Source: a bacterium
GTDB lineage: Bacteria; Bacteroidota; Bacteroidia; Bacteroidales; Bacteroidaceae
Assembly (NCBI GenBank): GCA_004559785.1
Contig: SFXD01000001.1
Span: 1 to 55,831, forward strand
Direction: 5' to 3'
DNA: 55,831 nt
In this document: one piece after another, positions 1 through 55,831 of the stretch
Position numbering within the stretch: position 1 is the stretch's first letter
Layout: every line of letters starts with the position of its first letter
The notes under the pieces: generated by a model
Databases searched by the model: none
What the model saw: the letters and a program-made list of their open reading frames with translations, nothing else
Told to the model about the DNA's origin: nothing
Made by a program: the position numbers and the translations under genes

Positions 1-632
1 CCAACATTTCCTGCGTTATAGCAGTTTTTCAGTTCTACTTGTATCACTGAACTTTCATTGCCTCCCAATATGCCGCCGGCATTGCTTCCTTCAGTCATAT
101 TGCAACTTACATTGCCTTCGTTGCCGCAGTTGACGAATTTAACCGTACCTTTGGCTACGCCACTCACCTTACCGGCAATACCTCCTACAAAGTTCTTGCC
201 CGATATGCTGCAACTGCTATCGAATACAAGGTTGGCTATGACGCATCCTGCCGTCACCCTGCCGAATACGCCTTGCGACGACCAGTCCTTGCTGGCATTG
301 TCTACGACAAGGTTCTTGATGCGATGACCACCTCCATCGAAGTGTCCACAGTAAGGATTTGGATTTCCGTTTCCCCTGCCGCCGATAGGTTCCCACGATG
401 TCCAATCCTTGAAGTCGATGTCGTTCATGAGCATACCGTTGGCAGCAGTATCCCCTTTTGCCACGATAGTTCCGAACTCATTCAGTTCGCTTGCATTGTG
501 GATGCAGTATACGTTGCCTATCTTCAGCAACTCCGCCTTAGACACGAGCGTAACGAGCATCAATGCTGTAAGAAGGAGAAGCCTCCCTGTTGTGTGAGTT
601 ATATATGCGAATATTGACATTCCTTTCATCAT
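1..632 (-). CDS. GLUG-motif surface protein, N-terminal ~210 codons only (gene runs off the left edge); last visible gene of the fimbrial operon
   Basis: Not in the supplied ORF track because it leaves the window. My minus-strand translation from ATGATG (632/629) stays open to base 1: MMKGMSIFAYITHTTGRLLLLTALMLVTLVSKAELLKIGNVYCIHNASELNEFG...YCGHFDGGGHRIKNLVVDN...FVGGIAGKVSGVAKGTVKFVNCGNEGNV...NAGGILGGNESSVIQVELKNCYNAGNV. The N-terminus looks like a signal peptide. The repeats parallel the GLUG block of the 47774-51298 protein (YCGQFDGQGHTISNLRV...AAGLVG...NCYNVGAV). Confidence 0.6.
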   Translation of the reverse strand, partial: MMKGMSIFAYITHTTGRLLLLTALMLVTLVSKAELLKIGNVYCIHNASELNEFGTIVAKGDTAANGMLMNDIDFKDWTSWEPIGGRGNGNPNPYCGHFDGGGHRIKNLVVDNASKDWSSQGVFGRVTAGCVIANLVFDSSCSISGKNFVGGIAGKVSGVAKGTVKFVNCGNEGNVSCNMTEGSNAGGILGGNESSVIQVELKNCYNAGNV

Positions 633-685
633 ATACTTGCTGTTTTCATCTTTCTCTGTACCTTCTAACCGTTTCCTCTGAAGCC

Positions 686-2020
686 TCACTCCCTGATAAT
701 GTATATTCGTCTGTCGTATATTTGGTCGGTTACTCCCGTCCTGCTCACCGTAATTTTCACATCCACATAAGCCTTGCCAGGCGTGTTGCCAATGCAGCCA
801 AGCATCTCACCGGAGGGCGTTACGGCAGGTTTGGTAGTGAAGATGTCTTCGGGGTCGCTCACGCTAATGGTGTACGTAAACTTGGGGTCGCCCGTGCCGT
901 AGAGCAATACGTAACCGTTGTACGTGTCCTCCACCTTGGGATATATCTCGAAGTCGCCTTCCGTGCCGAACTTGCAGTAGAAGCCCTCGTCGCTCTCCTC
1001 GGTGATGACGGCAGGATAGCCGCCTATGGGAGGATAGAAGTTCACGTCGAGGCTCACCTGATAGTCGCTCAGGATGACGGGGATTACGATGTGGTCGTTG
1101 CGGTAGATGGAGCGCAAATCCCTCGTAAGGGCAAAGAGGAGGTCCTCGGGATTCCCTCCCTCGCGGGTGATGTTCACAGCCATCAGATAGCGGCCCGTCA
1201 CGTTGTAGTTGGCATGAGACTCACGCACGTAGAATATGTCGTAATAGCCCTTGGCAGAAACTCCGTCGTATGCGCCCAGCACGGGGGCTGCCGCCAACAG
1301 GCTGGAGTACGTCCGAAGGTATTCCCTTGCCGTGCAGGGAACATCGGTGTCCCATCCCGACTCAAGGTAGGTGTAGTCAGGCAGCAGGGGCACCTTGTCC
1401 GTTGCCGACTGCGACAGCTTGAGGCTGTTGATGGTCACCTGCTTCCTCGACTCGTTGGCAAACCTCACGTCCATCTTGGCAAGCATACGCACCACCTCTA
1501 TGGAGAACACCTCGTTGGCGCGACCCGTGACCGTCACCTGCTGCTTGCCCGACATGGGCAGGTCCGTGCCCGAAGCCCAATGCTGGACAAGGGTATATTC
1601 GGCAGTCTCTACGGCTGAGGGGTATGTGCTGCCCACGATGAACTCGACGCCGGTCTCCGCCTTCAACGCCTCGGGAGTGATATTGGCAAAGGCGTAGAGG
1701 GTATAGGTGCCGGTAGGCACGTTTATCTCGATGCGCTCCTGCTCCACATAGGTCGTGAGCAAAGGGCTACGGCTCTCCACATGGCGCACTATGCCGTCCT
1801 TATCCACGAACGCCACCCACCACGTGTGTATCTTCTCCACGTCTGCCTGTGCGCCCTCGGGAACTCCCGTGGCACGTGTGCCTATGACCACTGTCACGCA
1901 GGCTTCCCTTACCTCTCCATTACTTTCCCCTTCAATTTGAACAGGATCCGAACAGGATGCTAAGGGAATGGCAAGGATAAGTAATGCCGACAGGAGGTAT
2001 ATGGTGATGTTTCTTGTCAT
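686..2020 (-). CDS. Fimbrial accessory/tip lipoprotein (Mfa3/Mfa4-like operon position); family not resolved
   Basis: 444-aa ORF with lipoprotein signal ...LAIPLASC/SD. It starts 25 nt after the preceding fimbrial gene and ends 53 nt before the GLUG gene, on the same strand. Confidence 0.5.
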   Translation of the reverse strand: MTRNITIYLLSALLILAIPLASCSDPVQIEGESNGEVREACVTVVIGTRATGVPEGAQADVEKIHTWWVAFVDKDGIVRHVESRSPLLTTYVEQERIEINVPTGTYTLYAFANITPEALKAETGVEFIVGSTYPSAVETAEYTLVQHWASGTDLPMSGKQQVTVTGRANEVFSIEVVRMLAKMDVRFANESRKQVTINSLKLSQSATDKVPLLPDYTYLESGWDTDVPCTAREYLRTYSSLLAAAPVLGAYDGVSAKGYYDIFYVRESHANYNVTGRYLMAVNITREGGNPEDLLFALTRDLRSIYRNDHIVIPVILSDYQVSLDVNFYPPIGGYPAVITEESDEGFYCKFGTEGDFEIYPKVEDTYNGYVLLYGTGDPKFTYTISVSDPEDIFTTKPAVTPSGEMLGCIGNTPGKAYVDVKITVSRTGVTDQIYDRRIYIIRE

Positions 2021-2045
2021 GTTCGTATTTCGTTATGATAGTGTG

Positions 2046-3668
2046 TCAAAGCCTGATGGGCGGTTGCGTCCTGAGATTCCATTCGCGGACGAAGATGCGC
2101 AGGTAGATGTGCTCCGGGCCGTCCTTGCTTGGCGAGGGAGTCCCAGGCCCCGTAACCTTGGAGACACCCACACGGTAGATATTGTTACGCACGATGCCAT
2201 ACTCCATGGGGAAGGTAAGATGGGGATTGCTGTCCACGTTGGCATGACGCAGCCATACGTTGTAGTAGCAGATGCCATCGGCGAACTTGGTTATCTCCGC
2301 CATGTCGGAGGGGTGTGCTGCCTTGTAGCCTTCGGCTGCCGCCAGGTTGGAGAAGTAGATGCAGTCAGCCTCCTTCATCGCCTTCTTGGTTGGGCTGTAT
2401 CGCCAGAAGTCGTGCCCCGTCTCATAGTCGGACATGGGAGAGTACTCCGTGGTGCACTCCTTGTCGGTGTAGACCTTCATGGGCTGGTATACAGCCCTCA
2501 GGAGCAGCCCCGTTATGAAGTCCGGGGTGTGATGTCCCTTGTCCTGCGTATTCTCGTTGGTATATGCCAAAGTCCTGATGTGCGTGAACGTTCCCAGCCC
2601 CGGCTTCGCCGTCTCCGTGCTGGCATAAGCCGCTATGCCCGTAGAGGAGAGATAGGATGCTAGATTGGCATGTACGGCATCTACACGCGTGCTGCCATAC
2701 CAGGAGTCGAGGTCTGCATCTGTTACGCTCCCCATCTTTGCCATGGTATGAGGCTCCACCACATAGTTCGTGGGCGTGCCATCTGCCCTCGTTGCCTCCC
2801 TTGCCCCATACATGGGCAGCGACGAGATGTCGTCCGAGGAAGTCACGCGCTTTATCATGTAGCTGCTCTGCTGCATCAGGTTGACGGGTATCACGTGGCG
2901 CAGTCGCATCTGTCCCAGCACCGTGCTGGAAGGGTCGTCGGGGTCGGCATACACCTTATATATAAGCTCCTCCCCTGAGGAAGAGAGGTTGGAGGCACGG
3001 TCGTACATCAGGTCGATGCGTGCCGCTGTCCGCTGTATCTTCACTTCGCCAAGGAAGGGGTCGTCCTTGGAGCCAGCCTTCGAGGTGACGAATATCTTTC
3101 CTTCATCTGGGTCGTTGTAGGCAGAGGACATCACGAAGCGTGTGCCGTCCGCCCTGTTCCATGCCGAGTAAGCCGTCTGGTTACGGAGTTCGCCCAGGCT
3201 GGCGGGCTTGGGCAACGAGGCACCTGCATTGCATACGGCTATCATGCGGTCGCCCTCCTCCGGGAGGTAGTCCCTGACGATGAACTTCACCTGTACGCCG
3301 TCGGAGAGGTTAGTCCATTCCTCGGCATTGTCCTTGTTGAAGAATCCGGTATACAAAAGCGGTGTCACTTCGGGGGCATCCATGCCCGAGGCATGACGTA
3401 GGATGTAGACCCACACGTCCCTTATCTCGTTCTCCTGCGACGTGCCGACCTCCCTGCCATCGCCAACCTCGCCGCCATGTGGCAAGGCACGGGTAGACTC
3501 GTGTGGAATGGAAAGGGTAAGGGAGATGTACGATTCCCCTGACTCGGCAGGACCCACATAGCCATTGCTTGCCGCATCGAACACGTCCTCGTGCGTGCAG
3601 GCAGCAAGACAGATTACAGCCAACAGCGCAATCTGTGCCAAGCGTATGTGATGGAATAGCAGTCTCAT
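2046..3668 (-). CDS. FimA/Mfa1-superfamily accessory fimbrial subunit
   Basis: 540 aa with lipobox ...CLAAC/TH. The C-terminal tail ...IYLRIFVREWNLRTQPPIRL resembles the tails of the two upstream subunits (..IHATPWAVRKQNVEL and ..IHITPWAVRNQSVEL). Confidence 0.55.
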   Translation of the reverse strand: MRLLFHHIRLAQIALLAVICLAACTHEDVFDAASNGYVGPAESGESYISLTLSIPHESTRALPHGGEVGDGREVGTSQENEIRDVWVYILRHASGMDAPEVTPLLYTGFFNKDNAEEWTNLSDGVQVKFIVRDYLPEEGDRMIAVCNAGASLPKPASLGELRNQTAYSAWNRADGTRFVMSSAYNDPDEGKIFVTSKAGSKDDPFLGEVKIQRTAARIDLMYDRASNLSSSGEELIYKVYADPDDPSSTVLGQMRLRHVIPVNLMQQSSYMIKRVTSSDDISSLPMYGAREATRADGTPTNYVVEPHTMAKMGSVTDADLDSWYGSTRVDAVHANLASYLSSTGIAAYASTETAKPGLGTFTHIRTLAYTNENTQDKGHHTPDFITGLLLRAVYQPMKVYTDKECTTEYSPMSDYETGHDFWRYSPTKKAMKEADCIYFSNLAAAEGYKAAHPSDMAEITKFADGICYYNVWLRHANVDSNPHLTFPMEYGIVRNNIYRVGVSKVTGPGTPSPSKDGPEHIYLRIFVREWNLRTQPPIRL

Positions 3669-3778
3669 CCCAATTACTTATACCTTAATCGTTTCCTATA
3701 TGCGTTTACCTTTTACCCTTGTCCCAATTACCTAATCGTGGGCTCCTGTCTCTGAATATATATATATGTATGGCAATA

Positions 3779-4990
3779 TCATTGCAGTTCCACGTTCTGT
3801 TTCCTTACGGCCCACGGCGTGGCGTGTATCCTGATGGAGCAGTATGCCCATTGGTCTCCCCTGAGGAAGAAGTTCAGTTCGTAGTCGTACTCACGGTCGA
3901 GGTACTCCTGCGGCTGGTATGTCCACAGCGGAGAGGTGCGGCATTCTGCCAGGAAGAGTGCGAGCGCCACGTCAGCCACCACCGCACGGCTCTGCCTGTT
4001 GACTATGCGTAGCCTTGCCGACCGGCTGCCAGCACCCTCGGGGTAGACGAGCCGGTTGAACATGATGTTGTAGTGGGCGGTACGTTCCTCCACGGAAGCC
4101 CTGCTGGCAGGGTGCGGCTCGTCTTCCACCGTCACCCCGTTGCCGTCGTACAGCGTGGTCCACTGCGAGTAGGGCCTATATGATAGAGAGTCGCCATGCA
4201 GGACGCTATTGTCGGCAGCAAGTACGGCGTTGTCGTCGAGGATGCTCACCTCGTAGTCGTCGGCATGTACGGACTCGGGATTGTCCAATTGTTGTAATGT
4301 GACGTTCAGGTGCTTTGTGTCCCTGATGAGCGATATGGTGGCGTATGTGGCGTAGCCTTCGCACACCTCCACGGTCTGCTCTTCCGTGGGATATATGGAG
4401 TATGGCTTTGACGTGACAGGCAAGGCTGGCGCACTATAGCCGTATCGTGGTGTAGTGGGCATCACCTTCAGCGTGTGCCACAGGGTATCGAGTGGTGCAG
4501 AGTTGTCCACGGCATGAGGTCCGTCGGGCTGCGAGCCGGCAGACGGGTTGGCATCGTGGTCGAGGGTGATGGCAAGGGATTCGGGAGTGTCCGCTCCATC
4601 GTGCCTGTACTTAGCCCCTGGTGATTGCAGGGCTGTCTGCCAGTCGCGTTGCAAGGCTATTGCCTGCAGTCGGTAGGCGTGGCCCGAGGGCAGTTCGTCG
4701 GATGTGAAGTGCATGGCATAGCCATACTGTGACAGCGGCAACGAGGCAGACGTGTTGGCAACGGACTTTTCAGCCACCTTGCGCCCAGTCTCGTCGAAGA
4801 CGTACACTTTGACATAGCCCACATGGTCCTTGAACATATCGGCGCGCTGCGTATTGTAGTCGTACACGAACCTGACATACAGTCCCGTGGGACAGTCAGA
4901 CCTGTCCTCTTCCATCATCGAGCACGAGTGGAGAGAGATGGACATGTACGCTACGGCTGCTGCCGACACCAGTTGATGAAGTAGTTTCAT
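3779..4990 (-). CDS. FimB/Mfa2-family fimbrial anchor subunit (lipoprotein)
   Basis: The track ORF 3779..5056 starts at a GTG inside the AT-rich spacer. The first ATG (4990) gives MKLLHQLVSAAAVAYMSISLHSC/S. The gene lies directly downstream of the major-subunit gene, and its C-terminus is ..RIHATPWAVRKQNVELQ. Confidence 0.6.
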   Translation of the reverse strand: MKLLHQLVSAAAVAYMSISLHSCSMMEEDRSDCPTGLYVRFVYDYNTQRADMFKDHVGYVKVYVFDETGRKVAEKSVANTSASLPLSQYGYAMHFTSDELPSGHAYRLQAIALQRDWQTALQSPGAKYRHDGADTPESLAITLDHDANPSAGSQPDGPHAVDNSAPLDTLWHTLKVMPTTPRYGYSAPALPVTSKPYSIYPTEEQTVEVCEGYATYATISLIRDTKHLNVTLQQLDNPESVHADDYEVSILDDNAVLAADNSVLHGDSLSYRPYSQWTTLYDGNGVTVEDEPHPASRASVEERTAHYNIMFNRLVYPEGAGSRSARLRIVNRQSRAVVADVALALFLAECRTSPLWTYQPQEYLDREYDYELNFFLRGDQWAYCSIRIHATPWAVRKQNVELQ

Positions 4991-5085
4991 TCCTGACCTT
5001 TGTTTGTAACTGTTATTTTGTTGTATGTATATATATATTATATAATGTATAGGCACTCAAGAGTGCGTTGGCACACCACAAGGGT

Positions 5086-5131
5086 GTAGAGGGCGCAGTA
5101 CGTTGGCGGTACCTCAGTACCGCGCCCCTAC
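5086..5131 (-). terminator. GC-rich intercistronic stem-loop after the major fimbrilin gene (attenuator or mRNA-stabiliser candidate; no U-tract)
   Basis: Arms gtagAgggcgc (5086-5096) and gcgcccctac (5122-5131) pair over 10 bp with one bulge. An inner ggtac/gtacc hairpin lies at 5108-5121. The structure begins 27 nt downstream of the stop at 5158. Confidence 0.35.
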
Positions 5132-5157
5132 GAAAAGTATTTATTACGAGACTTTGC

Positions 5158-6927
5158 TTACAGTTCTACACTCTGATTGCGCACTGCCCAAGGCGTGATG
5201 TGGATCTTCACGCTGAGGTAGTTGTCGACGTTGTCGTCTGGGTTGTCTCCACCAGTACCCGTTCCTGGGTTAATTGGGGTTGGGCTACCTATCTGGCGAA
5301 TGGCGGAGAGTTCAATCTTATACCAGTTGTTGCGGACTACGCCATAGCGACCAAGGTAGAGTTGCTCGCTCTTAGCAGAAATATCCGCACCATTGAGCCT
5401 CTCGTATACACCCTCTACGCTATTGTCTGAGTGGTTTGTACGTGTCCATGGAGTCTCTGCATCTCCGAAGTGCTTGATTAGCACGTTGTAGTAAGCCACA
5501 CCATTTTTATAGTATTGGAATTTAATAAGGCTATTTACATTAGCAGGAGTAGCTGATGAAGGAAGAGGATTTGTGGAAGTTGTCGTTATTGTATTTACTA
5601 CTGCAGTTCCATCTGCGTCGTTATTTGTCATTGTGACATTAATCCTGTTGGTTCCATCAGCATCATACCATGTCTTGAATTCTGTATTATTGTTGCAGAG
5701 GTATTTCATGATATATTCTTCAATCTTTTCGCCAGTTCCTGCTCCGGGAACCTGCAGAATATTGTTTGCTCCATAGGTGTTGGCTGTATAGAAGTCATGA
5801 CCACCATTGAATGTGGCAGAAACGGCAATACCTGTAGAGTTTTTTACGATTTGATTCTTGACATTGAAAGTGTTCTCGAATGTATAAACACTTTTGCCAT
5901 CCTCAGCCTTCTTGTCTAGAGTGCCAGGTGCAGATATAAGACCTGTGTTGCCAGTATAGTTTACATCCTCACCCCAATATGTACGATATACTTGGTCATG
6001 TATGGCAGCGCTACTGATAAAGCGATATTTAGAGGCGGAAATTAGTGCGCCATCTGAGCCATCTGCATAATAGCGAAGCCATGAGTTGTTCATCTGACGT
6101 GTGTTGTAATACGTGCTATTTACATTGCTCAGAGTCCACATGATAGATGCCTTGTCGTATGTTACGCCAGAAGCACCTGAGAGTGTTCCGCTCATAGAAG
6201 AAGACAACTTGACAGTCACCTTAGCAGCAGCACGCTCCATGTAGATTTCCGCTGCAGGAGCAGCCTGAGCAGCGGATTCGGTGGTAAAGATTTTATTTTT
6301 ATCAAGGTATGAAAGCGTCGTAGTGGTGACTGATTCACCTGGGTCGGTAGCACCTCCTGCAAAGTTTGCAACTGGAGCATTGGTCATGACAAATCCATTG
6401 GTTTTATTGCCTATGTTATCCAATACGATTTTACTAAAGGTAGGAAATGTAGTAGTTGTTGTGTAGGGTGTTCCACCTAACTTATTATTATCGATGTCAG
6501 TCAAGCCATTGTCATTGATGATAACGTATGCAAATAGTTTCTGGGAACCTGTCAGTGTAGGCTTCGTAACCTTAGAAGAGACTATACCCTCGGTTGTACA
6601 TTGGTTATTACCTGATACCTTATCGAAGGTTGTTACATTCATCTTGTAGGCAGACTCGAATGTTGCATCTGCCTCGTTATCTCCCTTGAAGATGAACAAG
6701 GTGGCATTGTAAACCCTGTACTCGTCTGGCTGAGGAGTACCATCGTCAAAAACGTCGTTGGCACGCGTGCCTGGCGTAGTGGGCAGCTGGATGCTGAATC
6801 CTACATAGCCTTCGCCTCCCGGCAGTACCTCTGGCTGTGGGTCAACTACTGGCTCCACTACCTCTGTCTCGTTGCTGCACCCTGTGAGGGCTGCGGCAAA
6901 CAAAGCTGAATAAAATAGCTTCTTCAT
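5158..6927 (-). CDS. Mfa1-family major fimbrial subunit
   Basis: 589 aa with lipobox ..AALTGC/SN, a Thr/Asn/Gly-rich body and the tail ..LSVKIHITPWAVRNQSVEL. It occupies the canonical Bacteroidales position: DUF3575, DUF3868, Mfa1, Mfa2. Confidence 0.7.
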   Translation of the reverse strand: MKKLFYSALFAAALTGCSNETEVVEPVVDPQPEVLPGGEGYVGFSIQLPTTPGTRANDVFDDGTPQPDEYRVYNATLFIFKGDNEADATFESAYKMNVTTFDKVSGNNQCTTEGIVSSKVTKPTLTGSQKLFAYVIINDNGLTDIDNNKLGGTPYTTTTTFPTFSKIVLDNIGNKTNGFVMTNAPVANFAGGATDPGESVTTTTLSYLDKNKIFTTESAAQAAPAAEIYMERAAAKVTVKLSSSMSGTLSGASGVTYDKASIMWTLSNVNSTYYNTRQMNNSWLRYYADGSDGALISASKYRFISSAAIHDQVYRTYWGEDVNYTGNTGLISAPGTLDKKAEDGKSVYTFENTFNVKNQIVKNSTGIAVSATFNGGHDFYTANTYGANNILQVPGAGTGEKIEEYIMKYLCNNNTEFKTWYDADGTNRINVTMTNNDADGTAVVNTITTTSTNPLPSSATPANVNSLIKFQYYKNGVAYYNVLIKHFGDAETPWTRTNHSDNSVEGVYERLNGADISAKSEQLYLGRYGVVRNNWYKIELSAIRQIGSPTPINPGTGTGGDNPDDNVDNYLSVKIHITPWAVRNQSVEL

Positions 6928-7048
6928 AATCGTAATTTAATTTAGTTAGTTAAAAATTATTGTTGTTTATTGTATGTTCTTTACCTTATATATATATATG
7001 TTTGTTTCAGTCTCATGCTAACAGTATTCCGCATCGTCGTGGACTCCG

Positions 7049-8533
7049 CTATTCCACGAGAGCCTTGTTCTTCTGCGCCTCGGGTAAGATGCCTGCTGCA
7101 TCGAAGTGACGCACGGCTGCCTCGTAGTCGCCCCTGTACGTGGCAAGCACGCCACGGGCATTCTCTGCCTCAGGCAGGTTGCCTGCCTTGTCCAGATAGG
7201 TCTCTGCCTCGCCGAGCCTTCCTTCCTTGATGGCGGCTATGGCAGCATTGGCATTGGCGACTGGGTCGGAGGCATAATACCTGAGGGCGGTGGCTATGGT
7301 GCGGTTGAACTCCTCGGAGCCCTCTGGGTAGAGACGAGCCACTCGGAACATCTGGTTGAGCGTCATCAACTGGGGCGTGGCAGCGATAATCTCTGCCAGT
7401 TTCTCGTCGGGCATGGGGCGGAGGCGGGTGTTGATGACGAACTTGGTACAGCGCAGCATGGGGAACCACTGCGGCAATATCTTCTCGCGATACAGGCGGG
7501 AGAAGGTCTTGGAGGTCTTCAGCTCAGCCTCCTTGGCATCGAAGTCCGACGGGCCGTACGTGGGGCGGTCTATCAACTGCAGCAAGGCATCGCGCTGGGC
7601 TGGGGTGATGTCGGCAGACTCCTCCACCTGCTGGCGGAACTCCTCCCAGTTCTCGGGCACGGCACTATAGGTGCAACGCTCGCGCGGGAGGCTGTAACGC
7701 TTGCCAAGGTACTCGGAGAGCGAGCGAGAGCGGTTGGTGGCAAGGTAGTCGTTGTGAACGTAAGGCGACTCGGGCGAGGCATAGCCGCACACGCTGATGG
7801 CGGCTATCTCCACATTGGGGTCGGAGAGCGCGTATGAGATGGAGTCGTGTATGATGCCCAGCTGCTCGCGGTTGTCTATGCGCTGACCATTGCGGCAAAC
7901 ATACGGGTCGGTATGGAGGGTGATGCTGTCCACCTCGAACTGCACCCTTGCCCTACCCTCGTGCGACACCACGGGCTGGTCCGTCACGGGAGGCGTGACG
8001 AAGCACAGGCGCATGGATGGAGCAGGATTCATGTCCACCGTGGCAAGAGGCTCCGACTGGTCGCTGCCCAGCGTAACGCCGCATCCGCACCTGTCAACGG
8101 AGAGGCGCAGAGAGACCTGCCCTCGCCTAATCCACGACTGGGCAGGGACGGAAGCCACGTAGGCGTAGGTCTGGGGCTTGCTGCCGTCACGCGCCACCAC
8201 ATGCTTCACCTCGCCATACTCCTGGCGAATATTGGCCGGGAGTCCGCTGCGCCTGTAGACATAGTGCATGTTGCGACCATTGATAAGTACCGTAGGCAGG
8301 GTCTGCACATGCCCCTTGCCGTCCTCCATGTAGGGGGTGACCAGCATCTGGCGGTTGCGCCCCATGGTGATGCCGTCCAGCACCATGCCCATGGAGACTG
8401 CCACCTGACTGCTGTCGGACGTGATGCTGACATTGCTCAACGTGATATCGCCGTCACCGTCTGCCGCAAGCAGGGTGAGGCAGGGAGCAAATGCCAGCAA
8501 TATGAGAATGAGAGTCTTTTTCATAAATAACAT
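7049..8533 (-). CDS. DUF3868-type fimbrial-operon protein with OmpA-like and TPR-like C-terminal parts
   Basis: 494 aa. A signal peptide follows MKKTLILILLAF (likely start 8524). The N-terminal block ..ITLSNVSITSDSSQVAVSMGMVLDG..LVTPYMEDG..LPTVLINGRN is typical of DUF3868. It lies 25 nt downstream of the DUF3575 gene. Confidence 0.6.
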   Translation of the reverse strand: MLFMKKTLILILLAFAPCLTLLAADGDGDITLSNVSITSDSSQVAVSMGMVLDGITMGRNRQMLVTPYMEDGKGHVQTLPTVLINGRNMHYVYRRSGLPANIRQEYGEVKHVVARDGSKPQTYAYVASVPAQSWIRRGQVSLRLSVDRCGCGVTLGSDQSEPLATVDMNPAPSMRLCFVTPPVTDQPVVSHEGRARVQFEVDSITLHTDPYVCRNGQRIDNREQLGIIHDSISYALSDPNVEIAAISVCGYASPESPYVHNDYLATNRSRSLSEYLGKRYSLPRERCTYSAVPENWEEFRQQVEESADITPAQRDALLQLIDRPTYGPSDFDAKEAELKTSKTFSRLYREKILPQWFPMLRCTKFVINTRLRPMPDEKLAEIIAATPQLMTLNQMFRVARLYPEGSEEFNRTIATALRYYASDPVANANAAIAAIKEGRLGEAETYLDKAGNLPEAENARGVLATYRGDYEAAVRHFDAAGILPEAQKNKALVE

Positions 8534-8558
8534 ATAGGTATGAGTCTTTCCTTGAAAA

Positions 8559-9179
8559 TCAGAATATGTAAACCAGCGAGAGTCCGAGCTTGGTAAGCCC
8601 TACGTAGTTGGTGGTGCCATCCTCCAGACGAGGACCACACTCGCCACACTCGTACTTGTCGTACCATACATGGCCGTAGCCGACGCCAACCTCAGCCTCG
8701 ACGTTGAAGTGACGCGACAATATCCACTGGTAGCCGTAGGTGAAGCCTACTCCGGCAAAGCATCCCTCGTAACTCTTGCTGCGTACCTCGCTGCGAATGT
8801 CGTCACCGCCAAGGAAGGCACCGGGCAGAGGAATGTCTACGTTGTAGGCATTGAACTGACCACCCATCAGGTGGGCACCAATGAAATGACCGTTGAAACG
8901 GGTACACGTCCACCACCTGTACTCGGGCATGAGCACCCAATGACGGGCAGAGCGTTCGCCATGCGACGTGCTGTGGAACTTCCATGGGTTGAGCCCATAC
9001 ACGAGCTGCAGGGTGCTACGACGTGCCAAGCCTACCTCTACGCCAAGGTTGGGCGTGGTGGTGGCATCGTAGAGCAGGTTAGTCTTCACCGCCATCTGTG
9101 CCATTGCAGCATTGCCGCACAGCATCCCCCCGAGCATGAGTGCTGCCGAGAGTAGGGCTGACTTGATAGTATTCTCCAT
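8559..9179 (-). CDS. DUF3575-type outer-membrane beta-barrel protein; first gene of the fimbrial operon
   Basis: 206 aa with a signal peptide. ..AVKTNLLYDATTTPNLGVEVGLARRSTLQLVYGLNPWKF.. matches the DUF3575 pattern, and the protein ends in the aromatic-rich ..LSLVYIF. Confidence 0.7.
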   Translation of the reverse strand: MENTIKSALLSAALMLGGMLCGNAAMAQMAVKTNLLYDATTTPNLGVEVGLARRSTLQLVYGLNPWKFHSTSHGERSARHWVLMPEYRWWTCTRFNGHFIGAHLMGGQFNAYNVDIPLPGAFLGGDDIRSEVRSKSYEGCFAGVGFTYGYQWILSRHFNVEAEVGVGYGHVWYDKYECGECGPRLEDGTTNYVGLTKLGLSLVYIF

Positions 9180-9929
9180 GTCTTATAACTGTCTTCAATT
9201 TTTGACGTACCGCTCCCAAGGGGGCAGAATCCGCTACGGAATCCTGTCATTGTGCACCTGCATCCTTAGTGCACTAATCCAAGACTATGGCATGTCTTTA
9301 TTGTGTCATAGCATCGCCTTACGGTTAAACACATAGGCGAAAGTCGGTACTGAAACAATCCTTGTTCTTTGTTTTCTCTTTGTCTTCTTAACCTCTTTAC
9401 ATCAATTCCCTCATCCCGATATGCGGAAGGAGCGGTTACAACATGAAGACAGTATGTGGAAATACGCAAAAAAGCGCGGGAACTGTTCCATTGCCTGTCC
9501 CGCGATTCGAGGCCTTCGCATTGCCTATCCTACAGAGACAAGCAACGCAGAGCCCACGCCGATATGAAATAAAAGTCCCCCCTTCGTATGTACTTCCATT
9601 GTATATGATGATACAATCAACCATAATAGATATCTTTATGGTAACATACAAAAGGGATGCGAATATTATCACACCCCGGAGCATCTACCGTTGCCCTGCC
9701 TTTTGCAAGATTTCCTGAAGTTGCGAAGTTCCGAACCGCAAAGACAAGGCGTCGTGTAAACGCCTTCGTTATATCTTTCACTCACAGTTACCCTCCCTTA
9801 CCCCCTCACGTATCAAGGATACGCCTGGGACGGCGTGGGCAAAGACATTCATGGGATGCTCACCTCGACAGGTGCATCACCACCCCTCGTTGCAGAGGGA
9901 AATGCCTCCTTACCATGAGTTTCAAGATG

Positions 9930-9937
9930 CAAAATTA
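9930..9937 (-). promoter_or_regulatory. Only canonical -7 box (TAATTTTG on the minus strand) found in the 900-nt region upstream of the fimbrial operon
   Basis: caaaatta on the plus strand is TAnnTTTG on the minus strand. It would give a ~745-nt leader before the ATG at 9179. Confidence 0.25.
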
Positions 9938-10015
9938 CACTTTATTTTTAATATGAAGAACAATTCAGGCAAATAATTACTTAAAAAGCGTGCTTTTTAA
10001 CACAAATGTAAAATA

Positions 10016-10025
10016 GGGGGGGGGG
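10016..10025. repeat. Homopolymeric G10 (C10 on the minus strand) tract
   Basis: Read directly: aaata-gggggggggg-taaaa. It lies 68 nt downstream of the nagB stop, inside the fimbrial upstream region. Confidence 0.9.
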
Positions 10026-10092
10026 TAAAACGGGATTTTATTTCCCAAGAAGGGAGATTCCCGTCCATTACCCTCCCCGCGCCAGGGACAAC

Positions 10093-10884
10093 TCAGAGAT
10101 TGTCCTTCTCTATGTCCTTGAAATACTTGTACGTCCCATGCTTCAGCTCGTCGGTGGCAGCTTCGTCGCAGACGATGATGGCATGTGGGTGCAGCTGGAG
10201 CGCGCTGATGGTCCATTCCTGCGAGACTCCGCACTCTATGGCATGGTGCAATGCACGTGCCTTGCCATGCCCGTTGCATACGATGAGTACCTCCCTGGCA
10301 TCCATCACGGTGCCCACGCCCACGGTGAGTGCAGTCCTCGGCACCTGTGTGGTATCGCCTCCGAAGAAGCGGCTGTTGGCTATGATGGTGTCCGTGGTCA
10401 GGCTCTTGACGCGGGTGCGGCTGGAGAGGGAGGAGAAAGGCTCGTTGAAGGCAATGTGCCCGTCGGGACCTATGCCGCCCATGAACAGGTCGATGCCGCC
10501 CGCAGCCTCTATGGCAGCCTCGTATGCGGCGCACTCAGCCTGGAGGTCGGCAGCATTGCCGTTGAGGATGTGTACGTTAGCCGGCTGTATGTCGATGTGG
10601 CTGAAGAAGTTGTTCCACATGAAGCTGTGGTAGCTCTCGGGATGCTCTTCGGGCAGGCCTACATACTCGTCCATGTTGAACGTCACGACGTGGCGGAAGC
10701 TGACCTTGCCTGCCTTGTTCAGCTCTATCAGACGGCGGTACAGTCCAAGGGGAGAAGACCCCGTGGGGCATCCCAGCTTGAAGGGCTTTTCTGCTGTAGG
10801 CTTGGCGGCATTTATCCTGTCTGCCACATACTCGGCAGCCCAGCGGCTGAGCTGCTCGTAATCAGGTTGGATTATTACTCTCAT
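10093..10884 (-). CDS. nagB: Glucosamine-6-phosphate deaminase
   Basis: [55 protein letters not shown].. are NagB hallmarks over the full length. The track ORF extends 16 codons upstream (10932), and the 263-aa form from 10884 fits family length. Confidence 0.9.
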
Positions 10885-10980
10885 AAGGATTCTGTTATTT
10901 AAAACTAATGTATGTTGTTTCGTATATACCATGCAAGTGAAGCGAGATAGCAGGGCAATTATGCATCCGTCCGGATGCCG

Positions 10981-12510
10981 TCACCTGGGAACATACTTGG
11001 CGTTCTCCCCGTCAGAGCCATAGATACAGCTGCGCAGGTCTGCCGTAGGGATTGCCACCGCATTGCGCGTAAGCTCGGGTACGTTGTAGCTCTTAAGCAA
11101 GAGGACGTTCATCTCAGGGTCTTCCTGCGGAATGACGAATGCCTTATGCGCCTGCCCCTCGGTATCGAAATATGCGAGGAAGGTGCGCGTGTAGTTGCCG
11201 TCCATCCTGCGGCTGCTGAAGGCTATCCAGCGTCCGTTGCTGCTCCAGCTGTGGAAGCTTTCCACGTCGTCGCTGTTGGCTTGGTGCAAGGCATAGCAAT
11301 TGCCCGTCTGAAGGTCCTTCACCCAGAGGTCGCTGCTCTTGTGCCAGATGTGGAACTGCCCATACCTGCCCTGTCCGTAAAGCACGTAGCGTCCGTCGGG
11401 ACTGACGCGAGGGAAGGTGATGCTCCTGCCCATGGATGCCGCATCCACCTCCATGCGAGGCTCCCCGAAGCGGCGGGTGACACGGTCGAAGGGAATGGAC
11501 ATGAGGTTGTAGCAGATGCTGTCGTAGTGGTAGACAAGCTGCATGGCCCTCGTACTGTCGGGAGAGCCAGGCTCGATGTAGGGTCCTACGTCGGCGTTGC
11601 AATAGAAGAGGCGGTCTCCCTCGGGCGACCAGCAGGGGAAGGTCTCGAGTTCGTTGTCCGAGCGAAGGATGTGCGACACCTCGTTACGCGTGACATCGTA
11701 GAGCAGCAGGTCGCTCTTCTCGTCCATCACCTCTATCTTCTCGGGGTGGTAGAGATGGAAAGTCTGTCCCGTCTTGTTGGTGGAGAATGCCACGAGGTTG
11801 TCCTTGGGATGCCATGAGGGATAGACTCCTGCCGTGATGATGGTGCTGTCCTTGATCTGTACCTTGCGTGCCTTGCCATCCTGCACGATGATAGTGCCGC
11901 CATAGTTGGAACGGACATGGAAGAGCATGTCCGAAGCGTCGTTGGCCCGGTAGTTGTGGCAGTTGATGCAATGGTTCTCGCTGTCGTCATACTCGCGGTT
12001 GTTCTCGTATATGGGGCGCACGTCCCACGAGGAGAGGTCACGCTGGTATATGCCCAGTTGCCTGTACAGCTCGTAGCCGGGCTCGATGAGACGGTAGCTG
12101 AGATAGCGGTCGACCTCCTCGTCTGCCACCGTGAGGGTATGCGACCTGTAGCGTACCCACTCCTGACCATGCAGGGCATAGACGTCGACCTTGACGATGC
12201 CTCCCCTGTTGGCTGCAAGCAGCGAGCGCCACTCTGCGGTGTCGGCGGATAGGGTGAGCGACCCGTCCGACTGCATGAGCAGTGGCTCTCCATTCCCCGA
12301 CAGGCTGGCTACTGCAGCCGTGGCAAGAGTGTCGCGCAGGATGAAGTTGAGCGGTGCTATGTTGGGCGGAATCACAATGTCGGCATAGTCGGGGTATATC
12401 TCTGCCTGCTTGTCTACCTGGGTATAGTGTGCGGGTATCTCCACCCTGCTGCCGCACGCCATAAGCATGACTGCCGCAGCATATATATATAATGTATATA
12501 GTTTCTTCAT
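10981..12510 (-). CDS. Lipoprotein with PD40/TolB-like beta-propeller repeats and a single CXXCH motif
   Basis: 509 aa with lipobox VMLMAC/GS. PD40-like repeats include ..WSPEGDRLFY.., ..VSPDGRYVLYGQ.. and ..WSSNGRWIAFSSRR... The motif HCINCHNY (C181-H185) lies at 11956-11970. Confidence 0.6.
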   Translation of the reverse strand: MKKLYTLYIYAAAVMLMACGSRVEIPAHYTQVDKQAEIYPDYADIVIPPNIAPLNFILRDTLATAAVASLSGNGEPLLMQSDGSLTLSADTAEWRSLLAANRGGIVKVDVYALHGQEWVRYRSHTLTVADEEVDRYLSYRLIEPGYELYRQLGIYQRDLSSWDVRPIYENNREYDDSENHCINCHNYRANDASDMLFHVRSNYGGTIIVQDGKARKVQIKDSTIITAGVYPSWHPKDNLVAFSTNKTGQTFHLYHPEKIEVMDEKSDLLLYDVTRNEVSHILRSDNELETFPCWSPEGDRLFYCNADVGPYIEPGSPDSTRAMQLVYHYDSICYNLMSIPFDRVTRRFGEPRMEVDAASMGRSITFPRVSPDGRYVLYGQGRYGQFHIWHKSSDLWVKDLQTGNCYALHQANSDDVESFHSWSSNGRWIAFSSRRMDGNYTRTFLAYFDTEGQAHKAFVIPQEDPEMNVLLLKSYNVPELTRNAVAIPTADLRSCIYGSDGENAKYVPR

Positions 12511-12534
12511 ATCATTCCAATTGTTTGTTTCGGT

Positions 12535-12711
12535 GGGAGACCCCCTCAGTCCCCCTGTTTAGGGGGAGGCTGTAAGCCATGGGAGACCCCCTCAGTCCCC
12601 CTGTTTAGGGGGAGGCTGTAAGCCATGTGTCCTTTGCTCCCTGCTCATTTCTCATCGCTCTCTGCTCTCTGCTCATTGCTTCCCCCTAAACAGGGGGACT
12701 GAGGGGGTCTC
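12535..12711. repeat. Composite REP/MITE-like element: a perfect 46-bp tandem duplication (12535-12580, 12581-12626) plus an inverted core copy (12681-12711)
   Basis: The core GAGACCCCCTCAGTCCCCCTGTTTAGGGGGA sits at 12537-12567 and 12583-12613, and its exact reverse complement at 12681-12711. The core contains its own hairpin, TCCCCCT-gttt-AGGGGGA. Confidence 0.85.
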
Positions 12712-12718
12712 TCTCTGC

Positions 12719-14329
12719 TCAATTAACTCCTGAGTTGGAGGTCGCCGGACCTGTCAAACCCTTCTTGGTCGCCTTGAGGTTGCCGAAGAAATAGTAGTAC
12801 GGGTAGTAGCCCTTGTACTTGTCGAACAATTCGTAGGCATGACCTGCACGGTCGCTCATGTACGGCTGCACCGCCTGCATGAACGCCTGTATCTTGGACG
12901 TCCTGTACTGCAGTCCCACGAACTTGCCCTCGATGCCCGGCTGCTTGGTGGATGACAACAATACGCCGTCGGCAATGATGTCGCTGGGCGTAGTGCCTAC
13001 GATGGGGGCGAGACGCTCGATGAACATGGGCATAAGCTTGGTGTAGAGGCATACGCAGAGGCTGTTGGTGAGTGCCTCCATGCTCCTGCCCTCGGTGAGG
13101 GCAAGGTTGTAGCCCATGAAGACGGGTTGCTGGTACATGTTCTCGAACGAGTCGTGTATAGGCTCGGTGAGGCGTATGCGGGCAAACTCGGGGTCTGCCT
13201 CCACCAAAGCGGGCTTGCGCACCATGGCTCCGTACTTGCTGATGAAGTCTCCCTCGAAGGGGACGTCAGACAGCAGGCGCAGGTACTTCTCAGCCAGCAA
13301 CCACTCTCCCCTGAGGAGCGAGCACTTGACCAGCAGCTTGAGCAGGCGGACGGTGGGCCCCGTCATGACCATGTTCTCCATGCAGTTGTGCATGCACGTC
13401 TGTACGAAACCCGCATGAAGCGAACCCTCCGGGACGTACATGGCACTGGCATTGTTGTGGTAGCCGTCCATGCCGAAGAGGTAGAGGGAGTCGTAGTCGA
13501 GGCGGATGTCGTACATGCGCTGGGCTATCTCGCCCGTATGCACCAGCGACATGGCATAGAAGCAAGCCATGGGGCGGTTGCTCTGGACGGCGTTATCGCG
13601 GGCCACCTCCTGCATCTTCCTCCATTGCTGCGTCTCGCTGAGGTACATCAGCCGGGTTATGGTACGCGAGTATGGACGCTGGCTCTCGTTGAAGGACAGC
13701 ACGCCTCCCATGAAGGCAAGGCAGAATGCAAGTTCGTACATGGAGTAGCGGACATTCTCGGCACGGGAAGGAAGGAACGTAGGGAGGAAGGGGCTGTGGC
13801 TGAAGACCCTGACCGCTGCGGCAAGCACCGCAAGGGCGGCAAGGATGACGCACGGCACGCCAAGGATGTAGCCCGTCTCTGCCTCGAAGAACATGTTGAT
13901 GCCCTGATACGACACTATGGCAATGTATGCCAGTGCCGGAAGGAAACGCAGGAAGCGCACCCTGGCAGGCAACCTGAGAGCGTAGCCTACGAGCCAACTG
14001 CCGGCAGTAAGGATGAAGGCCACCGACAGTCCGCCAAGCCACGGATACTTGTACAGCTGAAGCACCAACCTGCCCAGCCACCTTATGCCTGGATTGCTGC
14101 ACGAAAGGAAGAACTGCAATACCCTGCTGTCAGCCGACCAGTAGCTGTACTCCCTTGCCACATGGAACACGCAGCCGTAATAGAGCCACGCCCATAGCCA
14201 TACCAAGATGAAGAACAGGGGCAGCACGGGTATCGTGAGACGTGGTCCCTGCTTGGGGACTGCCTCCAAGGTGGTCTTCACATTGGAGGCAGTCTTGTTG
14301 TTATTATCCTTCAGTTTCTGTTTACCCAT
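12719..14329 (-). CDS. DUF6057-like polytopic membrane protein
   Basis: 536 aa. The N-terminal half has several hydrophobic helices, the C-terminal ~300 aa look soluble, and the protein ends ..YKGYYPYYYFFGNLKATKKG... It starts 14 nt after the M60 gene stop. Confidence 0.55.
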   Translation of the reverse strand: MGKQKLKDNNNKTASNVKTTLEAVPKQGPRLTIPVLPLFFILVWLWAWLYYGCVFHVAREYSYWSADSRVLQFFLSCSNPGIRWLGRLVLQLYKYPWLGGLSVAFILTAGSWLVGYALRLPARVRFLRFLPALAYIAIVSYQGINMFFEAETGYILGVPCVILAALAVLAAAVRVFSHSPFLPTFLPSRAENVRYSMYELAFCLAFMGGVLSFNESQRPYSRTITRLMYLSETQQWRKMQEVARDNAVQSNRPMACFYAMSLVHTGEIAQRMYDIRLDYDSLYLFGMDGYHNNASAMYVPEGSLHAGFVQTCMHNCMENMVMTGPTVRLLKLLVKCSLLRGEWLLAEKYLRLLSDVPFEGDFISKYGAMVRKPALVEADPEFARIRLTEPIHDSFENMYQQPVFMGYNLALTEGRSMEALTNSLCVCLYTKLMPMFIERLAPIVGTTPSDIIADGVLLSSTKQPGIEGKFVGLQYRTSKIQAFMQAVQPYMSDRAGHAYELFDKYKGYYPYYYFFGNLKATKKGLTGPATSNSGVN

Positions 14330-14343
14330 TTCCTAATATATCG

Positions 14344-17300
14344 TCACTTTACAATCTTCTTGCCACGCATCAGGTAGATGCCGCCCTTGCCTGCCCTTGC
14401 CACGCGACGTCCACTAAGGTCATAGAGCTCCTCCCGGTCAACTTCCCCGGCGGAGGAGGTACAAGCGCGTATTGAGGTCTCTATGTCCATCGGTCCATCG
14501 AAGACGTAGGTGAATGGGGAGATGGCCTCGGCATATACCACCGACTTGCCCGTGGCATCCAGGACATATCCGCTGTCTACGAAGCCGAATCGTCCTGCAT
14601 TGACCGTGACGTCCGTAAGGGTGGCAGAGAACGGGCCATTCACTACGACGGGACTCCCTGCCGTGACGGTCTCAATCTCGGGTACGAGGGTCGCTCCGTC
14701 CAGCGTTCCCTCGAAGCCCTCCCATACGTCGAAGGGCAGGCAGAGAGCCTGGTAGCCTACCCCATCCTTGGAGAAGGACAGCGAGGAGGCCTGGAAGCCA
14801 TTGGGGATGAAGCATGGCTTGTCGCCATCCAGCACGAAGTTGGCAGCGACGCCGTCGGGGGCTACCACATTGGCCTGCTGCAACAGTTCGGCCGTGGGCT
14901 GCTTCTTGGCAGACTGGCCGGGCAGGATGTATGCCACGGAGTTGGCAGGCAGGGGGCTGACGGCACTCTTGCCGGCCGAGCCCGTCCCGTAATAGTATAC
15001 GGTGTGCGGCGTGTCGCTGCCCTCGTAGTAGACGGTCATCTCGCCACGGTAGAGAGCCGGGGCGTTGGGTACGAGCACCTCGTAGCCGTTAGGCTCGCAT
15101 GCCACGATGGTGAAGCCGTCGGCCACCTTCTGCTGCACCTCCTTGGGGAAGGTGATAGTCTTGCGGTTGCTGAGGTAGACGAGGTTTCCGGCATTGTCGT
15201 ACACCTTGAATCCCACGGCACCTGAGCCTTCCACCCTGTAGGAATTGGTTCCCTGGCTGTAGGAGGAGGTATAGTAGTAGCCAGTGGTGACGTACTCCTT
15301 GGTATAGTCGCCGTACTGGCCCACGTCTCCGTTGGCACCTATGAGGTTGCATCCCTCGTTGCTGATAGCAACGCGAGTCTCGCTGGCCGGCTTGCCTTCG
15401 AGCACGCCTCCCTGGATGGAGGGCGAGGGCTTGATGCGGTCCTCGATGAAGACGATGCTGCGTGCCTTGGGGTATCGGCGCATGTACGCCTTAGCCTCGT
15501 CGATGTCCTCCTGCGTGGTGGTCATCCAGTAGTTGCTGTAGTCGCCAATCCAGTAGTCGGACACGGGGACGAACATGCCGTATGCCTCGAAGAGTTCGCT
15601 GAGGTCTTCGCCGGCTGCATCGCACATCATCCTTGCCATCTTGAGGTAGTCGTCCTTGCCGCTGCTGCGGAATCCGCCCACGATGTCCGTCACGCCGTCG
15701 CCATCAGAGTCTGTGGAGAGAGAGCCGTCCCAGGGGCCCTTTTCGATGGGGTCCTTGCGCAGCATGCGGAACAGCGTGGGATAGAAGTCGGGCTTGTTGC
15801 CCAGCACGTGGTAGTACAGGTATAGCTGGTAGTACATCTGCGTCTGCGCCCAGATGTTGCGAGACACCCATGGCGTACCCTTGGCAAACTCCGCGAAGGT
15901 GTTGGCGAGAGCCTCGCCACGGCTGGTGCTCACGCCGTGCAGGAAGACGTTGACGTTGGAGAAGAGGTTGTTGCTGACCTCCATGGTGCCCACGGCGCAG
16001 ATGCTGTTCTGGTGGTTGTGTCCCATCTCGTGGCTTGGTCCCCATGTGGCACCGCCCCCTGTCTCGGTCATGCTCTTGTAGTTCATGACGGTAGGCAGCG
16101 TGCCGTCGGAATAGTATGTCCCGAACGACGTGGCGTACATGTAGCTGTGGTTCATGGAGAAGCAGTTCCATACGTTGTTGAACCTCCCCTTCATGTCCTC
16201 CTGGAATCCCATCAGGTCTTCCTCGTTCTGCAAGAGCGTGTTCCATACTCGCATCAGTCCCTCCATCTCGTTGGCAGGCCCGACGGCATCCTGTACGAGC
16301 CTGTTGTTCATTGCGAACACGAGACGCTCGGTCTTCAGGTTGAGCACCTCGCTCTTGTCCAGGAGCCTTTCGCGCAGCAGCCTCCAGTCGGCATTGGTCA
16401 TGCCTCGGGTGGCATCCCAGTAGCCTTGCACCTCACCGCCCTCGATGTGAATCTTCATGTCGGGATAGTCGGCAAGGAACTTCTCGGGGTCTTCCAGCTG
16501 GTAGAAGATGTATATGGTGCTCCTGTCGCCCAGGAGGATTGCGTTGAGTCCCTGATGCAGAGTGGTGGTGGCACCCGTCTGGTGGTCGCCCGGGCTGTCG
16601 CTGTCGCCTATGACCTCCGCCTGCAGCGTACAGTCGGCACTGGGCTCCTGGTCTACATATATATATATAATGTCGCCCGACTTGCCCGTAATGCCCGTGG
16701 GGCCTGACAGCTTGCCGAAGCAGTTGCTCATGCCGCAGTACTGGTTGGACGACATCTTCTGGAAGTGGCTGTACACCTTGTAGTCGTCCCTTACGCGGAA
16801 GAACTTCTCGAATCCGCGGCTATATCCGTCGTCGCCCGTGCAGACCTGCCACGAGTCGTTCTTCACCTTCAGCACCATGGCCTGCATGTCGGCGTTCAGC
16901 ACCTGGTAGTCGGCATCCTGAGCCAGCTGCTCGTCGGAGAGAGCCTGTATCGCGGCCTTGAGCCTTGTGCAGGCAGCATCCTCGAAGAGGTTGGCGAGAG
17001 CGGCCTTGTACTTCGTGATGTTAGCCTTGAGGGTGGTGTAGTTACCGAGGCTGGCGCGTCCCTCCTCGATGAACTCGTCCGTTAGGGTCACCTCCTCGAA
17101 TCCCCACGTGCTGGCAGGTATGCCCTGAGAATACCACCCCACCACATTCCTGCCGGCATCGCAATGCAGTCCGACGCTTCCGTTGTCGATGATGAAATAC
17201 TTCATGTCCGTCACGTCATCGGTACGGGTCAGGGTAAAACCTGCCGCCGGTGCTCCGGACTGGGTTTTGTACGTTGTGCTGAGCGAACCGTTTTGCCGTG

Positions 17301-18531
17301 TCACGAGCCTTTCAGTACACATGTTCTTCAAGTGGAACTGCCCCTGTACTCCTGTGGGGACGAGTGTCCAGTATTGTGACAGCTTCTCGTCGTTGGCAGG
17401 CTCGCAGCCGAGGGCGTTTGCGCTGAAGTCCTCGTTGACGTATAGGTCGTAGGCTATGTTGCAGATGCGGTAGTACTTGCCAGCCACGGGCTCGCGGAAC
17501 CTGCTGTTGGCAAGGAGATAGTCCTCCACCTCCTGCAGGGTGAAGTTGTCCACGAGCGAAATGGTCCAATCCGAGCCTTGGTCTCCCTCGCAGTTCCATT
17601 CGTAGAGGGTGGAGCCGTCGCCGTTCAGGTTGAGGCAATTCTTGCCGCCGAAGTCGCTGCTGCCCGAAAGGTTGACGTAGCTGGAGCCGTTGCTGTTGTT
17701 GGGGCTCATCTGTATGTATATGGGCATCGGGGCGGATGCCGGCACGCGGAAGTTGTCGTCCCCCTCAAGGAAAAGGCCCGTGCCGCCGTTGCGCAGCGTA
17801 TAGGCATCGCCGCTCCTGCCAAGTATCCATACCTGCGAGAGGTCGTCGAGCGTGGAAGCCGCTCCAAGGACGGCAGTCTTCGTGCAGGCGAGGTTCCTGC
17901 CCGGCATGCGCCGGTTGGAGAAGCGTACCAGTCCGCCCTTGGCAAGGACATAGTTGACGTAGTCCTCGCCCGTGAGGTCGGCGGTGCTCTTCATCACCAC
18001 CTCCACGAAGGTCCAGTCTCGGTCGCCGCCTGCCGTACCCTTGCCCGAGGCACCGACGAGGTTGCCGCTCTTGCTCTGCAGGTAGTAGAGTCCGTTGCTC
18101 TGCAGGTACCAATGTCCTTCCGAGCCGAAGGCGGCTATGGCGTACTTGCTGTTGGCGCGTATGGTGTCCTCGGTGCCGTTGTTCTTGGCCGTGGTAACGT
18201 TCCGGTAATAGTGGCCAAGTCCCGACTTGATGTAGTACCTGCCTCCTTCGCTGGCAGGCTCCAGCTGTACGAGATAGCCCGCATTCGCCTCGGCGTCAAG
18301 CCCATTTGGGGCAACGTCCGTCACCCCCAGGGCGTATCCGTCGCCCTCCTTGGTATACGTGCCTGTCTTCTCATTGTAAAGGAAATACCACTTGCCCGTC
18401 TCGAGCGTGGCAGCAATCGCTCCCGAGGAAAGCGTCTTCCCCGAGAAATCCTCGGCAGCTGCGTATGCCCGGACAGTCCCGAAGAGGGAAATCAAGGCTC
18501 CGAGTAGCCAGATTTGAATCCTTTTCATCAT
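14344..18531 (-). CDS. M60-like (enhancin-type) zinc metallopeptidase with ricin-type QxW repeats and a T9SS C-terminal sorting domain
   Basis: Zincin motif ..GPSHEMGHNHQNS.. QxW-like repeats are SQVWILG, SQYWTLVP and SDWTISL. The C-terminus ..ELYDLSGRRVARAGKGGIYLMRGKKIVK is T9SS type-A CTD-like. The track start at 18558 is a TTG lying upstream of the predicted -7 box. The ATGATG at 18531 gives signal peptide MMKRIQIWLLGALISLFGTVRAYA. Confidence 0.8.
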   Translation of the reverse strand: MMKRIQIWLLGALISLFGTVRAYAAAEDFSGKTLSSGAIAATLETGKWYFLYNEKTGTYTKEGDGYALGVTDVAPNGLDAEANAGYLVQLEPASEGGRYYIKSGLGHYYRNVTTAKNNGTEDTIRANSKYAIAAFGSEGHWYLQSNGLYYLQSKSGNLVGASGKGTAGGDRDWTFVEVVMKSTADLTGEDYVNYVLAKGGLVRFSNRRMPGRNLACTKTAVLGAASTLDDLSQVWILGRSGDAYTLRNGGTGLFLEGDDNFRVPASAPMPIYIQMSPNNSNGSSYVNLSGSSDFGGKNCLNLNGDGSTLYEWNCEGDQGSDWTISLVDNFTLQEVEDYLLANSRFREPVAGKYYRICNIAYDLYVNEDFSANALGCEPANDEKLSQYWTLVPTGVQGQFHLKNMCTERLVTRQNGSLSTTYKTQSGAPAAGFTLTRTDDVTDMKYFIIDNGSVGLHCDAGRNVVGWYSQGIPASTWGFEEVTLTDEFIEEGRASLGNYTTLKANITKYKAALANLFEDAACTRLKAAIQALSDEQLAQDADYQVLNADMQAMVLKVKNDSWQVCTGDDGYSRGFEKFFRVRDDYKVYSHFQKMSSNQYCGMSNCFGKLSGPTGITGKSGDIIYIYVDQEPSADCTLQAEVIGDSDSPGDHQTGATTTLHQGLNAILLGDRSTIYIFYQLEDPEKFLADYPDMKIHIEGGEVQGYWDATRGMTNADWRLLRERLLDKSEVLNLKTERLVFAMNNRLVQDAVGPANEMEGLMRVWNTLLQNEEDLMGFQEDMKGRFNNVWNCFSMNHSYMYATSFGTYYSDGTLPTVMNYKSMTETGGGATWGPSHEMGHNHQNSICAVGTMEVSNNLFSNVNVFLHGVSTSRGEALANTFAEFAKGTPWVSRNIWAQTQMYYQLYLYYHVLGNKPDFYPTLFRMLRKDPIEKGPWDGSLSTDSDGDGVTDIVGGFRSSGKDDYLKMARMMCDAAGEDLSELFEAYGMFVPVSDYWIGDYSNYWMTTTQEDIDEAKAYMRRYPKARSIVFIEDRIKPSPSIQGGVLEGKPASETRVAISNEGCNLIGANGDVGQYGDYTKEYVTTGYYYTSSYSQGTNSYRVEGSGAVGFKVYDNAGNLVYLSNRKTITFPKEVQQKVADGFTIVACEPNGYEVLVPNAPALYRGEMTVYYEGSDTPHTVYYYGTGSAGKSAVSPLPANSVAYILPGQSAKKQPTAELLQQANVVAPDGVAANFVLDGDKPCFIPNGFQASSLSFSKDGVGYQALCLPFDVWEGFEGTLDGATLVPEIETVTAGSPVVVNGPFSATLTDVTVNAGRFGFVDSGYVLDATGKSVVYAEAISPFTYVFDGPMDIETSIRACTSSAGEVDREELYDLSGRRVARAGKGGIYLMRGKKIVK

Positions 18532-18555
18532 ATTGGGTGTTAGATTAGTTTTGCG

Positions 18556-18563
18556 CAAAGATA
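18556..18563 (-). promoter_or_regulatory. -7 box TATCTTTG for the M60 operon
   Basis: caaagata on the plus strand, ~25 nt upstream of the ATG at 18531. It matches the Bacteroidota TAnnTTTG consensus. Confidence 0.5.
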
Positions 18564-18638
18564 CGAAAAAAAGTCCATCCCAAGCAAAACGGGGGATATT
18601 TTTTTTTGAATCACGTTGAATATAATCAATTTAATTCA

Positions 18639-18646
18639 TATCTTTG
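18639..18646 (+). promoter_or_regulatory. -7 box TATCTTTG for the divergent plus-strand operon
   Basis: tatctttg lies 10 nt before the ATG at 18656 and 40 nt before the ATG at 18686. Confidence 0.45.
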
Positions 18647-18655
18647 CATCCTGAT

Positions 18656-19186
18656 ATGGACAATTTCACTAACCCATTTGTCTGGATGCTCAGGTTCAGG
18701 CACAGGCGCGGGTACGGAGTTCACTCGCCCTTCGCATACGAATTCCTGACCAACGTCGTATACGAGAAGGGGGAATTTTACCAGTACTCCACCCTCGACA
18801 GGGAACTTGCCTTGAAGCAACGGTTCCGCATACGCCAATGCCTGCACCTCATGTTTCGCCTGTCAAACCACCTCCAGCCCGGCACCGCTTTCGTGGACGA
18901 GCCCACGGGACAAGCCGCCAGGTACGTTATGGCAGGCTGCCACAAATGCAGGCTGACCGACAAGCCCGACGACGAGGAACTGGACCTCTGCCTGCTTGCC
19001 TCACCTAACGACCAGGCGGCATGCCGAATCCGAGAGGGCGGGGTGCTCGTCGTCGACAACCTGCGGCAGCACCACGCCTGGTTTGCCTCACTGCCAGCGG
19101 TGCTGACCTTCGACCTGTGGGACATGGGCATAGCCTTCTTCGACAGCAGATACAACAAGCAACACTATATCGTCAACTTCACATGA
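18656..19186 (+). CDS. Conserved hypothetical protein (GVHSPF motif near the N-terminus); function unknown
   Basis: The track ORF begins at a TTG inside the -7 box. The first ATG is at 18656, with an alternative at 18686 (MLRFRHRRGYGVHSPFAYEF..). Its stop overlaps the next start (ATGA at 19183-19186). Confidence 0.5.
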   Translation: MDNFTNPFVWMLRFRHRRGYGVHSPFAYEFLTNVVYEKGEFYQYSTLDRELALKQRFRIRQCLHLMFRLSNHLQPGTAFVDEPTGQAARYVMAGCHKCRLTDKPDDEELDLCLLASPNDQAACRIREGGVLVVDNLRQHHAWFASLPAVLTFDLWDMGIAFFDSRYNKQHYIVNFT

Positions 19187-19737
19187 AATCCAACATCTAC
19201 ACACGCAAGGGGGACTCCGGCATGACAAGCCTCGCCACGGGAGAAAGGGTGCGCAAGGACAGCCTGCGCCTGGAATGCTACGGGACCATCGACGAGCTGA
19301 ACAGCCACCTCGGACTGCTGCTGGCCGAAGTGGAGGAGGAGGCCGTCAGGCAAAGGCTCGTGGGCATACAGAACACGCTGTTCGTAATAGGCGCGGTACT
19401 CGCATCGCCAGGACGCAACGACACCCCCTGCCCCATTACCGGCAATACGATAGAACGCCTGGAACACGACATAGACGCAACCGCCGAAGGACTGCCTGCA
19501 TGGAGGGGATTCACGCTGCCCGGAGGATGCCGTGCCGCCGCACAGGCACACGTCTGCCGCACCGTCTGCCGGAGAGCCGAGCGCAGGATGCTCGCACTGC
19601 AGGCCGTGGAGGACGTGCAGCCGCAGTTGCTGGCTTACATCAACCGCCTGAGCGACTATCTATACACTCTGGCATGCAATCTGAACAGAATTTCGGGAAC
19701 AGAGGAAATTTTATGGGACAAAACCATAGTAGTTTGA
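19183..19737 (+). CDS. ATP:cob(I)alamin adenosyltransferase, PduO type
   Basis: MKSNIYTRKGDSGMTSLATGERVRKDSLRLECYGTIDELNSHLG...LPGG...AHVCRTVCRRAER...INRLSDYLY is a typical PduO-type pattern. The 184-aa form starts at 19183. The longer track ORF (19021) is an out-of-family extension. Confidence 0.85.
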   Translation: MKSNIYTRKGDSGMTSLATGERVRKDSLRLECYGTIDELNSHLGLLLAEVEEEAVRQRLVGIQNTLFVIGAVLASPGRNDTPCPITGNTIERLEHDIDATAEGLPAWRGFTLPGGCRAAAQAHVCRTVCRRAERRMLALQAVEDVQPQLLAYINRLSDYLYTLACNLNRISGTEEILWDKTIVV

Positions 19738-19748
19738 GAAAAAAACCT

Positions 19749-19756
19749 TATATTTG
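19749..19756 (+). promoter_or_regulatory. -7 box TATATTTG upstream of the DUF2795 gene
   Basis: It matches TAnnTTTG ~80 nt before the ATG at 19836. Confidence 0.4.
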
Positions 19757-19835
19757 CGCCCGTTTATATAAAAAACGGACAGGGGGGAAGCCCCTGCAAC
19801 ACGTCTGTCGAAGGATTAACTAAACAATAGCAAAT

Positions 19836-20057
19836 ATGTATTGGACACTTGAATTGGCATCAAAACTGGAAGACGCACCATGGCCTGCAACTAAGGAAGA
19901 ACTCATCGACTATGCCACCCGTAGCGGAGCTCCGCTGGAGGTGATAGAGAACCTCTCGGAAATAGAAGACGAGGGCGACGTGTACGAGACCATAGAGGAC
20001 ATCTGGCCAGACTATCCAACGAAGGAGGATTTCCTCTTCAACGAGGACGAGTACTAA
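19836..20057 (+). CDS. DUF2795 domain protein
   Basis: 73 aa: ..APWPATKEELIDYATRSGAPLEVIENLSEIEDEG.. is the characteristic DUF2795 pattern. Confidence 0.75.
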   Translation: MYWTLELASKLEDAPWPATKEELIDYATRSGAPLEVIENLSEIEDEGDVYETIEDIWPDYPTKEDFLFNEDEY

Positions 20058-20092
20058 GAGAGACATAGGGCTCACACACGAGATTCCAGTGC

Positions 20093-20128
20093 CGGCGAGG
20101 CAAGCAACGTCACTTGCTTGCCTCGCCG
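20093..20128. terminator. Perfect 15-bp stem hairpin between convergent genes (bidirectional terminator candidate; no clear U-tract)
   Basis: CGGCGAGGCAAGCAA (20093-20107), loop cgtcac, then TTGCTTGCCTCGCCG (20114-20128). Confidence 0.45.
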
Positions 20129-20190
20129 ATTGCTTTGACATTGTAAAGGATTTTCCCTCCCGGGGAAAAGGTAGCTCACAGCTCAAGTCT

Positions 20191-20221
20191 TCCCCCTAAA
20201 CAGGGGGACTGAGGGGGTCTC
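20191..20221. repeat. Solo inverted copy of the REP-like core, abutting the histidine-kinase stop codon
   Basis: tccccctaaacagggggactgagggggtctc is the exact reverse complement of the 12537 core. The HK stop (tca) begins at 20222. Confidence 0.85.
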
Positions 20222-21112
20222 TCACAGCCTATCGTCCTCTATCTCGAAGGTGACGTTATAGCCCGTGATGGGATGCTCGCGCAGGGAGAGAGAGAAGCCC
20301 TGCATCATCAGGATCCTACGGGAGAGGGAAAGCCCAATGCCGGAACCTTGAGGCTTGGTGGTGAAGAACGGGACGAAGACATCGCATGCCACATCGTCGG
20401 GAATCGAATGCCCGTCGTTGCTGACCTGCAACTTGCAGAATGCATGGGGCGGGCGTCTGGAATCCTGCTGGCGAGGGACATGCCTGATGCCAATGGTATG
20501 GGCATTAGCCTCAGAAGCATTCCTCGCAATGTTGATGAACACCTGGCGTAGGAGGTTCTCGTCGGCATGGATGATGGTGTCGGAGGGGACATCTATCTCC
20601 CAACGTATTTGGGGATGGATGGCATGAAGCGATGCCAGGAAGCCAGACAGGTTGATGTCCTTCATTATCGGTTCCTGCAACTGGGTCAGCTTGCGGTAAC
20701 TGTCCACGAAGACGGCAAGTCCCATGCTCGTGTCGCGAATGGCCCTGATTCCCTCCTCGTAGGCAGAACCCTTGATGCTTGGATCCGAGAGATATGCTTG
20801 GCTGATGCTCCGTATGGGCGTCGTGGCATTCATTATCTCATGGGTCAGCACACGAGTGAGGCGCTGCCACGACTCCACCTCGCCCTGTGCAACGAGCCTC
20901 TGTATGTCCTGCCCCATATCGTTGAGCACTTCCTGCAAGGCACGCTCGCCGAAGAGCAGCCCCTTGGTGGGCAGCCGAAACGTGAAATCGCGATGGCGGA
21001 TGGCATCGTGCATCAGCCTTGCACGGTCGCGTAACAGGCATTGGTGTCTGTAGGCTAACAAGGTGGCTACGACGAAGGAGACTACGAGGATGGCAACAAC
21101 GGTGTGTGTCAT
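20222..21112 (-). CDS. Sensor histidine kinase (one TM helix, HisKA, HATPase_c)
   Basis: H-box ..LTHEIMNATTPIRS.., N-box ..FINIARNASEA.. and G-box ..TTKPQGSGIGLSLS... The ATG at 21112 (MTHTVVAILVVSFVVATLLAY) overlaps the RR stop by 4 nt (ATGA). The track start at 21187 lies inside the RR gene. Confidence 0.8.
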   Translation of the reverse strand: MTHTVVAILVVSFVVATLLAYRHQCLLRDRARLMHDAIRHRDFTFRLPTKGLLFGERALQEVLNDMGQDIQRLVAQGEVESWQRLTRVLTHEIMNATTPIRSISQAYLSDPSIKGSAYEEGIRAIRDTSMGLAVFVDSYRKLTQLQEPIMKDINLSGFLASLHAIHPQIRWEIDVPSDTIIHADENLLRQVFINIARNASEANAHTIGIRHVPRQQDSRRPPHAFCKLQVSNDGHSIPDDVACDVFVPFFTTKPQGSGIGLSLSRRILMMQGFSLSLREHPITGYNVTFEIEDDRL

Positions 21113-21633
21113 GGCTGGTATTTCTTGTATAGCGTCTGGCGGGTGATGCCGAGCAATTCGGCAGCCTTGCTCATGTTGCCGTGGCACTTGTCCACCACCT
21201 TCCTTACGTGCGTCTTCTCAACTTCGTCGAGAGTGGACACTTCCTTCGTCCTGTCTATGGCATCCTTCAGCACGCGTATCAGTTCGTCGTTGTCCCAAGG
21301 CTTGGTCACGAAGTCGGCGGCTCCGTTCTTCAATCCCCTCACGGCAAGCCTGACATCGGCGTAGGCGGTTGCCAGCACCACCGGGATGTCGGGATGCCTG
21401 CGATGGATGGCAGAGAGCCAGACCATGCCCTCCTGCCCTGAGTTCACGCCCATGGAGAAATTCATGTCCAGCAGCACAACGTCCACATGCTCCCTCTGGA
21501 TGGTGGGAAGTATGGAGTCGGTCGTAGAAAGGGTGACGATGCGCTCGAACACCTTGGAAAGGCATATCCTCACGGCCGTCAGGATAGCAGGGTTGTCGTC
21601 CACGACGAGTATTGTCCCATAATTCTGATTCAT
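21109..21633 (-). CDS. Response regulator: REC domain plus Fis-type HTH, with no central AAA+ (sigma-54) module
   Basis: 174 aa. ..ILVVDDNPAIL..VVLLDMNF..DFVTKPW.. is the REC domain. ..HGNMSKAAELLGITRQTLYKKY is an HTH_8-like tail. Confidence 0.8.
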   Translation of the reverse strand: MNQNYGTILVVDDNPAILTAVRICLSKVFERIVTLSTTDSILPTIQREHVDVVLLDMNFSMGVNSGQEGMVWLSAIHRRHPDIPVVLATAYADVRLAVRGLKNGAADFVTKPWDNDELIRVLKDAIDRTKEVSTLDEVEKTHVRKVVDKCHGNMSKAAELLGITRQTLYKKYQP

Positions 21634-21637
21634 GCTG

Positions 21638-21645
21638 CAAAGTTA
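21638..21645 (-). promoter_or_regulatory. -7 box TAACTTTG only 4 nt upstream of the RR start codon (near-leaderless transcript?)
   Basis: caaagtta on the plus strand. The RR ATG occupies 21633-21631. Confidence 0.35.
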
Positions 21646-21699
21646 TGCTTTTTCTTTGTAAAAAGGGAGTGGAAAGCGGCATTTCGAACACTACCGCGA

Positions 21700-21745
21700 G
21701 AAAAGTGTATGATTTTCATACAGAAAAGTGTATGATATTCATACA
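21700..21745. promoter_or_regulatory. Two tandem 23-bp repeats, each holding the palindrome TGTATGA-N3-TCATACA (operator candidate)
   Basis: gaaaagTGTATGAtttTCATACA (21700-21722) and gaaaagTGTATGAtatTCATACA (21723-21745). They differ at a single base. They sit in the divergent RR/HK - efflux intergenic region, ~50-100 nt upstream of the efflux -7 box. Confidence 0.55.
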
Positions 21746-21795
21746 AACTGCACTACGCAGTGGGGAAAGGCAAGGCAGGAACCAGACATTTGTCC

Positions 21796-21803
21796 TACCT
21801 TTG
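21796..21803 (+). promoter_or_regulatory. -7 box TACCTTTG for the efflux operon
   Basis: tacctttg lies 22 nt before the ATG at 21826. Confidence 0.5.
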
Positions 21804-21825
21804 CAACGACAAACAAGCAGAAGCA

Positions 21826-23292
21826 ATGGGAAAGATTATTTGCATGATGGTTGCACTGGCGGTTAGCAAGTGCCTGACAGCAGCGGAGGCTGACACCCTG
21901 TCTCTATGCCTGCAGGACGCCATACGCCTGGCCCGGAGCCAGTCGCCCTCCGTACAGAGCGCACGCAACACCTTCCTTGCAGCCTACTGGAACTACCGCT
22001 ACTTCCGTGCCAACTATCTCCCGTCCGTGACACTCACATCCTCGCCATACCTCAATAGGGAGATGAACAAGATTACCCAGTCGGACGGGACGGCGAGGTT
22101 CATACAGCAAGACCAATTCGGGGCAGACCTTACGCTGCGCGTGAACCAGAACATAAGCTGGACAGGAGGCAGCCTGTTCCTGAAGAGCAGCCTTAGCCGA
22201 ATCGACGAGTTCCAGGACAACTCTACGGCTTACAGCAGCCGCCCGCTTGTGGTGGGCTACGAGCAGAACCTCTTTGGGTACAATGCGCTGAAATGGAACA
22301 GGCGCATAGAGCCAATACGCTACACCGAGGCAAAGAAGCAGTACGCCGAGACCCTCGAAGTAATCTCCGCCACTACATGCAGCCACTTCTTCACCCTGGC
22401 TTCGGCTCAGGCCGAACTGGAGATGGCACGACAGAACCTCGCGTCGGCAGACACCCTATACAGCATGGCGCAGGGGCGGTACAGGATTGGCACCATCACG
22501 GAAAACGAGATGCTGCAACTGGAAATCAACCGACTCAACGAGGAAACCAACGTGATGGATGCGGAAATCAACCTAAAGGAGGTGGAGCAGAGCGTACGTT
22601 CCTTCCTTGGGCTGGACCAAACGGTGTCGCTCAGGCTGGTGATGCCCGACAGCGTGCCGCAGTTCGAGGTGCCGCTGGCATCCGCCATGGAACTTGCCAT
22701 GCACAACAATCCCGACCCCGAATACTACAGGCGCATCGTCAAGGAGAGCGAAAGCAACCTCTCTAACGCAAAGGCTACGCGAGGACTGCGAGCCGACCTA
22801 TATGTGCAGTTCGGACTCTCGCAGACGGGACGCGACGTTGGCAGTGCCTACAACCACCTCCTGCACCAAGAGTATGCCAGTGTGTCCCTATCCCTCCCAA
22901 TCCTCGACTGGGGACGAGGAAAGGGCAAGGTGAGGGTTGCCAAGTCGCAACTGGCTCTCGCCAGGACACAGGCAGAGCAGGGCATGGACAACTTCTGCCA
23001 GAATGTGGAGAAACTGGTGATGCAGTTCAACATGCAGGCTCGCCGCGTACACATAGCTGTCCTTACGGACAAGAGGGCAGAGCAACGGCACACTGTAGCA
23101 CGGCGATTGTATGTCACGGGAGGAAGCAGCATACTCGACCTAAATGCCGCCATCAGCGAAAGGAACGCCGCCAAGCGGGGGCGAATCAACACCATGCGCA
23201 CCTACTGGACCCTCTACTACACGCTACGCAGCCTGACGGCTTACGACTTCGAACATGATGCGCCCCTGACAGAACGCTTACCCATCGACTGA
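21826..23292 (+). CDS. TolC-family outer-membrane efflux protein
   Basis: Start chosen at MGKIICMMVALAVS.. downstream of the -7 box. The body has two repeated coiled-coil halves typical of OEP/TolC (..LSLCLQDAIRLARSQSPSVQSA.., ..QLALARTQAEQ..). It is the first gene of an adaptor and ABC operon. Confidence 0.75.
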   Translation: MGKIICMMVALAVSKCLTAAEADTLSLCLQDAIRLARSQSPSVQSARNTFLAAYWNYRYFRANYLPSVTLTSSPYLNREMNKITQSDGTARFIQQDQFGADLTLRVNQNISWTGGSLFLKSSLSRIDEFQDNSTAYSSRPLVVGYEQNLFGYNALKWNRRIEPIRYTEAKKQYAETLEVISATTCSHFFTLASAQAELEMARQNLASADTLYSMAQGRYRIGTITENEMLQLEINRLNEETNVMDAEINLKEVEQSVRSFLGLDQTVSLRLVMPDSVPQFEVPLASAMELAMHNNPDPEYYRRIVKESESNLSNAKATRGLRADLYVQFGLSQTGRDVGSAYNHLLHQEYASVSLSLPILDWGRGKGKVRVAKSQLALARTQAEQGMDNFCQNVEKLVMQFNMQARRVHIAVLTDKRAEQRHTVARRLYVTGGSSILDLNAAISERNAAKRGRINTMRTYWTLYYTLRSLTAYDFEHDAPLTERLPID

Positions 23293-23321
23293 CAAACATA
23301 TACATTATATAATATATAAAT

Positions 23322-24572
23322 ATGGATATCCAACTCAAGCCCAGACCTTGGTACATCAGGCATCCGTACCGCATACTCGCAGGCATTGCCTTCCTTGGCT
23401 TTGCCGTATATGTCACTTTGCTTGCCTTCGGGCCTCGCCGCCTGATGATAGACGCCAACGAGTACAACATTGTCAATGTGCAGGAACTGCCATTCATGGA
23501 GTATATAGACGTGGAAGGCGTGGTATGCCCCATACAGACCATACGCCTCAATGTGATGGAAAGCGGCTATGTCGAACGGATAGTGGCAGAGGACGGCGCC
23601 ATGCTACAGGCAGGCGACACCATCCTTGTCCTGTCCAATCCCGAACTGCTACGCACCATCGACGAGGAACAGGCTGAATGGGAAAACCAACAACGCAACT
23701 ACCGCGAGCAGGAAATAGAGATGGAGCAGCATTCCATCACCCTCCGACAGCAAGCCCTGGATGCCGCACACCAGATGGCATCGCTCGAAAAGTCCTTGCA
23801 ACAAAGCCGCGAGGAATACCGGATGGGAATAAAGAGCAAGGCTGAACTGGAAGTGCTGGAAGAGGACTACAACTACAGATGCAAGAAGGCTGAACTGGAG
23901 GTGCAGAGCCTCAAGCACGACTCCGTATGCACGCTCCTCAAACGGGAGATGGTAGATGCCAGGCGCAAAGCTTCCATGCGAAAGATGTCCCGCTCGGCTG
24001 ACCGGGTTGCCAATCTCGTAGTACGCACCAACGTAGCAGGGCAGCTCAGTTTCCTAAACGTCACACTGGGGCAGCAAGTGCCTTCGGGTACAAGCGTGGG
24101 AGAAATAAAGGTGCTCACCGAATACAAGGTTCACGCCTCGCTTTCCGAATACTACATAGACCGCATCACCACGGGGCTGCCTGCCAGCATACGATACCAG
24201 GAAGTGAGGTTCCCTCTGCGCATCAGCAAGGTGGTACCCGAGGTCAAGGACAAGAACTTCGACTGCGACCTCGTCTTCACCGCCGACAAGCCTGCCAACA
24301 TCCGCCTGGGCAAGAGCTATCGCGTACAGATAGAATTGGGCAATCAAGAGACGACTCTCGTCATCCCCAGGGGCGACTTCTTCCAACACACTGTTGGGCA
24401 ATGGATATACCGTCTCTCGCCAGATGGCAAGACAGCACGGAAGACTCCGATAAAGATTGGGCGCGAAAACCCGCAGCAGTACGAAATACTTTCCGGCCTG
24501 CAGCCAGGCGACAAGGTTCTGGTGAGCGGCTACGGCAAGTTTGGCAACATCGACGAACTGGTGATAAAGTGA
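23322..24572 (+). CDS. HlyD/MacA-type periplasmic adaptor subunit
   Basis: 416 aa with an N-terminal TM anchor, a long coiled-coil segment (..EEQAEWENQQRNYREQEIEMEQ..) and beta-barrel-like C-terminal parts. It lies between the TolC and ABC genes. Confidence 0.75.
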   Translation: MDIQLKPRPWYIRHPYRILAGIAFLGFAVYVTLLAFGPRRLMIDANEYNIVNVQELPFMEYIDVEGVVCPIQTIRLNVMESGYVERIVAEDGAMLQAGDTILVLSNPELLRTIDEEQAEWENQQRNYREQEIEMEQHSITLRQQALDAAHQMASLEKSLQQSREEYRMGIKSKAELEVLEEDYNYRCKKAELEVQSLKHDSVCTLLKREMVDARRKASMRKMSRSADRVANLVVRTNVAGQLSFLNVTLGQQVPSGTSVGEIKVLTEYKVHASLSEYYIDRITTGLPASIRYQEVRFPLRISKVVPEVKDKNFDCDLVFTADKPANIRLGKSYRVQIELGNQETTLVIPRGDFFQHTVGQWIYRLSPDGKTARKTPIKIGRENPQQYEILSGLQPGDKVLVSGYGKFGNIDELVIK

Positions 24573-24585
24573 TGAAGAGCAATGA

Positions 24586-24616
24586 GAGACCCCCTCAGTC
24601 CCCCTGTTTAGGGGGA
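24586..24616. repeat. Forward copy of the REP-like core, 14 nt after the adaptor stop, followed by a TGAGC-rich tail to ~24660
   Basis: gagaccccctcagtccccctgtttaggggga is followed by agcaATGAGCaATGAGCagtgggcaATGAGCagTGAGagaccct. The first 42 nt are identical to the reverse complement of 12670-12711. Confidence 0.85.
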
Positions 24617-24752
24617 AGCAATGAGCAATGAGCAGTGGGCAATGAGCAGTGAGAGACCCTCCGCAGCACGATGCGCACCAATCCCTCGGAAACTATCGCC
24701 AAGGAATAGCAATCAACACGAATAAACAATAACCCCAAAATAAACAAGAATT

Positions 24753-25427
24753 ATGATTCGGCTAAAGAACATCAAGAAAGTATTCCGTACTGAAGAAGTG
24801 GAGACATGGGCACTACGCGAGGTAAACCTCGAAGTGAAGGCAGGCGAGTTTGTTGCCATCATGGGACCGTCGGGCTGCGGCAAGTCCACCCTGCTGAACA
24901 TCCTGGGACTGCTGGACAATCCCACCGAAGGCTCGTACATACTGAACGGGAAGGACGTGAGCACGCTCAGGGAGAACGACCGCACGGATATCCGAAAGGG
25001 TGTCATCGGTTTCGTCTTCCAGAGCTTCAACCTCATCGACGAGCTCAACGTCTATGAGAACATCGAGTTGCCCTTGCTCTACATGGGCGTACCTGCCAAG
25101 GAGCGCAAGCAACGCATCGAGGCAGCGATGGACCGCATGGCAATCTCCCACCGCCGCAAGCATTTCCCCAGCCAGCTCTCGGGCGGCCAGCAGCAACGCG
25201 TCGCTATAGCACGTGCCGTGTTGTCCAATCCCAAGATTATACTTGCCGACGAGCCTACGGGTAACCTGGACTCCAAGAACGGCAAGGAGGTGATGAACCT
25301 GCTGAGCGAACTGCACCGGGAGGGAACCACCATCGTCATGGTGACTCACTCGCAGCACGATGCCTCCTACGCCGACCGCATCGTCAAGCTATATGACGGT
25401 GAGATTGTGAAGCAAGTTGAACTATAA
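24753..25427 (+). CDS. ABC transporter ATP-binding protein (MacB/LolD-type)
   Basis: Walker [10 protein letters not shown], signature [14 protein letters not shown], Walker B IILADEPT. Confidence 0.9.
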
Positions 25428-25439
25428 CAGCCAGCCTCC

Positions 25440-27839
25440 ATGTCTATGATTCTCCATAACCTGAGGGTTGCCATACGCAACCTCATGAGGTACAAGGTGC
25501 AGACCCTCGTCTCCGTACTGAGCATCGCCATCGGCATTGTCACGCTGGCGTTCGTACACGCTGCCATGTCGGACTACAAGTTCTCCGCCCTCCTCGACCA
25601 ACCCTATTATGAAAGGGCGTACAACATAGGCTTTTCGCCACTGGAGGAAAGCGAGCCCCAAGCCAATGGCTGCGAGACTGGCAGTTGCGACATAACACCC
25701 GACATAGTCCGCGCACTGAAACCTGAAGGTGGACTCAGGTGTGCCGAACAGGTGACGGTACTTGCCGACATGATAGAGGGAACAATCTCCACGGAGTTTC
25801 ACTTGTGCGACTCCACGGTACGCAAGACCCTTCTCATCGGCAACATGGTCGACCCTGGACTGCCGAACTACCTTGGGCTGAGGTCTGCCATCACGGGCGA
25901 GAAGATAAAACCGCTGAAACCGGGCGAGGCGATTATCAGCAAGAGGGAGGCAGCCCAAATCTTCGGGGATGCCAATCCCATCGGTGCCACTCAGGAGTCG
26001 CCTTTGCATAGGCAACCCGGTCAGATAACCATTGTCGATGTATTCGACACCCCGTCCTGCTTCGACCATTGGTTCACCCGCCCGGCTCTTTACTATACCT
26101 TTGGCCCCATAGAACTGTTCGGCAGTGGGAATGCCAATGAAAGATGGGAAATAAGCCTGGTACTCAAGGACGGCTTTACAAGGCAGCAGCTACAGACAGA
26201 ACTGGATGCGCACGTGAAGCCTCTCGGGCTGAAATCTGTCTTGACCAAGGAGGCAGACAGGATGAGTGAAACCAACGCCCAGATTATCCTCACCAATACG
26301 CTTGCCCATATAGCAGGTTCGCTCATACTGGTAGCCGCCATCGTAGGCTTCCTGCGGATGCAGGTCCAGCTATTCTGGATGCGCAAGCGCGAGGTAGCCC
26401 TTCGCATAACCCACGGAGCACGGATGCGGCATCTATTCTGGCTATTCTTTACTGAGACGTGCCTAACCGTCGCCCTTTCTGTCGCCGTGGCAATACTGAC
26501 CGGCAAATGGCTGGAAAGGATTGTATACACAGGACTTGCATACGTGTCGGACCTGCCGGAGATGTCCGTCCCCCTTGTCAGGCTCTACAGCCTGCACATA
26601 GGACTTGGGCTGCTATTGATATGCGGACTTGGCGTATGGGTGGCGGTCAGACGCATCTCTGCCTCCGGAAGCGGCCTGGCAGCCAACTTGCGAGGGAGCC
26701 GGACTCATCTTTTCCGCAACGTGATGCTTTGCCTACAGGTGACGATATGTACAGTCTTCGTATGCGGCAATCTTATTGTCCTCAGTTGGTCACGCGAGAT
26801 GCTGTCCTATTACAATCTGCCAGCCAACGACGACTTCTACAGGAAATGCATACTGATGAACATGGTAATGTCCGGCAAGCCCAAGCTGCTGATGGAGGAA
26901 GTCCGCCACCTGCCGAGCCTGGACAAGGTCATACCCCAAGGTATCAGCTATTTGTCTTTCCGCGAGTTGGATGACAATCCCGACATGCTTGCTGCCCTCA
27001 ACGGACGGTATTACCAACCCTTCTATCTGGAATCGGACACAGCACTGCTTTCCTTCTATGGAGTAAGGGTAAACTGGATACGTCGTCCAGCCGACGAAGG
27101 GGCATACCTGCTGTTGGACGAGGACATTTACCAGAAATTACGGGCTACGGAGTCCTTGGGCAATGGGACATTGTCTGTAGACCCGTTTGGCAAGGGATTC
27201 AGGTCGGTGCCCATTGCCGGCACCATACCCAAGTTTCCTTACTCAGACCATGGCGTTTCGGTTCTGGTAAACCACGAGACCACAGCAAGTTTCCAAGACT
27301 ACATCCTCGTTCCCAAGGCAGGTCGATACGGGTCGCTCATGCAAGAGGTGGAGCAAGCCATCCGTCGCATTGAGCCGGAAGTGGTAGAGCCGATAGCCAC
27401 TAACCTGCGCGACAGCCAGTCGGAGATAACCATGGTGGAGGGAATGCGCACGCTGGGCTGGATGCTGGGATTTGTCAGTCTCGTCATCTGTGCCATGGGC
27501 ATTTACAGCACCATCAGCCTCGACACCCGTTCGCGCCAGCAGGAAGTGGCGATACGCAAGGTGTGCGGAGCCAAGGGGCGAGACATCTACATCCTCTTTG
27601 GGCGCATATACCTTGCCGTCATCGTTGTGGCACTATCCATAGCAATCCCCGTTTCGGTCTTATTCAATCGGGCAATGATTGACTTGGACACACGCACTTC
27701 GGAATGTGGGACGTTGTCTCCATTCATGCCATGCCTCGTTGGTTCGTCCTTCATCGTCACGCTGATAGCCTCCATCGTTGTCTGGGAGATCCGCAAGGTG
27801 ATGCAAGTTGGCCGAACGAGCAGCGAGAGCAGCAGCTGA
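25440..27839 (+). CDS. ABC transporter permease with duplicated FtsX-like domains (MacB family)
   Basis: 799 aa. The N-terminus MSMILHNLRVAIRNLMRYKVQTLVSVLSIAIGI is typical. Two TM bundles are separated by large extracytoplasmic domains. It starts 12 nt after the ATPase gene. Confidence 0.8.
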   Translation: MSMILHNLRVAIRNLMRYKVQTLVSVLSIAIGIVTLAFVHAAMSDYKFSALLDQPYYERAYNIGFSPLEESEPQANGCETGSCDITPDIVRALKPEGGLRCAEQVTVLADMIEGTISTEFHLCDSTVRKTLLIGNMVDPGLPNYLGLRSAITGEKIKPLKPGEAIISKREAAQIFGDANPIGATQESPLHRQPGQITIVDVFDTPSCFDHWFTRPALYYTFGPIELFGSGNANERWEISLVLKDGFTRQQLQTELDAHVKPLGLKSVLTKEADRMSETNAQIILTNTLAHIAGSLILVAAIVGFLRMQVQLFWMRKREVALRITHGARMRHLFWLFFTETCLTVALSVAVAILTGKWLERIVYTGLAYVSDLPEMSVPLVRLYSLHIGLGLLLICGLGVWVAVRRISASGSGLAANLRGSRTHLFRNVMLCLQVTICTVFVCGNLIVLSWSREMLSYYNLPANDDFYRKCILMNMVMSGKPKLLMEEVRHLPSLDKVIPQGISYLSFRELDDNPDMLAALNGRYYQPFYLESDTALLSFYGVRVNWIRRPADEGAYLLLDEDIYQKLRATESLGNGTLSVDPFGKGFRSVPIAGTIPKFPYSDHGVSVLVNHETTASFQDYILVPKAGRYGSLMQEVEQAIRRIEPEVVEPIATNLRDSQSEITMVEGMRTLGWMLGFVSLVICAMGIYSTISLDTRSRQQEVAIRKVCGAKGRDIYILFGRIYLAVIVVALSIAIPVSVLFNRAMIDLDTRTSECGTLSPFMPCLVGSSFIVTLIASIVVWEIRKVMQVGRTSSESSS

Positions 27840-28080
27840 GTCTTGCTCAGGCCATACCGGGTAGTGGCTTTTGGCTACTGCCGAAATGCAGAGGAAGGCA
27901 ATAGATAACGTGAGCCCGACGAATTAGAGCTAACTTGAAAGAAGCAAGATAATATGCCTCGGACAAGACATAATATATCTTCGTTCCCGATAAGGTTATT
28001 AACCTTGCCGGCATGTAGGCTATGATACATTTCCTGCGCAATCCATAGCATAAGAATTTGGGAGTAAGGTTTTTTTGTCG

Positions 28081-28088
28081 TAACTTTG
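28081..28088 (+). promoter_or_regulatory. -7 box TAACTTTG upstream of the YbaK-like gene
   Basis: taactttg at 28081. The leader to the ATG at 28188 would be ~90 nt. Confidence 0.4.
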
Positions 28089-28187
28089 CAAAAGGAAATG
28101 CTAAAAAGCGACTACGCTTCCGCAAGTCTGCCACAAGAAGTAGGCTTAGGCATGGAATGCAGGCATTATTCACGTAAGAAAAGAAAA

Positions 28188-28739
28188 ATGGAATTATCTG
28201 ACAAGGCAAGAAGCGTAGTGGACTTCTTCGAGAGCAACGGGCTACCATACCACCTCGTACAGCACCCTCCCCTCTTTACCATCGAGGAAGGACTCGCCTT
28301 CTGGAACTCGCTTGACGAACTTGAGGGTTGCACCCATTGCAAGAACCTGTTCCTGCGCAACCATAGCGGCAAGCGGCATTACTTAGTCACCATGGAGTGC
28401 CACAAGACACTGGACTTTGCCCGGTTGCAGGACATCATCCGTGAAGGAAAGCTGTCCTTTGCGTCGCCCGAGCGAATGGAGCGCTGCCTAGGCCTACAGC
28501 CAGGCAGCGTGTCCCCCTTGGGATTGATACACGACATGGACCTGACGGGAGCACCGCAAAGGGAACTGTTCCCGAACGGGCATCGCGTGAAGTTCTTCGT
28601 CGACAGGGACCTGTACGATGCTTCACAAATGACGTTCCATCCCTGCGACAACACAGCCAGCATGGCAATAACGCATGATACCTTCCTGCGATTCCTGCAA
28701 CTGTGGGGCGGCGAAGTAGAGTGGCGGTCTGACCTATAG
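28188..28739 (+). CDS. Prolyl-tRNA-synthetase-associated (YbaK/ProX-like) aminoacyl-tRNA deacylase domain protein
   Basis: MELSDKARSVVDFFESNGLPYHLVQHPPLFTIEEG...CKNLFLRN..GKRHYLV...LGLQPGSVSPLGL.. fits the family. The 183-aa form starts at 28188. The track ORF starts at a TTG inside the -7 box. Confidence 0.7.
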   Translation: MELSDKARSVVDFFESNGLPYHLVQHPPLFTIEEGLAFWNSLDELEGCTHCKNLFLRNHSGKRHYLVTMECHKTLDFARLQDIIREGKLSFASPERMERCLGLQPGSVSPLGLIHDMDLTGAPQRELFPNGHRVKFFVDRDLYDASQMTFHPCDNTASMAITHDTFLRFLQLWGGEVEWRSDL

Positions 28740-28780
28740 GATGGAGGCGATTCCAGGCATTGGATTTGAGACAAGGACAG

Positions 28781-28809
28781 AAAAAAGGGGAGGAAACCTT
28801 TCCCTCCCC
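28781..28809 (-). terminator. Intrinsic terminator for the rubrerythrin gene
   Basis: On the minus strand: GGGGAGG-gaaaggttt-CCTCCCC followed by TTTTTT (A6 at 28781-28786 on the plus strand). An additional 8-bp-stem palindrome tataggat-gctt-atcctata (28821-28840) abuts the stop. Confidence 0.6.
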
Positions 28810-28840
28810 AACCAGCAGGATATAGGATGCTTATCCTATA

Positions 28841-29404
28841 TTACTTCTTGAAATAGCGGTTGAACAAGCCCTGGAATCCTGCTCCGTGACGAGCCTCGTC
28901 CTTAGCCATCTCGTGTACGGAGTCGTGGATGGCATCCAGGTTCAATTGCTTTGCAACCTTGGCGATGTCCATCTTGCCCTTGCATGCGCCTTCCTCTGCC
29001 ATCATACGCTTCTCTACGTTGGTCTTGGTGTCCCATACTACTTCGCCCAGCATCTCTGCGAAGCGTGCTGCATGCTCGGCCTCCTCAAGGGCATAGCGCT
29101 TGAAGGCCTCTGCCACCTCGGGGTAGCCCTCGCGGTCGGCCTGACGGCTCATGGCGATGTACATGCCTACCTCAGTACACTCTCCCATGAAATGGTCTTT
29201 CAGGCCCTGGCGTACGAAATCGCCGTCTGGTCCCTCGGGTATTGCATTGGCTATACCCAACTCGTGCTCTGTGACGAACTGCAGGGCAGTGCCCTCTTCC
29301 ATCTTCTTGAACTTGCTGCCTGGCACCTTGCACTGTGGGCAGCGTTCTGGTGCGGTGTCACCCTCGTGAACATATCCGCAAACCGGACAAATCCATTTTG
29401 CCAT
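28841..29404 (-). CDS. rbr: Rubrerythrin-family protein with an N-terminal rubredoxin-like domain (reverse rubrerythrin)
   Basis: [27 protein letters not shown].. gives the two CxxC pairs. It is followed by ferritin-like diiron helices (..EEAEHAARF.., ..DEARHGAGF..). The ATG at 29404 was chosen. Confidence 0.85.
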
Positions 29405-29453
29405 AATTACTCTTTCTTTAAGTTTATAAAATATCTGTTTCCAATCTCTAATG

Positions 29454-29461
29454 CAAATATA
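29454..29461 (-). promoter_or_regulatory. -7 box TATATTTG for rbr (a second candidate, TATCTTTG, lies at 29538-29545)
   Basis: caaatata on the plus strand, ~50 nt upstream of the ATG at 29404. Confidence 0.45.
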
Positions 29462-29656
29462 GTGCAAGGCGTGCGCAGCGCATCAAGCCCAGTTGTATGC
29501 TTTGCCAAACCTCTGCCTATATCCGCAACTTCTTATGCAAAGATACGGAGTTTTCTGCAAATGTCTATTCTGTATGGCAGAGATATTATACATAATTAAC
29601 ACAAAATCCCTCCTCAAAGGCGCAAACCGTTAGCATCTGCATCCTGCAAACGTATT

Positions 29657-30424
29657 CTACTGCCTTGAGCCCAGTATCTGCATGAGCAGTTGCGGGTCGT
29701 TGGTAGTTATCAAGTCGATGCCCTTCAGTGCGGCATGATGGCGCAGCCCCTGCTCGCCGTCGACGGTCCAGACGTTGACCTCCAGTCCCAGTCGTTTGGC
29801 ATCCTCCAGCCATTCGGGATGCTTCTCGAAGGCAGCCAGATGATAGTCGATTCCCGTCAGCCCCATCGCCTTGATTTCCTTTGGTTCGATTTCGCCCCCC
29901 AGGAATGCCACCATTGCCTTGGGATTCTTCTCATGTATGTACTTGCAGGCATGAATGCTGAAGGAGATGTAGTCCGTGCGATCCTCAAGCCCGAGTTCCC
30001 TTACCAGCTTCATGGCCATGTCTATCAGACGGCTTTCCCTCTCCGGCGTGCGGTGAGGCTTGATTTCCATTACCAGCCTGCAGTCCTTCCATCGTACGGT
30101 TTCCTGCAGATATTGCTGCAAGGTAGGCAGGTACTCCCCGTTGCCGAGGCGATGGTTCATTAGTTCGGCATACATGGTGTCCTCCACCTTGATGCCATCC
30201 ATGGTAGCGTCGTGGAATACGACAGGCACTCCGTCGGCCGTCATCCATACGTCGAACTCCGAGCCATAGCAGCCCAGCTCGGCAGCCTTTCGAAACGATG
30301 CAATGGAGTTCTGCGCACTGCCATCCGTACGCCAATGTCCACGATGAGCCACCACCCGTGGCTGTGCCAATGCAGCGAGTGAGCCGCAAACCAACAACAA
30401 TAGGTTGATACATGTCCTTTTCAT
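29657..30424 (-). CDS. Glycerophosphodiester phosphodiesterase family protein (secreted)
   Basis: It has a signal peptide. ..VVAHRGHW..NSIASFRKAAELGCYGSEFDVWMTADGVPVVFHD.. is the GDPD catalytic pattern. Confidence 0.8.
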   Translation of the reverse strand: MKRTCINLLLLVCGSLAALAQPRVVAHRGHWRTDGSAQNSIASFRKAAELGCYGSEFDVWMTADGVPVVFHDATMDGIKVEDTMYAELMNHRLGNGEYLPTLQQYLQETVRWKDCRLVMEIKPHRTPERESRLIDMAMKLVRELGLEDRTDYISFSIHACKYIHEKNPKAMVAFLGGEIEPKEIKAMGLTGIDYHLAAFEKHPEWLEDAKRLGLEVNVWTVDGEQGLRHHAALKGIDLITTNDPQLLMQILGSRQ

Positions 30425-30458
30425 AATACTTTTTCTTTTTTGTAAACCAATTATAGTG

Positions 30459-30466
30459 CAAAAGTA
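30459..30466 (-). promoter_or_regulatory. -7 box TACTTTTG for the GDPD gene
   Basis: caaaagta on the plus strand, ~35 nt upstream of the ATG at 30424. Confidence 0.45.
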
Positions 30467-30531
30467 GTAAAAATCATCGTTAAAGAGGAATCTTTACCGA
30501 ACAAAAATTCCTTTTTACAAAATATTATTCA

Positions 30532-30539
30532 TAAATTTG
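30532..30539 (+). promoter_or_regulatory. -7 box TAAATTTG for fucO
   Basis: taaatttg lies 58 nt before the ATG at 30597. Confidence 0.45.
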
Positions 30540-30548
30540 TGGTGACAA

Positions 30549-30564
30549 TGCCTCTATAGAGGCA
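30549..30564. promoter_or_regulatory. Perfect 16-bp palindrome TGCCTCTATAGAGGCA at or just after the predicted fucO transcription start
   Basis: Read directly. It lies between the -7 box (30532-30539) and the ATG (30597). Confidence 0.5.
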
Positions 30565-30596
30565 AAATTGTTTAACATAAACTCTAATCAACAACT

Positions 30597-31751
30597 ATGG
30601 CACAAAGATTTATTCTCAACGAGGTATCTTATTTCGGAGCTGGTGCGCGCAAGGAACTGCCTGCCGTACTGGAACGCATGGGACTGCACAAGGCCCTGGT
30701 ATGTAGCGACAAGGGACTGATAAAAGTGGGGACTACCAAGATGGTGACCGACGTCCTGGACGAGGCATCGTTCCCATACGAGATATACAGCGAGATCAAG
30801 CCCAACCCCACCGTGACCAACGTGCAGCAGGGCGTAGAGGCATTCAAGGCAAGCGGGGCCGACTGCCTGATAGCCATCGGCGGAGGTTCCAGCATGGATA
30901 CGTCCAAAGGCATCGGCATAGTAGCCAACAACCCGGAGTTTGCCGACGTGGTCAGCCTTGAGGGTTGCGCACCTACCAAGCACAAGAGCGTCCCCATCAT
31001 AGCGATGCCCACAACCGCAGGTACCGGAGCGGAGGTTACCATCAACTATGTAATCATCGACGAGGAGCGCAAGGCAAAGATGGTCTGCGTAGACCCCAAC
31101 GACATACCTGCCGTTGCCATCGTCGACCCCGAACTGATGTACTCGCTGCCCAAGAGCCTCACGGCTGCTACGGGCATGGACGCACTGACACATGCCATAG
31201 AGGGCTACATCACCAAGGGCGCATGGGTGATGAGCGACATGTACGAGCTGCAGGCAATAAAGATGATAGCAGAAAACCTGCCACTGGCAGTGGAGGAGCC
31301 AACCAACCCTGTCGGACGCGAGGGCATGGCACTGGCACAGTACATAGCCGCCCAAGCCTTCTCCAACGTAGGGCTCGGACTGGTACACGGCATGGCACAC
31401 CCCATGGGCTCGCTGCACGACATACCCCACGGAGTGGCTAATGCCTTGCTCCTGCCCACGATAATGGAGTTCAACATGCCTACACGCGTCGAAAAGTACG
31501 GAGTAATAGCCCGGCACATGGGAGTGGACACGACGGGCATGACGCCAGAGCAGGCCGCACAGGCTGCCGTGGACGCGGTACGCACACTGAGCGTCAGGGT
31601 AGGCATACCCCAGAGGCTGTCCGACCTGGGCATTACCGAGCAGGACATTCCTGCATTGGCAAAGCAGGCCATTGCCGACGTCTGCACTCCGGGCAACCCA
31701 CGGGACGTGACCATAGAAGACATCACGGAACTGTACAAGAAGGTACTATAA
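30597..31751 (+). CDS. fucO: Lactaldehyde reductase / iron-containing alcohol dehydrogenase
   Basis: 384 aa. It matches the family end to end: ..IAIGGGSSMDTSKG.., ..PTTAGTGAEVT.., ..GMDALTHAIEGY.., ..HGMAHPMG... Confidence 0.85.
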   Translation: MAQRFILNEVSYFGAGARKELPAVLERMGLHKALVCSDKGLIKVGTTKMVTDVLDEASFPYEIYSEIKPNPTVTNVQQGVEAFKASGADCLIAIGGGSSMDTSKGIGIVANNPEFADVVSLEGCAPTKHKSVPIIAMPTTAGTGAEVTINYVIIDEERKAKMVCVDPNDIPAVAIVDPELMYSLPKSLTAATGMDALTHAIEGYITKGAWVMSDMYELQAIKMIAENLPLAVEEPTNPVGREGMALAQYIAAQAFSNVGLGLVHGMAHPMGSLHDIPHGVANALLLPTIMEFNMPTRVEKYGVIARHMGVDTTGMTPEQAAQAAVDAVRTLSVRVGIPQRLSDLGITEQDIPALAKQAIADVCTPGNPRDVTIEDITELYKKVL

Positions 31752-31830
31752 TATATAATGTATAGGTGCAGGGGCAAAAGCGTCTGGATGATGTGCGGCC
31801 CCGTTGCACCATGCATGTGTCAGAACTTTT

Positions 31831-31977
31831 ATGCTTATGCCCCTGTAGGGCGTTATCCTGTCCTGCCCTGGCATCCACGCTCGACGCTGCTGGCTGTCCG
31901 CCCGATTCCCTTCCAGGGCGAAGTTCCTCCCAGCCTCCGTAAACGAGGGGGACTGCACCCGGCAGGGGCATAAGCAT
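31831..31977. repeat. 147-bp unit bounded by perfect 15-bp inverted repeats; contains a degenerate REP-like core
   Basis: ATGCTTATGCCCCTG (31831-31845) and CAGGGGCATAAGCAT (31963-31977). An internal stretch cctccgtaaacgagggggactgcaccc (~31935-31957) resembles tccccctaaacagggggactgaggggg. Confidence 0.6.
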
Positions 31978-32009
31978 CCTTATCCACACCACCCAATACC
32001 AGACACCCA

Positions 32010-32909
32010 ATGAAGGCAAGCCTCGTTTTCAAGCAATATATCTGGATGATAGAGACCATACGCAGATGCGGGCCTCTGACCCTGGAACAGTTCAACCGCC
32101 TATGGGAAAGGTGCAGCCTAAGCCAAGGCAGGGAGATGCCCCGGAGCACCTTCAACTACAACCGTGAGGCGATAGAGGAGATGTTCGGCATCACGATAGC
32201 CTGCAACAAGAGAGACCACGTCTACTACATACGCAACATGGGAGACCTGCGCGGAGCCAGCTTGCAGCGATGGATGATGGAGACCCTGTCCATAGGCAAC
32301 ATGCTTTCCGAGAGCCAAGCCCTGCACGAGAGAATCCTGCTTGACGGCATCCCCGTGGGAGGGCACATACTCGACGAGATTCTCAGGGCCATGAGGCAGG
32401 GCGTGCGCATCTCGATGGAGTACCAGAAGTTCCGGGACACTTCGCCCAAGGAAGTCGTCGGGTCGCCGCTGTGCCTGAAGGCATCCGGGCGCAGATGGTA
32501 CGTGGTGCTCGACACCCCCGACCACGACGAGCCTGCCGTCTACTCGCTGGACCGCATACGCAGCATAGGGCTTACCGACGAGCGTTTCACCATGCCTCCC
32601 GACTTTGACGGGGAGGCTTTCTTCCACGACAGCTACGGGGTGTTTGCCGGCAGCGACTTCGCCGTCCAGCACGTAGTGCTCAAGGCGTATGGGGTACAGA
32701 GCCATTACATCCGCACCCTGCCCTTGCACCACAGCCAGCAAGAGACCTCGTCTGGCAAGGAATGGACAATCTTCGAGTACGACATCCGCCCAACCATCGA
32801 CTTCATACAGGTGCTCTTGTCTTACGGGTCGGCAATAGAAATACTGAGCCCCCAGTCCCTGCGCCAGCGCATGAAGGAGGAGGTAGCGAGGATGGCGCAA
32901 CTGTACTGA
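32010..32909 (+). CDS. WYL-domain transcriptional regulator (HTH, WYL and C-terminal extension)
   Basis: 299 aa. ..YIWMIETIRRCGPLTLEQFNRLWE.. is the N-terminal wHTH-like part. ..RISMEYQKF...PLCLKASGRRWYVVL..AVYSLDRIRSI.. is the WYL core. Confidence 0.75.
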   Translation: MKASLVFKQYIWMIETIRRCGPLTLEQFNRLWERCSLSQGREMPRSTFNYNREAIEEMFGITIACNKRDHVYYIRNMGDLRGASLQRWMMETLSIGNMLSESQALHERILLDGIPVGGHILDEILRAMRQGVRISMEYQKFRDTSPKEVVGSPLCLKASGRRWYVVLDTPDHDEPAVYSLDRIRSIGLTDERFTMPPDFDGEAFFHDSYGVFAGSDFAVQHVVLKAYGVQSHYIRTLPLHHSQQETSSGKEWTIFEYDIRPTIDFIQVLLSYGSAIEILSPQSLRQRMKEEVARMAQLY

Positions 32910-32938
32910 CTACGCCTGAAGAGCATATACATGCCCGC

Positions 32939-33090
32939 CTACTGGGCAGGCATGCGCAACTGACGGCGCAGCAGCACCTTGGGAGAGCAGCCAAAGCATC
33001 GGCGGCAATACTTTCCGAAGAGAGAGAGATACTGGGAAAGTCGAGGGTTACGGCAATCTCCTTGAGAGACTTGTCCGTGTCTTTCAGCAT
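32939..33090 (-). pseudogene. Remnant of an AraC-family HTH (C-terminal ~50 codons only), frameshifted in an (AG)5/(CT)5 run
   Basis: Minus strand gives MLKDTDKSLKEIAVTLDFPSIS. After a 1-nt frame change at the dinucleotide run 33019-33028 it continues ..LFGKYCRRCFGCSPKVLLRRQLRMPAQ*. That matches the typical AraC ending (GF.s.syF.r.Fk...G.SP). No N-terminal domain lies upstream. Confidence 0.5.
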
Positions 33091-33159
33091 CTATGGCATC
33101 TGCCTGTCGAGGCACATCTCTCGCAGGAGGGTACGGGACTTATTCACTGTAAAGCCATG

Positions 33160-33208
33160 AAAAAAACTTACACGTCGTGACAGGCTGCAAATACCTGTCG
33201 CGACGTGT
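33160..33208 (-). terminator. Intrinsic terminator downstream of the sialidase gene
   Basis: A 15-bp stem pairs 33170-33184 with 33194-33208 (one mismatch) around a 9-nt loop. On the minus strand it is followed by T7 (A7 at 33160-33166). Confidence 0.65.
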
Positions 33209-33210
33209 AG

Positions 33211-33293
33211 ATATTTTCCTCGGGAGGAAGATATTCTTTCCTCGGGAGGGAAGTATTTTTTCCTCGGGAGGGAAAAAACTGCGCCTCGTGAGG
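33211..33293. repeat. About 3.5 tandem copies of a 20-23-bp unit containing TCCTCGGGAGG
   Basis: atattttcctcgggaggaag / atattctttcctcgggagggaag / tattttttcctcgggagggaa / (aaaactgcg)cctcgtgagg. They lie between the sialidase stop and its terminator. Confidence 0.75.
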
Positions 33294-33349
33294 CATGTAT
33301 AAACCCCGTAGTACGGGGGCTATCCTCTTGGTAAGCAATCTTTACAAAC

Positions 33350-35032
33350 CTACCGGCACTCCTGCCGCTGCACGGCCTTGCTGCCCCAGGCCCTGTAGGG
33401 ATGCTTCCTGCCGAACCTGTACTTCCCGTCGCTCGCCCAGCCAAGGCTGAGGCGGACGAATCTCATGGTGTAGCAGCCGAACACCCCGTTCTCCTCGTAA
33501 TATACCCCAAGCGTGCCGTCAGGCAATACGGTGGCGGCACTGTATGCAGCCCCCCTCGGGCATATCGTCTTGGGAGACCCGAAGGTTTCGCCCTCGTCCA
33601 GGCTCAGCGCTATCGACAGGTTCTGCCTGCCAGGGTCGTCGGGCAGGGTCTGCAGCACTATGTCCCAGGGGTTGCCGTCGAGCGTGGAGCACCAATAGAG
33701 GTACTCGCCGTCGCAGGCGTTGCCACTGATGCCCGACGTGAAGCGTGTCTGCGGAGGATATTTCCACGTTACGCCATCGTCGGGGGTGACGTTGTGGTAG
33801 TTGTAGCCTGGGGCACGGACGCTGATGGCAAGGTCGCCGTTGTTCCTCTCTATTACCTTCGGCTCGTCGGCGGCAGTCGTGCCGCTCCTGCCGCTCACAC
33901 GCCAGGTGCGCCCTCCGTCGTCGCTCACGAAGTTGTAGTAGTTCTGGGTGATGCCCTCCTTGGTGCCGTCGGCAGACTCCCTGTTCACGAAGGGGGAGAC
34001 GAGGGTGCCGTCTCGCTTCTGCAACCCTGCCCCTGAGGCAGAGAAGCCTGCCCACCAATGGGGGTTGGGACTGCCCTTGCCGTAGAGGGTGGCAGTATGG
34101 TCTACGGGCTTCTCCCATGTCCTGCCCCCGTCGTGGCTGGTGATGGTCTTCCATGCCTGTGGTGCGTCGGGCGTGGACGAGAAGAACCCCGTGCCGTGCC
34201 TGGAACTGGTCATGATGCCGACGATGTCGCCGTTGAGGCGGTTGGTTATGAGCGACGCGTCGCCGTGTCCGTATTCGCCTCCCGTCTCTGCCGTACCCGC
34301 CACGGTTATGGGTTCGCTCCACGTCTTGCCCATGTCCTCGGAATACTGTGCCACCACATAGCATCGGTAGGGAAGGTCGACATTGTGATCCCTGCGGTCG
34401 TCCGTCAGCACCACGATGCGCCTGCCGTCGGCACTGGTCGTAATGGCAGGGATGCGATAGTAGAGCGTGCCCTTGTCCATGGGCATCAGCACGCTGCTCT
34501 CGGCAAGGAAGATGGTTGCCTCGTATGCGGGGTCTCCGTCAGGCTCGGCATGTACCTTCCCGTCCAGGGTGTATGAGTCGATGGTGAGGTCTACGGTGTT
34601 GCCCTCCTTGGCATCCTTGGCTATGTCTACCGCTATCCACAGGTAATGCCTGCCGGCCGGAAGGGGCTTGCTGCCCTTGACGGAATACCTGCCGTCCTTC
34701 CCTATCCTGCCCTCGGCATATAGCACGGCGTTGGTTTCCCTCCAGGGCATCTTGCCTGCCCTGTCCACGTACAGTTCACGCTCGTTGGTTGCGAAATACG
34801 CCCTCACCGCCTTAATGTCCCCCGGGGATGTCGCCTTGACGGTTCCGCACACCTCCTGGAAGATGGCCTCCCCTGCCCCACCGACGTCGATGGTGCTCCT
34901 CAGCAGGGGAACATCCTTGTTGCCTATTCCCGTGGTGACCTTGCCCTGCTCCGTCCTTGTACCCTTGACGTCGGCAGCCACGACGGAGGCGGCAGCCAGG
35001 AAGCATAGAATAGTTGTCGTTAGTTTGCCCAT
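33350..35032 (-). CDS. nanH: Exo-alpha-sialidase (GH33) with an N-terminal carbohydrate-binding-like domain
   Basis: It has a signal peptide and the RIP motif ..LYYRIPAITT... Asp-boxes are SEDMGKTW, SHDGGRTW, SDDGGRTW, TPDDGVTW and SLDEGETF. Confidence 0.85.
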   Translation of the reverse strand: MGKLTTTILCFLAAASVVAADVKGTRTEQGKVTTGIGNKDVPLLRSTIDVGGAGEAIFQEVCGTVKATSPGDIKAVRAYFATNERELYVDRAGKMPWRETNAVLYAEGRIGKDGRYSVKGSKPLPAGRHYLWIAVDIAKDAKEGNTVDLTIDSYTLDGKVHAEPDGDPAYEATIFLAESSVLMPMDKGTLYYRIPAITTSADGRRIVVLTDDRRDHNVDLPYRCYVVAQYSEDMGKTWSEPITVAGTAETGGEYGHGDASLITNRLNGDIVGIMTSSRHGTGFFSSTPDAPQAWKTITSHDGGRTWEKPVDHTATLYGKGSPNPHWWAGFSASGAGLQKRDGTLVSPFVNRESADGTKEGITQNYYNFVSDDGGRTWRVSGRSGTTAADEPKVIERNNGDLAISVRAPGYNYHNVTPDDGVTWKYPPQTRFTSGISGNACDGEYLYWCSTLDGNPWDIVLQTLPDDPGRQNLSIALSLDEGETFGSPKTICPRGAAYSAATVLPDGTLGVYYEENGVFGCYTMRFVRLSLGWASDGKYRFGRKHPYRAWGSKAVQRQECR

Positions 35033-35340
35033 GTTGCTTGAAGTTTGCGTTTAGGGGTCTACCTTTAACACCCCATTAATTTCCCTGACAATTGCGGCTG
35101 GGACAATTTGGAGATATTCTCCCAAAACGAAAAGATGCCATGCCTGCCGGGACAGCCAGCTGGCACAGCAGAGAGAACATATCGATTTCCTTCATTAGGA
35201 TGTCTGTTACATTATATAAATATATTATGGTAGTCATTACAGCCTTCCCATGCACCTTGCCGACACGTGGCATGTACATGGGAAGACGATGAGGGTCAGT
35301 CGTGGGCTACCATGCCTGCCAAGCAGAGGCAGGATGCGGG

Positions 35341-37506
35341 CTAAACCTGCTCAAGGAGGATGACGCAACTGTCATACTCGCCGTTCAGGTTGATTTCCAC
35401 GCCCTGCTGCATGAGGAACTTGCCCGTCATGGTTGCGCCCTCCCAATGGTCGCGCCGTCCGTTGGCGTTGACCTGATTCAGGCGGTATTTGGCATCAGGG
35501 TTGAGTCCGGCGAAGTAGAAACGGGGACGGGGGAAGTTGACAGCCGTCTCGAACCTGTATGCAAAGAAGACGGCCTTGGTCTTCTGCTCGTTGGCGAACA
35601 GCTGGCTGGCAAATCCCTTGCCTTCGTACGGGGAGATGATGCGGTACTGGTCGCCCAACTGTACCAGAGGGCGTATCGTCTCCTTGTAGAGCTTGAAGGC
35701 TCCCTGTGCAAACTTCATCTCCTCTGCCGAGAGGTCGGATGGCTTCATCTCCATGCCAAGCCTGCCCGACATTGCCACGTCGAACCTGAACTTCAGGGGA
35801 ATGCGGCGTCCCGTCTGATGGTTGGGGCTGGCGCTGACATGCTGTGCCATGGCATTGACGGGGAAGTACATGCTCGTACCCCACTGGATGAAGAGACGCT
35901 GCTTGGCATCGGTATTGTCGCTCACCCAGAATTCGTCGAAGTATGGCATCAGTCCGTAGTTAACACGGCCACCACCACTGGCGCAGCACTGGATGACGAG
36001 GTTGGGGTATTTCTCGCGGACACGCTTGAGCGTCTTGACCAGTCCGAGGTGGAAGTCTACGTAGAGGTGGCTCTGCTTGTCGGCGGTCAGGTAATGCGAG
36101 CCGAAGTTGTTGATCTGGTAGTTGTCATCCCACTTGATGTAGTATGTGTTGGGAGTCTCCTTCATGATATTGTCCACCACGCCGAACACGAAGTCCTGCA
36201 CCTCGGGATTGCTCATGTCGAGGCAGAGCTGCGTGCCTCCACGGCCGGGGCGAGGCTCGCGGGAGGGATGGCACACCACCCAGTCGGGGTGCTTCTCGTA
36301 GAGTTCGCTCTTGGTGTTCGTCATCTCCGGCTCAATCCATATACCCCACTTCAGGCCACGTTCCGTACATGCCTTCTCCAATGCGGGGACTCCGTTAGGC
36401 AACTTGTCACGGTCGGTCACCCAGTCTCCGAGGGCACAGTCATCCACGCTGCGCTTGTACTTGCCGCCAAACCATCCGTCGTCCATTACGAAGAGCTCGG
36501 CACCTACCTCCTTCACTCCGTCCATCATCTTGAACATTCCTTCCTCGGTGATGTTGAGGTATACGCCCTCCCATGAGTTGAGCAAGGTCTTGCGCAGCCC
36601 TGTCCCGTTGTGTACCTTGTCGTTGAGGCGGGCCCAGCGATGGTAGCTGCGGCTCACTCCGCCCATGCCCTCGTCGCTGTAGGCAAGGGCAAGCTCGGGA
36701 GTAGTAAAGCTCTCTCCCTTGGCAAGCGTGTACTGCGAATTGGTGTCGTCTATGCCTGCCAGGAGGTGGTGGACCTTCTTGTCGTTGGTGTCTATGGTAA
36801 TGCGGAAATTGCCGCTCCAGCACAGCACGGCTCCTATGGTGCGGCCGCTGTTCTCCTTGGGCTTGCCGTCGAGCGAGAGCATTATGTTGGGACGGTTCTT
36901 GTAGGCATTCTTGGTACCCGTAACGTCGTGTACCTCGAATATGCCCGGCATGAGCGGCTGCTCGGACACCTCCGCCTCCGCACCCCAGTCTCCATGCTCG
37001 TGGCTTACCCACACGTCACCCTGCCTGACGGGCAGGAAGGCACTGGCATACTTGAGTAGCGTGACCGGCTTCTTCTCGCCGTTGCGTATCACGCTCCAAG
37101 CCTCTATGACGTCAGCATTCTGGTAGGCTCTGTAGCATACGTCCACGTAGAAATCATATAGCTTGTCCTTCATGGTGACGGTATACAGCGTGGAGTTTGC
37201 CTCCTTGACCTCGGTATCGGACTGGTAGACAAGTTCCGTACTCATGTTGCCATCCGCATGGCGCACGGACAGGGCAGGGACGAACGTGTCGCTCGTACCG
37301 AAGGCCGGATATGCCTCGTTCCACAGGCTGAAGGCGCGGTATACCTGCTCTGCGTCGGAGATTCGCTCCCCATAGTAGCTGACGTGTAGCGGCTTGCCTT
37401 CCTCTGCCTTGAGGAGAAGGGTCGTCTGGGGTGTACTCACGAAGATGTCCTTGGCTGGCAACAGTGTAGTCGCAAGCAATGCGATAAGGGTTAGTCTCGT
37501 TCTCAT
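35341..37506 (-). CDS. Alpha-galactosidase, GH36
   Basis: ..FVMDDGWFGGKYKR.., ..KWGIWIEPEMTN.. and ..YYIKWDDNY.. are GH36 catalytic-domain patterns. The ATG at 37506 gives signal peptide MRTRLTLIALLATTLLPA and a 721-aa protein. The 79-codon upstream extension in the track overlaps the neighbouring gene. Confidence 0.85.
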   Translation of the reverse strand: MRTRLTLIALLATTLLPAKDIFVSTPQTTLLLKAEEGKPLHVSYYGERISDAEQVYRAFSLWNEAYPAFGTSDTFVPALSVRHADGNMSTELVYQSDTEVKEANSTLYTVTMKDKLYDFYVDVCYRAYQNADVIEAWSVIRNGEKKPVTLLKYASAFLPVRQGDVWVSHEHGDWGAEAEVSEQPLMPGIFEVHDVTGTKNAYKNRPNIMLSLDGKPKENSGRTIGAVLCWSGNFRITIDTNDKKVHHLLAGIDDTNSQYTLAKGESFTTPELALAYSDEGMGGVSRSYHRWARLNDKVHNGTGLRKTLLNSWEGVYLNITEEGMFKMMDGVKEVGAELFVMDDGWFGGKYKRSVDDCALGDWVTDRDKLPNGVPALEKACTERGLKWGIWIEPEMTNTKSELYEKHPDWVVCHPSREPRPGRGGTQLCLDMSNPEVQDFVFGVVDNIMKETPNTYYIKWDDNYQINNFGSHYLTADKQSHLYVDFHLGLVKTLKRVREKYPNLVIQCCASGGGRVNYGLMPYFDEFWVSDNTDAKQRLFIQWGTSMYFPVNAMAQHVSASPNHQTGRRIPLKFRFDVAMSGRLGMEMKPSDLSAEEMKFAQGAFKLYKETIRPLVQLGDQYRIISPYEGKGFASQLFANEQKTKAVFFAYRFETAVNFPRPRFYFAGLNPDAKYRLNQVNANGRRDHWEGATMTGKFLMQQGVEINLNGEYDSCVILLEQV

Positions 37507-37624
37507 TGTGATTGCTGTTTTGGTTGTTAATAGAATAGTCGTTATAGTGATATATAATATGGACAATTTTCCCCTACACATGTCACAATCTGCCATGCAG
37601 AAATATCGGCAATGGTGCGTTTTT

Positions 37625-40330
37625 CTACTCGTCGAGGTCCACGAAGCCAAGTATGGCACGCGAAAGCCTGACAAGATCCGCCCCGTCCACGGCTCCGTCG
37701 CCATTGAGGTCTGCCACCTCCCTGCCGTCCTTTCCCATGCCAAGGACGATGTCCCTCATCAGCGACAAGTCTTCGTAGTCCACTGCTCCGTCGCCATTGA
37801 GGTCCCCCCTTGTGGCATCGCACACAAGAATCGCACACGAAGTGTTTCCCTGCGCGTGTACCTCGCCGGAGTCGTCCGTAATCCTTACGTTCCTTAGCTC
37901 CAGCGTGTATGTGCCCTGTGGCGTGGCAGGCACGGAGCGGAGGGTGATGACGGCGGTCTCCCCGCTGTTTCCTTCGAATGGGATGCCTTTCCTCTGCCTG
38001 CACGTCAGGCGTATCGCTCCGCTGGAGAGCTTGCCGAAGGATAGCGTGTGGTTGTCCGTGGTGGTTCGCTCGGTGCTGAGTTGGCAGATGGGCTTGCCAT
38101 CGCTATCCAATGCCCATTCAATCCCCTCGGGCAGGACTACGTCGGCCTGCCAGGCGCAGAAGGGCTTCTGGTTGTCTACGCACAGCGACACCCTGCCATT
38201 TGCGCCCCGACGGAACACCGGCGGCTGCGCCGAGAAGGAATAGTCCGGCACGGGATGCTCTACCACGAGGCGAACCCTCACGATGGGACTCCATTCCGTC
38301 CCGCTTCTGCTGATGGCACTTACCATGATGGTGTCCGGCAGGTTGTACCAATCCAGCGACTCCAGTATGTCCGCTCCCGACGAGACATGGACCGCACTGG
38401 GTGTGACGGTTCCCGCAGAGCCCTTCATCCACGAGACGGGATCCGCTCCGTCCGTCGTGTAGTATACGTCGTCGCCCGTAATCCTCAGCTCGCTGCCCAT
38501 GTTGACATGAGATGTGGCATAACCAATCGCCCTGCCGTCGAGGCTGAACTCAGGGGCAGGAGCAGAAGGGAACCATCCCCTATCCTGCAACTGCTTGACG
38601 AAAAGCGATGTCCTGGAGGGGAAATAGCTGTTGAGCAGACGCTTGCGTTCCGACTGATACAGGCCGTCGACGGTATATAGGCTTCCCCTTGAAGAATACG
38701 GATGGACGTCACGGCGATAGTCGCCCCACCTGGCCGATTCGTCGTAGAGAGCCATGGAAATGGTGCCATACAGGCTGTCCCAAAGGCAGATGGCAGACTC
38801 CGGCGTTAGTGCTCCTCCATGGAACAGATGACGCTGGGCTGCCTCGTGGAACCTGTGGGCAAAGAGAGGCTCCTTCATCAGGCGGTTGAGGAAACCCGTG
38901 GGGCACCCGCGGTTGTTCTTGTTGGTAAGGTTGTCCGTCTGGGATATGAAGATTGTCTCCGTGTCCCAGCAGATGAAACGGAACCCCTTGTCGGCTGACA
39001 CGCGATTGCGATAGGCGTACCAGTTATGGTGGTCCCAGTCGGAATTGCCGCCGTAGAGATTGATGAGCATATAGTCGATGAAATTGTCTACGTCGAGCAA
39101 CGGCGGGCAGTCGGGCGATGGTTTCCCCTGGCTGTCAAGCCCTATGAGGCGGAGGTAGTTCTCCCTCTTGTTGGGCAGGGTGTATATAAGGTCTGCCATC
39201 TGGTTCCAGGCTTCGAGGTTGCCATAGTCGGCAATGGCGGCATGATAGTTGCCGGCTCCCCCGTCTACCTCCGTAACATCCCAGTCCGAGGCCTTGCCGC
39301 CAAACTTCTCGGCGCAGAAATCGTCCGTGACACGCTCGCACATGTTGTATAGCCCCCAATACATCCCGTTGATGAAAAGATGGGCATAGCGTGCAAGGCT
39401 GACGGGATGCCCCATCTTGGCTTGGGCGTAACGTGCCCACATGTCGCGGCAGTACTGCGCCTTGCTTCGCTGCGTGTTGTCCCAATGGGTCCACGAATAA
39501 CCGAAGAAGGTGCGGAGAACGAGAGCATTGTGGACAGCCGGACCGCTTTCCCCAAAGACGGGGTAGCGCAACTTGGATGGGCCATAGTCTCCCTTGAAGT
39601 GTAGGCGGAATGCATGCTTGGGATTCTTCTCAGGCAAGCGTCCGTGCCCGCCATGCAGCTTGATGCAGCAGTCTACGGTAAGGTCGTCGTCGGATGGTCC
39701 GCCAAAAAGCTCAAAGCTGACGGGACGTTCCCACCCCCTGCCTATGCCGTCGCCTACGGGACACCCGGTATAGATGTAGATGCCGCCGCGTTCTTCATCC
39801 CTTTCATGGCTGAAAAGATTGTCCTTGTCTGTCACTATGGATATGACCGGCAGGTCATGAAGGCCCTCCAGCATCTTGGGACGCAACTCCGGGTCACGCG
39901 TCAGGTCGGGGTCCATGCCGTAGTCGGCTATCGCCGTCCCCTGTATCTGGCAGTAAGGCCCCCACAATGCGGGATAGCCTGCAGGCTTGTCCGTCTGGTC
40001 AAGGATGCTCTCGGGAAAGAGATAGGATGCTGTAGTGACATTGCTCCAGATGCCGTCTGACAGTAGGGTCGCTGCCCTGACAACGGTGGTGGAACTTACG
40101 GGGAGAGGCTCGTCGAAACGTGTTCCGCAAGTACGGGGGTCACTACCGTCGAGCGTGTAGAACAGTTCTCCCAGCGGCTCGGTGGTTGACACGCTTAGCA
40201 CGAAAGGCTCGTCGTACAAACCATGGGAGTGACTGAAAAAGGGCTCTTGCGCCATTGCCGCAAAAGGCAAGGACGCAAGAGTGAAAACAAAATTATGAAT
40301 TAAAGAATCTATTGCCTTGTTACCAAACAT
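37625..40330 (-). CDS. CotH-family protein: Fn3-associated/CHB_HEX_C-like module, CotH, Fn3-associated-like module, cohesin-like module, dockerin
   Basis: 901 aa with a signal peptide ending ..FAAMA/QE. The N-terminal module is ..LFYTLDGSDP..VVRAAT... CotH core patterns are ..FRLHFKGDYG..LVLRT..YAHLFINGMYWGLYNMCERV..NFIDYMLINLYGGNSDWDHHNWY... The cohesin-like block covers residues ~697-841. The dockerin duplicate is GDLNGDGAVDYEDLSLMRDIVLG...ADLNGDGAVDGADLVRLSRAILG. Confidence 0.75.
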   Translation of the reverse strand: MFGNKAIDSLIHNFVFTLASLPFAAMAQEPFFSHSHGLYDEPFVLSVSTTEPLGELFYTLDGSDPRTCGTRFDEPLPVSSTTVVRAATLLSDGIWSNVTTASYLFPESILDQTDKPAGYPALWGPYCQIQGTAIADYGMDPDLTRDPELRPKMLEGLHDLPVISIVTDKDNLFSHERDEERGGIYIYTGCPVGDGIGRGWERPVSFELFGGPSDDDLTVDCCIKLHGGHGRLPEKNPKHAFRLHFKGDYGPSKLRYPVFGESGPAVHNALVLRTFFGYSWTHWDNTQRSKAQYCRDMWARYAQAKMGHPVSLARYAHLFINGMYWGLYNMCERVTDDFCAEKFGGKASDWDVTEVDGGAGNYHAAIADYGNLEAWNQMADLIYTLPNKRENYLRLIGLDSQGKPSPDCPPLLDVDNFIDYMLINLYGGNSDWDHHNWYAYRNRVSADKGFRFICWDTETIFISQTDNLTNKNNRGCPTGFLNRLMKEPLFAHRFHEAAQRHLFHGGALTPESAICLWDSLYGTISMALYDESARWGDYRRDVHPYSSRGSLYTVDGLYQSERKRLLNSYFPSRTSLFVKQLQDRGWFPSAPAPEFSLDGRAIGYATSHVNMGSELRITGDDVYYTTDGADPVSWMKGSAGTVTPSAVHVSSGADILESLDWYNLPDTIMVSAISRSGTEWSPIVRVRLVVEHPVPDYSFSAQPPVFRRGANGRVSLCVDNQKPFCAWQADVVLPEGIEWALDSDGKPICQLSTERTTTDNHTLSFGKLSSGAIRLTCRQRKGIPFEGNSGETAVITLRSVPATPQGTYTLELRNVRITDDSGEVHAQGNTSCAILVCDATRGDLNGDGAVDYEDLSLMRDIVLGMGKDGREVADLNGDGAVDGADLVRLSRAILGFVDLDE

Positions 40331-42467
40331 CCTCTGGGGTCATTGGGTTGTCGTAAATCTCCTTGGGACACCATTCCATGTAGTCCATGTAGAGTTCCTT
40401 CTTCTCGGAATCGAGTACTGACTTGAACCTTACATAGTAGGTCTCGTTCGGGTCGAGTGTCTCACGGACGAGGATGTGACGTGTCTGGCGGCTGTCGTCA
40501 CGTGCCGTCAGTGACACGTTCGACTCGTGTACCTCGTGGCGCGCAGCCTTCATCAGTCCGTGGTTGCGCAGCTTGTGGTCTACGTCGATTATTCCGTCCT
40601 CGTCCCTGCCGGAATCGTCAAGGTCTGCCCACGTCGCACTCTCTCCGAAGGAATCCACTATTCCCTTGGTCATGTCGATGGGGATACCTGCCGCATGCAG
40701 GCGGTCGGGGTCGTTGCCGAAATAGATCTGTACTATGCCACGAGCTCCGGTGGCAAGCGTCTTGTAGCGGAGTTCGTACGTACCGCGCTTCGGGACGGGT
40801 GGCAGCGTGAACATGATGTCGAAGCGTCCGATAGCCTTCATCTCGTCCTGCGTATAGTTTGCCCAGTTGATTCTATAGCCATTGAAATAGATGAAATTGG
40901 TCTCATCACTCAGTATGCTCATGTTGTCGAAATACTGGTAAACCTTGTTGGCAGGTATGTAGACGTGCTGGTACTTGTCTTCCTGCGAGTCGGCGCGGCG
41001 GATGCCATTGGTGATGGCCTCGGGGAAGAGAGCCATGCCGTCGAAGCGGATTCTCTCCTTGCCCAGGTTGTCGCGGGTCGCATTGTCGTATGCCAACGGA
41101 GCGTCAATGGGATAGATGCAGGCATTCTCGATGTCCGTGACGTTTGCAAGTTCGTCCTCCCTCATCACGAGGCAACCAACCTTGTCCACGTCACAAGAGA
41201 GCTCATGACCGGTTCCGTATATGCCATTGTCGAGGTTGGGGAAACGGTTGAGGTAGACTCCCTCGCTTTCCTTTGATTCGAAGAGCTTCAGCAGACGGCG
41301 CTTGCCCATGGTGGGATACCATTCGAAGACGGGTATTGAGTAACGCGTTGGGGTGGTGATGCTATAGCCTACCTCGTTGCAATGATAGACGAGCTTGTTG
41401 GCAGGTATGCGCATGGGCAGGATGTGGTATGTTGCCCATTGGTAGAGTATATGGTTTTCCGAAGAGAAATTGTCGTCGGTGAGGAAAGTCTCTTCAGTCA
41501 GGTATTTCTGGTTGTCGATTATCCATTGTGTCACCTTCTCTGGCACGTCGGATGCAAGAGGGTCGATACCCTGGCTGCGCCAGAAATCATCCTTCTCCGC
41601 AAAGAGGGTGAACCCGTACTTGCGGTGCTCGGGGGAAATGGCGTCAGAATTGCTGTTGCCGCTCTTGTCAGAGAATCCCTTGGACATGTAGTCCTCGAAG
41701 TCCTCTATCTCTCCGTTCTGGTATTTCATTTCGTATACCTCGTCCCGGATGAGCGATAGTTCCTTGATGAGGTCGCAAGCCTGAAGGCACTTGAAGAAAA
41801 CGAGCAGTCCCTCTTCCCTCTTGTCAAGTATCTCCTGGATGTAAATCGTGCAATTGATGTCCTTGGGTGCTATTACCTTGTGGACCTGGTGTATCACACC
41901 GTTGATGAGGGGAATATCCCTGTTCTTTCCGTCAATGGCGCACTCTCCATTGATGTAGAGACTGTCTGGCATGTTGTTGGGCCATGTTATCGTCAGTTTG
42001 TGATCGTTGATGTTGGGCAGCGGAAGTTCGGAGTTCTGCTCCGTAGGCAACATGGCGAGCGTATACCGCTGCGATTCGAGGTCTCCTCCGTCGATGATGG
42101 AATTCTTGACGATTACCTGACGGATGGAGTCAGCCTTGTGCTCGGATGGGAAGCCTTCCCAAGTAGGTTCAGTGATAAGCCCTTCCTCTACAAGCTGCCC
42201 GAAATACGTCTTTATTGCATCGTTGGTGGGGGCAAAGCAGGTGTAATTCCCCCTTGCGGTCAACAGCTGGTATACTGTCGACTTGCTACGAGGACTCATT
42301 GGCACGACCTTGGTCATTTCCAAGTATTCTGAGTAACATGGCTGCGACTCAAGGTAACTCGCTACGGTATGGTCTACGAACACGTAGCGTGCAGAGGTAT
42401 CTATCTCCTCCTTGCATGACACCAAAGCCATTGATAAGGCGATGAACGATAGGAAAAACTTTCTCAT
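40320..42467 (-). CDS. Fasciclin (FAS1) domain lipoprotein with a large uncharacterised C-terminal region
   Basis: 715 aa with lipobox ..MALVSC/KE. The FAS1 signature is ..LLTARGNYTCFAPTNDAI... Its stop overlaps the downstream CotH start by 11 nt. Confidence 0.65.
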   Translation of the reverse strand: MRKFFLSFIALSMALVSCKEEIDTSARYVFVDHTVASYLESQPCYSEYLEMTKVVPMSPRSKSTVYQLLTARGNYTCFAPTNDAIKTYFGQLVEEGLITEPTWEGFPSEHKADSIRQVIVKNSIIDGGDLESQRYTLAMLPTEQNSELPLPNINDHKLTITWPNNMPDSLYINGECAIDGKNRDIPLINGVIHQVHKVIAPKDINCTIYIQEILDKREEGLLVFFKCLQACDLIKELSLIRDEVYEMKYQNGEIEDFEDYMSKGFSDKSGNSNSDAISPEHRKYGFTLFAEKDDFWRSQGIDPLASDVPEKVTQWIIDNQKYLTEETFLTDDNFSSENHILYQWATYHILPMRIPANKLVYHCNEVGYSITTPTRYSIPVFEWYPTMGKRRLLKLFESKESEGVYLNRFPNLDNGIYGTGHELSCDVDKVGCLVMREDELANVTDIENACIYPIDAPLAYDNATRDNLGKERIRFDGMALFPEAITNGIRRADSQEDKYQHVYIPANKVYQYFDNMSILSDETNFIYFNGYRINWANYTQDEMKAIGRFDIMFTLPPVPKRGTYELRYKTLATGARGIVQIYFGNDPDRLHAAGIPIDMTKGIVDSFGESATWADLDDSGRDEDGIIDVDHKLRNHGLMKAARHEVHESNVSLTARDDSRQTRHILVRETLDPNETYYVRFKSVLDSEKKELYMDYMEWCPKEIYDNPMTPEDVW

Positions 42468-42595
42468 TTCTTCTTGGGTTGGTTAATTCTTGCTGTTACT
42501 TTTCAATATGTTCCCCCGACTCCGAGAGCCAGCGGCATCCGAAGTCGGGAGAACTATAGGATTTGGATTGTTTACATTATTTCAACGTAGGTTCC

Positions 42596-45500
42596 TTACT
42601 TTACGAGATACTTCTTGCCATTGATGATGAAGATGCCCTTGCCAGCCTTGCCTACACGCTGTCCGGAGAGGCTGTAGATAGCCTGACCTGCATCGTCGGA
42701 TGCTGTCTCTATGGCATTTACGCCGTCAACCAGATCGTCGTCGTTGCACTCGTCGGCCGTGATTACGATGACGTTGCGTATGCAGATGGTCTCGTAGCTC
42801 TCGTTGTTGCCGAACAAATCCCAGCGGATTACATTGTCTGAACCTCCGAAGTTCCATGTCTCCACAGCCTTCGTTATGTCAACGTAGGCTTGCTTCCATT
42901 CGCTGGTTGCTGGCATTGCAGCAGGTGCGAGCTGGTAATTTGGATTGATGGAAGGCGTACCGAAGTAGAGAACGCCGTTGTTGGCATCCTTCTCTGTCTT
43001 GTACTCGTAAGCAAGGATTATGCGGTCGCTGGTGAGGTTGTCGTAGAAGCCCTTGAACGTTACGTTCGGACGCATGCCGTTACCTGTCAGCTCGTACTCG
43101 AAGTCGGCTGTCTCACTTGCTGTGACATTGGTCTGCTTCTCCATGTCAACGTAGAGGTAGTCGGGATAGAGTTCGTAGAGGGCGTCGATGGCAGCGAGTG
43201 CCTGCTCGCCAGTCTCGTACTCTCCTGCATCGAGCTTGTCGCAAACAGCATAGATGTCGGCATCAAGGGTCCCATGATTCATGGAGTGATTTATCCACTT
43301 GTCGTATACCTTGTTCTTTGCAATGTATAGTTGGTTGTACGCCTTCTGGCAATCCAGCACGTTCTGGAAGAGTGCACCGTCGGTAACCAGGTCATTGTAG
43401 GTAGTCTGACCGGATATGGCGGCAAGTGCCTCCTTAGTTGCGGCAGCAAAGTTAGGAGCCTCGCTGAAGCTGATGTCGTATGCCAACTCTGGAACGTAAG
43501 AGTTGCAGAGAGTGTTGGCGCGCTTTGAGTTGTAAGCGACTGCCTCTGCTATGGCATTAGCAGCATCATCCTCTGTCTCACCAAGGTAAGCAAGACGGAA
43601 GTTACCAGCCACTGTCCAGCTGTTGCGGTTGATGGTTCCCTCGCTCTTCAGACCGAAGGTGAGAGTGCCGTCGGTTACCTTAGCAACCATAGGAATCTCA
43701 TAACGACCTGCTGCAAATGCATAAGAAGAACCGATAGTACCCCATACCACGTAACCGAGAGTATCGGTTTCATCCTCGGGATTGATAACTGGTCTGTCGG
43801 GATGAGTGTCGCCTAACCATGCGTCTGCAGGATTTACAGCCATATCCTCGATGACCGTCTGAACGAACGTAGCAGCATCGTTGGCATAGGCGATAGGTGC
43901 GTACGTGTAGGATGAAGACGTAACGGTATCCTTTTCCTGACGGAAGGCTGCATTGAGCCTGAGCTGGTAGTAACCGTCCTTCAGACCTGTGAGAGTCTGG
44001 TTGATGTCGAACAAATCCTGAGTCTCGCAGAACTCGGCTGCATAAATCTTGCCGTCCTCGTTGGTTCCGCTCTTGTAGAGCAGTCCGTCCCATCCTTCTG
44101 CCTTCGTACCGCCTTCAACGCTCTCAGTCTTGGCGAATGTGCGGTTGACGATGAGCGAGCTGATATCCGTACCAGCCACGTAGCCCAAGCGTACGGCAGC
44201 AAGCTTGAGGCTCTCAAGATAGTCAACCTCAGCCAATACTGCGCTGTCAGCCAGTTCGTGGTTCTCTACGATATAAGGAGCAGAACCGTTGGGGAAGCCA
44301 TCCTCAGAGGGCTCTACGGTTGCGGTAAGGTAAGACTGGAGGTTTGCAAGTGCGTCGGATTCTGTCAGCTTGTTGGCTTCCAGATATTCCTTCACACCGT
44401 CTACGGCTGCCATATACTGTCCGTAAACCTTCTCGCTTGCGAGTATCTTCTGCTGCAGCTGCTCTATCTCGTAGTTGGTGCGGAAGAGAACCTCCATGTT
44501 GACGCACTCGCCGACTTCAGCGATCAAGCCTTCGTAGGCATCAATCAGAGCCTGGGTGCAAGTCACGTTGTATCCGAACTCCTCTGCCTTGGCAATGTAG
44601 TCGTTCTTGATTTCGTCGAACTCTTCCTCGGTACCGAAGCGGAGTTCCTGCATCTGGATTGCACTGCCGGAATATGCCTCGTATACCACAACCTTATAAT
44701 ATGTATAGGGAACGGTTGTCTCGGAACTGAAGCCGAAGTATGAAGCCGTCAGGTTGGCAGGATTCAGACGCTCCTGGCCTACGTTGACCTTCTCGTCTAC
44801 AAGTACCCATCCCTCGGAATCCTTGGTGGCAAGTCCGTCACCCTCGAAGTTGGCTCCATAGATGCTCCACCTCTTCCAGTTACGACCCTGATAGTCATAG
44901 GTGTCTGCACCGGTGGTGAGGGTATAGAAGAATGGATTTACGGCCTCCAGCGTACGGAAGATGACGTAAGTATCGCCCACGCTGCTGCACTCGCCACCCC
45001 ACTTGGTCTCGAGGCTGTTGTCCACGATTTGCTTGTAGTGTCCGTCGCCCCACTGGCTGTTGGTGTGGCCATCGAGCACGATATAGCTATCCTCGTAGAG
45101 GGCACTCATGTACATATTGATTCGTACGGTCTCCTTCTCCAGTTCCTCGTCGGAAATGGTGCGGTTGGTGACGATGTACTCGTATGTTCCGTTAATGTAT
45201 GCTGCAGAAGGGCCTTCGTTCTGCTCCGCATAGCCCGTAGCCCAGGCATAAACCTGCTCGTAGTCTGCGAAGTCTCCGGGAGAGAAGAGATCCATTGCCT
45301 CTACGTACTCCATCCACTTGGCATTGGAGGATGCAATCTTGGTGATGAGTTCCTTCAAGGTGTTCTTTGCTGCTATGAGCGAAGGAGCATCTGCGGCATT
45401 TGACATCTTCTCGTAGGTGCTGACATACTGCTCGTAAAGAGAGATGTTGCAGAGTGTGTTCTCGTCTATAGCATCAAGTCCGGCATCCATAATGGACTGC

Positions 45501-47542
45501 TCCAGTTCGATGACAAACTCTTCGCGCTGCTCGTTGAGGTTACCCTGGTTGTAGAATGTCAGCTCGTTCATCTGCTGCTTGTCGCCGCCGGAGTTGATTA
45601 CCTCGACCTTGAAGTACTGGTACTCCTCGGTTGGAGGATTATTGAGATTGATGAAGTTCTCGTAAACGTTCTCTGCCTTGAGGATTTCTGTACCTACGTT
45701 TGTCCTCTTGTCTATCAGTACCCAACCCTCGGCATCCTTTTCGGCTGCCTCGTCGCTATCGAAGTTACCGGCATAGATGTTCCAATCCTTCCAGTTACGG
45801 CTCGGGTTGCTCTTGGTGTCACCACCCGTTACCAGTCCGTAGTAAGAAGGCTTGATGGGATCAGAGCTCTTGAATACTATGAACCAAGGCTTGGGTCCCT
45901 GATTTTCTCCAGAACCAGAGCACCACTTTGTACCTGTCTTGTCACCATCTATGAGCGAGCCATGGCTCTCTGCATCGCTGAAGCCTCCGCTACCAGACAG
46001 AGCCTCGTAAGTAGCATAGATGGGGTCAATCTGTACGGCGTAGTTATTGTTGACAAAAACGAGCAACCGGTTTGTCTCTTCGGAAACCTCCTCTGTAGTC
46101 AACTGCCTGTTGGCCTTGACGTACGCAAGGTTACCTACGGGGAATCCATCGCCTGGAGCGATTGCCTCCTCTCCGGCATATTTCTTCAGATACTCCGTAG
46201 CGGCAGAGTTGAGCAGTCCGTCGTTGACAGCATTCAAGGCTATTGCAACCTGCGTCACATAGTCGTCGTATGCCTTTACGTTTGCAGCATACAGTGTCTT
46301 CTGATTATCGAGATTCTTCAACAGGGGGTTGAGCGCAGTGGCGGATGTCTGAGTCTTGATAGACTCAACCAACGCCTGACTTTCTTCAACCATTGCCTTT
46401 GATGCGAATGCGGTGAAGTCGAACTTGCCCACCCACGCATTGTAGGTGTCATCGAGCTGGAGCTTAAACGTTGCGTCGTCACCGAGTGCGAACTCCGTCA
46501 TCTGCATGTAGCCGCTGGTTCCGCTCATGATCTGGCTGATCTCTACCTTGAAGTAACGGTACTTCTTGGTGTTCTCCTCAGAGAGTTCCATGAATACCTC
46601 GAAACTGTTGAGGTCGGGCAGAACTTCTTCGGTAACGTCAACCTTGTTGTCCAATAGCTGCCAGCCCTCATGGTCGCGGGTAATCTCTGATTCGGGCACA
46701 TCGGCAATGCCATAAATCTTCCAGTCCTTCCAGTTGCGATGGTTCCATGCTGCGTTGTCTGTACCTGTCACAAGCTTGTAGTAGGTGGGGCAGATGGAAC
46801 GTGAAGTCTTGACAATGAAGTAAGGCTTGCCGTCTATGCCATTACCCCACTTTGTATTGTAGTTGTTATCGAAGAGAGACTTCAAACCCTCTCCGTCATT
46901 GTTGTTACGTGTTCCAGCGAGGATGCTGTATTTTATCGGCTCATCCAAGGGAGATTCACCACTTGTATATGCGTTGAAATCGTCTGCCGTTCCCAGTCCG
47001 AACTCGTCCATCTGGAGCCATACATCAGTGCCCTGAACAGACTCGGAGATACGGATGTAGTAATAAAGGTACTCTGTAGTGCCGTCGGCCTTGTTAAACT
47101 TGAAGTCTACCACCTGTGCGTTGGCTGCAGGGAGTGGCTCGTCGACACGCTGGTCGATGAGTGTCCAGTCGGCATCCACCGTTGCCTCCTCGTCGGATGC
47201 GAAGTTTGCAGCGTAGATGTTCCATGTCTTCCAGTTGCGACCCGGATTGTTGCCCGTGTCATTTCCCGTTACGAGGAAATAGTTGGTGGGTACTACTGCC
47301 TTCTTGGCCTTCATGATAATCCAGGCCTCGGACCTTTCGGGGTTGTTTGGGTCGAAGGAATGTCCCATCTTGGTGAACTTGTCTCCGTCCACCAATTTGG
47401 CATAACCCTCACCACCTGTTCCACCAGTTCCTGATAATGCTGTCAGCCTTACGTATTCTGCCGACGCATTCTGGGCTGAGAGCAGCATCATTGCAGATGC
47501 CAGCGCCAGCCTTACCTTGTGAAGAAATGTAGTTCTCTTCAT
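42596..47542 (-). CDS. 1648-aa T9SS cargo with four discoidin (F5/8 type C)-like modules separated by helical linkers
   Basis: It has a signal peptide. The repeated module ends in NWKTWNIYAANF, NWKDWKIYGIAD, NWKDWNIYAGNF and NWKRWSIYGANF, each preceded by DGD/DN..TKW(G/C).. and followed by ..YYKVxV..MxExxFG. The C-terminus ..AIYSLSGQRVGKAGKGIFIINGKKYLVK is T9SS CTD-like. Confidence 0.7.
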   Translation of the reverse strand: MKRTTFLHKVRLALASAMMLLSAQNASAEYVRLTALSGTGGTGGEGYAKLVDGDKFTKMGHSFDPNNPERSEAWIIMKAKKAVVPTNYFLVTGNDTGNNPGRNWKTWNIYAANFASDEEATVDADWTLIDQRVDEPLPAANAQVVDFKFNKADGTTEYLYYYIRISESVQGTDVWLQMDEFGLGTADDFNAYTSGESPLDEPIKYSILAGTRNNNDGEGLKSLFDNNYNTKWGNGIDGKPYFIVKTSRSICPTYYKLVTGTDNAAWNHRNWKDWKIYGIADVPESEITRDHEGWQLLDNKVDVTEEVLPDLNSFEVFMELSEENTKKYRYFKVEISQIMSGTSGYMQMTEFALGDDATFKLQLDDTYNAWVGKFDFTAFASKAMVEESQALVESIKTQTSATALNPLLKNLDNQKTLYAANVKAYDDYVTQVAIALNAVNDGLLNSAATEYLKKYAGEEAIAPGDGFPVGNLAYVKANRQLTTEEVSEETNRLLVFVNNNYAVQIDPIYATYEALSGSGGFSDAESHGSLIDGDKTGTKWCSGSGENQGPKPWFIVFKSSDPIKPSYYGLVTGGDTKSNPSRNWKDWNIYAGNFDSDEAAEKDAEGWVLIDKRTNVGTEILKAENVYENFINLNNPPTEEYQYFKVEVINSGGDKQQMNELTFYNQGNLNEQREEFVIELEQSIMDAGLDAIDENTLCNISLYEQYVSTYEKMSNAADAPSLIAAKNTLKELITKIASSNAKWMEYVEAMDLFSPGDFADYEQVYAWATGYAEQNEGPSAAYINGTYEYIVTNRTISDEELEKETVRINMYMSALYEDSYIVLDGHTNSQWGDGHYKQIVDNSLETKWGGECSSVGDTYVIFRTLEAVNPFFYTLTTGADTYDYQGRNWKRWSIYGANFEGDGLATKDSEGWVLVDEKVNVGQERLNPANLTASYFGFSSETTVPYTYYKVVVYEAYSGSAIQMQELRFGTEEEFDEIKNDYIAKAEEFGYNVTCTQALIDAYEGLIAEVGECVNMEVLFRTNYEIEQLQQKILASEKVYGQYMAAVDGVKEYLEANKLTESDALANLQSYLTATVEPSEDGFPNGSAPYIVENHELADSAVLAEVDYLESLKLAAVRLGYVAGTDISSLIVNRTFAKTESVEGGTKAEGWDGLLYKSGTNEDGKIYAAEFCETQDLFDINQTLTGLKDGYYQLRLNAAFRQEKDTVTSSSYTYAPIAYANDAATFVQTVIEDMAVNPADAWLGDTHPDRPVINPEDETDTLGYVVWGTIGSSYAFAAGRYEIPMVAKVTDGTLTFGLKSEGTINRNSWTVAGNFRLAYLGETEDDAANAIAEAVAYNSKRANTLCNSYVPELAYDISFSEAPNFAAATKEALAAISGQTTYNDLVTDGALFQNVLDCQKAYNQLYIAKNKVYDKWINHSMNHGTLDADIYAVCDKLDAGEYETGEQALAAIDALYELYPDYLYVDMEKQTNVTASETADFEYELTGNGMRPNVTFKGFYDNLTSDRIILAYEYKTEKDANNGVLYFGTPSINPNYQLAPAAMPATSEWKQAYVDITKAVETWNFGGSDNVIRWDLFGNNESYETICIRNVIVITADECNDDDLVDGVNAIETASDDAGQAIYSLSGQRVGKAGKGIFIINGKKYLVK

Positions 47543-47667
47543 TGAATTTGGGTTTTTAGTGTTAATAATTAATATAGTTAAATCAAATGCTCTGTTTCAG
47601 GACAGAATTATTACTTCCAACCTTTGTTTTTTTGACCAGAATCCTTTGTTTTGGGCTTTATCCGATG

Positions 47668-47675
47668 CAAATATA
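47668..47675 (-). promoter_or_regulatory. -7 box TATATTTG upstream of the 1648-aa gene (internal promoter candidate)
   Basis: caaatata on the plus strand, ~125 nt upstream of the ATG at 47542. Confidence 0.35.
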
Positions 47676-47773
47676 TCTAATTTGTCACAATTTTAAACAT
47701 ATTTGGACTGTTTCTTTATCCGCCTTAACATCTTTTAACGGCACTTGGTATTACGAGGGGGATATCGTCACCG

Positions 47774-50700
47774 TTATTGCCCCTCAAGGAGAATCAATCC
47801 CACGAGTCCTGCAATGTCTGCCTCTCCGATAATCCCATCTCCGTCAATGTCTGCGGCACGCTTGTCACAAGCTAAGGACGAAGTGCCGCGCACCACATTG
47901 ACAAGAGTCACGAGGTCGAGTCCGTCAACCTCTCCGTCGGCATTCACGTCACCCAGCAAATACGAAGGCTTGACTACGCCAACCACACATGTCCCCATGG
48001 CACTACCCCACCCCGGGGCACTTACCTGGACTGAAGCCTGTCCCTCGGCTACTGCCTTTATAAGCCCCCATTGGTCAACACGGACCACGCCGGGGTCTGT
48101 AGACTTCCAGAAGAGTCCTGCATCCGACATGTAGTCGGGCTTCACCACCGCCTCAAGACGGAGGGTATCGCCCTCCTCGAGTGTACACTCTCCGTGGGAC
48201 AGCACAATGTCCGTTACCTCGCCCACGGGTGAGGAAAGACTGTAGTCGTACGGGGTGAAGTTCTCTGTCCCTATCTCGGTAATGTCCTTGCGGATGTCTA
48301 TCTCCACCCACGACGGGTCGTCCGGGTCGCTGGTACTCACATTGGAGGCACACAGTGTCCAGGTCGAGGGGTTGCGATCGGAGTATTGTCGAGAATCGTT
48401 GGCACTGTATATCCTGTAGCCACTGACGGGAATCGCCTTGCCTGCGTCGAAGAAGAAACAGGCGTTGCCGTTGAACTTGCCAGAACAATACTTGGTGCCT
48501 GTGTCGTTGTCAGCCAGGTTCCCCCAGTTCTCGCTACCGATGTTGCTCTCTGTTCCTGCATATATTGAAAGGTCCTCCACCTCGCCTCCTGCATTGTCGA
48601 GCAGGTCAAACTCCGAGAACTGGATTGTCCCGCTATTGCCATCGCGTATGCGCGTTATACATAATTTATAATATCGGTAGCCATTTACTCCATTGCGAGG
48701 CGTGTTGGTATATCCCGTTGACGTGCGATAGACCTGTGCGCTCGAAGGCGAAGGTGTGGGGTAAGGGTCGTGGGCGAGTCCGTTGTCGAGGTTCTGCCTC
48801 CAGTAGGAATAGCCAGCCTCTGCATTGAGGATGAAGCACAGCTCGCCCGACGCTACCTGCAAGGGTGTAATACTCCGTGCCTTCGACGGCATTATGTCGT
48901 GGCAGTTGGCAAGGGACAAGTCCTTAGTGGTCGAGGCAAAGCAATCGCCGTCGCCGCCCGTTGATACGATGGCGGCATTGTAGCAGTTGGCAAGGCTTAT
49001 CTTGCCTGCCGACGGTCCAACTAAAGAGGCTCCGTTTTCTGCAGCCTTCACGGCACCTACGTTGTAGCAGTTGCTGATGTTCAGCGTGGCAAGCAGGCGG
49101 CTCATGCCTACAAGTCCTGCTGCATAGGTGCCCGATGCCGTTACGGTAGCTGCAGAGCTGCAGCCCTGTATGTTGATGATACCGTTGCGCACCTGACCTA
49201 TGAACGCCGACACGTAGTTGCTGCCGCTGAAACTGCACGATGCGGCAATATTTACGTCACGCAGCGACATTCCTGCACCCACTATGCCGAAGAGACCCAC
49301 GTAGTTGGAGCCTTCAACACGGAGGTTACTTATTGTGTGCCCCTGCCCGTCGAACTGTCCGCAATATGGCTTGGTAGGATTACCTATAGGCTTGAAGCGA
49401 TCGGAGTATGCCTCCATGTCTACGTCGGCGCATAGCACCGCCGAGGCAGAGGTGTTGCCATTGGCAACGAGTTCGGAGAATAGGCAGAGGTCGCGCGGAG
49501 TGCCAATCTGATATATGCCGCCCTCTTCCGTCAGGGCATCATAGCCCAGTTTCTTGTCCATCCATGCCACGCGGTCGCGCACGTAGTTGCGCACGACGTC
49601 CACCTCTGCCTCCCAGCTTCCCCTGATGGCAGGCGTGAGGCTAATGTATTGGTTGAGGTAGGGCCAGCGTATGAAATTGAGGTTGGCAGAGGCACGCATC
49701 TCGTTCCGCAGCGAGTCTACCCCTCCTGCCACGTCAAGGCTGTTGAAAGCCCCCTCGTCGCGCAGCCTTGCCCAGAGCTGCCTCAGTTGCGCCATGGCAT
49801 TGGGGTCTGACAGGATGCGAGAGACGAATGTTCCCCAGCGTCCTGTCTCGCGAACAAGATAGGTCCAGTCCTCGCGGCTGTTGCCTGGGTAGACGGTAGC
49901 GTCGTCGTCCAGTGCCAGCTCATGATCCCATACAGGGCCTGTGTAGAAGTGGTCGTCTCCCCTATCCTTGTACATGAACACCTGGCATATCATGTCTGTA
50001 TTGCCGTTGAACTCGCTTATGAGGAAGTACTTTAGGAAAGACTCCAGGTCGAGCACCGAGCGGAATCCCTTGTCCGTATCGGTATAGTCATCCCCGAATA
50101 CTATGTCCTCCATCTCGTTGAAGGCTGTCTTGATGTACGCAAACTGTTCGGGTTGCATTATGTCGTCATCAGGGTCGTGGACGCTGATTGGGTTTCCATG
50201 GCGTGTGGTGAAGTTGTATGGTTCGCGCCCGGCATTGTTGTCCACCTCTACGAAATAGCCTCCCGTCAGAGCCTCGCCCTCTATGTCCTCCTCGTACATT
50301 TCTGTTATATCTATACGTCCCGAGTGTACAGTCACCTGGTCGGCTATGGTGTACGTGCCGCGGTAGTCTCCGTTGAGGATAAGGTCTACTGGCTGGTTCC
50401 ATGGCGTAAACTTAGGTCCAACCCTCTTCGACACCTGCCATGCTACGGGATTGCGCATCAGGGTCTTGTCGCGGTAACTGTTGAGCAGCACCCATTTCTT
50501 CGCTTTCACGGGAGACTCGTTTGTGGTAGAACCTTTCATGATGTGGTGGCTCTTGCCGTCGTTGAACTTCACCCTGTATGGCTTGTTGGGAGGGGTAGCC
50601 GAGAAATTGCCCCTCACCCTGGTCAATATCGGGTACTCCTGTATCATGGTGCCGTCCTCGTGGATGAGGGTGTAGTGTGACTCGAAGTCCTCGCCTCGCA

Positions 50701-51298
50701 CCGTAGGTACGGCTCCGTCTGCCACATGGATGCTGAGTGTAGGAAGGTTGGTGACCTGATAGAACCTGCTGTCGTCGCCCTCGCCCTCATGGCCGAAGAA
50801 CTGCAGTTCGGCAACGTTGCAGTATGACCCTGCTCCACCTACGTAGCGTACATAGCGGAACCCACGGCTAACGTTGATATCTACGGTGGTGGACTTGCCC
50901 GCCGTAGGAGCCTCTGAGATTAGGTATAGAGGTACGGCGTCCATGAAGGTAGAATCGTTGGCTCCCTCAAACAAGGAAAGCAACATACGGTCGGGGCCTA
51001 CCGACAACGGGGCAGGAGTGTAGGAAATACGGGTCACCACATGCCGGGCTCCAAGGTCGAGTCCCACCCACTGCATGTCTGCTGCCGTGGTCCTGTAGTA
51101 TGTGGCGGCATCTGCGTCGAAAGCATTCTCTGCCATGGTTGCCGTGCCAGAGGACAGTATCTTGCCTGTAAGTTCTACATCCGTCGTTTCGTCGAATGCC
51201 ATGGCAGAGCTGTATGCCATTGGACATAGGATGGCAAGTAGCATGGCACGTAGGATTGGCTTGATGCGCCGTGAGCAGTATTTGTTAGTTCTATTCAT
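47774..51298 (-). CDS. CotH-family protein: F5/8C, CotH, GLUG repeats, discoidin-like module, Big_2-like module, dockerin
   Basis: 1174 aa with a signal peptide. The CotH core is ..KAKKWVLLNSYRDKTLMRN..LILNGDYRGTYTIADQV..FLKYFLISEFNGNTDM..VFMYKDRGD..GPVWDHELA... The GLUG block is ..CGQFDGQGHTISNL..VGLFG..AAGLVG..NCYNVGAV... A second discoidin-like module is ..NDTGTKYCSG..NPSTWTLCASN... The Big_2-like block is ..TLRLEAVVKPD..WKSTDPGVVRVDQWGLIKAVAEGQASV... The dockerin is GDVNADGEVDGLDLVTLVNVV...ADIDGDGIIGEADIAGLVGLIL. Confidence 0.75.
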   Translation of the reverse strand: MNRTNKYCSRRIKPILRAMLLAILCPMAYSSAMAFDETTDVELTGKILSSGTATMAENAFDADAATYYRTTAADMQWVGLDLGARHVVTRISYTPAPLSVGPDRMLLSLFEGANDSTFMDAVPLYLISEAPTAGKSTTVDINVSRGFRYVRYVGGAGSYCNVAELQFFGHEGEGDDSRFYQVTNLPTLSIHVADGAVPTVRGEDFESHYTLIHEDGTMIQEYPILTRVRGNFSATPPNKPYRVKFNDGKSHHIMKGSTTNESPVKAKKWVLLNSYRDKTLMRNPVAWQVSKRVGPKFTPWNQPVDLILNGDYRGTYTIADQVTVHSGRIDITEMYEEDIEGEALTGGYFVEVDNNAGREPYNFTTRHGNPISVHDPDDDIMQPEQFAYIKTAFNEMEDIVFGDDYTDTDKGFRSVLDLESFLKYFLISEFNGNTDMICQVFMYKDRGDDHFYTGPVWDHELALDDDATVYPGNSREDWTYLVRETGRWGTFVSRILSDPNAMAQLRQLWARLRDEGAFNSLDVAGGVDSLRNEMRASANLNFIRWPYLNQYISLTPAIRGSWEAEVDVVRNYVRDRVAWMDKKLGYDALTEEGGIYQIGTPRDLCLFSELVANGNTSASAVLCADVDMEAYSDRFKPIGNPTKPYCGQFDGQGHTISNLRVEGSNYVGLFGIVGAGMSLRDVNIAASCSFSGSNYVSAFIGQVRNGIINIQGCSSAATVTASGTYAAGLVGMSRLLATLNISNCYNVGAVKAAENGASLVGPSAGKISLANCYNAAIVSTGGDGDCFASTTKDLSLANCHDIMPSKARSITPLQVASGELCFILNAEAGYSYWRQNLDNGLAHDPYPTPSPSSAQVYRTSTGYTNTPRNGVNGYRYYKLCITRIRDGNSGTIQFSEFDLLDNAGGEVEDLSIYAGTESNIGSENWGNLADNDTGTKYCSGKFNGNACFFFDAGKAIPVSGYRIYSANDSRQYSDRNPSTWTLCASNVSTSDPDDPSWVEIDIRKDITEIGTENFTPYDYSLSSPVGEVTDIVLSHGECTLEEGDTLRLEAVVKPDYMSDAGLFWKSTDPGVVRVDQWGLIKAVAEGQASVQVSAPGWGSAMGTCVVGVVKPSYLLGDVNADGEVDGLDLVTLVNVVRGTSSLACDKRAADIDGDGIIGEADIAGLVGLILLEGQ

Positions 51299-51330
51299 TG
51301 ATTTTTACCGGATATGGGCATTATGGGTAG

Positions 51331-51338
51331 CAAAAATA
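51331..51338 (-). promoter_or_regulatory. -7 box TATTTTTG for the CotH cluster
   Basis: caaaaata on the plus strand, ~33 nt upstream of the ATG at 51298. Confidence 0.5.
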
Positions 51339-51468
51339 ACAAATTTTCCTGACAACCGCATTCCTTTGGAGTGTTTTTAAGTATTATTCGCCCGTTTTTG
51401 ACTAAAAGCAGGTTCCTCAGGGTCGTTTCAGAGGACACATTCCCGTCAAAGGAACCTTTGTGATTGGG

Positions 51469-51513
51469 AAAAATTGTGTCCTGCTCCTCGCTATGTACGA
51501 GTCTGCAGGACAC
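51469..51513 (-). terminator. Intrinsic terminator for rpoD
   Basis: A 9-bp stem GTGTCCTGC (51476-51484) / GCAGGACAC (51505-51513) has an inner ctcg/cgag pairing. On the minus strand it is followed by AATTTTTCCC. Confidence 0.6.
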
Positions 51514-51584
51514 AACCAAATCAAAACTTTTATGAAACTGTCTTTTTCCTGTCCTTGCCTTACACGCCCCTTGTCAAATATCCC

Positions 51585-52445
51585 TCATCCGAGATATGAC
51601 CTCAGCAGGCTGTTCCTGCTGCCGGCACGCAGCTTGCGAATAGCCTTCTCGCGTATCTGGCGCACACGTTCGCGGGTTAGTCCGAAACGCTCTCCTATCT
51701 CCTCCAGGGTCATCTCCTGATGGTTGATTCCGAAGCTCATCTCCACTATGTCTTTCTCCCTTTCGTTGAGCATACTCAGCGAACGGCTTATCTCCGTGGC
51801 AAGGCTCTCGCTGACAAGCGTACCGTCGGCAGAAGGTGAGTCGGTGTTGGTCATCACGTCTAACAGGCTATTCTCCTCTCCCTCCACGAATGGGGCATCC
51901 ACGCTTAGGTGGCGTCCGCTGGCGCGCAGAGAGTCGTTTATCTTCTCAGGCAGCTCGTTAACTATTTCAGCCAGTTCCTCTGCACTTGGCTTGCGTTCGT
52001 GCTCCTGCTCAAACTTCGTTATCGCCTTGGTTATCTTGTTGACGGCACTTACCTGGTTGAGAGGCAAGCGTACGATGCGGCTCTGCTCTGCCAAAGCCTG
52101 TAGTATGGTCTGACGAATCCACCATACGGCATAGGAAATGAACTTGAAGCCTCGCGTCTCGTCAAATTTCTCGGCTGCCTTGATCAGGCCCACATTACCT
52201 TCATTGATAAGGTCAGGGAGCGATAGACCCTGATTCTGGTACTGCTTTGCCACACTGACTACAAAGCGCAGGTTGGCCCTGACCAACTTGTCCAATGCGC
52301 GTCTGTCACCCTTGCGAATCCTCTGGGTCAGATCTACTTCTTCCTCTACGGTGAGGAGACCTTCACGACCTATCTCTTGCAGATACTTGTCAAGCGAGGC
52401 ACTGTCGCGACTGGTGATACTCTTTGTGATTTTAAGCTGTCTCAT
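51585..52445 (-). CDS. rpoD: Primary RNA polymerase sigma factor (Bacteroidota sigma-A type)
   Basis: 286 aa: [102 protein letters not shown]. All sigma-70 regions 2-4 are present, and the short N-terminus is typical of Bacteroidota. Confidence 0.9.
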
Positions 52446-52486
52446 TCTTTACCTTATATATTATACCAAAATACACCTCCGAATTG

Positions 52487-52494
52487 CAAAATTA
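52487..52494 (-). promoter_or_regulatory. -7 box TAATTTTG for rpoD
   Basis: caaaatta on the plus strand, ~42 nt upstream of the ATG at 52445. Confidence 0.45.
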
Positions 52495-52632
52495 CAACTT
52501 TTTTAAATAACAAGGTTTCTTTTCACACAAAAATTACTCCCAACAATCCAATTTTTGAATAATTTACTCCCATACACGGTAAAATATGCAATAAAAATTG
52601 CTGATTGTTCCTTGTCATACAAACTTTTTGCA

Positions 52633-52640
52633 TATCTTTG
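52633..52640 (+). promoter_or_regulatory. -7 box TATCTTTG for lemA and the M48 peptidase gene
   Basis: tatctttg lies 52 nt before the ATG at 52692. Confidence 0.5.
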
Positions 52641-52691
52641 CATTTGGATTAGTGACAAGACAAAAGTTAAACAACAAAATACTCAAGAGAA

Positions 52692-53258
52692 ATGAACACA
52701 GTATCTATCATCCTAATCGTAGTTGCCGCATTAGTAGTGGCATGGGTAATATTCACCTATAACAACCTCGTCTCCCTCAGGAATCATCGTGGTAACGCAT
52801 TCGCAAACATCGACGTACAACTGAAGCAGAGGCACGACCTCATCCCACAATTGGTAGCTACCGTGAAGGGTTATGCCGAGCATGAGAAGGGTTTGCTCGA
52901 AAGTCTTACCCAGGCACGTGCCGCAGCAATGGGGGCAACCACAATCAACGACAAGATCCAAGCTGAGAATGCCCTTAGCAACGCCTTGGCAGGTTTCCGT
53001 GTTAGCGTAGAGGCTTACCCCGACCTGAAAGCCAACCAGAACTTCATGCAACTTCAGGGTGAAATATCAGACCTGGAGAACAAATTGGCTGCCTCACGCC
53101 GCTACTTCAACAGTACGACAAGGGAACTGAACACCTCTATACAGAAATTCCCTGCCCTTCTGATTGCCAACATGTTCGGCTTCCACACAGAACCCATGTT
53201 CGAGATTCCATCCACAGACAGGACCAACTACGACAAGGCTCCTGAGATAAAGTTCTAA
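52692..53258 (+). CDS. lemA: LemA family protein
   Basis: 188 aa with an N-terminal TM helix. ..YNNLVSLRN..AFANIDVQLKQRHDLIPQLV..VKGYAEHEK..L..L..AR.. and ..YPDLKANQNF..LQ..L...EN.I...R..YN is the LemA pattern. Confidence 0.85.
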   Translation: MNTVSIILIVVAALVVAWVIFTYNNLVSLRNHRGNAFANIDVQLKQRHDLIPQLVATVKGYAEHEKGLLESLTQARAAAMGATTINDKIQAENALSNALAGFRVSVEAYPDLKANQNFMQLQGEISDLENKLAASRRYFNSTTRELNTSIQKFPALLIANMFGFHTEPMFEIPSTDRTNYDKAPEIKF

Positions 53259-53260
53259 TA

Positions 53261-54241
53261 ATGGAATACATAGGCTTACATACGCAACAGGTTCGCAACA
53301 ATCTCAAGAGCCTGTTGCTTTTACTTTTCTTCCCCCTGATACTGATGGCTCTCGCCTACTCCATCATCCTTCTCCTTTCCTACTACGAGTCTGGCAAGAC
53401 TCCATACATGTGGGAACTCAGCTACCAGATGTCCCTGCGAGCCGCACCATGGATAGTAGGCATAGTTGCTGTGTGGTTCTGCCTGGCATACTTCACGAAT
53501 ACAGCTATGGTCAGGCACGCCACCGGGGCAAGGCCTCTGTCGAGGAAGGAGAATCCCAGGGTGTACAACATCGTGGAGAACCTTACCATGGCGTGCGGCA
53601 TGAACATGCCTAAGGTCAACGTCATCAGCAGCCCCGAGCTGAATGCCTTCGCAAGCGGCGTGGATGACAGGTCATATACCGTAACCCTTACAACCGGAAT
53701 CTGCGAAACCCTTAACGACGACGAACTGGCAGGTGTGGTAGGACACGAACTAACGCACATACGCAACCGCGATACCCGCCTACTCATCATAAGCATCATC
53801 TTCGTTGGCATCATCAGCATAATATTGCAGTTGTCCATAGAGGCTCTGGTCAGGTCACCGTATTTTTCCTTGCCCAGCAGGAAGGAAGAAAAGAACAATG
53901 GGGGCATTATCATTGTCATGGCATTCCTGTTGGCTGTCATAGTGGCTTCCTCCGTCGCTTATTTCCTTACCTCCCTGACGCGCTTTGCCATCAGCCGCAA
54001 GCGCGAATACATGGCAGATGCCGGTGGTGCGGAACTTTGCGGCAACCCTCTCGCCTTGGCTTCTGCATTAAAGAAAATCAGCAACAAGCCTGGGTTGGGT
54101 AACGTTGGCAGGGAAGACATTGCACAATTGTACATTTGCCGCCCCCGTTCCCTAAAGAGTGGCTTTGCATCTTTCTTCAACTCCCTGTTCAGCACTCATC
54201 CAAGCATTGAGAGCAGGATTGCCTATCTGGAGCAGTTCTGA
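53261..54241 (+). CDS. M48-family zinc metallopeptidase (HtpX-like membrane protease)
   Basis: 326 aa with TM helices flanking the zincin motif ..VVGHELTHIRNRD.. and a distal ..EYMADAGG... It starts 2 nt after lemA. Confidence 0.75.
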   Translation: MEYIGLHTQQVRNNLKSLLLLLFFPLILMALAYSIILLLSYYESGKTPYMWELSYQMSLRAAPWIVGIVAVWFCLAYFTNTAMVRHATGARPLSRKENPRVYNIVENLTMACGMNMPKVNVISSPELNAFASGVDDRSYTVTLTTGICETLNDDELAGVVGHELTHIRNRDTRLLIISIIFVGIISIILQLSIEALVRSPYFSLPSRKEEKNNGGIIIVMAFLLAVIVASSVAYFLTSLTRFAISRKREYMADAGGAELCGNPLALASALKKISNKPGLGNVGREDIAQLYICRPRSLKSGFASFFNSLFSTHPSIESRIAYLEQF

Positions 54242-54280
54242 CCCCTATACCTATCAACCTGTGCCACCTGGAGGACCGGA

Positions 54281-55732
54281 CTACAAGTCTTGCCTGTAAT
54301 AGGCAAGAGTCCTGTCCTGCCCGAATGCCGTGAAGAAGTAACTGATAATCTCGCCAATGTGCTCTTCCCATTTCTCGCGTACAAAGTCGTTTGGCACAGA
54401 AACAAGGACTTTCTTGTCTCTCACTGCCCACAAGTCGCAGCATTCCATGTAGGTCTTGTAGAATTCCTCGCCGAGCCTCTCGCGCGACTTCTGCATCCAG
54501 AATGCCCACTTCTCCTTGAACATAGGCTGCACGTACGGTCGCTCCACCACAGGCTCCTCCTTCACCTCCATCGCTTCATCGAACGACAACTCCGGTGAAG
54601 CCTGATGCTCCTTCAGCCATCTGTACAGCACCTCTGTGGCATAGGCATGGACGTTGTCTGGCTGCTTCTCTTCTATCAGCCTGTCTAACCTTGCCAACTC
54701 GTCCGTCAGGTCAAGTCCCTCATATATCAGTGCGGATAGTCTCTCCCACTCCATTGGTTGCAGGCCGTACTTAGTGATTAGGGACGAATGCAAACGGCCC
54801 ATATAGCTGTCATGCTGCTGCGCCATCCCCATCTTGCCCTCGATGATATGGAAGCAGATGCTGTCTGGGTCGCCACGCGTCACGCCACGCGGATAGACAG
54901 GCTCGTAGTCGAAGCAGAACTCCACCTTCCCTTCGTCCGACAGCTTACGCATCTCTCGCAGGACAGGGTCGAGTACATCCCTGTGGAAGGCTCCGTATTT
55001 TATGTATTTGTTCTCCACCACCCTCTTTCTGTCCCTGCTAAACTTCAGCACGCCGAAGAATTCCTTTAGGTCGATGTAGTTGACGGTACACTTTCCTATC
55101 TTGCGCCATGCACTCAGATAGATGTACAGGCGGGGGGTACGGGGACTGCGGCACAACGAGGTAATGCCTCTCAGGTGCCTCGTATAGCCCTTCCTGAGAT
55201 TGAGTATTTCCCTCGCGCTCTCGTCTACCATCTGTATCTTTATTACTCCCTTCCGCCTGACACCGCTCTTGTATGCTATCTTCTCACCCTCTGCATTCAC
55301 CTCTGCCGTGGGAAACTCTATCTTGTGGAAGATGTTCTGCATGACGTAGTAATCTACGCCATCCACCTCGTCGTACCTCTTGTACGACATGTCGACGTGC
55401 ATCAGAGCCTCACAGGCAGCCTCCAGCTCGCCATACTTCTTAGGGCTGATACCCAACTCCTTCAGCGGTATCTCGAAGTTGAGCAAGTTACCGCTCAAGT
55501 CCTCTGGCTTGAAGAGCATGGTCTGCTCACCTATGTTCAGTTGCTCCTTGATACGGTCTTGCAGCTGAGCTATGATGGCTATCATGAGGTTTGTCTGCAC
55601 CAAGGAGAAATTGCCTCGTATCTGGGTATAGCTGATTGGGTTCATTATGAAGTCCAAATCGTTACCCTGAGAAAGGTATTGAACCAACTCGTTGGTCTTG
55701 CTTATGATGGACGGACCCTTTTTCTTTGCCAT
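54281..55732 (-). CDS. Plasmid-type replication initiator (Rep_3/RepB-like N-terminal part) with a DnaA N-terminal-domain-like C-terminus
   Basis: 483 aa. The N-terminal ..ISKTNELVQ..NFSLVQTNLMIAIIAQL.. resembles Rep_3 initiators. The C-terminal ..KEKWAFWMQKSRERLGEEFYKTYMECCDLWAVRDKKVLVSVPNDFVREKWEEHIGEIISYFF.. parallels DnaA domain I (W..l...l....f..Wi..l......l.l.vPn.F..dw....y). Confidence 0.5.
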   Translation of the reverse strand: MAKKKGPSIISKTNELVQYLSQGNDLDFIMNPISYTQIRGNFSLVQTNLMIAIIAQLQDRIKEQLNIGEQTMLFKPEDLSGNLLNFEIPLKELGISPKKYGELEAACEALMHVDMSYKRYDEVDGVDYYVMQNIFHKIEFPTAEVNAEGEKIAYKSGVRRKGVIKIQMVDESAREILNLRKGYTRHLRGITSLCRSPRTPRLYIYLSAWRKIGKCTVNYIDLKEFFGVLKFSRDRKRVVENKYIKYGAFHRDVLDPVLREMRKLSDEGKVEFCFDYEPVYPRGVTRGDPDSICFHIIEGKMGMAQQHDSYMGRLHSSLITKYGLQPMEWERLSALIYEGLDLTDELARLDRLIEEKQPDNVHAYATEVLYRWLKEHQASPELSFDEAMEVKEEPVVERPYVQPMFKEKWAFWMQKSRERLGEEFYKTYMECCDLWAVRDKKVLVSVPNDFVREKWEEHIGEIISYFFTAFGQDRTLAYYRQDL

Positions 55733-55760
55733 AAATTGCTAAATTAATGCTTTCTGGCGG

Positions 55761-55768
55761 CAAATTTA
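55761..55768 (-). promoter_or_regulatory. -7 box TAAATTTG for the rep-like gene
   Basis: caaattta on the plus strand, ~29 nt upstream of the ATG at 55732. Confidence 0.4.
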
Positions 55769-55831
55769 AGCGATTTCACCGAACCATCCAAACTTTTCAT
55801 CAAAAATTTGGCCTAATTTTATTTTCTTTTT

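Follow-up and report, generated by a model that had tools for sequence, protein, structure and literature searches.

A conserved three-gene module with a CotH-family protein in Prevotellaceae-like Bacteroidota and its possible role in binding galactose-containing glycans

Three adjacent genes of an uncultured Prevotella-like gut bacterium, here designated A, B, and C, form a unit that is conserved among Prevotellaceae-like Bacteroidota from gut and rumen. A encodes a CotH protein, B a giant discoidin-like protein, and C a FAS1 lipoprotein. The preliminary description of this locus had proposed a functional unit of four genes, but the conserved unit comprises three genes rather than four, and the fourth gene (D) is an accessory neighbor. 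Our preferred reading, to which we give about even confidence, is that the products of the trio act at the cell surface as a module for binding glycans with galactose, and that this module bears a phosphotransferase of the CotH type.

Within the window (i.e., the whole 55,831-nucleotide stretch analyzed), the four consecutive genes are located on the minus strand, as are the other features given with positions below, and their open reading frames (ORFs) match exactly the positions reported previously. These are A (1174 aa; 47774..51298), B (1648 aa; 42596..47542), C (715 aa; 40320..42467), and D (901 aa; 37625..40330). The assignments are based on the ORFs together with Pfam and homology for A, a hidden Markov model (HMM) of the discoidin-like (DL) module and profile matches for B, Pfam and a lipobox for C, and Pfam for D. 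The upstream flank is rpoD and the downstream flank consists of GH36 and GH33 genes. The GH36 gene (35341..37506; Pfam Melibiase, E = 1e-104) encodes 721 aa from its true ATG at 37506, a start codon that was set by alignment with the closest relative, L008. A terminator-like hairpin after rpoD (51469..51514) was read from the sequence and has a 10-bp stem (TGTGTCCTGC/GCAGGACACA) and a 20-nt loop, followed by ATTTTT; a consensus terminator scan, which allows loops of up to 8 nt, missed this hairpin for that reason. A Bacteroidota-type -7 box, TATTTTTG (TAnnTTTG; 51331..51338), is located 33 nt upstream of the ATG of A. The earlier statement that the cluster lies behind its own -7 box after the rpoD terminator thus holds for the hairpin and the box before A. 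However, a second -7 box, TATATTTG (47668..47675), is located 126 nt upstream of the ATG of B, so a single box does not stand in front of all four genes. Across the window there are 31 occurrences of the TAnnTTTG motif, compared to 15.2 expected.

A profile of C, run against GTDB species representatives, identified at least 570 loci, and 80 loci were retrieved for comparison; the related genomes are all uncultured MAGs. Complete and collinear A-B-C arrangements were found in 33 of these 80 loci, corresponding to 33 other species-level genomes, and eight further loci end at contig edges yet keep B beside C. Among the trio members C is the most conserved; the orthologs share 49-61% identity for A (33 loci) and 37-59% for B. 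The flanks vary, with rpoD found only in L008 and RNase R, 2-Hacid_dh, PriA with gldLMN, or an esterase found elsewhere. Genes encoding type IX secretion system (T9SS) components, gldL, gldM, gldN, and porP, adjoin orthologous trios. The collinearity in 33 other genomes with differing flanks, together with the module family common to A and B, argues for A-B-C as a functional unit. It also makes a chance adjacency of unrelated secreted proteins extremely improbable, even though genes for large, multidomain secreted proteins abound in Bacteroidota. Synteny rules out such chance adjacency for A-B-C, and it is the default explanation for D and GH33, which look like incidental neighbors: a D homolog was found in none of the 80 related loci, and GH33 in none as a trio neighbor. 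A GH36 gene comes after C in 10 loci, nine of them with no gene in between, and adjoins approximately one-quarter of the trios. Of the GH36 and GH33 genes said to follow the cluster, only GH36 is a recurrent neighbor.

The domain order of A is a signal peptide, a CBM62-like F5/8C module, CotH, a GLUG-like region (3n6z-like), a DL module, Big_2, and a type I dockerin. This order agrees with the preliminary description, with GLUG recognized via homology to 3n6z only. Matches above the Pfam threshold were found for F5/8C (aa 55-165), CotH (aa 227-580, E = 4e-40), Big_2, and Dockerin_1. The CBM62-like galactose-binding-type module (aa 55-176; 50771..51136) is a clear homolog of the CBM62 of C. thermocellum Xyl5A (2yb7 and 5g56; phmmer, E = 2e-23), and the target of CBM62 is D-galactose side chains (PMC5063996). 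The GLUG-like repeat domain (aa 591-870; 48689..49528) is homologous to 3n6z, a "putative IgA1 protease" (profile E = 4.7e-14); Pfam Glug had no match in A itself and a marginal match (E = 0.03) in three of 10 orthologs. The DL module (aa 866-1025; 48224..48703), present in one to three copies among A orthologs, was recognized by the DL HMM and by BLAST cross-matches to the DL modules of B (E = 3e-8 to 7e-12), such that the sharing of this module between the two proteins is borne out.

The CotH domain of A (49559..50620) contains the predicted catalytic Asp435 (GNTD) and metal-binding Asp458 (WD). Its profile matches B. cereus CotH 5jd9 (E = 4.9e-10) in an alignment that pairs both Asp, and through this match the two positions correspond to D228 and D251 of B. 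subtilis, for which dead mutants have been described (PMC7821199). Both Asp are invariant in all 32 A orthologs and in 120 of 120 D-family proteins, and the catalytic residues are therefore in place in both families. In line with the preliminary description, the searchable literature yielded no role assigned to CotH proteins of Bacteroidota. Fam20B, a xylose kinase, and POMK, a mannose kinase, are both secretory-pathway kinases; by analogy, the CotH domains of A and D could phosphorylate carbohydrate rather than protein, with the CBM-like modules delivering the glycan. The CBM-catalytic domain-CBM architecture of A is typical of carbohydrate-active enzymes, the Fn3_assoc/CHB_HEX_C modules of D occur on glycosidases, and repeats resembling protein substrates are not encoded nearby. 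We nevertheless consider a glycan substrate unlikely, because the CotH activities reported in the literature consulted are all on proteins, the sequence features tested do not distinguish kinases acting on glycans from those acting on proteins, and extracellular ATP is scarce, a problem that applies also to cellulosomal CotH.

Protein B consists of a signal peptide, DL1 (aa 29-189), DL2 (201-359), a spacer (374-510), DL3 (510-668), a spacer (693-814), DL4 (819-975), a spacer (991-1111), beta-domain 1 (1115-1335), beta-domain 2 (1455-1606), and a short T9SS-type tail. As described earlier, B contains exactly four DL modules according to the HMM, and four are present in every B ortholog; B-type proteins have 1650-1760 aa, with DL modules separated by a repeated spacer of ~135 aa. 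The DL profile matches an accessory domain of GH92 7nsn (E = 5e-11). Beta-domain 1 matches an accessory region of GH53 galactanase 9fli (E = 8e-6), and the galactan link of B consists of this one match. Protein C is a FAS1 lipoprotein, as recognized before: its lipobox (LVSC) is followed by KEEID, with acidic residues after the Cys, and it contains a FAS1 domain (aa 64-201; Fasciclin above the Pfam threshold), an alpha/beta middle region, and a C-terminal CBM-like beta-jelly-roll, for which the fold matches are CBM6/27/32/35-like and weak (E = 2e-4 to 1e-2; TM normalized to query ~0.14).

In B. subtilis, the genes for the substrates of CotH adjoin its own gene, and the coat is patterned by the kinase activity of CotH (PMC7821199). 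In a comparable manner to the Bacillus cotB-cotH-cotG genes, A could be a morphogenetic protein kinase that phosphorylates B and/or C and patterns a proteinaceous surface layer or fibril, in which case the lectin-like modules would serve self-assembly or bind the cell's own surface polysaccharide rather than external glycans. This would fit the tight linkage of a putative kinase with invariant catalytic residues to two large structural-looking proteins, the regular module-spacer repeat of B that is typical of fibrous surface proteins, and the presence of a C-type FAS1 lipoprotein gene near a D-type CotH gene in another locus (L089). However, we find such a coat-assembly role doubtful. B and C lack Ser/Lys/Arg-rich or Ser/Thr-rich repeats, and Ser/Thr-rich repeats like those of the Bacillus substrates CotB and CotG are absent from all four proteins. 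No ATP source is known at the cell surface or in the periplasm, many C paralogs have no CotH neighbor, and the CBM62-like module and GH36 linkage point to external galactosides. The galactose-glycan theme of our preferred reading derives from this CBM62 homolog, the match of B beta-domain 1 to 9fli, the CBM-like fold matches of C, and the GH36 gene after C. The suggestion of a host-modifying complex found no support; what the binding modules suggest is glycans with galactose, which could be of plant or host origin. No SusC/SusD pair or other transporter was found linked to the trio, so a nutrient-capture role is not anchored. The scarcity of ATP outside the cell, the position of GH36 beside only approximately one-quarter of the trios, and the lack of cohesins in B and C also weigh against our preferred reading.

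The C-terminal tails of A and B alternate between dockerins and short T9SS C-terminal domains (CTDs). Among 34 trios, the A/B combinations are dockerin/dockerin (14), CTD/dockerin (eight), CTD/CTD (10), and dockerin/CTD (two), and 10 trios are thus free of dockerins. The dockerin/CTD arrangement of the locus studied here is also found in L008. The type I dockerin of A (aa 1113-1166; 47801..47962; Pfam 32.1 bits vs. a cutoff of 22.9, with PDB dockerin matches) has two intact Ca-binding repeats, DVNADGEVDGLD and DIDGDGIIGEAD, as read from the sequence. B had been called a T9SS cargo, and its last ~40 aa (CTD-like tail AIETASDDAGQAIYSLSGQRVGKAGKGIFIINGKKYLVK, aa 1610-1648; 42599..42715) fit, by motif comparison only, the short-CTD class defined by experiments in Prevotella, whereas the standard T9SS CTD models TIGR04183 and PF18962 did not detect it. 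A short T9SS CTD on A or B would lead to T9SS export and covalent attachment to surface polysaccharide, and a type I dockerin would allow non-covalent capture by cohesin modules. We know of no outer-membrane route for Sec-only, dockerin-tailed proteins in Bacteroidota. No cohesin was found within 10 kb of the trio in the 33 loci. T9SS-tailed cohesin proteins are abundant: a short CTD ends 56 of 149 cohesin-domain relatives of the cohesin of D, and one cohesin relative has a Pfam Por_Secre_tail and six cohesins. In this lineage, cohesins are common on T9SS-tailed proteins whose genes lie at other sites in the genome, and these could serve as cohesin receptors.

Protein D has a signal peptide, as do A and B, followed by Fn3_assoc, CotH (Asp431 and Asp456), an Ig-like domain, a cohesin, and a type I dockerin (aa 840-895; 37646..37813; Pfam 34.9 bits, with PDB dockerin matches). 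The earlier calls of Fn3_assoc, CotH (E = 1e-23), and Dockerin_1 were confirmed by Pfam. The "cohesin-like" domain (aa 702-840; 37811..38227) was not detected by Pfam run directly on D, but it is a genuine cohesin based on its AF2 model (pLDDT 84.8), for which the best Foldseek matches are the cohesins 2jh2, 5n5p, and 6kgc (TM 0.77-0.80), and on transitive homology through 1829 relatives, several with Pfam PF00963. The cluster therefore does contain dockerins (in A and D) and one real cohesin; no other cohesin was found in the window, B and C included. Between C and GH36, D takes up a position whose content varies and which in L008 holds an unrelated 340-aa lipoprotein, and ordinary D-family genes sit in another conserved gene context. 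The dockerin tail alternates with a short T9SS tail in the D family too. With these domains, A, B, C, and D could assemble in this genome into one cohesin-dockerin complex as the functional entity, in which the dockerin of A would bind the cohesin of D, and the dockerin of D would bind another anchor. The start of D overlaps the stop of C by 11 nt, which implies co-transcription, and the A-dockerin/B-CTD arrangement is kept in L008. Such a four-gene complex is improbable, given that D is missing from all related loci (L008 included), dockerin-free trios exist, the dockerin of D has no partner in the window, and cohesin-dockerin specificity is, to our knowledge, not predictable from sequence. 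With all tail combinations occurring among the trios, and a cohesin in the window only in the non-conserved D, the earlier idea that dockerins and two anchoring routes make up one non-covalent complex does not describe a conserved property.

CotH proteins with dockerins have already been described from the cellulosomes of Firmicutes and fungi, such that the architecture is less unprecedented than the preliminary description implied. According to our preferred reading, A would be a secreted CotH-family phosphotransferase that phosphorylates a substrate, with a CBM62-like module at its N-terminus and one to three discoidin/CBM32-like DL modules toward its C-terminus. B would be a multivalent protein with four spaced DL modules followed by two beta-domains, and C a lipoprotein exposed at the surface that combines a FAS1 adhesion domain with a C-terminal CBM-like jelly-roll. 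In this genome, D appears to have been inserted between C and GH36, with a cohesin and a dockerin in place of the usual T9SS tail, and could serve as an adaptor for the dockerin-tailed A. Possibly in physical association, A, B, and C would most likely act at the cell surface and bind galactose-containing glycans that come from the host or from plant cell walls, and the frequently adjacent GH36 alpha-galactosidase (periplasmic or secreted) may process the released products.

Four consecutive minus-strand genes, with reading frames and coordinates exactly as in the preliminary description, make up the region of interest, namely, A (47774-51298; 1174 aa) and D (37625-40330; 901 aa), which encode CotH proteins, B (42596-47542; 1648 aa), which encodes repeated discoidin-like (DL) modules, and C (40320-42467; 715 aa), which encodes a FAS1 lipoprotein. 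The gene rpoD (51585-52445) is located upstream of A, and genes for GH36 (35341-37506, minus strand; 721 aa) and GH33 are located downstream of D. The longest GH36 reading frame (35341-37743, minus strand) begins with a TTG at 37743 and overlaps the 3′ end of D; based on the alignment with L008, the locus of the closest relative, and on the signal peptide, the true start is the ATG at 37506. The window is an entire 55.8-kb contig from the MAG of an uncultured "Bacteroidaceae bacterium", and public records give these proteins only the generic names "fasciclin domain-containing protein" and "CotH kinase family protein".

To what extent these genes form a unit was examined by scanning GTDB species representatives with a profile of C, which detected at least 570 loci, and 80 of these were retrieved. 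Nearly all were labeled as uncultured Prevotellaceae, Bacteroidaceae, or Bacteroidales from rumen, hindgut, or human gut; the Opitutae label of one locus (L010) is probably a binning or labeling error. A complete and collinear A-B-C arrangement (hereafter the trio) was found in 33 of the 80 loci, always with four DL modules in B, and eight further loci end at a contig edge with B still adjoining C. The flanks of the trio vary, and rpoD is found upstream solely in L008. The identity of C across trio loci (54-79%) indicates that the trio is under clear constraint. All four genes had been proposed as one unit, but a homolog of D is absent from all 80 retrieved loci. Thus, the conserved unit is A-B-C, often with GH36, and D is a lineage-specific insertion. 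Of the two downstream genes, GH36 is recurrent (after C in 10 loci, directly in nine), whereas GH33 recurs at none of the retrieved loci. The slot between C and GH36 is variable, because it holds D in the window and a 340-aa lipoprotein gene (12343-13365), which looks GH43-like by eye, in L008.

A scan for sigma-70-type promoters and terminators is uninformative for Bacteroidota, and we searched directly for the −7 motif of this phylum (TAnnTTTG). The window contains 31 copies, compared with 15.2 expected, and none of 100 shuffled sequences reached this number; several copies are found just 5′ of gene starts (those of rpoD, A, and B). Because the start of D overlaps C by 11 nt and the direct motif search found no −7 box in the B-C and D-GH36 spacers, D is probably co-transcribed here.

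Other retrieved loci contain more distant relatives of these genes. A second clade of C paralogs (~52% identity; L050, L052, and L055-L087) lacks A and B and has mixed neighbors. Several MAGs have two to three C-family copies, sometimes ~18 kb apart on one contig (RGIG9433: L051 and L060). L087 has an A-like CotH protein near the C paralog (14009-17581, minus strand; 1190 aa, 45% identity) with a cohesin-like domain (aa 932-1045), the only other cohesin in the 80 loci, and a short C-terminal domain (CTD) of the T9SS type. In L059, a gene directly 5′ of the C paralog (5553-9923) encodes a 1456-aa protein with weak similarity (~30-33%) to A and B; the CotH and DL HMMs did not match this protein, which may be a divergent partner.

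For protein A, Pfam supported the F5/8C, CotH (E 4e-40), Big_2, and Dockerin_1 domains. The F5/8C domain is a close homolog (E 2e-23) of the CBM62 of Clostridium thermocellum Xyl5A, and CBM62 targets side-chain D-galactose (PMC5063996). The GLUG assignment did not hold at the level of the Pfam HMM (PF07581), which has no match in A and matches only three of 10 A orthologs at E 0.03, but homology of the region to the structure 3n6z was found by profile comparison (E 4.7e-14). The DL module of A belongs to the same family as those of B. In A, the segment GYRYYKL...IQFSEFDLL (within aa 866-1025; 48224-48703) corresponds to C-terminal strands in the modules of B but precedes the rest of the module; this sequence order points to either a circular permutation or a shift of the domain boundary.

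Protein B has exactly four DL modules, as had been described, with three copies of a ~135-aa spacer in between and two further domains thereafter. The DL modules remain below HMM thresholds (DUF5000, 19.5 bits versus a cutoff of 25; F5_F8_type_C, E 0.14). Their profile matches the accessory domain of the GH92 structure 7nsn (residues 96-222; E 5e-11), which we take to be a CBM32. The first of the two C-terminal domains matches the accessory region of the GH53 galactanase 9fli (E 8e-6).

In protein C, a lipobox precedes acidic residues and, further on, a FAS1 domain (PF02469, 26.3 bits versus a cutoff of 22; also a precomputed Pfam match in many orthologs), and the initial identification of C as a FAS1 lipoprotein is upheld. 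This protein has 2268 homologs. In the AF2 model (pLDDT 74.5), the FAS1 region is modeled poorly, and a Foldseek search indicated that the C-terminal beta-jelly-roll resembles CBM6/27/32/35-type modules. A role of C as the anchor whose cohesin binds the dockerin tails of A and B was rejected; the matches listed are CBM-like jelly-rolls with no cohesin among them, and the cohesin HMM has no match in C or B.

The CotH domains of A and D are well above the PF08757 threshold (138.6 and 84.7 bits, respectively; cutoff 23.8), and a profile of A, D, and their orthologs matches Bacillus cereus CotH (5jd9; E 4.9e-10, query 69-405 and chain 55-355), so this part of the preliminary description is correct. 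The check for catalytic residues proposed there was conducted by mapping the residues reported in PMC7821199 through 5jd9. The aspartates of the GN(T/S)D and WD motifs (D435/D458 in A and D431/D456 in D) align with D224/D247 of 5jd9, which are equivalent to the catalytic and metal-binding aspartates of Bacillus subtilis CotH (D228/D251); D228Q and D251A in the latter are dead mutants (PMC7821199). Both positions are invariant in all 32 alignable A orthologs and all 120 D-family proteins compared, which makes a purely structural role of these domains unlikely.

The best-supported reading of the trio is a cell-surface module of lectin-like parts, in which surface location, ligand, and physical association of the three proteins are all predicted. 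The CBM62-like domain, the DL/CBM32-like modules, the 9fli-like domain, and the jelly-roll of C would bind galactose-containing glycans, with GH36 as a frequent partner, and the catalytically intact CotH domain of A would act as a phosphotransferase. The four-gene complex with a possibly "host-modifying" function put forward earlier is supported only in part, with A-B-C as the conserved unit and D absent from the 80 loci.

NCBIfam and Pfam scans of the window proteins, of sub-fragments, and of 10 ortholog tails were negative for the T9SS CTD, cohesin, and GLUG, and these assignments were decided from profiles, predicted folds, or motif definitions in the literature. For the T9SS signal proposed for B, the standard type A models (TIGR04183 and PF18962) failed to match B or the tails of its orthologs recovered from the retrieved loci (9-10 tails scanned), but the motifs of Prevotella short CTDs are present. 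In Prevotella intermedia, according to PMC11969387, short CTDs were defined experimentally as ~40-55 aa segments that have a cleavage motif with Ile at +2, motif B (Y..G plus a basic residue), a gap of 1-6 aa, motif D (GxY/N-I), and a basic motif E, in proteins with an N-terminal signal peptide. Compared by eye with this definition rather than with the authors' HMM, the tail of B (42599-42715; N↓AIE...AIYSLSGQRV-GKAGK-GIFIINGKKYLVK) has these features, but with F instead of Y in motif D and, at 39-42 aa, a length near the lower limit for the class. Ortholog tails such as YPT↓AIG and WPT↓GIN are near the PT/GI consensus in the same source. B is thus predicted, from sequence and from this published definition, to be a T9SS cargo of the Prevotella short-CTD class with T9SS-dependent export. 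The window has no T9SS genes. The T9SS core genes gldL, gldM, gldN, and porP were found a few kb from orthologous trios in three rumen MAGs (L004, 16984-20716; L006 and L007, 14673-21076), separated from the trio by PriA and, in L004, also by GH36.

The dockerins of A (47801-47962) and D, both claimed in the preliminary description, were verified. They exceed the PF00404 cutoff of 22.9 (32.1 and 34.9 bits, respectively), match PDB dockerins, and contain two duplicated Ca-binding F-hand segments with D-x-N/D-x-D-G...D repeats. Accordingly classed as type I, they are predicted to bind cohesins in a Ca-dependent manner. Among 34 trios (the window and those within L008-L073), the tails of A and B are either a type I dockerin or a short T9SS tail, and every combination was found: dockerins on both proteins in 14 trios, a CTD on A and a dockerin on B in eight, CTDs on both in 10, and a dockerin on A with a CTD on B in two (the window and L008). 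In the D family, most proteins end in a short CTD and a few in a dockerin, and the combination of cohesin and dockerin is limited to the type found in the window. The dockerin and the short CTD behave as equivalent modules, because they are swapped in three protein families.

Pfam identified Fn3_assoc, CotH (E 1e-23), and Dockerin_1 in D. The proposed cohesin-like domain (aa 702-840; 37811-38227) has no direct match to PF00963 even at E 10, but was supported by transitive homology and predicted fold. A word-indexed search with this region returned one fragment only, and an exhaustive search was needed to recover its 1829 relatives. In phmmer comparisons with five Pfam-Cohesin proteins (P0242, P0244, P0246, P0251, and P0254), E values ranged from 1e-30 to 1e-54, and the matching stretch overlaps the PF00963 region in P0246 and P0251. 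The AF2 model (pLDDT 84.8) has the nine-stranded jelly-roll of cohesins, with 2jh2, 5n5p, 6kgc, 2vo8, and 4dh2 as top Foldseek matches (target TM 0.64-0.80; rmsd 2.8-4.7 Å). By homology and model, we regard this domain as a genuine cohesin, and the cohesin HMM found no other in the window.

Ordinary D-family proteins (2997 matches) are ~730 aa long, end in a short CTD, and have a conserved context, with a ~960-aa protein without a confident Pfam match upstream, a SpoU methylase gene downstream, and an APH/choline-kinase-like gene nearby (L088, 8001-10193; L089, 1441-10193). In L089, a C-type FAS1 lipoprotein gene (703 aa) is located ~4.4 kb upstream of the D-type CotH gene, a second association of FAS1 with CotH.

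By the cohesin HMM, cohesins are absent from all 33 trio loci, and neither the window nor the 80 loci were found to encode a multi-cohesin scaffoldin alongside the dockerin proteins. At least 56 of the 149 closest relatives of the D cohesin (P0242-P0390), with two or more cohesin copies each, have a short CTD of the Prevotella type at the C-terminus; in P0244, six Pfam cohesins are combined with Por_Secre_tail and Flg_new repeats. These look like a class of T9SS-displayed cohesin proteins, and their tails make them plausible receptors for dockerin-tailed cargo. Together with the tail swap in three families, they suggest that Bacteroidota couple cohesin-dockerin display to type IX secretion. 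The full form of this idea, which we put forward tentatively and consider rather unlikely as a whole, is that Prevotellaceae of gut and rumen run a Gram-negative cohesin-dockerin display layered on the T9SS. Cohesin proteins would be anchored via short CTDs, the cargo proteins A, B, and D would either have a CTD of their own or, with a dockerin in its place, be bound non-covalently, and the CBM-flanked CotH domains would be extracellular phosphotransferases acting on glycans or surface proteins. Because dockerin-tailed cargo has only a Sec signal, such display would also need an undescribed route of outer-membrane export; the cargo may piggy-back on cohesin-bearing T9SS proteins, or the dockerin may be recognized directly.

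Several known systems resemble parts of this locus. Cellulosomal CotH-dockerin proteins, such as C. thermocellum CseP/Cthe_0044 and Cthe_0239 and those of Ruminococcus flavefaciens and Neocallimastigomycota, likewise combine a secreted CotH domain with a type I dockerin and accessory modules, and are found in plant-fiber-degrading gut organisms; their role was considered "not clear yet" in a 2025 review of cellulosomes (PMC12484212; PMC6083626). However, those hosts are Firmicutes and anaerobic fungi, whereas the host here is a Gram-negative, T9SS-bearing Bacteroidota in which a T9SS CTD can take the place of the dockerin, the CotH gene belongs to a fixed trio together with those of a giant 4xDL protein and a FAS1 lipoprotein, and no cellulases or multi-cohesin scaffoldin are linked. 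The CotH of the Bacillus cotB-cotH-cotG cluster (5jd9) shares the fold family and both catalytic aspartates, and its gene also adjoins genes of large structural proteins. It is a single-domain protein of ~360 aa that is active inside the mother cell and has access to ATP there, whereas A and D are secreted multidomain proteins of 900-1200 aa; the Ser/Thr-rich repeats of Bacillus CotH substrates are absent from A-D.

Non-cellulosomal cohesin-dockerin assemblies of glycan-degrading enzymes are a further parallel. The model of the D cohesin is nearest in fold to the cohesins of Clostridium perfringens GH84C and GH33 (2jh2, 2vo8, and 2w1n), and many enzymes for host glycans (GH33, GH36, M60-like peptidase, and nagB) are encoded in the window. 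In those Gram-positive assemblies, including the Limousia "mucinolysomes" (PMC12997984), glycoside hydrolases are joined to each other, whereas here cohesin and dockerin are on CotH and adhesin-like proteins, and the GH33 and GH36 of the window have no Pfam dockerin match. In length class, cleavage motif (Ile at +2), and motifs B, D, and E, the tails of B and of many A, B, and D orthologs resemble P. intermedia short-CTD cargo; however, in the sections consulted, PMC11969387 mentions neither dockerins as alternative tails nor CotH cargo. As a lipoprotein with a CBM-like C-terminal domain and a glycoside hydrolase neighbor, C is similar to the SGBPs of polysaccharide utilization loci, but differs in its FAS1 domain and in having as partners a kinase-like enzyme and a protein with a T9SS tail or a dockerin. 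A polysaccharide utilization locus was rejected, because no SusC-like TonB-dependent transporter and SusD-like lipoprotein are linked to the trio. No such pair was found among the large ORFs of the window or the annotated neighborhoods of L002-L007, and no hybrid two-component or ECF regulator is linked to the trio.

Elsewhere on the contig, a minus-strand Mfa-type fimbrial cluster (2046-9179) encodes two Fimbrillin_C, an Mfa2-like anchor, DUF3868, and DUF3575 proteins. The minus-strand stretch 12719-18558 encodes an M60-like (enhancin-type) peptidase of 1404 aa, which includes a ricin-B lectin domain, and then a DUF6057 protein, with nagB (10093-10932) nearby; together with GH33, these genes indicate a capacity for host-mucin foraging. 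Efflux genes are also present. At the contig end, a 483-aa protein (54281-55732, minus strand) with Rep3_N (initiator WH1; E 9e-8) and a weak DnaA_N match may initiate the replication of an element that is integrated or plasmid-like, and it adjoins an M48/BlaR1-like peptidase gene (53261-54241).

Dockerin-bearing CotH proteins in cellulosomes, Prevotella dockerins in the rumen, and short CTDs in P. intermedia are already known. Our literature searches found nothing relevant on CotH in Prevotella or Bacteroidetes or with T9SS or fasciclin, and no description of the conserved CotH/4xDL/FAS1-lipoprotein trio, of the interchange between dockerin and short CTD, or of T9SS-tailed cohesin proteins as a class.

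Prevotellaceae are dominant in the rumen and in the guts of many people. The relatives of C are widespread (at least 570 loci in species representatives, and genomes often have several copies), and the trio provides a compact genetic system for studying the role of secreted dockerin-bearing CotH "kinases" and the source of their phosphate donor. If the proposed cohesin-dockerin display is true, the sequence-based prediction of surface-protein sorting in Bacteroidota would change, and the many "orphan" dockerins of Prevotella seen in rumen metagenomes (PMC6487960) would be explained.

Follow-up and report, generated by a model that had tools for sequence, protein, structure and literature searches.

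A divergent cohesin joined to a dockerin by a fixed-length junction in a CotH protein of Bacteroidales

To our knowledge, almost everything understood about cohesin-dockerin assembly comes from the cellulosomes and amylosomes of Gram-positive bacteria. In the stretch of DNA analysed here (55,831 nt, hereafter the 55.8-kb window), the last 205 residues of a secreted CotH protein consist of a beta-sandwich of about 145 aa followed directly by a dockerin. This arrangement raises the question whether the beta-sandwich is a cohesin and, if so, what a cohesin and a dockerin in one chain would do in the Gram-negative envelope proposed for them by the initial annotation. The host is indeed a diderm member of Bacteroidales (gut or rumen).

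The CotH gene and its surroundings

The features of the CotH protein and of its neighbours are as follows.

37625..40330, minus strand: 901-aa CotH open reading frame, stop codon included, with signal peptide, CHB_HEX_C_1/Fn3_assoc, CotH, unassigned conserved region, cohesin and dockerin
40250..40330, minus strand: predicted Sec/SPI signal peptide, aa 1-27 (MFGNKAIDSLIHNFVFTLASLPFAAMA, followed by QEP), read from sequence
40022..40222, minus strand: CHB_HEX_C_1 / Fn3_assoc domain, aa 37-103 (Pfam, E 8e-13 and 6e-13)
38714..39421, minus strand: CotH kinase-like domain, core match aa 304-539 (Pfam, 84.7 bits against a cutoff of 23.8, E 1e-23)
37811..38245, minus strand: divergent cohesin module, aa 696-840, about 145 aa (family HMM 150.9 bits, AlphaFold2, Foldseek)
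37805..37825, minus strand: cohesin-to-dockerin junction of fixed length, aa 836-842 (VCDATRG; junction spacing in the family)
37628..37807, minus strand: dockerin, aa 842-901, with repeats DLNGDGAVDYEDLSLMRDIVLG (aa 843-864) and DLNGDGAVDGADLVRLSRAILG (aa 874-895) (Pfam Dockerin_1, family dockerin HMM)
40320..42467, minus strand: 715-aa fasciclin-domain protein, the stop of which overlaps the CotH start by 11 nt
42596..47542, minus strand: 1648-aa protein lacking Pfam domains, located between the two CotH-dockerin genes, with a short C-terminal tail at nt 42599-42715 (HMM E 1.3e-9)
47774..51298, minus strand: 1174-aa F5/8C-CotH-Big_2-Dockerin_1 protein, without cohesin (Pfam)
47777..47950, minus strand: second dockerin, aa 1117-1174 of the 1174-aa protein, a candidate cohesin ligand (Dockerin_1, family HMM)

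The two terminal modules lie exactly where they had been mapped initially (residues 697-841 at nt 37808-38242 and residues 842-901 at nt 37628-37807). The same 901-aa gene is also called in ENA assemblies, and the 90%-identity cluster of the protein contains 86 members, the named ones being called only 'CotH kinase family protein'. Since alignments with CotH orthologs begin at about aa 9-15, the 901-aa start is favoured over the 876-aa start (M26) of some gene callers. Cleavage of the predicted signal peptide would leave an N-terminal Gln, which would agree with the Q-rule of Bacteroidetes, according to which Gln follows the cleavage site (PMC5837995). A second CHB_HEX_C-like domain was not confirmed in aa 590-700, and Megablast against plasmids returned no match to the gene.

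The overlap of 11 nt between the fasciclin stop and the CotH start suggests that the two genes are probably co-transcribed. Orthologs of the CotH protein were found at 80 loci in Prevotellaceae/Bacteroidaceae MAGs, with a fasciclin homolog near the ortholog in 10 related loci. This is the only neighbour that recurs; homologs of the 1648-aa protein, the 1174-aa protein, the GH36 and the sialidase were present at none of the 80 loci at E<=1e-10. None of the 80 orthologs has a cohesin, and 77 of them end in a short C-terminal tail that is also carried by the 1648-aa and peptidase M60 proteins of the window. The tail only weakly resembles a T9SS sorting signal: RgpB CTD structures were matched in the PDB at a sub-threshold E of 0.06-0.3, and the tail was recognised neither by PF18962 (Pfam, E<=10) nor by TIGR04183 (NCBIfam). 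The CotH protein of the window ends in its dockerin, with no recognisable T9SS CTD, and the tail HMM gave no match to it. Because it lacks both the tail of its 77 orthologs and a recognised outer-membrane export signal, it may be retained in the periplasm.

Exactly two dockerins were found when the window was translated in six frames and searched with the family dockerin HMM. The first one, at the end of the CotH protein, had been described as a canonical duplicated dockerin, and this description holds: Dockerin_1 (PF00404) matched aa 842-894 with 34.9 bits in the whole protein and 37.4 bits in the C-terminal 234 aa (cutoff 22.9), and the family dockerin HMM gave 69.9 bits. Both Ca loops (D-x-N-x-D-G-x-x-D-x-x-D) are intact, each with its helix in an EF-hand-like repeat of about 22 residues, the first beginning at aa 843 and the second at aa 874, and AlphaFold2 (AF2) predicted helices at aa 852-862, 870-873 and 883-893 (dockerin pLDDT 86-95). 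At the recognition positions 10, 14 and 17, both repeats of a family dockerin have the same residue in 87%, 89% and 81% of units, whereas the repeats of the CotH dockerin differ from each other at positions 10, 11, 14, 17 and 18, making it an outlier. This asymmetry in sequence suggests a single binding mode, symmetry being no requirement for membership. The second dockerin was also expected upstream from the outset, and both Pfam and the family dockerin HMM place it on the 1174-aa protein.

The neighbourhood is oriented toward glycans and mucin, with GH36, a BNR sialidase, a peptidase M60 and an F5/8C domain. The GH36, sialidase and M60 proteins carry no dockerin. No further cohesin came out of a maximum-sensitivity search of the whole window with the family HMM, and hhalign gave cohesin probabilities of 3% for the 1648-aa protein and 0.1% for the 1174-aa protein. 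As a locus the window falls short of a cellulosome: its single cohesin and its two dockerins are all on CotH proteins, with no multi-cohesin scaffoldin and no dockerin-tagged CAZyme.

Identity of the beta-sandwich module

A cohesin-like beta-sandwich had been proposed from the length and motifs of the module, with a search by a cohesin profile as one check. The direct form of this check was negative, as Pfam Cohesin (PF00963) gave no match at E<=1 in the whole protein or its C-terminal 234 aa and none to the module alone, and a scan with NCBIfam gave no cohesin match either. The transitive form was positive. Among the aligned homologous copies, 29 of 39 match PF00963 at E<=0.01, and several homologs exceed its gathering cutoff exactly at the position of the module (45.9 bits in P0008, 35 bits in P0015, and others). 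When the family profile A1 was compared with the PDB, the top matches were all cohesins: 5n5p (1.9e-5), 4ums (5e-3), then 3ul4 and NagJ. A single-sequence phmmer search against the PDB gave a sole match, to 16 residues of the esterase Est-Y29, which we regard as spurious.

Structure prediction agreed with the profile search. The AF2 model of the module was all-beta (pLDDT 95.6, pTM 0.88), with predicted strands spanning aa 697-837. In Foldseek, cohesins of types I, II and III made up 47 of the top 50 matches in the PDB, with E-values as low as 4e-8 and TM reaching 0.76-0.81. The predicted model thus has the size and fold of a cohesin, a jelly-roll beta-sandwich of about 140-150 aa with nine strands. 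The Big and FN3 folds, named beforehand as the alternatives that would speak against a cohesin, were put to the test, and the top matches were cohesins instead. The motifs noticed initially (Q.D..LP.G, F.G..G and G.Y) correspond to invariant or near-invariant columns Q39, D41, P45, G47, F96, G101, G117 and Y119, where residue 1 of the module is aa 690, so that Q39, D41 and R85 are Q728, D730 and R774. From the transitive Pfam homology, the PDB profile search and the predicted fold, we concluded that aa 696-840 is a true cohesin, although a divergent one.

When aa 690-841 served as the query of an exhaustive phmmer search, 1825 representative proteins matched at E<=1e-3; of these, 613 reached E<=1e-10 and 29 reached E<=1e-30. 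The family surfaced only in this exhaustive search; a word-indexed search with the single module returned one near-identical fragment only. Independent homologs with E-values down to 1e-54 exclude an artefact or chance as the source of the module. The family is large, belongs to Bacteroidales and is essentially unannotated. The window cohesin is an outlier within it, being at most 35% identical to every other copy, and conclusions drawn at the level of the family may fail for this cohesin and its dockerin, both outliers.

A candidate recognition face was seen on two adjacent strands, strand 3 carrying the conserved Q728-x-D730 and strand 6 carrying R774. In the alignment with 4ums (ScaB Coh7), Q39-x-D41 falls on the N-x-D of this type I cohesin. 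Q39 and D41 are conserved in 89% and 84% of the family, Q39, D41, R85 and S90, all on these two strands, rank among its most conserved polar strand residues, and D41 and R85 covary. By its sequence, the window cohesin keeps this type-I-like Q/N-x-D motif on strand 3. Subtyping by the motif showed no segregation by the position of the cohesin in the protein. The exposed residues of the 8-3-6-5 sheet, taken as a set with side-chain orientation from the sequence pattern and not from coordinates, showed no significantly higher conservation than their counterparts in the 9-1-2-7-4 sheet (p = 0.38).

The jelly-roll topology of cohesins is common to many CBMs. The module might accordingly be a spacer, or a sandwich that binds a ligand such as a glycan and targets CotH to host glycans, as the shared topology, the glycan-directed neighbours and the negative comparison of the two sheets would allow. 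We consider this very improbable, because the top matches in sequence and fold are cohesins and not CBMs, because the module occurs together with a dockerin in 126 of the 149 top family proteins, and because the recognition motif of cohesins lines up with its conserved Q-x-D.

The cohesin-dockerin junction and the protein family

In the CotH protein, the first Asp of the Ca loop (D843) lies 8 residues past column 140 of the cohesin HMM (L835). Precisely this spacing recurs in 111 of 146 junctions of the family, and in 120 of the 149 top family proteins a cohesin is followed by a dockerin within 20 aa. A two-domain AF2 model of the dyad reached pTM 0.80, where about 0.66 would be expected by our rough estimate if the dockerin were unplaced. 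These results indicated that the cohesin and dockerin form a conserved rigid dyad with a fixed 8-residue junction, of which the window protein is one member in a large family, a point that the initial annotation had not noticed. Cohesins that precede a dockerin form a positional class of their own across proteins (117 of 149 nearest neighbours); the window cohesin was assigned by whole-domain identity to neither the pre-dockerin nor the post-dockerin class. Covariation between cohesin and dockerin was analysed by MI-APC over 147 dyads (Neff 88), and no inter-domain signal stood above shuffled pairings (top 0.251, shuffle maximum 0.227).

A rigid dyad could have a structural role only, in which the cohesin would support the dockerin in the manner of an X module or bind it in cis, leaving its face unavailable and the dockerin as the sole connector. 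X-dockerin dyads of type II/III (CipA X-DocII, CttA XDoc) show such an arrangement, with a beta-sandwich packed rigidly just before the dockerin, and the fixed junction and the confident relative placement of the CotH modules are analogous. The separate class of pre-dockerin cohesins fits as well, and a closed intramolecular arrangement is conceivable in Coh-Doc-Coh cassettes, in which the second cohesin follows the dockerin after only 11-22 residues. Unlike an X module, however, the pre-dockerin module of the CotH protein is a cohesin with its recognition motif kept, and pre-dockerin cohesins in general do not differ from the other positional classes in their Q-x-D and R signature. The covariation analysis did not point to a specific cis interface, and minimal proteins consisting of a signal peptide, a cohesin and a dockerin would, if closed on themselves, be left without obvious function. 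A purely structural dyad is rather unlikely in our judgement.

Coh-Doc-Coh is the commonest cassette of the family. Two endings are mutually exclusive, a terminal dockerin in 38 proteins and the short conserved C-terminal tail in 89, and minimal forms of both kinds occur (signal peptide-Coh-Doc and signal peptide-Coh-tail). In all four gene contexts examined in Bacteroidales MAGs, a small cohesin gene, of Coh-tail or Coh-Doc type, comes immediately after a dockerin-bearing gene; at one of them (L083), a gene for a 921-aa cargo-Coh-Doc protein is followed by a signal peptide-Coh-tail gene. In named Bacteroidales MAGs, Coh-tail genes and dockerin-terminal GH98, PL11 and CBM proteins adjoin CotH orthologs. 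The dockerin-tagged GH98 and PL11 found at related Prevotellaceae loci may indicate a cellulosome-like system elsewhere in the clade.

Proposed role of the dyad

Starting from the observed module identities, fixed junction, family architectures and synteny, we propose that the dyad is probably a Ca2+-dependent docking unit, which would connect the CotH protein, as a plug, to a partner cohesin and present a socket to another dockerin protein; what is said of its binding, partners, cellular location and stoichiometry belongs to this proposal. The CotH protein would be exported via Sec/SPI, and its dockerin would bind the cohesin of another protein in trans in a Ca2+-dependent manner. The partner cohesin would probably bear a tail and be encoded outside the window. 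The cohesin of the CotH protein could then receive a further dockerin protein, either a second molecule of the CotH protein or the 1174-aa CotH-Big_2-Doc protein, whose gene lies 7.4 kb upstream. CotH proteins would in this way be adaptor-like members of a multiprotein assembly at the surface or in the envelope. The layout of the family, in which dockerin-terminated proteins (cargo-Doc, cargo-Coh-Doc and signal peptide-Coh-Doc) are encoded beside tail-ended cohesin proteins, would suit such an assembly.

The initial annotation also considered self-polymerisation, in which the dockerin of one CotH molecule would bind the cohesin of the next and give head-to-tail chains, as proposed for Amy4 of R. 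bromii. This enzyme combines a cohesin with a dockerin, their self-recognition having been demonstrated by experiment (PMC4611034), and provides a precedent. Like Amy4, the CotH protein has a cargo, a cohesin and a C-terminal dockerin in one secreted chain and could be both client and docking platform; its rigid junction may prevent self-capping, and the divergence of both modules is compatible with a private cognate pair. Amy4 is, however, a protein of a Gram-positive Firmicute with a GH13 amylase as cargo and self-recognition established by experiment (PMC4611034), whereas the CotH protein belongs to a diderm member of Bacteroidales, has a CotH kinase-like cargo and a cohesin that abuts the dockerin by the 8-residue junction, and is known here from sequence and model. 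Across the family, covariation of a cohesin with its adjacent dockerin was not detected, a result compatible with either presence or absence of self-binding in this particular protein, and the gene neighbourhoods, with separate Coh-tail or Coh-Doc genes, favour hetero-partners. We consider chains of this kind unlikely.

The docking unit that we favour has likenesses in other known systems. Adaptor scaffoldins such as ScaA of A. cellulolyticus and ScaA of R. flavefaciens combine cohesins with a C-terminal dockerin for hierarchical assembly. The CotH dyad is similar in having a cohesin and a dockerin in one chain, and scaffoldin cohesins were among its fold matches. Classical adaptors differ in their several cohesins, in the flexible linkers or X module that stand before the dockerin, and in their lack of enzyme-like cargo; they are anchored by SLH domains or sortase, and the Bacteroidota-type C-terminal tail is not their anchor. 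The NagJ/NagH pairs of C. perfringens (2jh2, 2ozn, 2o4e and 2vo8), which belong to non-cellulosomal proteins active on host glycans and not to cellulases, were among the best matches in sequence and fold. The glycosidases of C. perfringens with these modules are Gram-positive and toxin-associated, and their cohesin and dockerin are usually on separate proteins.

Dockerins of anaerobic fungi have an unrelated fold. According to the text of PMC12484212, CotH-dockerin proteins are known components of Firmicute and anaerobic-fungal cellulosomes, where the dockerin delivers a CotH-like domain to a multiprotein complex, as would be the case here; that text reports no adjacent cohesin on these proteins, unlike the window protein. 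Dockerins and cohesins of Bacteroidetes have been counted in rumen metagenomes (PMC6487960; PMC6071333). With CotH-dockerin proteins (PMC12484212), Bacteroidetes cohesins and dockerins (PMC6487960, PMC6071333) and Amy4 (PMC4611034) already known, the novelty claimed initially was overstated.

On a broader and more tentative reading, which we hold possible but doubtful, Bacteroidales of gut and rumen would own a widespread cohesin-dockerin assembly system of rigid dyads and Coh-Doc-Coh cassettes, largely missed by domain models. Proteins with a terminal dockerin in place of the sorting tail usual for the lineage, among them the two CotH proteins of the window, would both arrive at the surface and be held there through docking to tail-bearing cohesin proteins, and the 901-aa protein would serve as an adaptor for recruitment of the other CotH protein. 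Within such a system, docking might occur already in the periplasm, with dockerin proteins exported as passengers of a T9SS-like route.

If the dyads are functional, a question arises of how dockerin-terminated proteins get through the outer membrane without a sorting tail. The number of Bacteroidota cohesins would also be underestimated by metagenome surveys based on PF00963, the window protein and several relatives being missed entirely. The rigid junction of fixed length is a possible new building block for designer protein assemblies. The dominant Gram-negative phylum of gut and rumen would, if the dyads are functional, have its own modular surface assembly, with adhesin-like LRR proteins, GH98/PL11 CAZymes and CotH kinases.

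Cohesin module of the 901-aa CotH protein

Public annotation of the 901-aa protein was just "CotH kinase family protein". The initial annotation had described a cohesin-like module followed by a dockerin at its C-terminus, and this order was confirmed, with coordinates of both parts matching the ORF translation.

37625..40330, minus strand: 901-aa CotH ORF (ORF call)
37808-38242, minus strand: module, aa 697-841 (residue-to-nucleotide mapping)
37628-37807, minus strand: dockerin, aa 842-901 (residue-to-nucleotide mapping)

Pfam placed CHB_HEX_C_1/Fn3_assoc at aa 37-103, a CotH domain at aa 304-539 (84.7 bits) and Dockerin_1 at aa 842-894 (34.9-37.4 bits, cutoff 22.9). Cohesin was not found in the protein by Pfam even at E<=1, and the NCBIfam scan gave nothing beyond the Pfam domains. 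Forms of 901 aa and of 876 aa (starting at M26) both occur among public gene calls, which leaves the start codon ambiguous (40255-40330, minus strand). A signal peptide is present in the 901-aa form only, which shares 11 nt with the upstream fasciclin gene; this form was favoured because CotH orthologs align from about aa 9-15. Its N-terminus, MFGNKAIDSLIHNFVFTLASLPFAAMA followed by QEP, reads as a Sec/SPI signal peptide, and the predicted cleavage before QEP would leave an N-terminal Gln, typical of Bacteroidetes (PMC5837995).

A single-sequence PDB search and a word-indexed protein search with the module returned nothing useful. Exhaustive phmmer with aa 690-841 matched 1825 representative proteins at E<=1e-3, of which 613 also passed E<=1e-10. 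Copies of the module numbered 2-13 in many of the matched proteins. Pfam Cohesin scored above its curated cutoff exactly at the module copies in the homologs P0008, P0015, P0017 and P0019 (45.9, 35, 28.6 and 25.5 bits). When the module was aligned with 39 homologous copies (alignment A1), PF00963 detected 29 of the 39 at E<=0.01, the query itself not being among them. The top PDB matches of the A1 profile were exclusively cohesins: Ruminococcus flavefaciens ScaB Coh5 (5n5p, 1.9e-5) and Coh7 (4ums, 5e-3), with Clostridium thermocellum OlpA (3ul4) and the C. perfringens NagJ cohesin further down. The AF2 model using A1 was all-beta (pLDDT 95.6, pTM 0.88), and Foldseek against PDB returned cohesins of types I, II and III as 47 of its 50 top matches (probability 1.00, E down to 4e-8, TM up to 0.76-0.81). 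Pfam on homologs, profile against PDB and predicted fold, three independent lines, thus agree that this is a cohesin and not the Big or FN3 fold that the initial annotation had named as an alternative. Non-cellulosomal cohesin-dockerin pairs are an established finding; C. perfringens glycosidases provide one example, and their cohesins ranked among the best matches of the module in both profile and fold.

In the 4ums alignment, Q39-x-D41 of the family (residue 1 is aa 690) aligned with N-x-D on strand 3 of type I cohesin. N-x-D has a central part in how C. thermocellum cohesins recognise dockerins. The Pfam Cohesin model missed the window cohesin (37811-38245, minus strand) and several relatives in which the family HMM found clear copies, among them those at 7157-9919 of L083 and 6482-7864 of L086, two contexts of small cohesin genes. 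Bacteroidota cohesins are probably undercounted in PF00963-based surveys.

The dockerin and its junction with the cohesin

The duplicated dockerin also held up: besides its Pfam score, both repeats had intact Ca2+ loops (DLNGDGAVDYED and DLNGDGAVDGAD), and AF2 predicted the expected helices (pLDDT 86-95). The structural interpretation as cohesin plus dockerin is thereby supported by sequence profiles and models. Across 147 family cohesin-dockerin (Coh-Doc) units, repeat-to-repeat covariation was strong at equivalent positions 9, 10, 11, 13, 14, 17 and 18 (MI-APC 0.51-0.87), so the two repeats evolve in concert across the family; they were identical at position 10 in 87%, 14 in 89% and 17 in 81% of units. 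Such internal repeat symmetry is associated with dual-binding-mode dockerins. The dockerin of the 901-aa protein is atypical, being asymmetric at 10, 11, 14, 17 and 18 (Y/G, E/A, S/V, R/S and D/R).

Among the 149 best representative proteins, whose ranking by summed score enriches multi-copy proteins, a dockerin was present in 126, a cohesin was followed by a dockerin within 20 aa in 120, and Coh-Doc-Coh was the commonest architecture (80). In 111 of 146 junctions the first Ca-loop Asp lay exactly 8 residues beyond cohesin HMM column 140, as it does in the window protein (L835 to D843); Doc-to-Coh linkers were 11-22 aa long and variable in sequence. Nearest neighbours fell within the same positional class across proteins for 117/149 pre-Doc and 85/105 post-Doc cohesins, so the cassette is passed on as one unit. 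Identity to other copies did not exceed 35% for the cohesin of the window protein, which was assignable to neither class. These sequence comparisons mark the Coh-Doc arrangement as a conserved dyad, not the product of a chance fusion.

AF2 of the whole dyad (aa 690-901, dyad alignment A2) gave pLDDT 94.3 and pTM 0.80, against about 0.66 expected by our rough estimate if the 60-residue dockerin were unplaced. We infer from the model that the cohesin and dockerin are held in a defined relative orientation.

Alternative C-termini, neighbouring genes and host

Family proteins ended in either a dockerin (38 proteins) or a tail of about 30 aa with the consensus YDLxGRRVxxPxKGxYIxNGKKxxxK (89 proteins), and no family protein had a terminal dockerin and the tail together. 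The tail ended 77 of 80 CotH orthologs and 49 other ORFs in related loci. None of the 80 orthologs had a cohesin, and only those of L059 and L073 had a dockerin instead of the tail. NCBIfam and Pfam T9SS models did not recognise the tail. Its profile matched the C-termini of rumen arabinanase 4kca (5e-11) and beta-helix protein 7jvi (6e-7) in PDB, and the next four matches were RgpB T9SS CTD structures at sub-threshold E of 0.06-0.3. Because the model scans were negative and the RgpB matches sub-threshold, a T9SS-type sorting role is only a plausible inference.

Minimal proteins of both kinds exist, signal peptide (SP)-Coh-Doc (about 205-220 aa) and SP-Coh-tail. The small cohesin gene came immediately after a dockerin-bearing gene in 4/4 contexts examined, and the same pattern was seen beside CotH orthologs in named MAGs (L001, L005, L073), where Pfam detected the dockerins and missed the cohesins.

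L083: cargo-Coh-Doc protein of 921 aa followed by SP-Coh-tail
L084/L085: LRR-Coh-Doc-Coh-tail followed by SP-Coh-Doc
L086: Coh-Coh-Doc protein followed by SP-Coh-tail-like
L087/L088: LRR-Big2-Coh-Doc-Coh followed by SP-Coh-Doc and next by LRR and DUF285 proteins that end in a dockerin
L001 (Bacteroidales RUG12173): small SP-Coh-tail gene, apparently frameshifted; CBM26/CBM77-DUF285-Doc protein
L005: Coh-tail ORF adjoining a dockerin ORF
L073 (Prevotellaceae RUG13180): GH98-Doc, PL11-Doc, CotH-Doc

The L001 SP-Coh-tail gene (5837-6611, plus strand), upstream of the CotH ortholog, was split over overlapping frames 5837-6238 and 6186-6611, either by a frameshift or by an assembly error. The L073 cluster had four dockerin-terminal genes (292-3516, 3513-5942, 8252-10636 and 14997-15239): GH98 with CBM35, the CotH ortholog, a PL11 rhamnogalacturonan lyase and a fragment, which suggests that dockerin-tagged CAZymes occur in Prevotellaceae.

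In the window, the 901-aa CotH gene was the last of a co-directional block, followed by GH36 and BNR sialidase genes.

47774..51298, minus strand: 1174-aa F5/8C-CotH-Big_2-Dockerin protein (Pfam), co-directional block
42596..47542, minus strand: 1648-aa protein, Pfam-domain-free at E<=1e-3, between the two CotH-dockerin genes
42599-42715, minus strand: tail of the 1648-aa protein (tail profile)
co-directional block, minus strand: 715-aa fasciclin-domain protein, its end overlapping the start of the 901-aa CotH
35341-37530, minus strand: GH36 alpha-galactosidase (Pfam)
33350-35032, minus strand: BNR sialidase (Pfam)
14344-18558, minus strand: 1404-aa peptidase M60 with ricin-type lectin domain (Pfam)
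14347-14448, minus strand: tail of the M60 peptidase (tail profile)
2046-8533, minus strand: type V pilus cluster (two Fimbrillin_C, Mfa2-like anchor, DUF3868 protein)

The M60 peptidase, sialidase and GH36 point to foraging on mucin or host glycans, and a dockerin is absent from each of them. Further genes encoded TolC-like OEP, HlyD and FtsX. The closest CotH orthologs (48-65% identity) were all from rumen or gut Prevotellaceae, Bacteroidaceae or Bacteroidales MAGs. Gene content and ortholog taxonomy therefore indicate a diderm Bacteroidales host with a host-glycan flavour. At the window's end, a 483-aa protein with Rep3_N initiator and DnaA_N domains (54281-55732, minus strand) adjoins an M48/BlaR1-like peptidase (53261-54241, plus strand), and these genes may mark a mobile or plasmid-derived segment.

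Possible modes of docking

The window had one cohesin (family HMM and hhalign; none in the 1648-aa protein by either) and exactly two dockerins (family dockerin HMM), on the 901-aa and 1174-aa CotH proteins, so the second, upstream dockerin of the initial annotation is real. Module identity, fixed junction, family architectures and synteny are observed, and three readings are compatible with them. The first, and most likely, is hetero-assembly in trans: the dockerin of the exported CotH protein would bind a cohesin in trans, most plausibly that of a tail-bearing protein encoded outside the window, and its own cohesin would then be a socket for another dockerin protein. In-window candidates for this socket are solely the 1174-aa CotH-Big_2-Doc protein, whose capture had been proposed initially, and the dockerin of the 901-aa protein itself. 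The second, also proposed initially, is head-to-tail self-polymerisation, which would resemble Ruminococcus bromii Amy4 (PMC4611034). The third is a closed or X-module-like structural dyad.

In family units, covariation of a cohesin with its neighbouring dockerin did not exceed that of shuffled controls. Taken as a set, the exposed residues of the 8-3-6-5 sheet showed no higher conservation than their counterparts on the opposite sheet (p = 0.38). The polar strand residues with the highest conservation, Q39, D41, R85 and S90, nevertheless sit on neighbouring strands 3 and 6, and the family alignment shows covariation between D41 and R85. The 901-aa protein lacks the tail that most of its orthologs carry as a candidate outer-membrane-crossing signal. 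The putative docking function is plausible.

CotH-dockerin proteins are known in cellulosomes (PMC12484212), and rumen metagenome surveys have counted dockerins, together with a few cohesins, that were assigned to Prevotella or Bacteroides (PMC6487960; PMC6071333; PMC9763041). In the literature, incompletely covered and thus giving absence of evidence only, we found no description of a native Bacteroidota cohesin-dockerin system, a fixed Coh-Doc dyad, a Coh-Doc-Coh cassette or alternative C-termini. The window dyad is a genuine cohesin-dockerin pair whose rigid arrangement and cargo are both unusual; it occurs in a Gram-negative lineage and belongs to a large family that current domain models mostly overlook.
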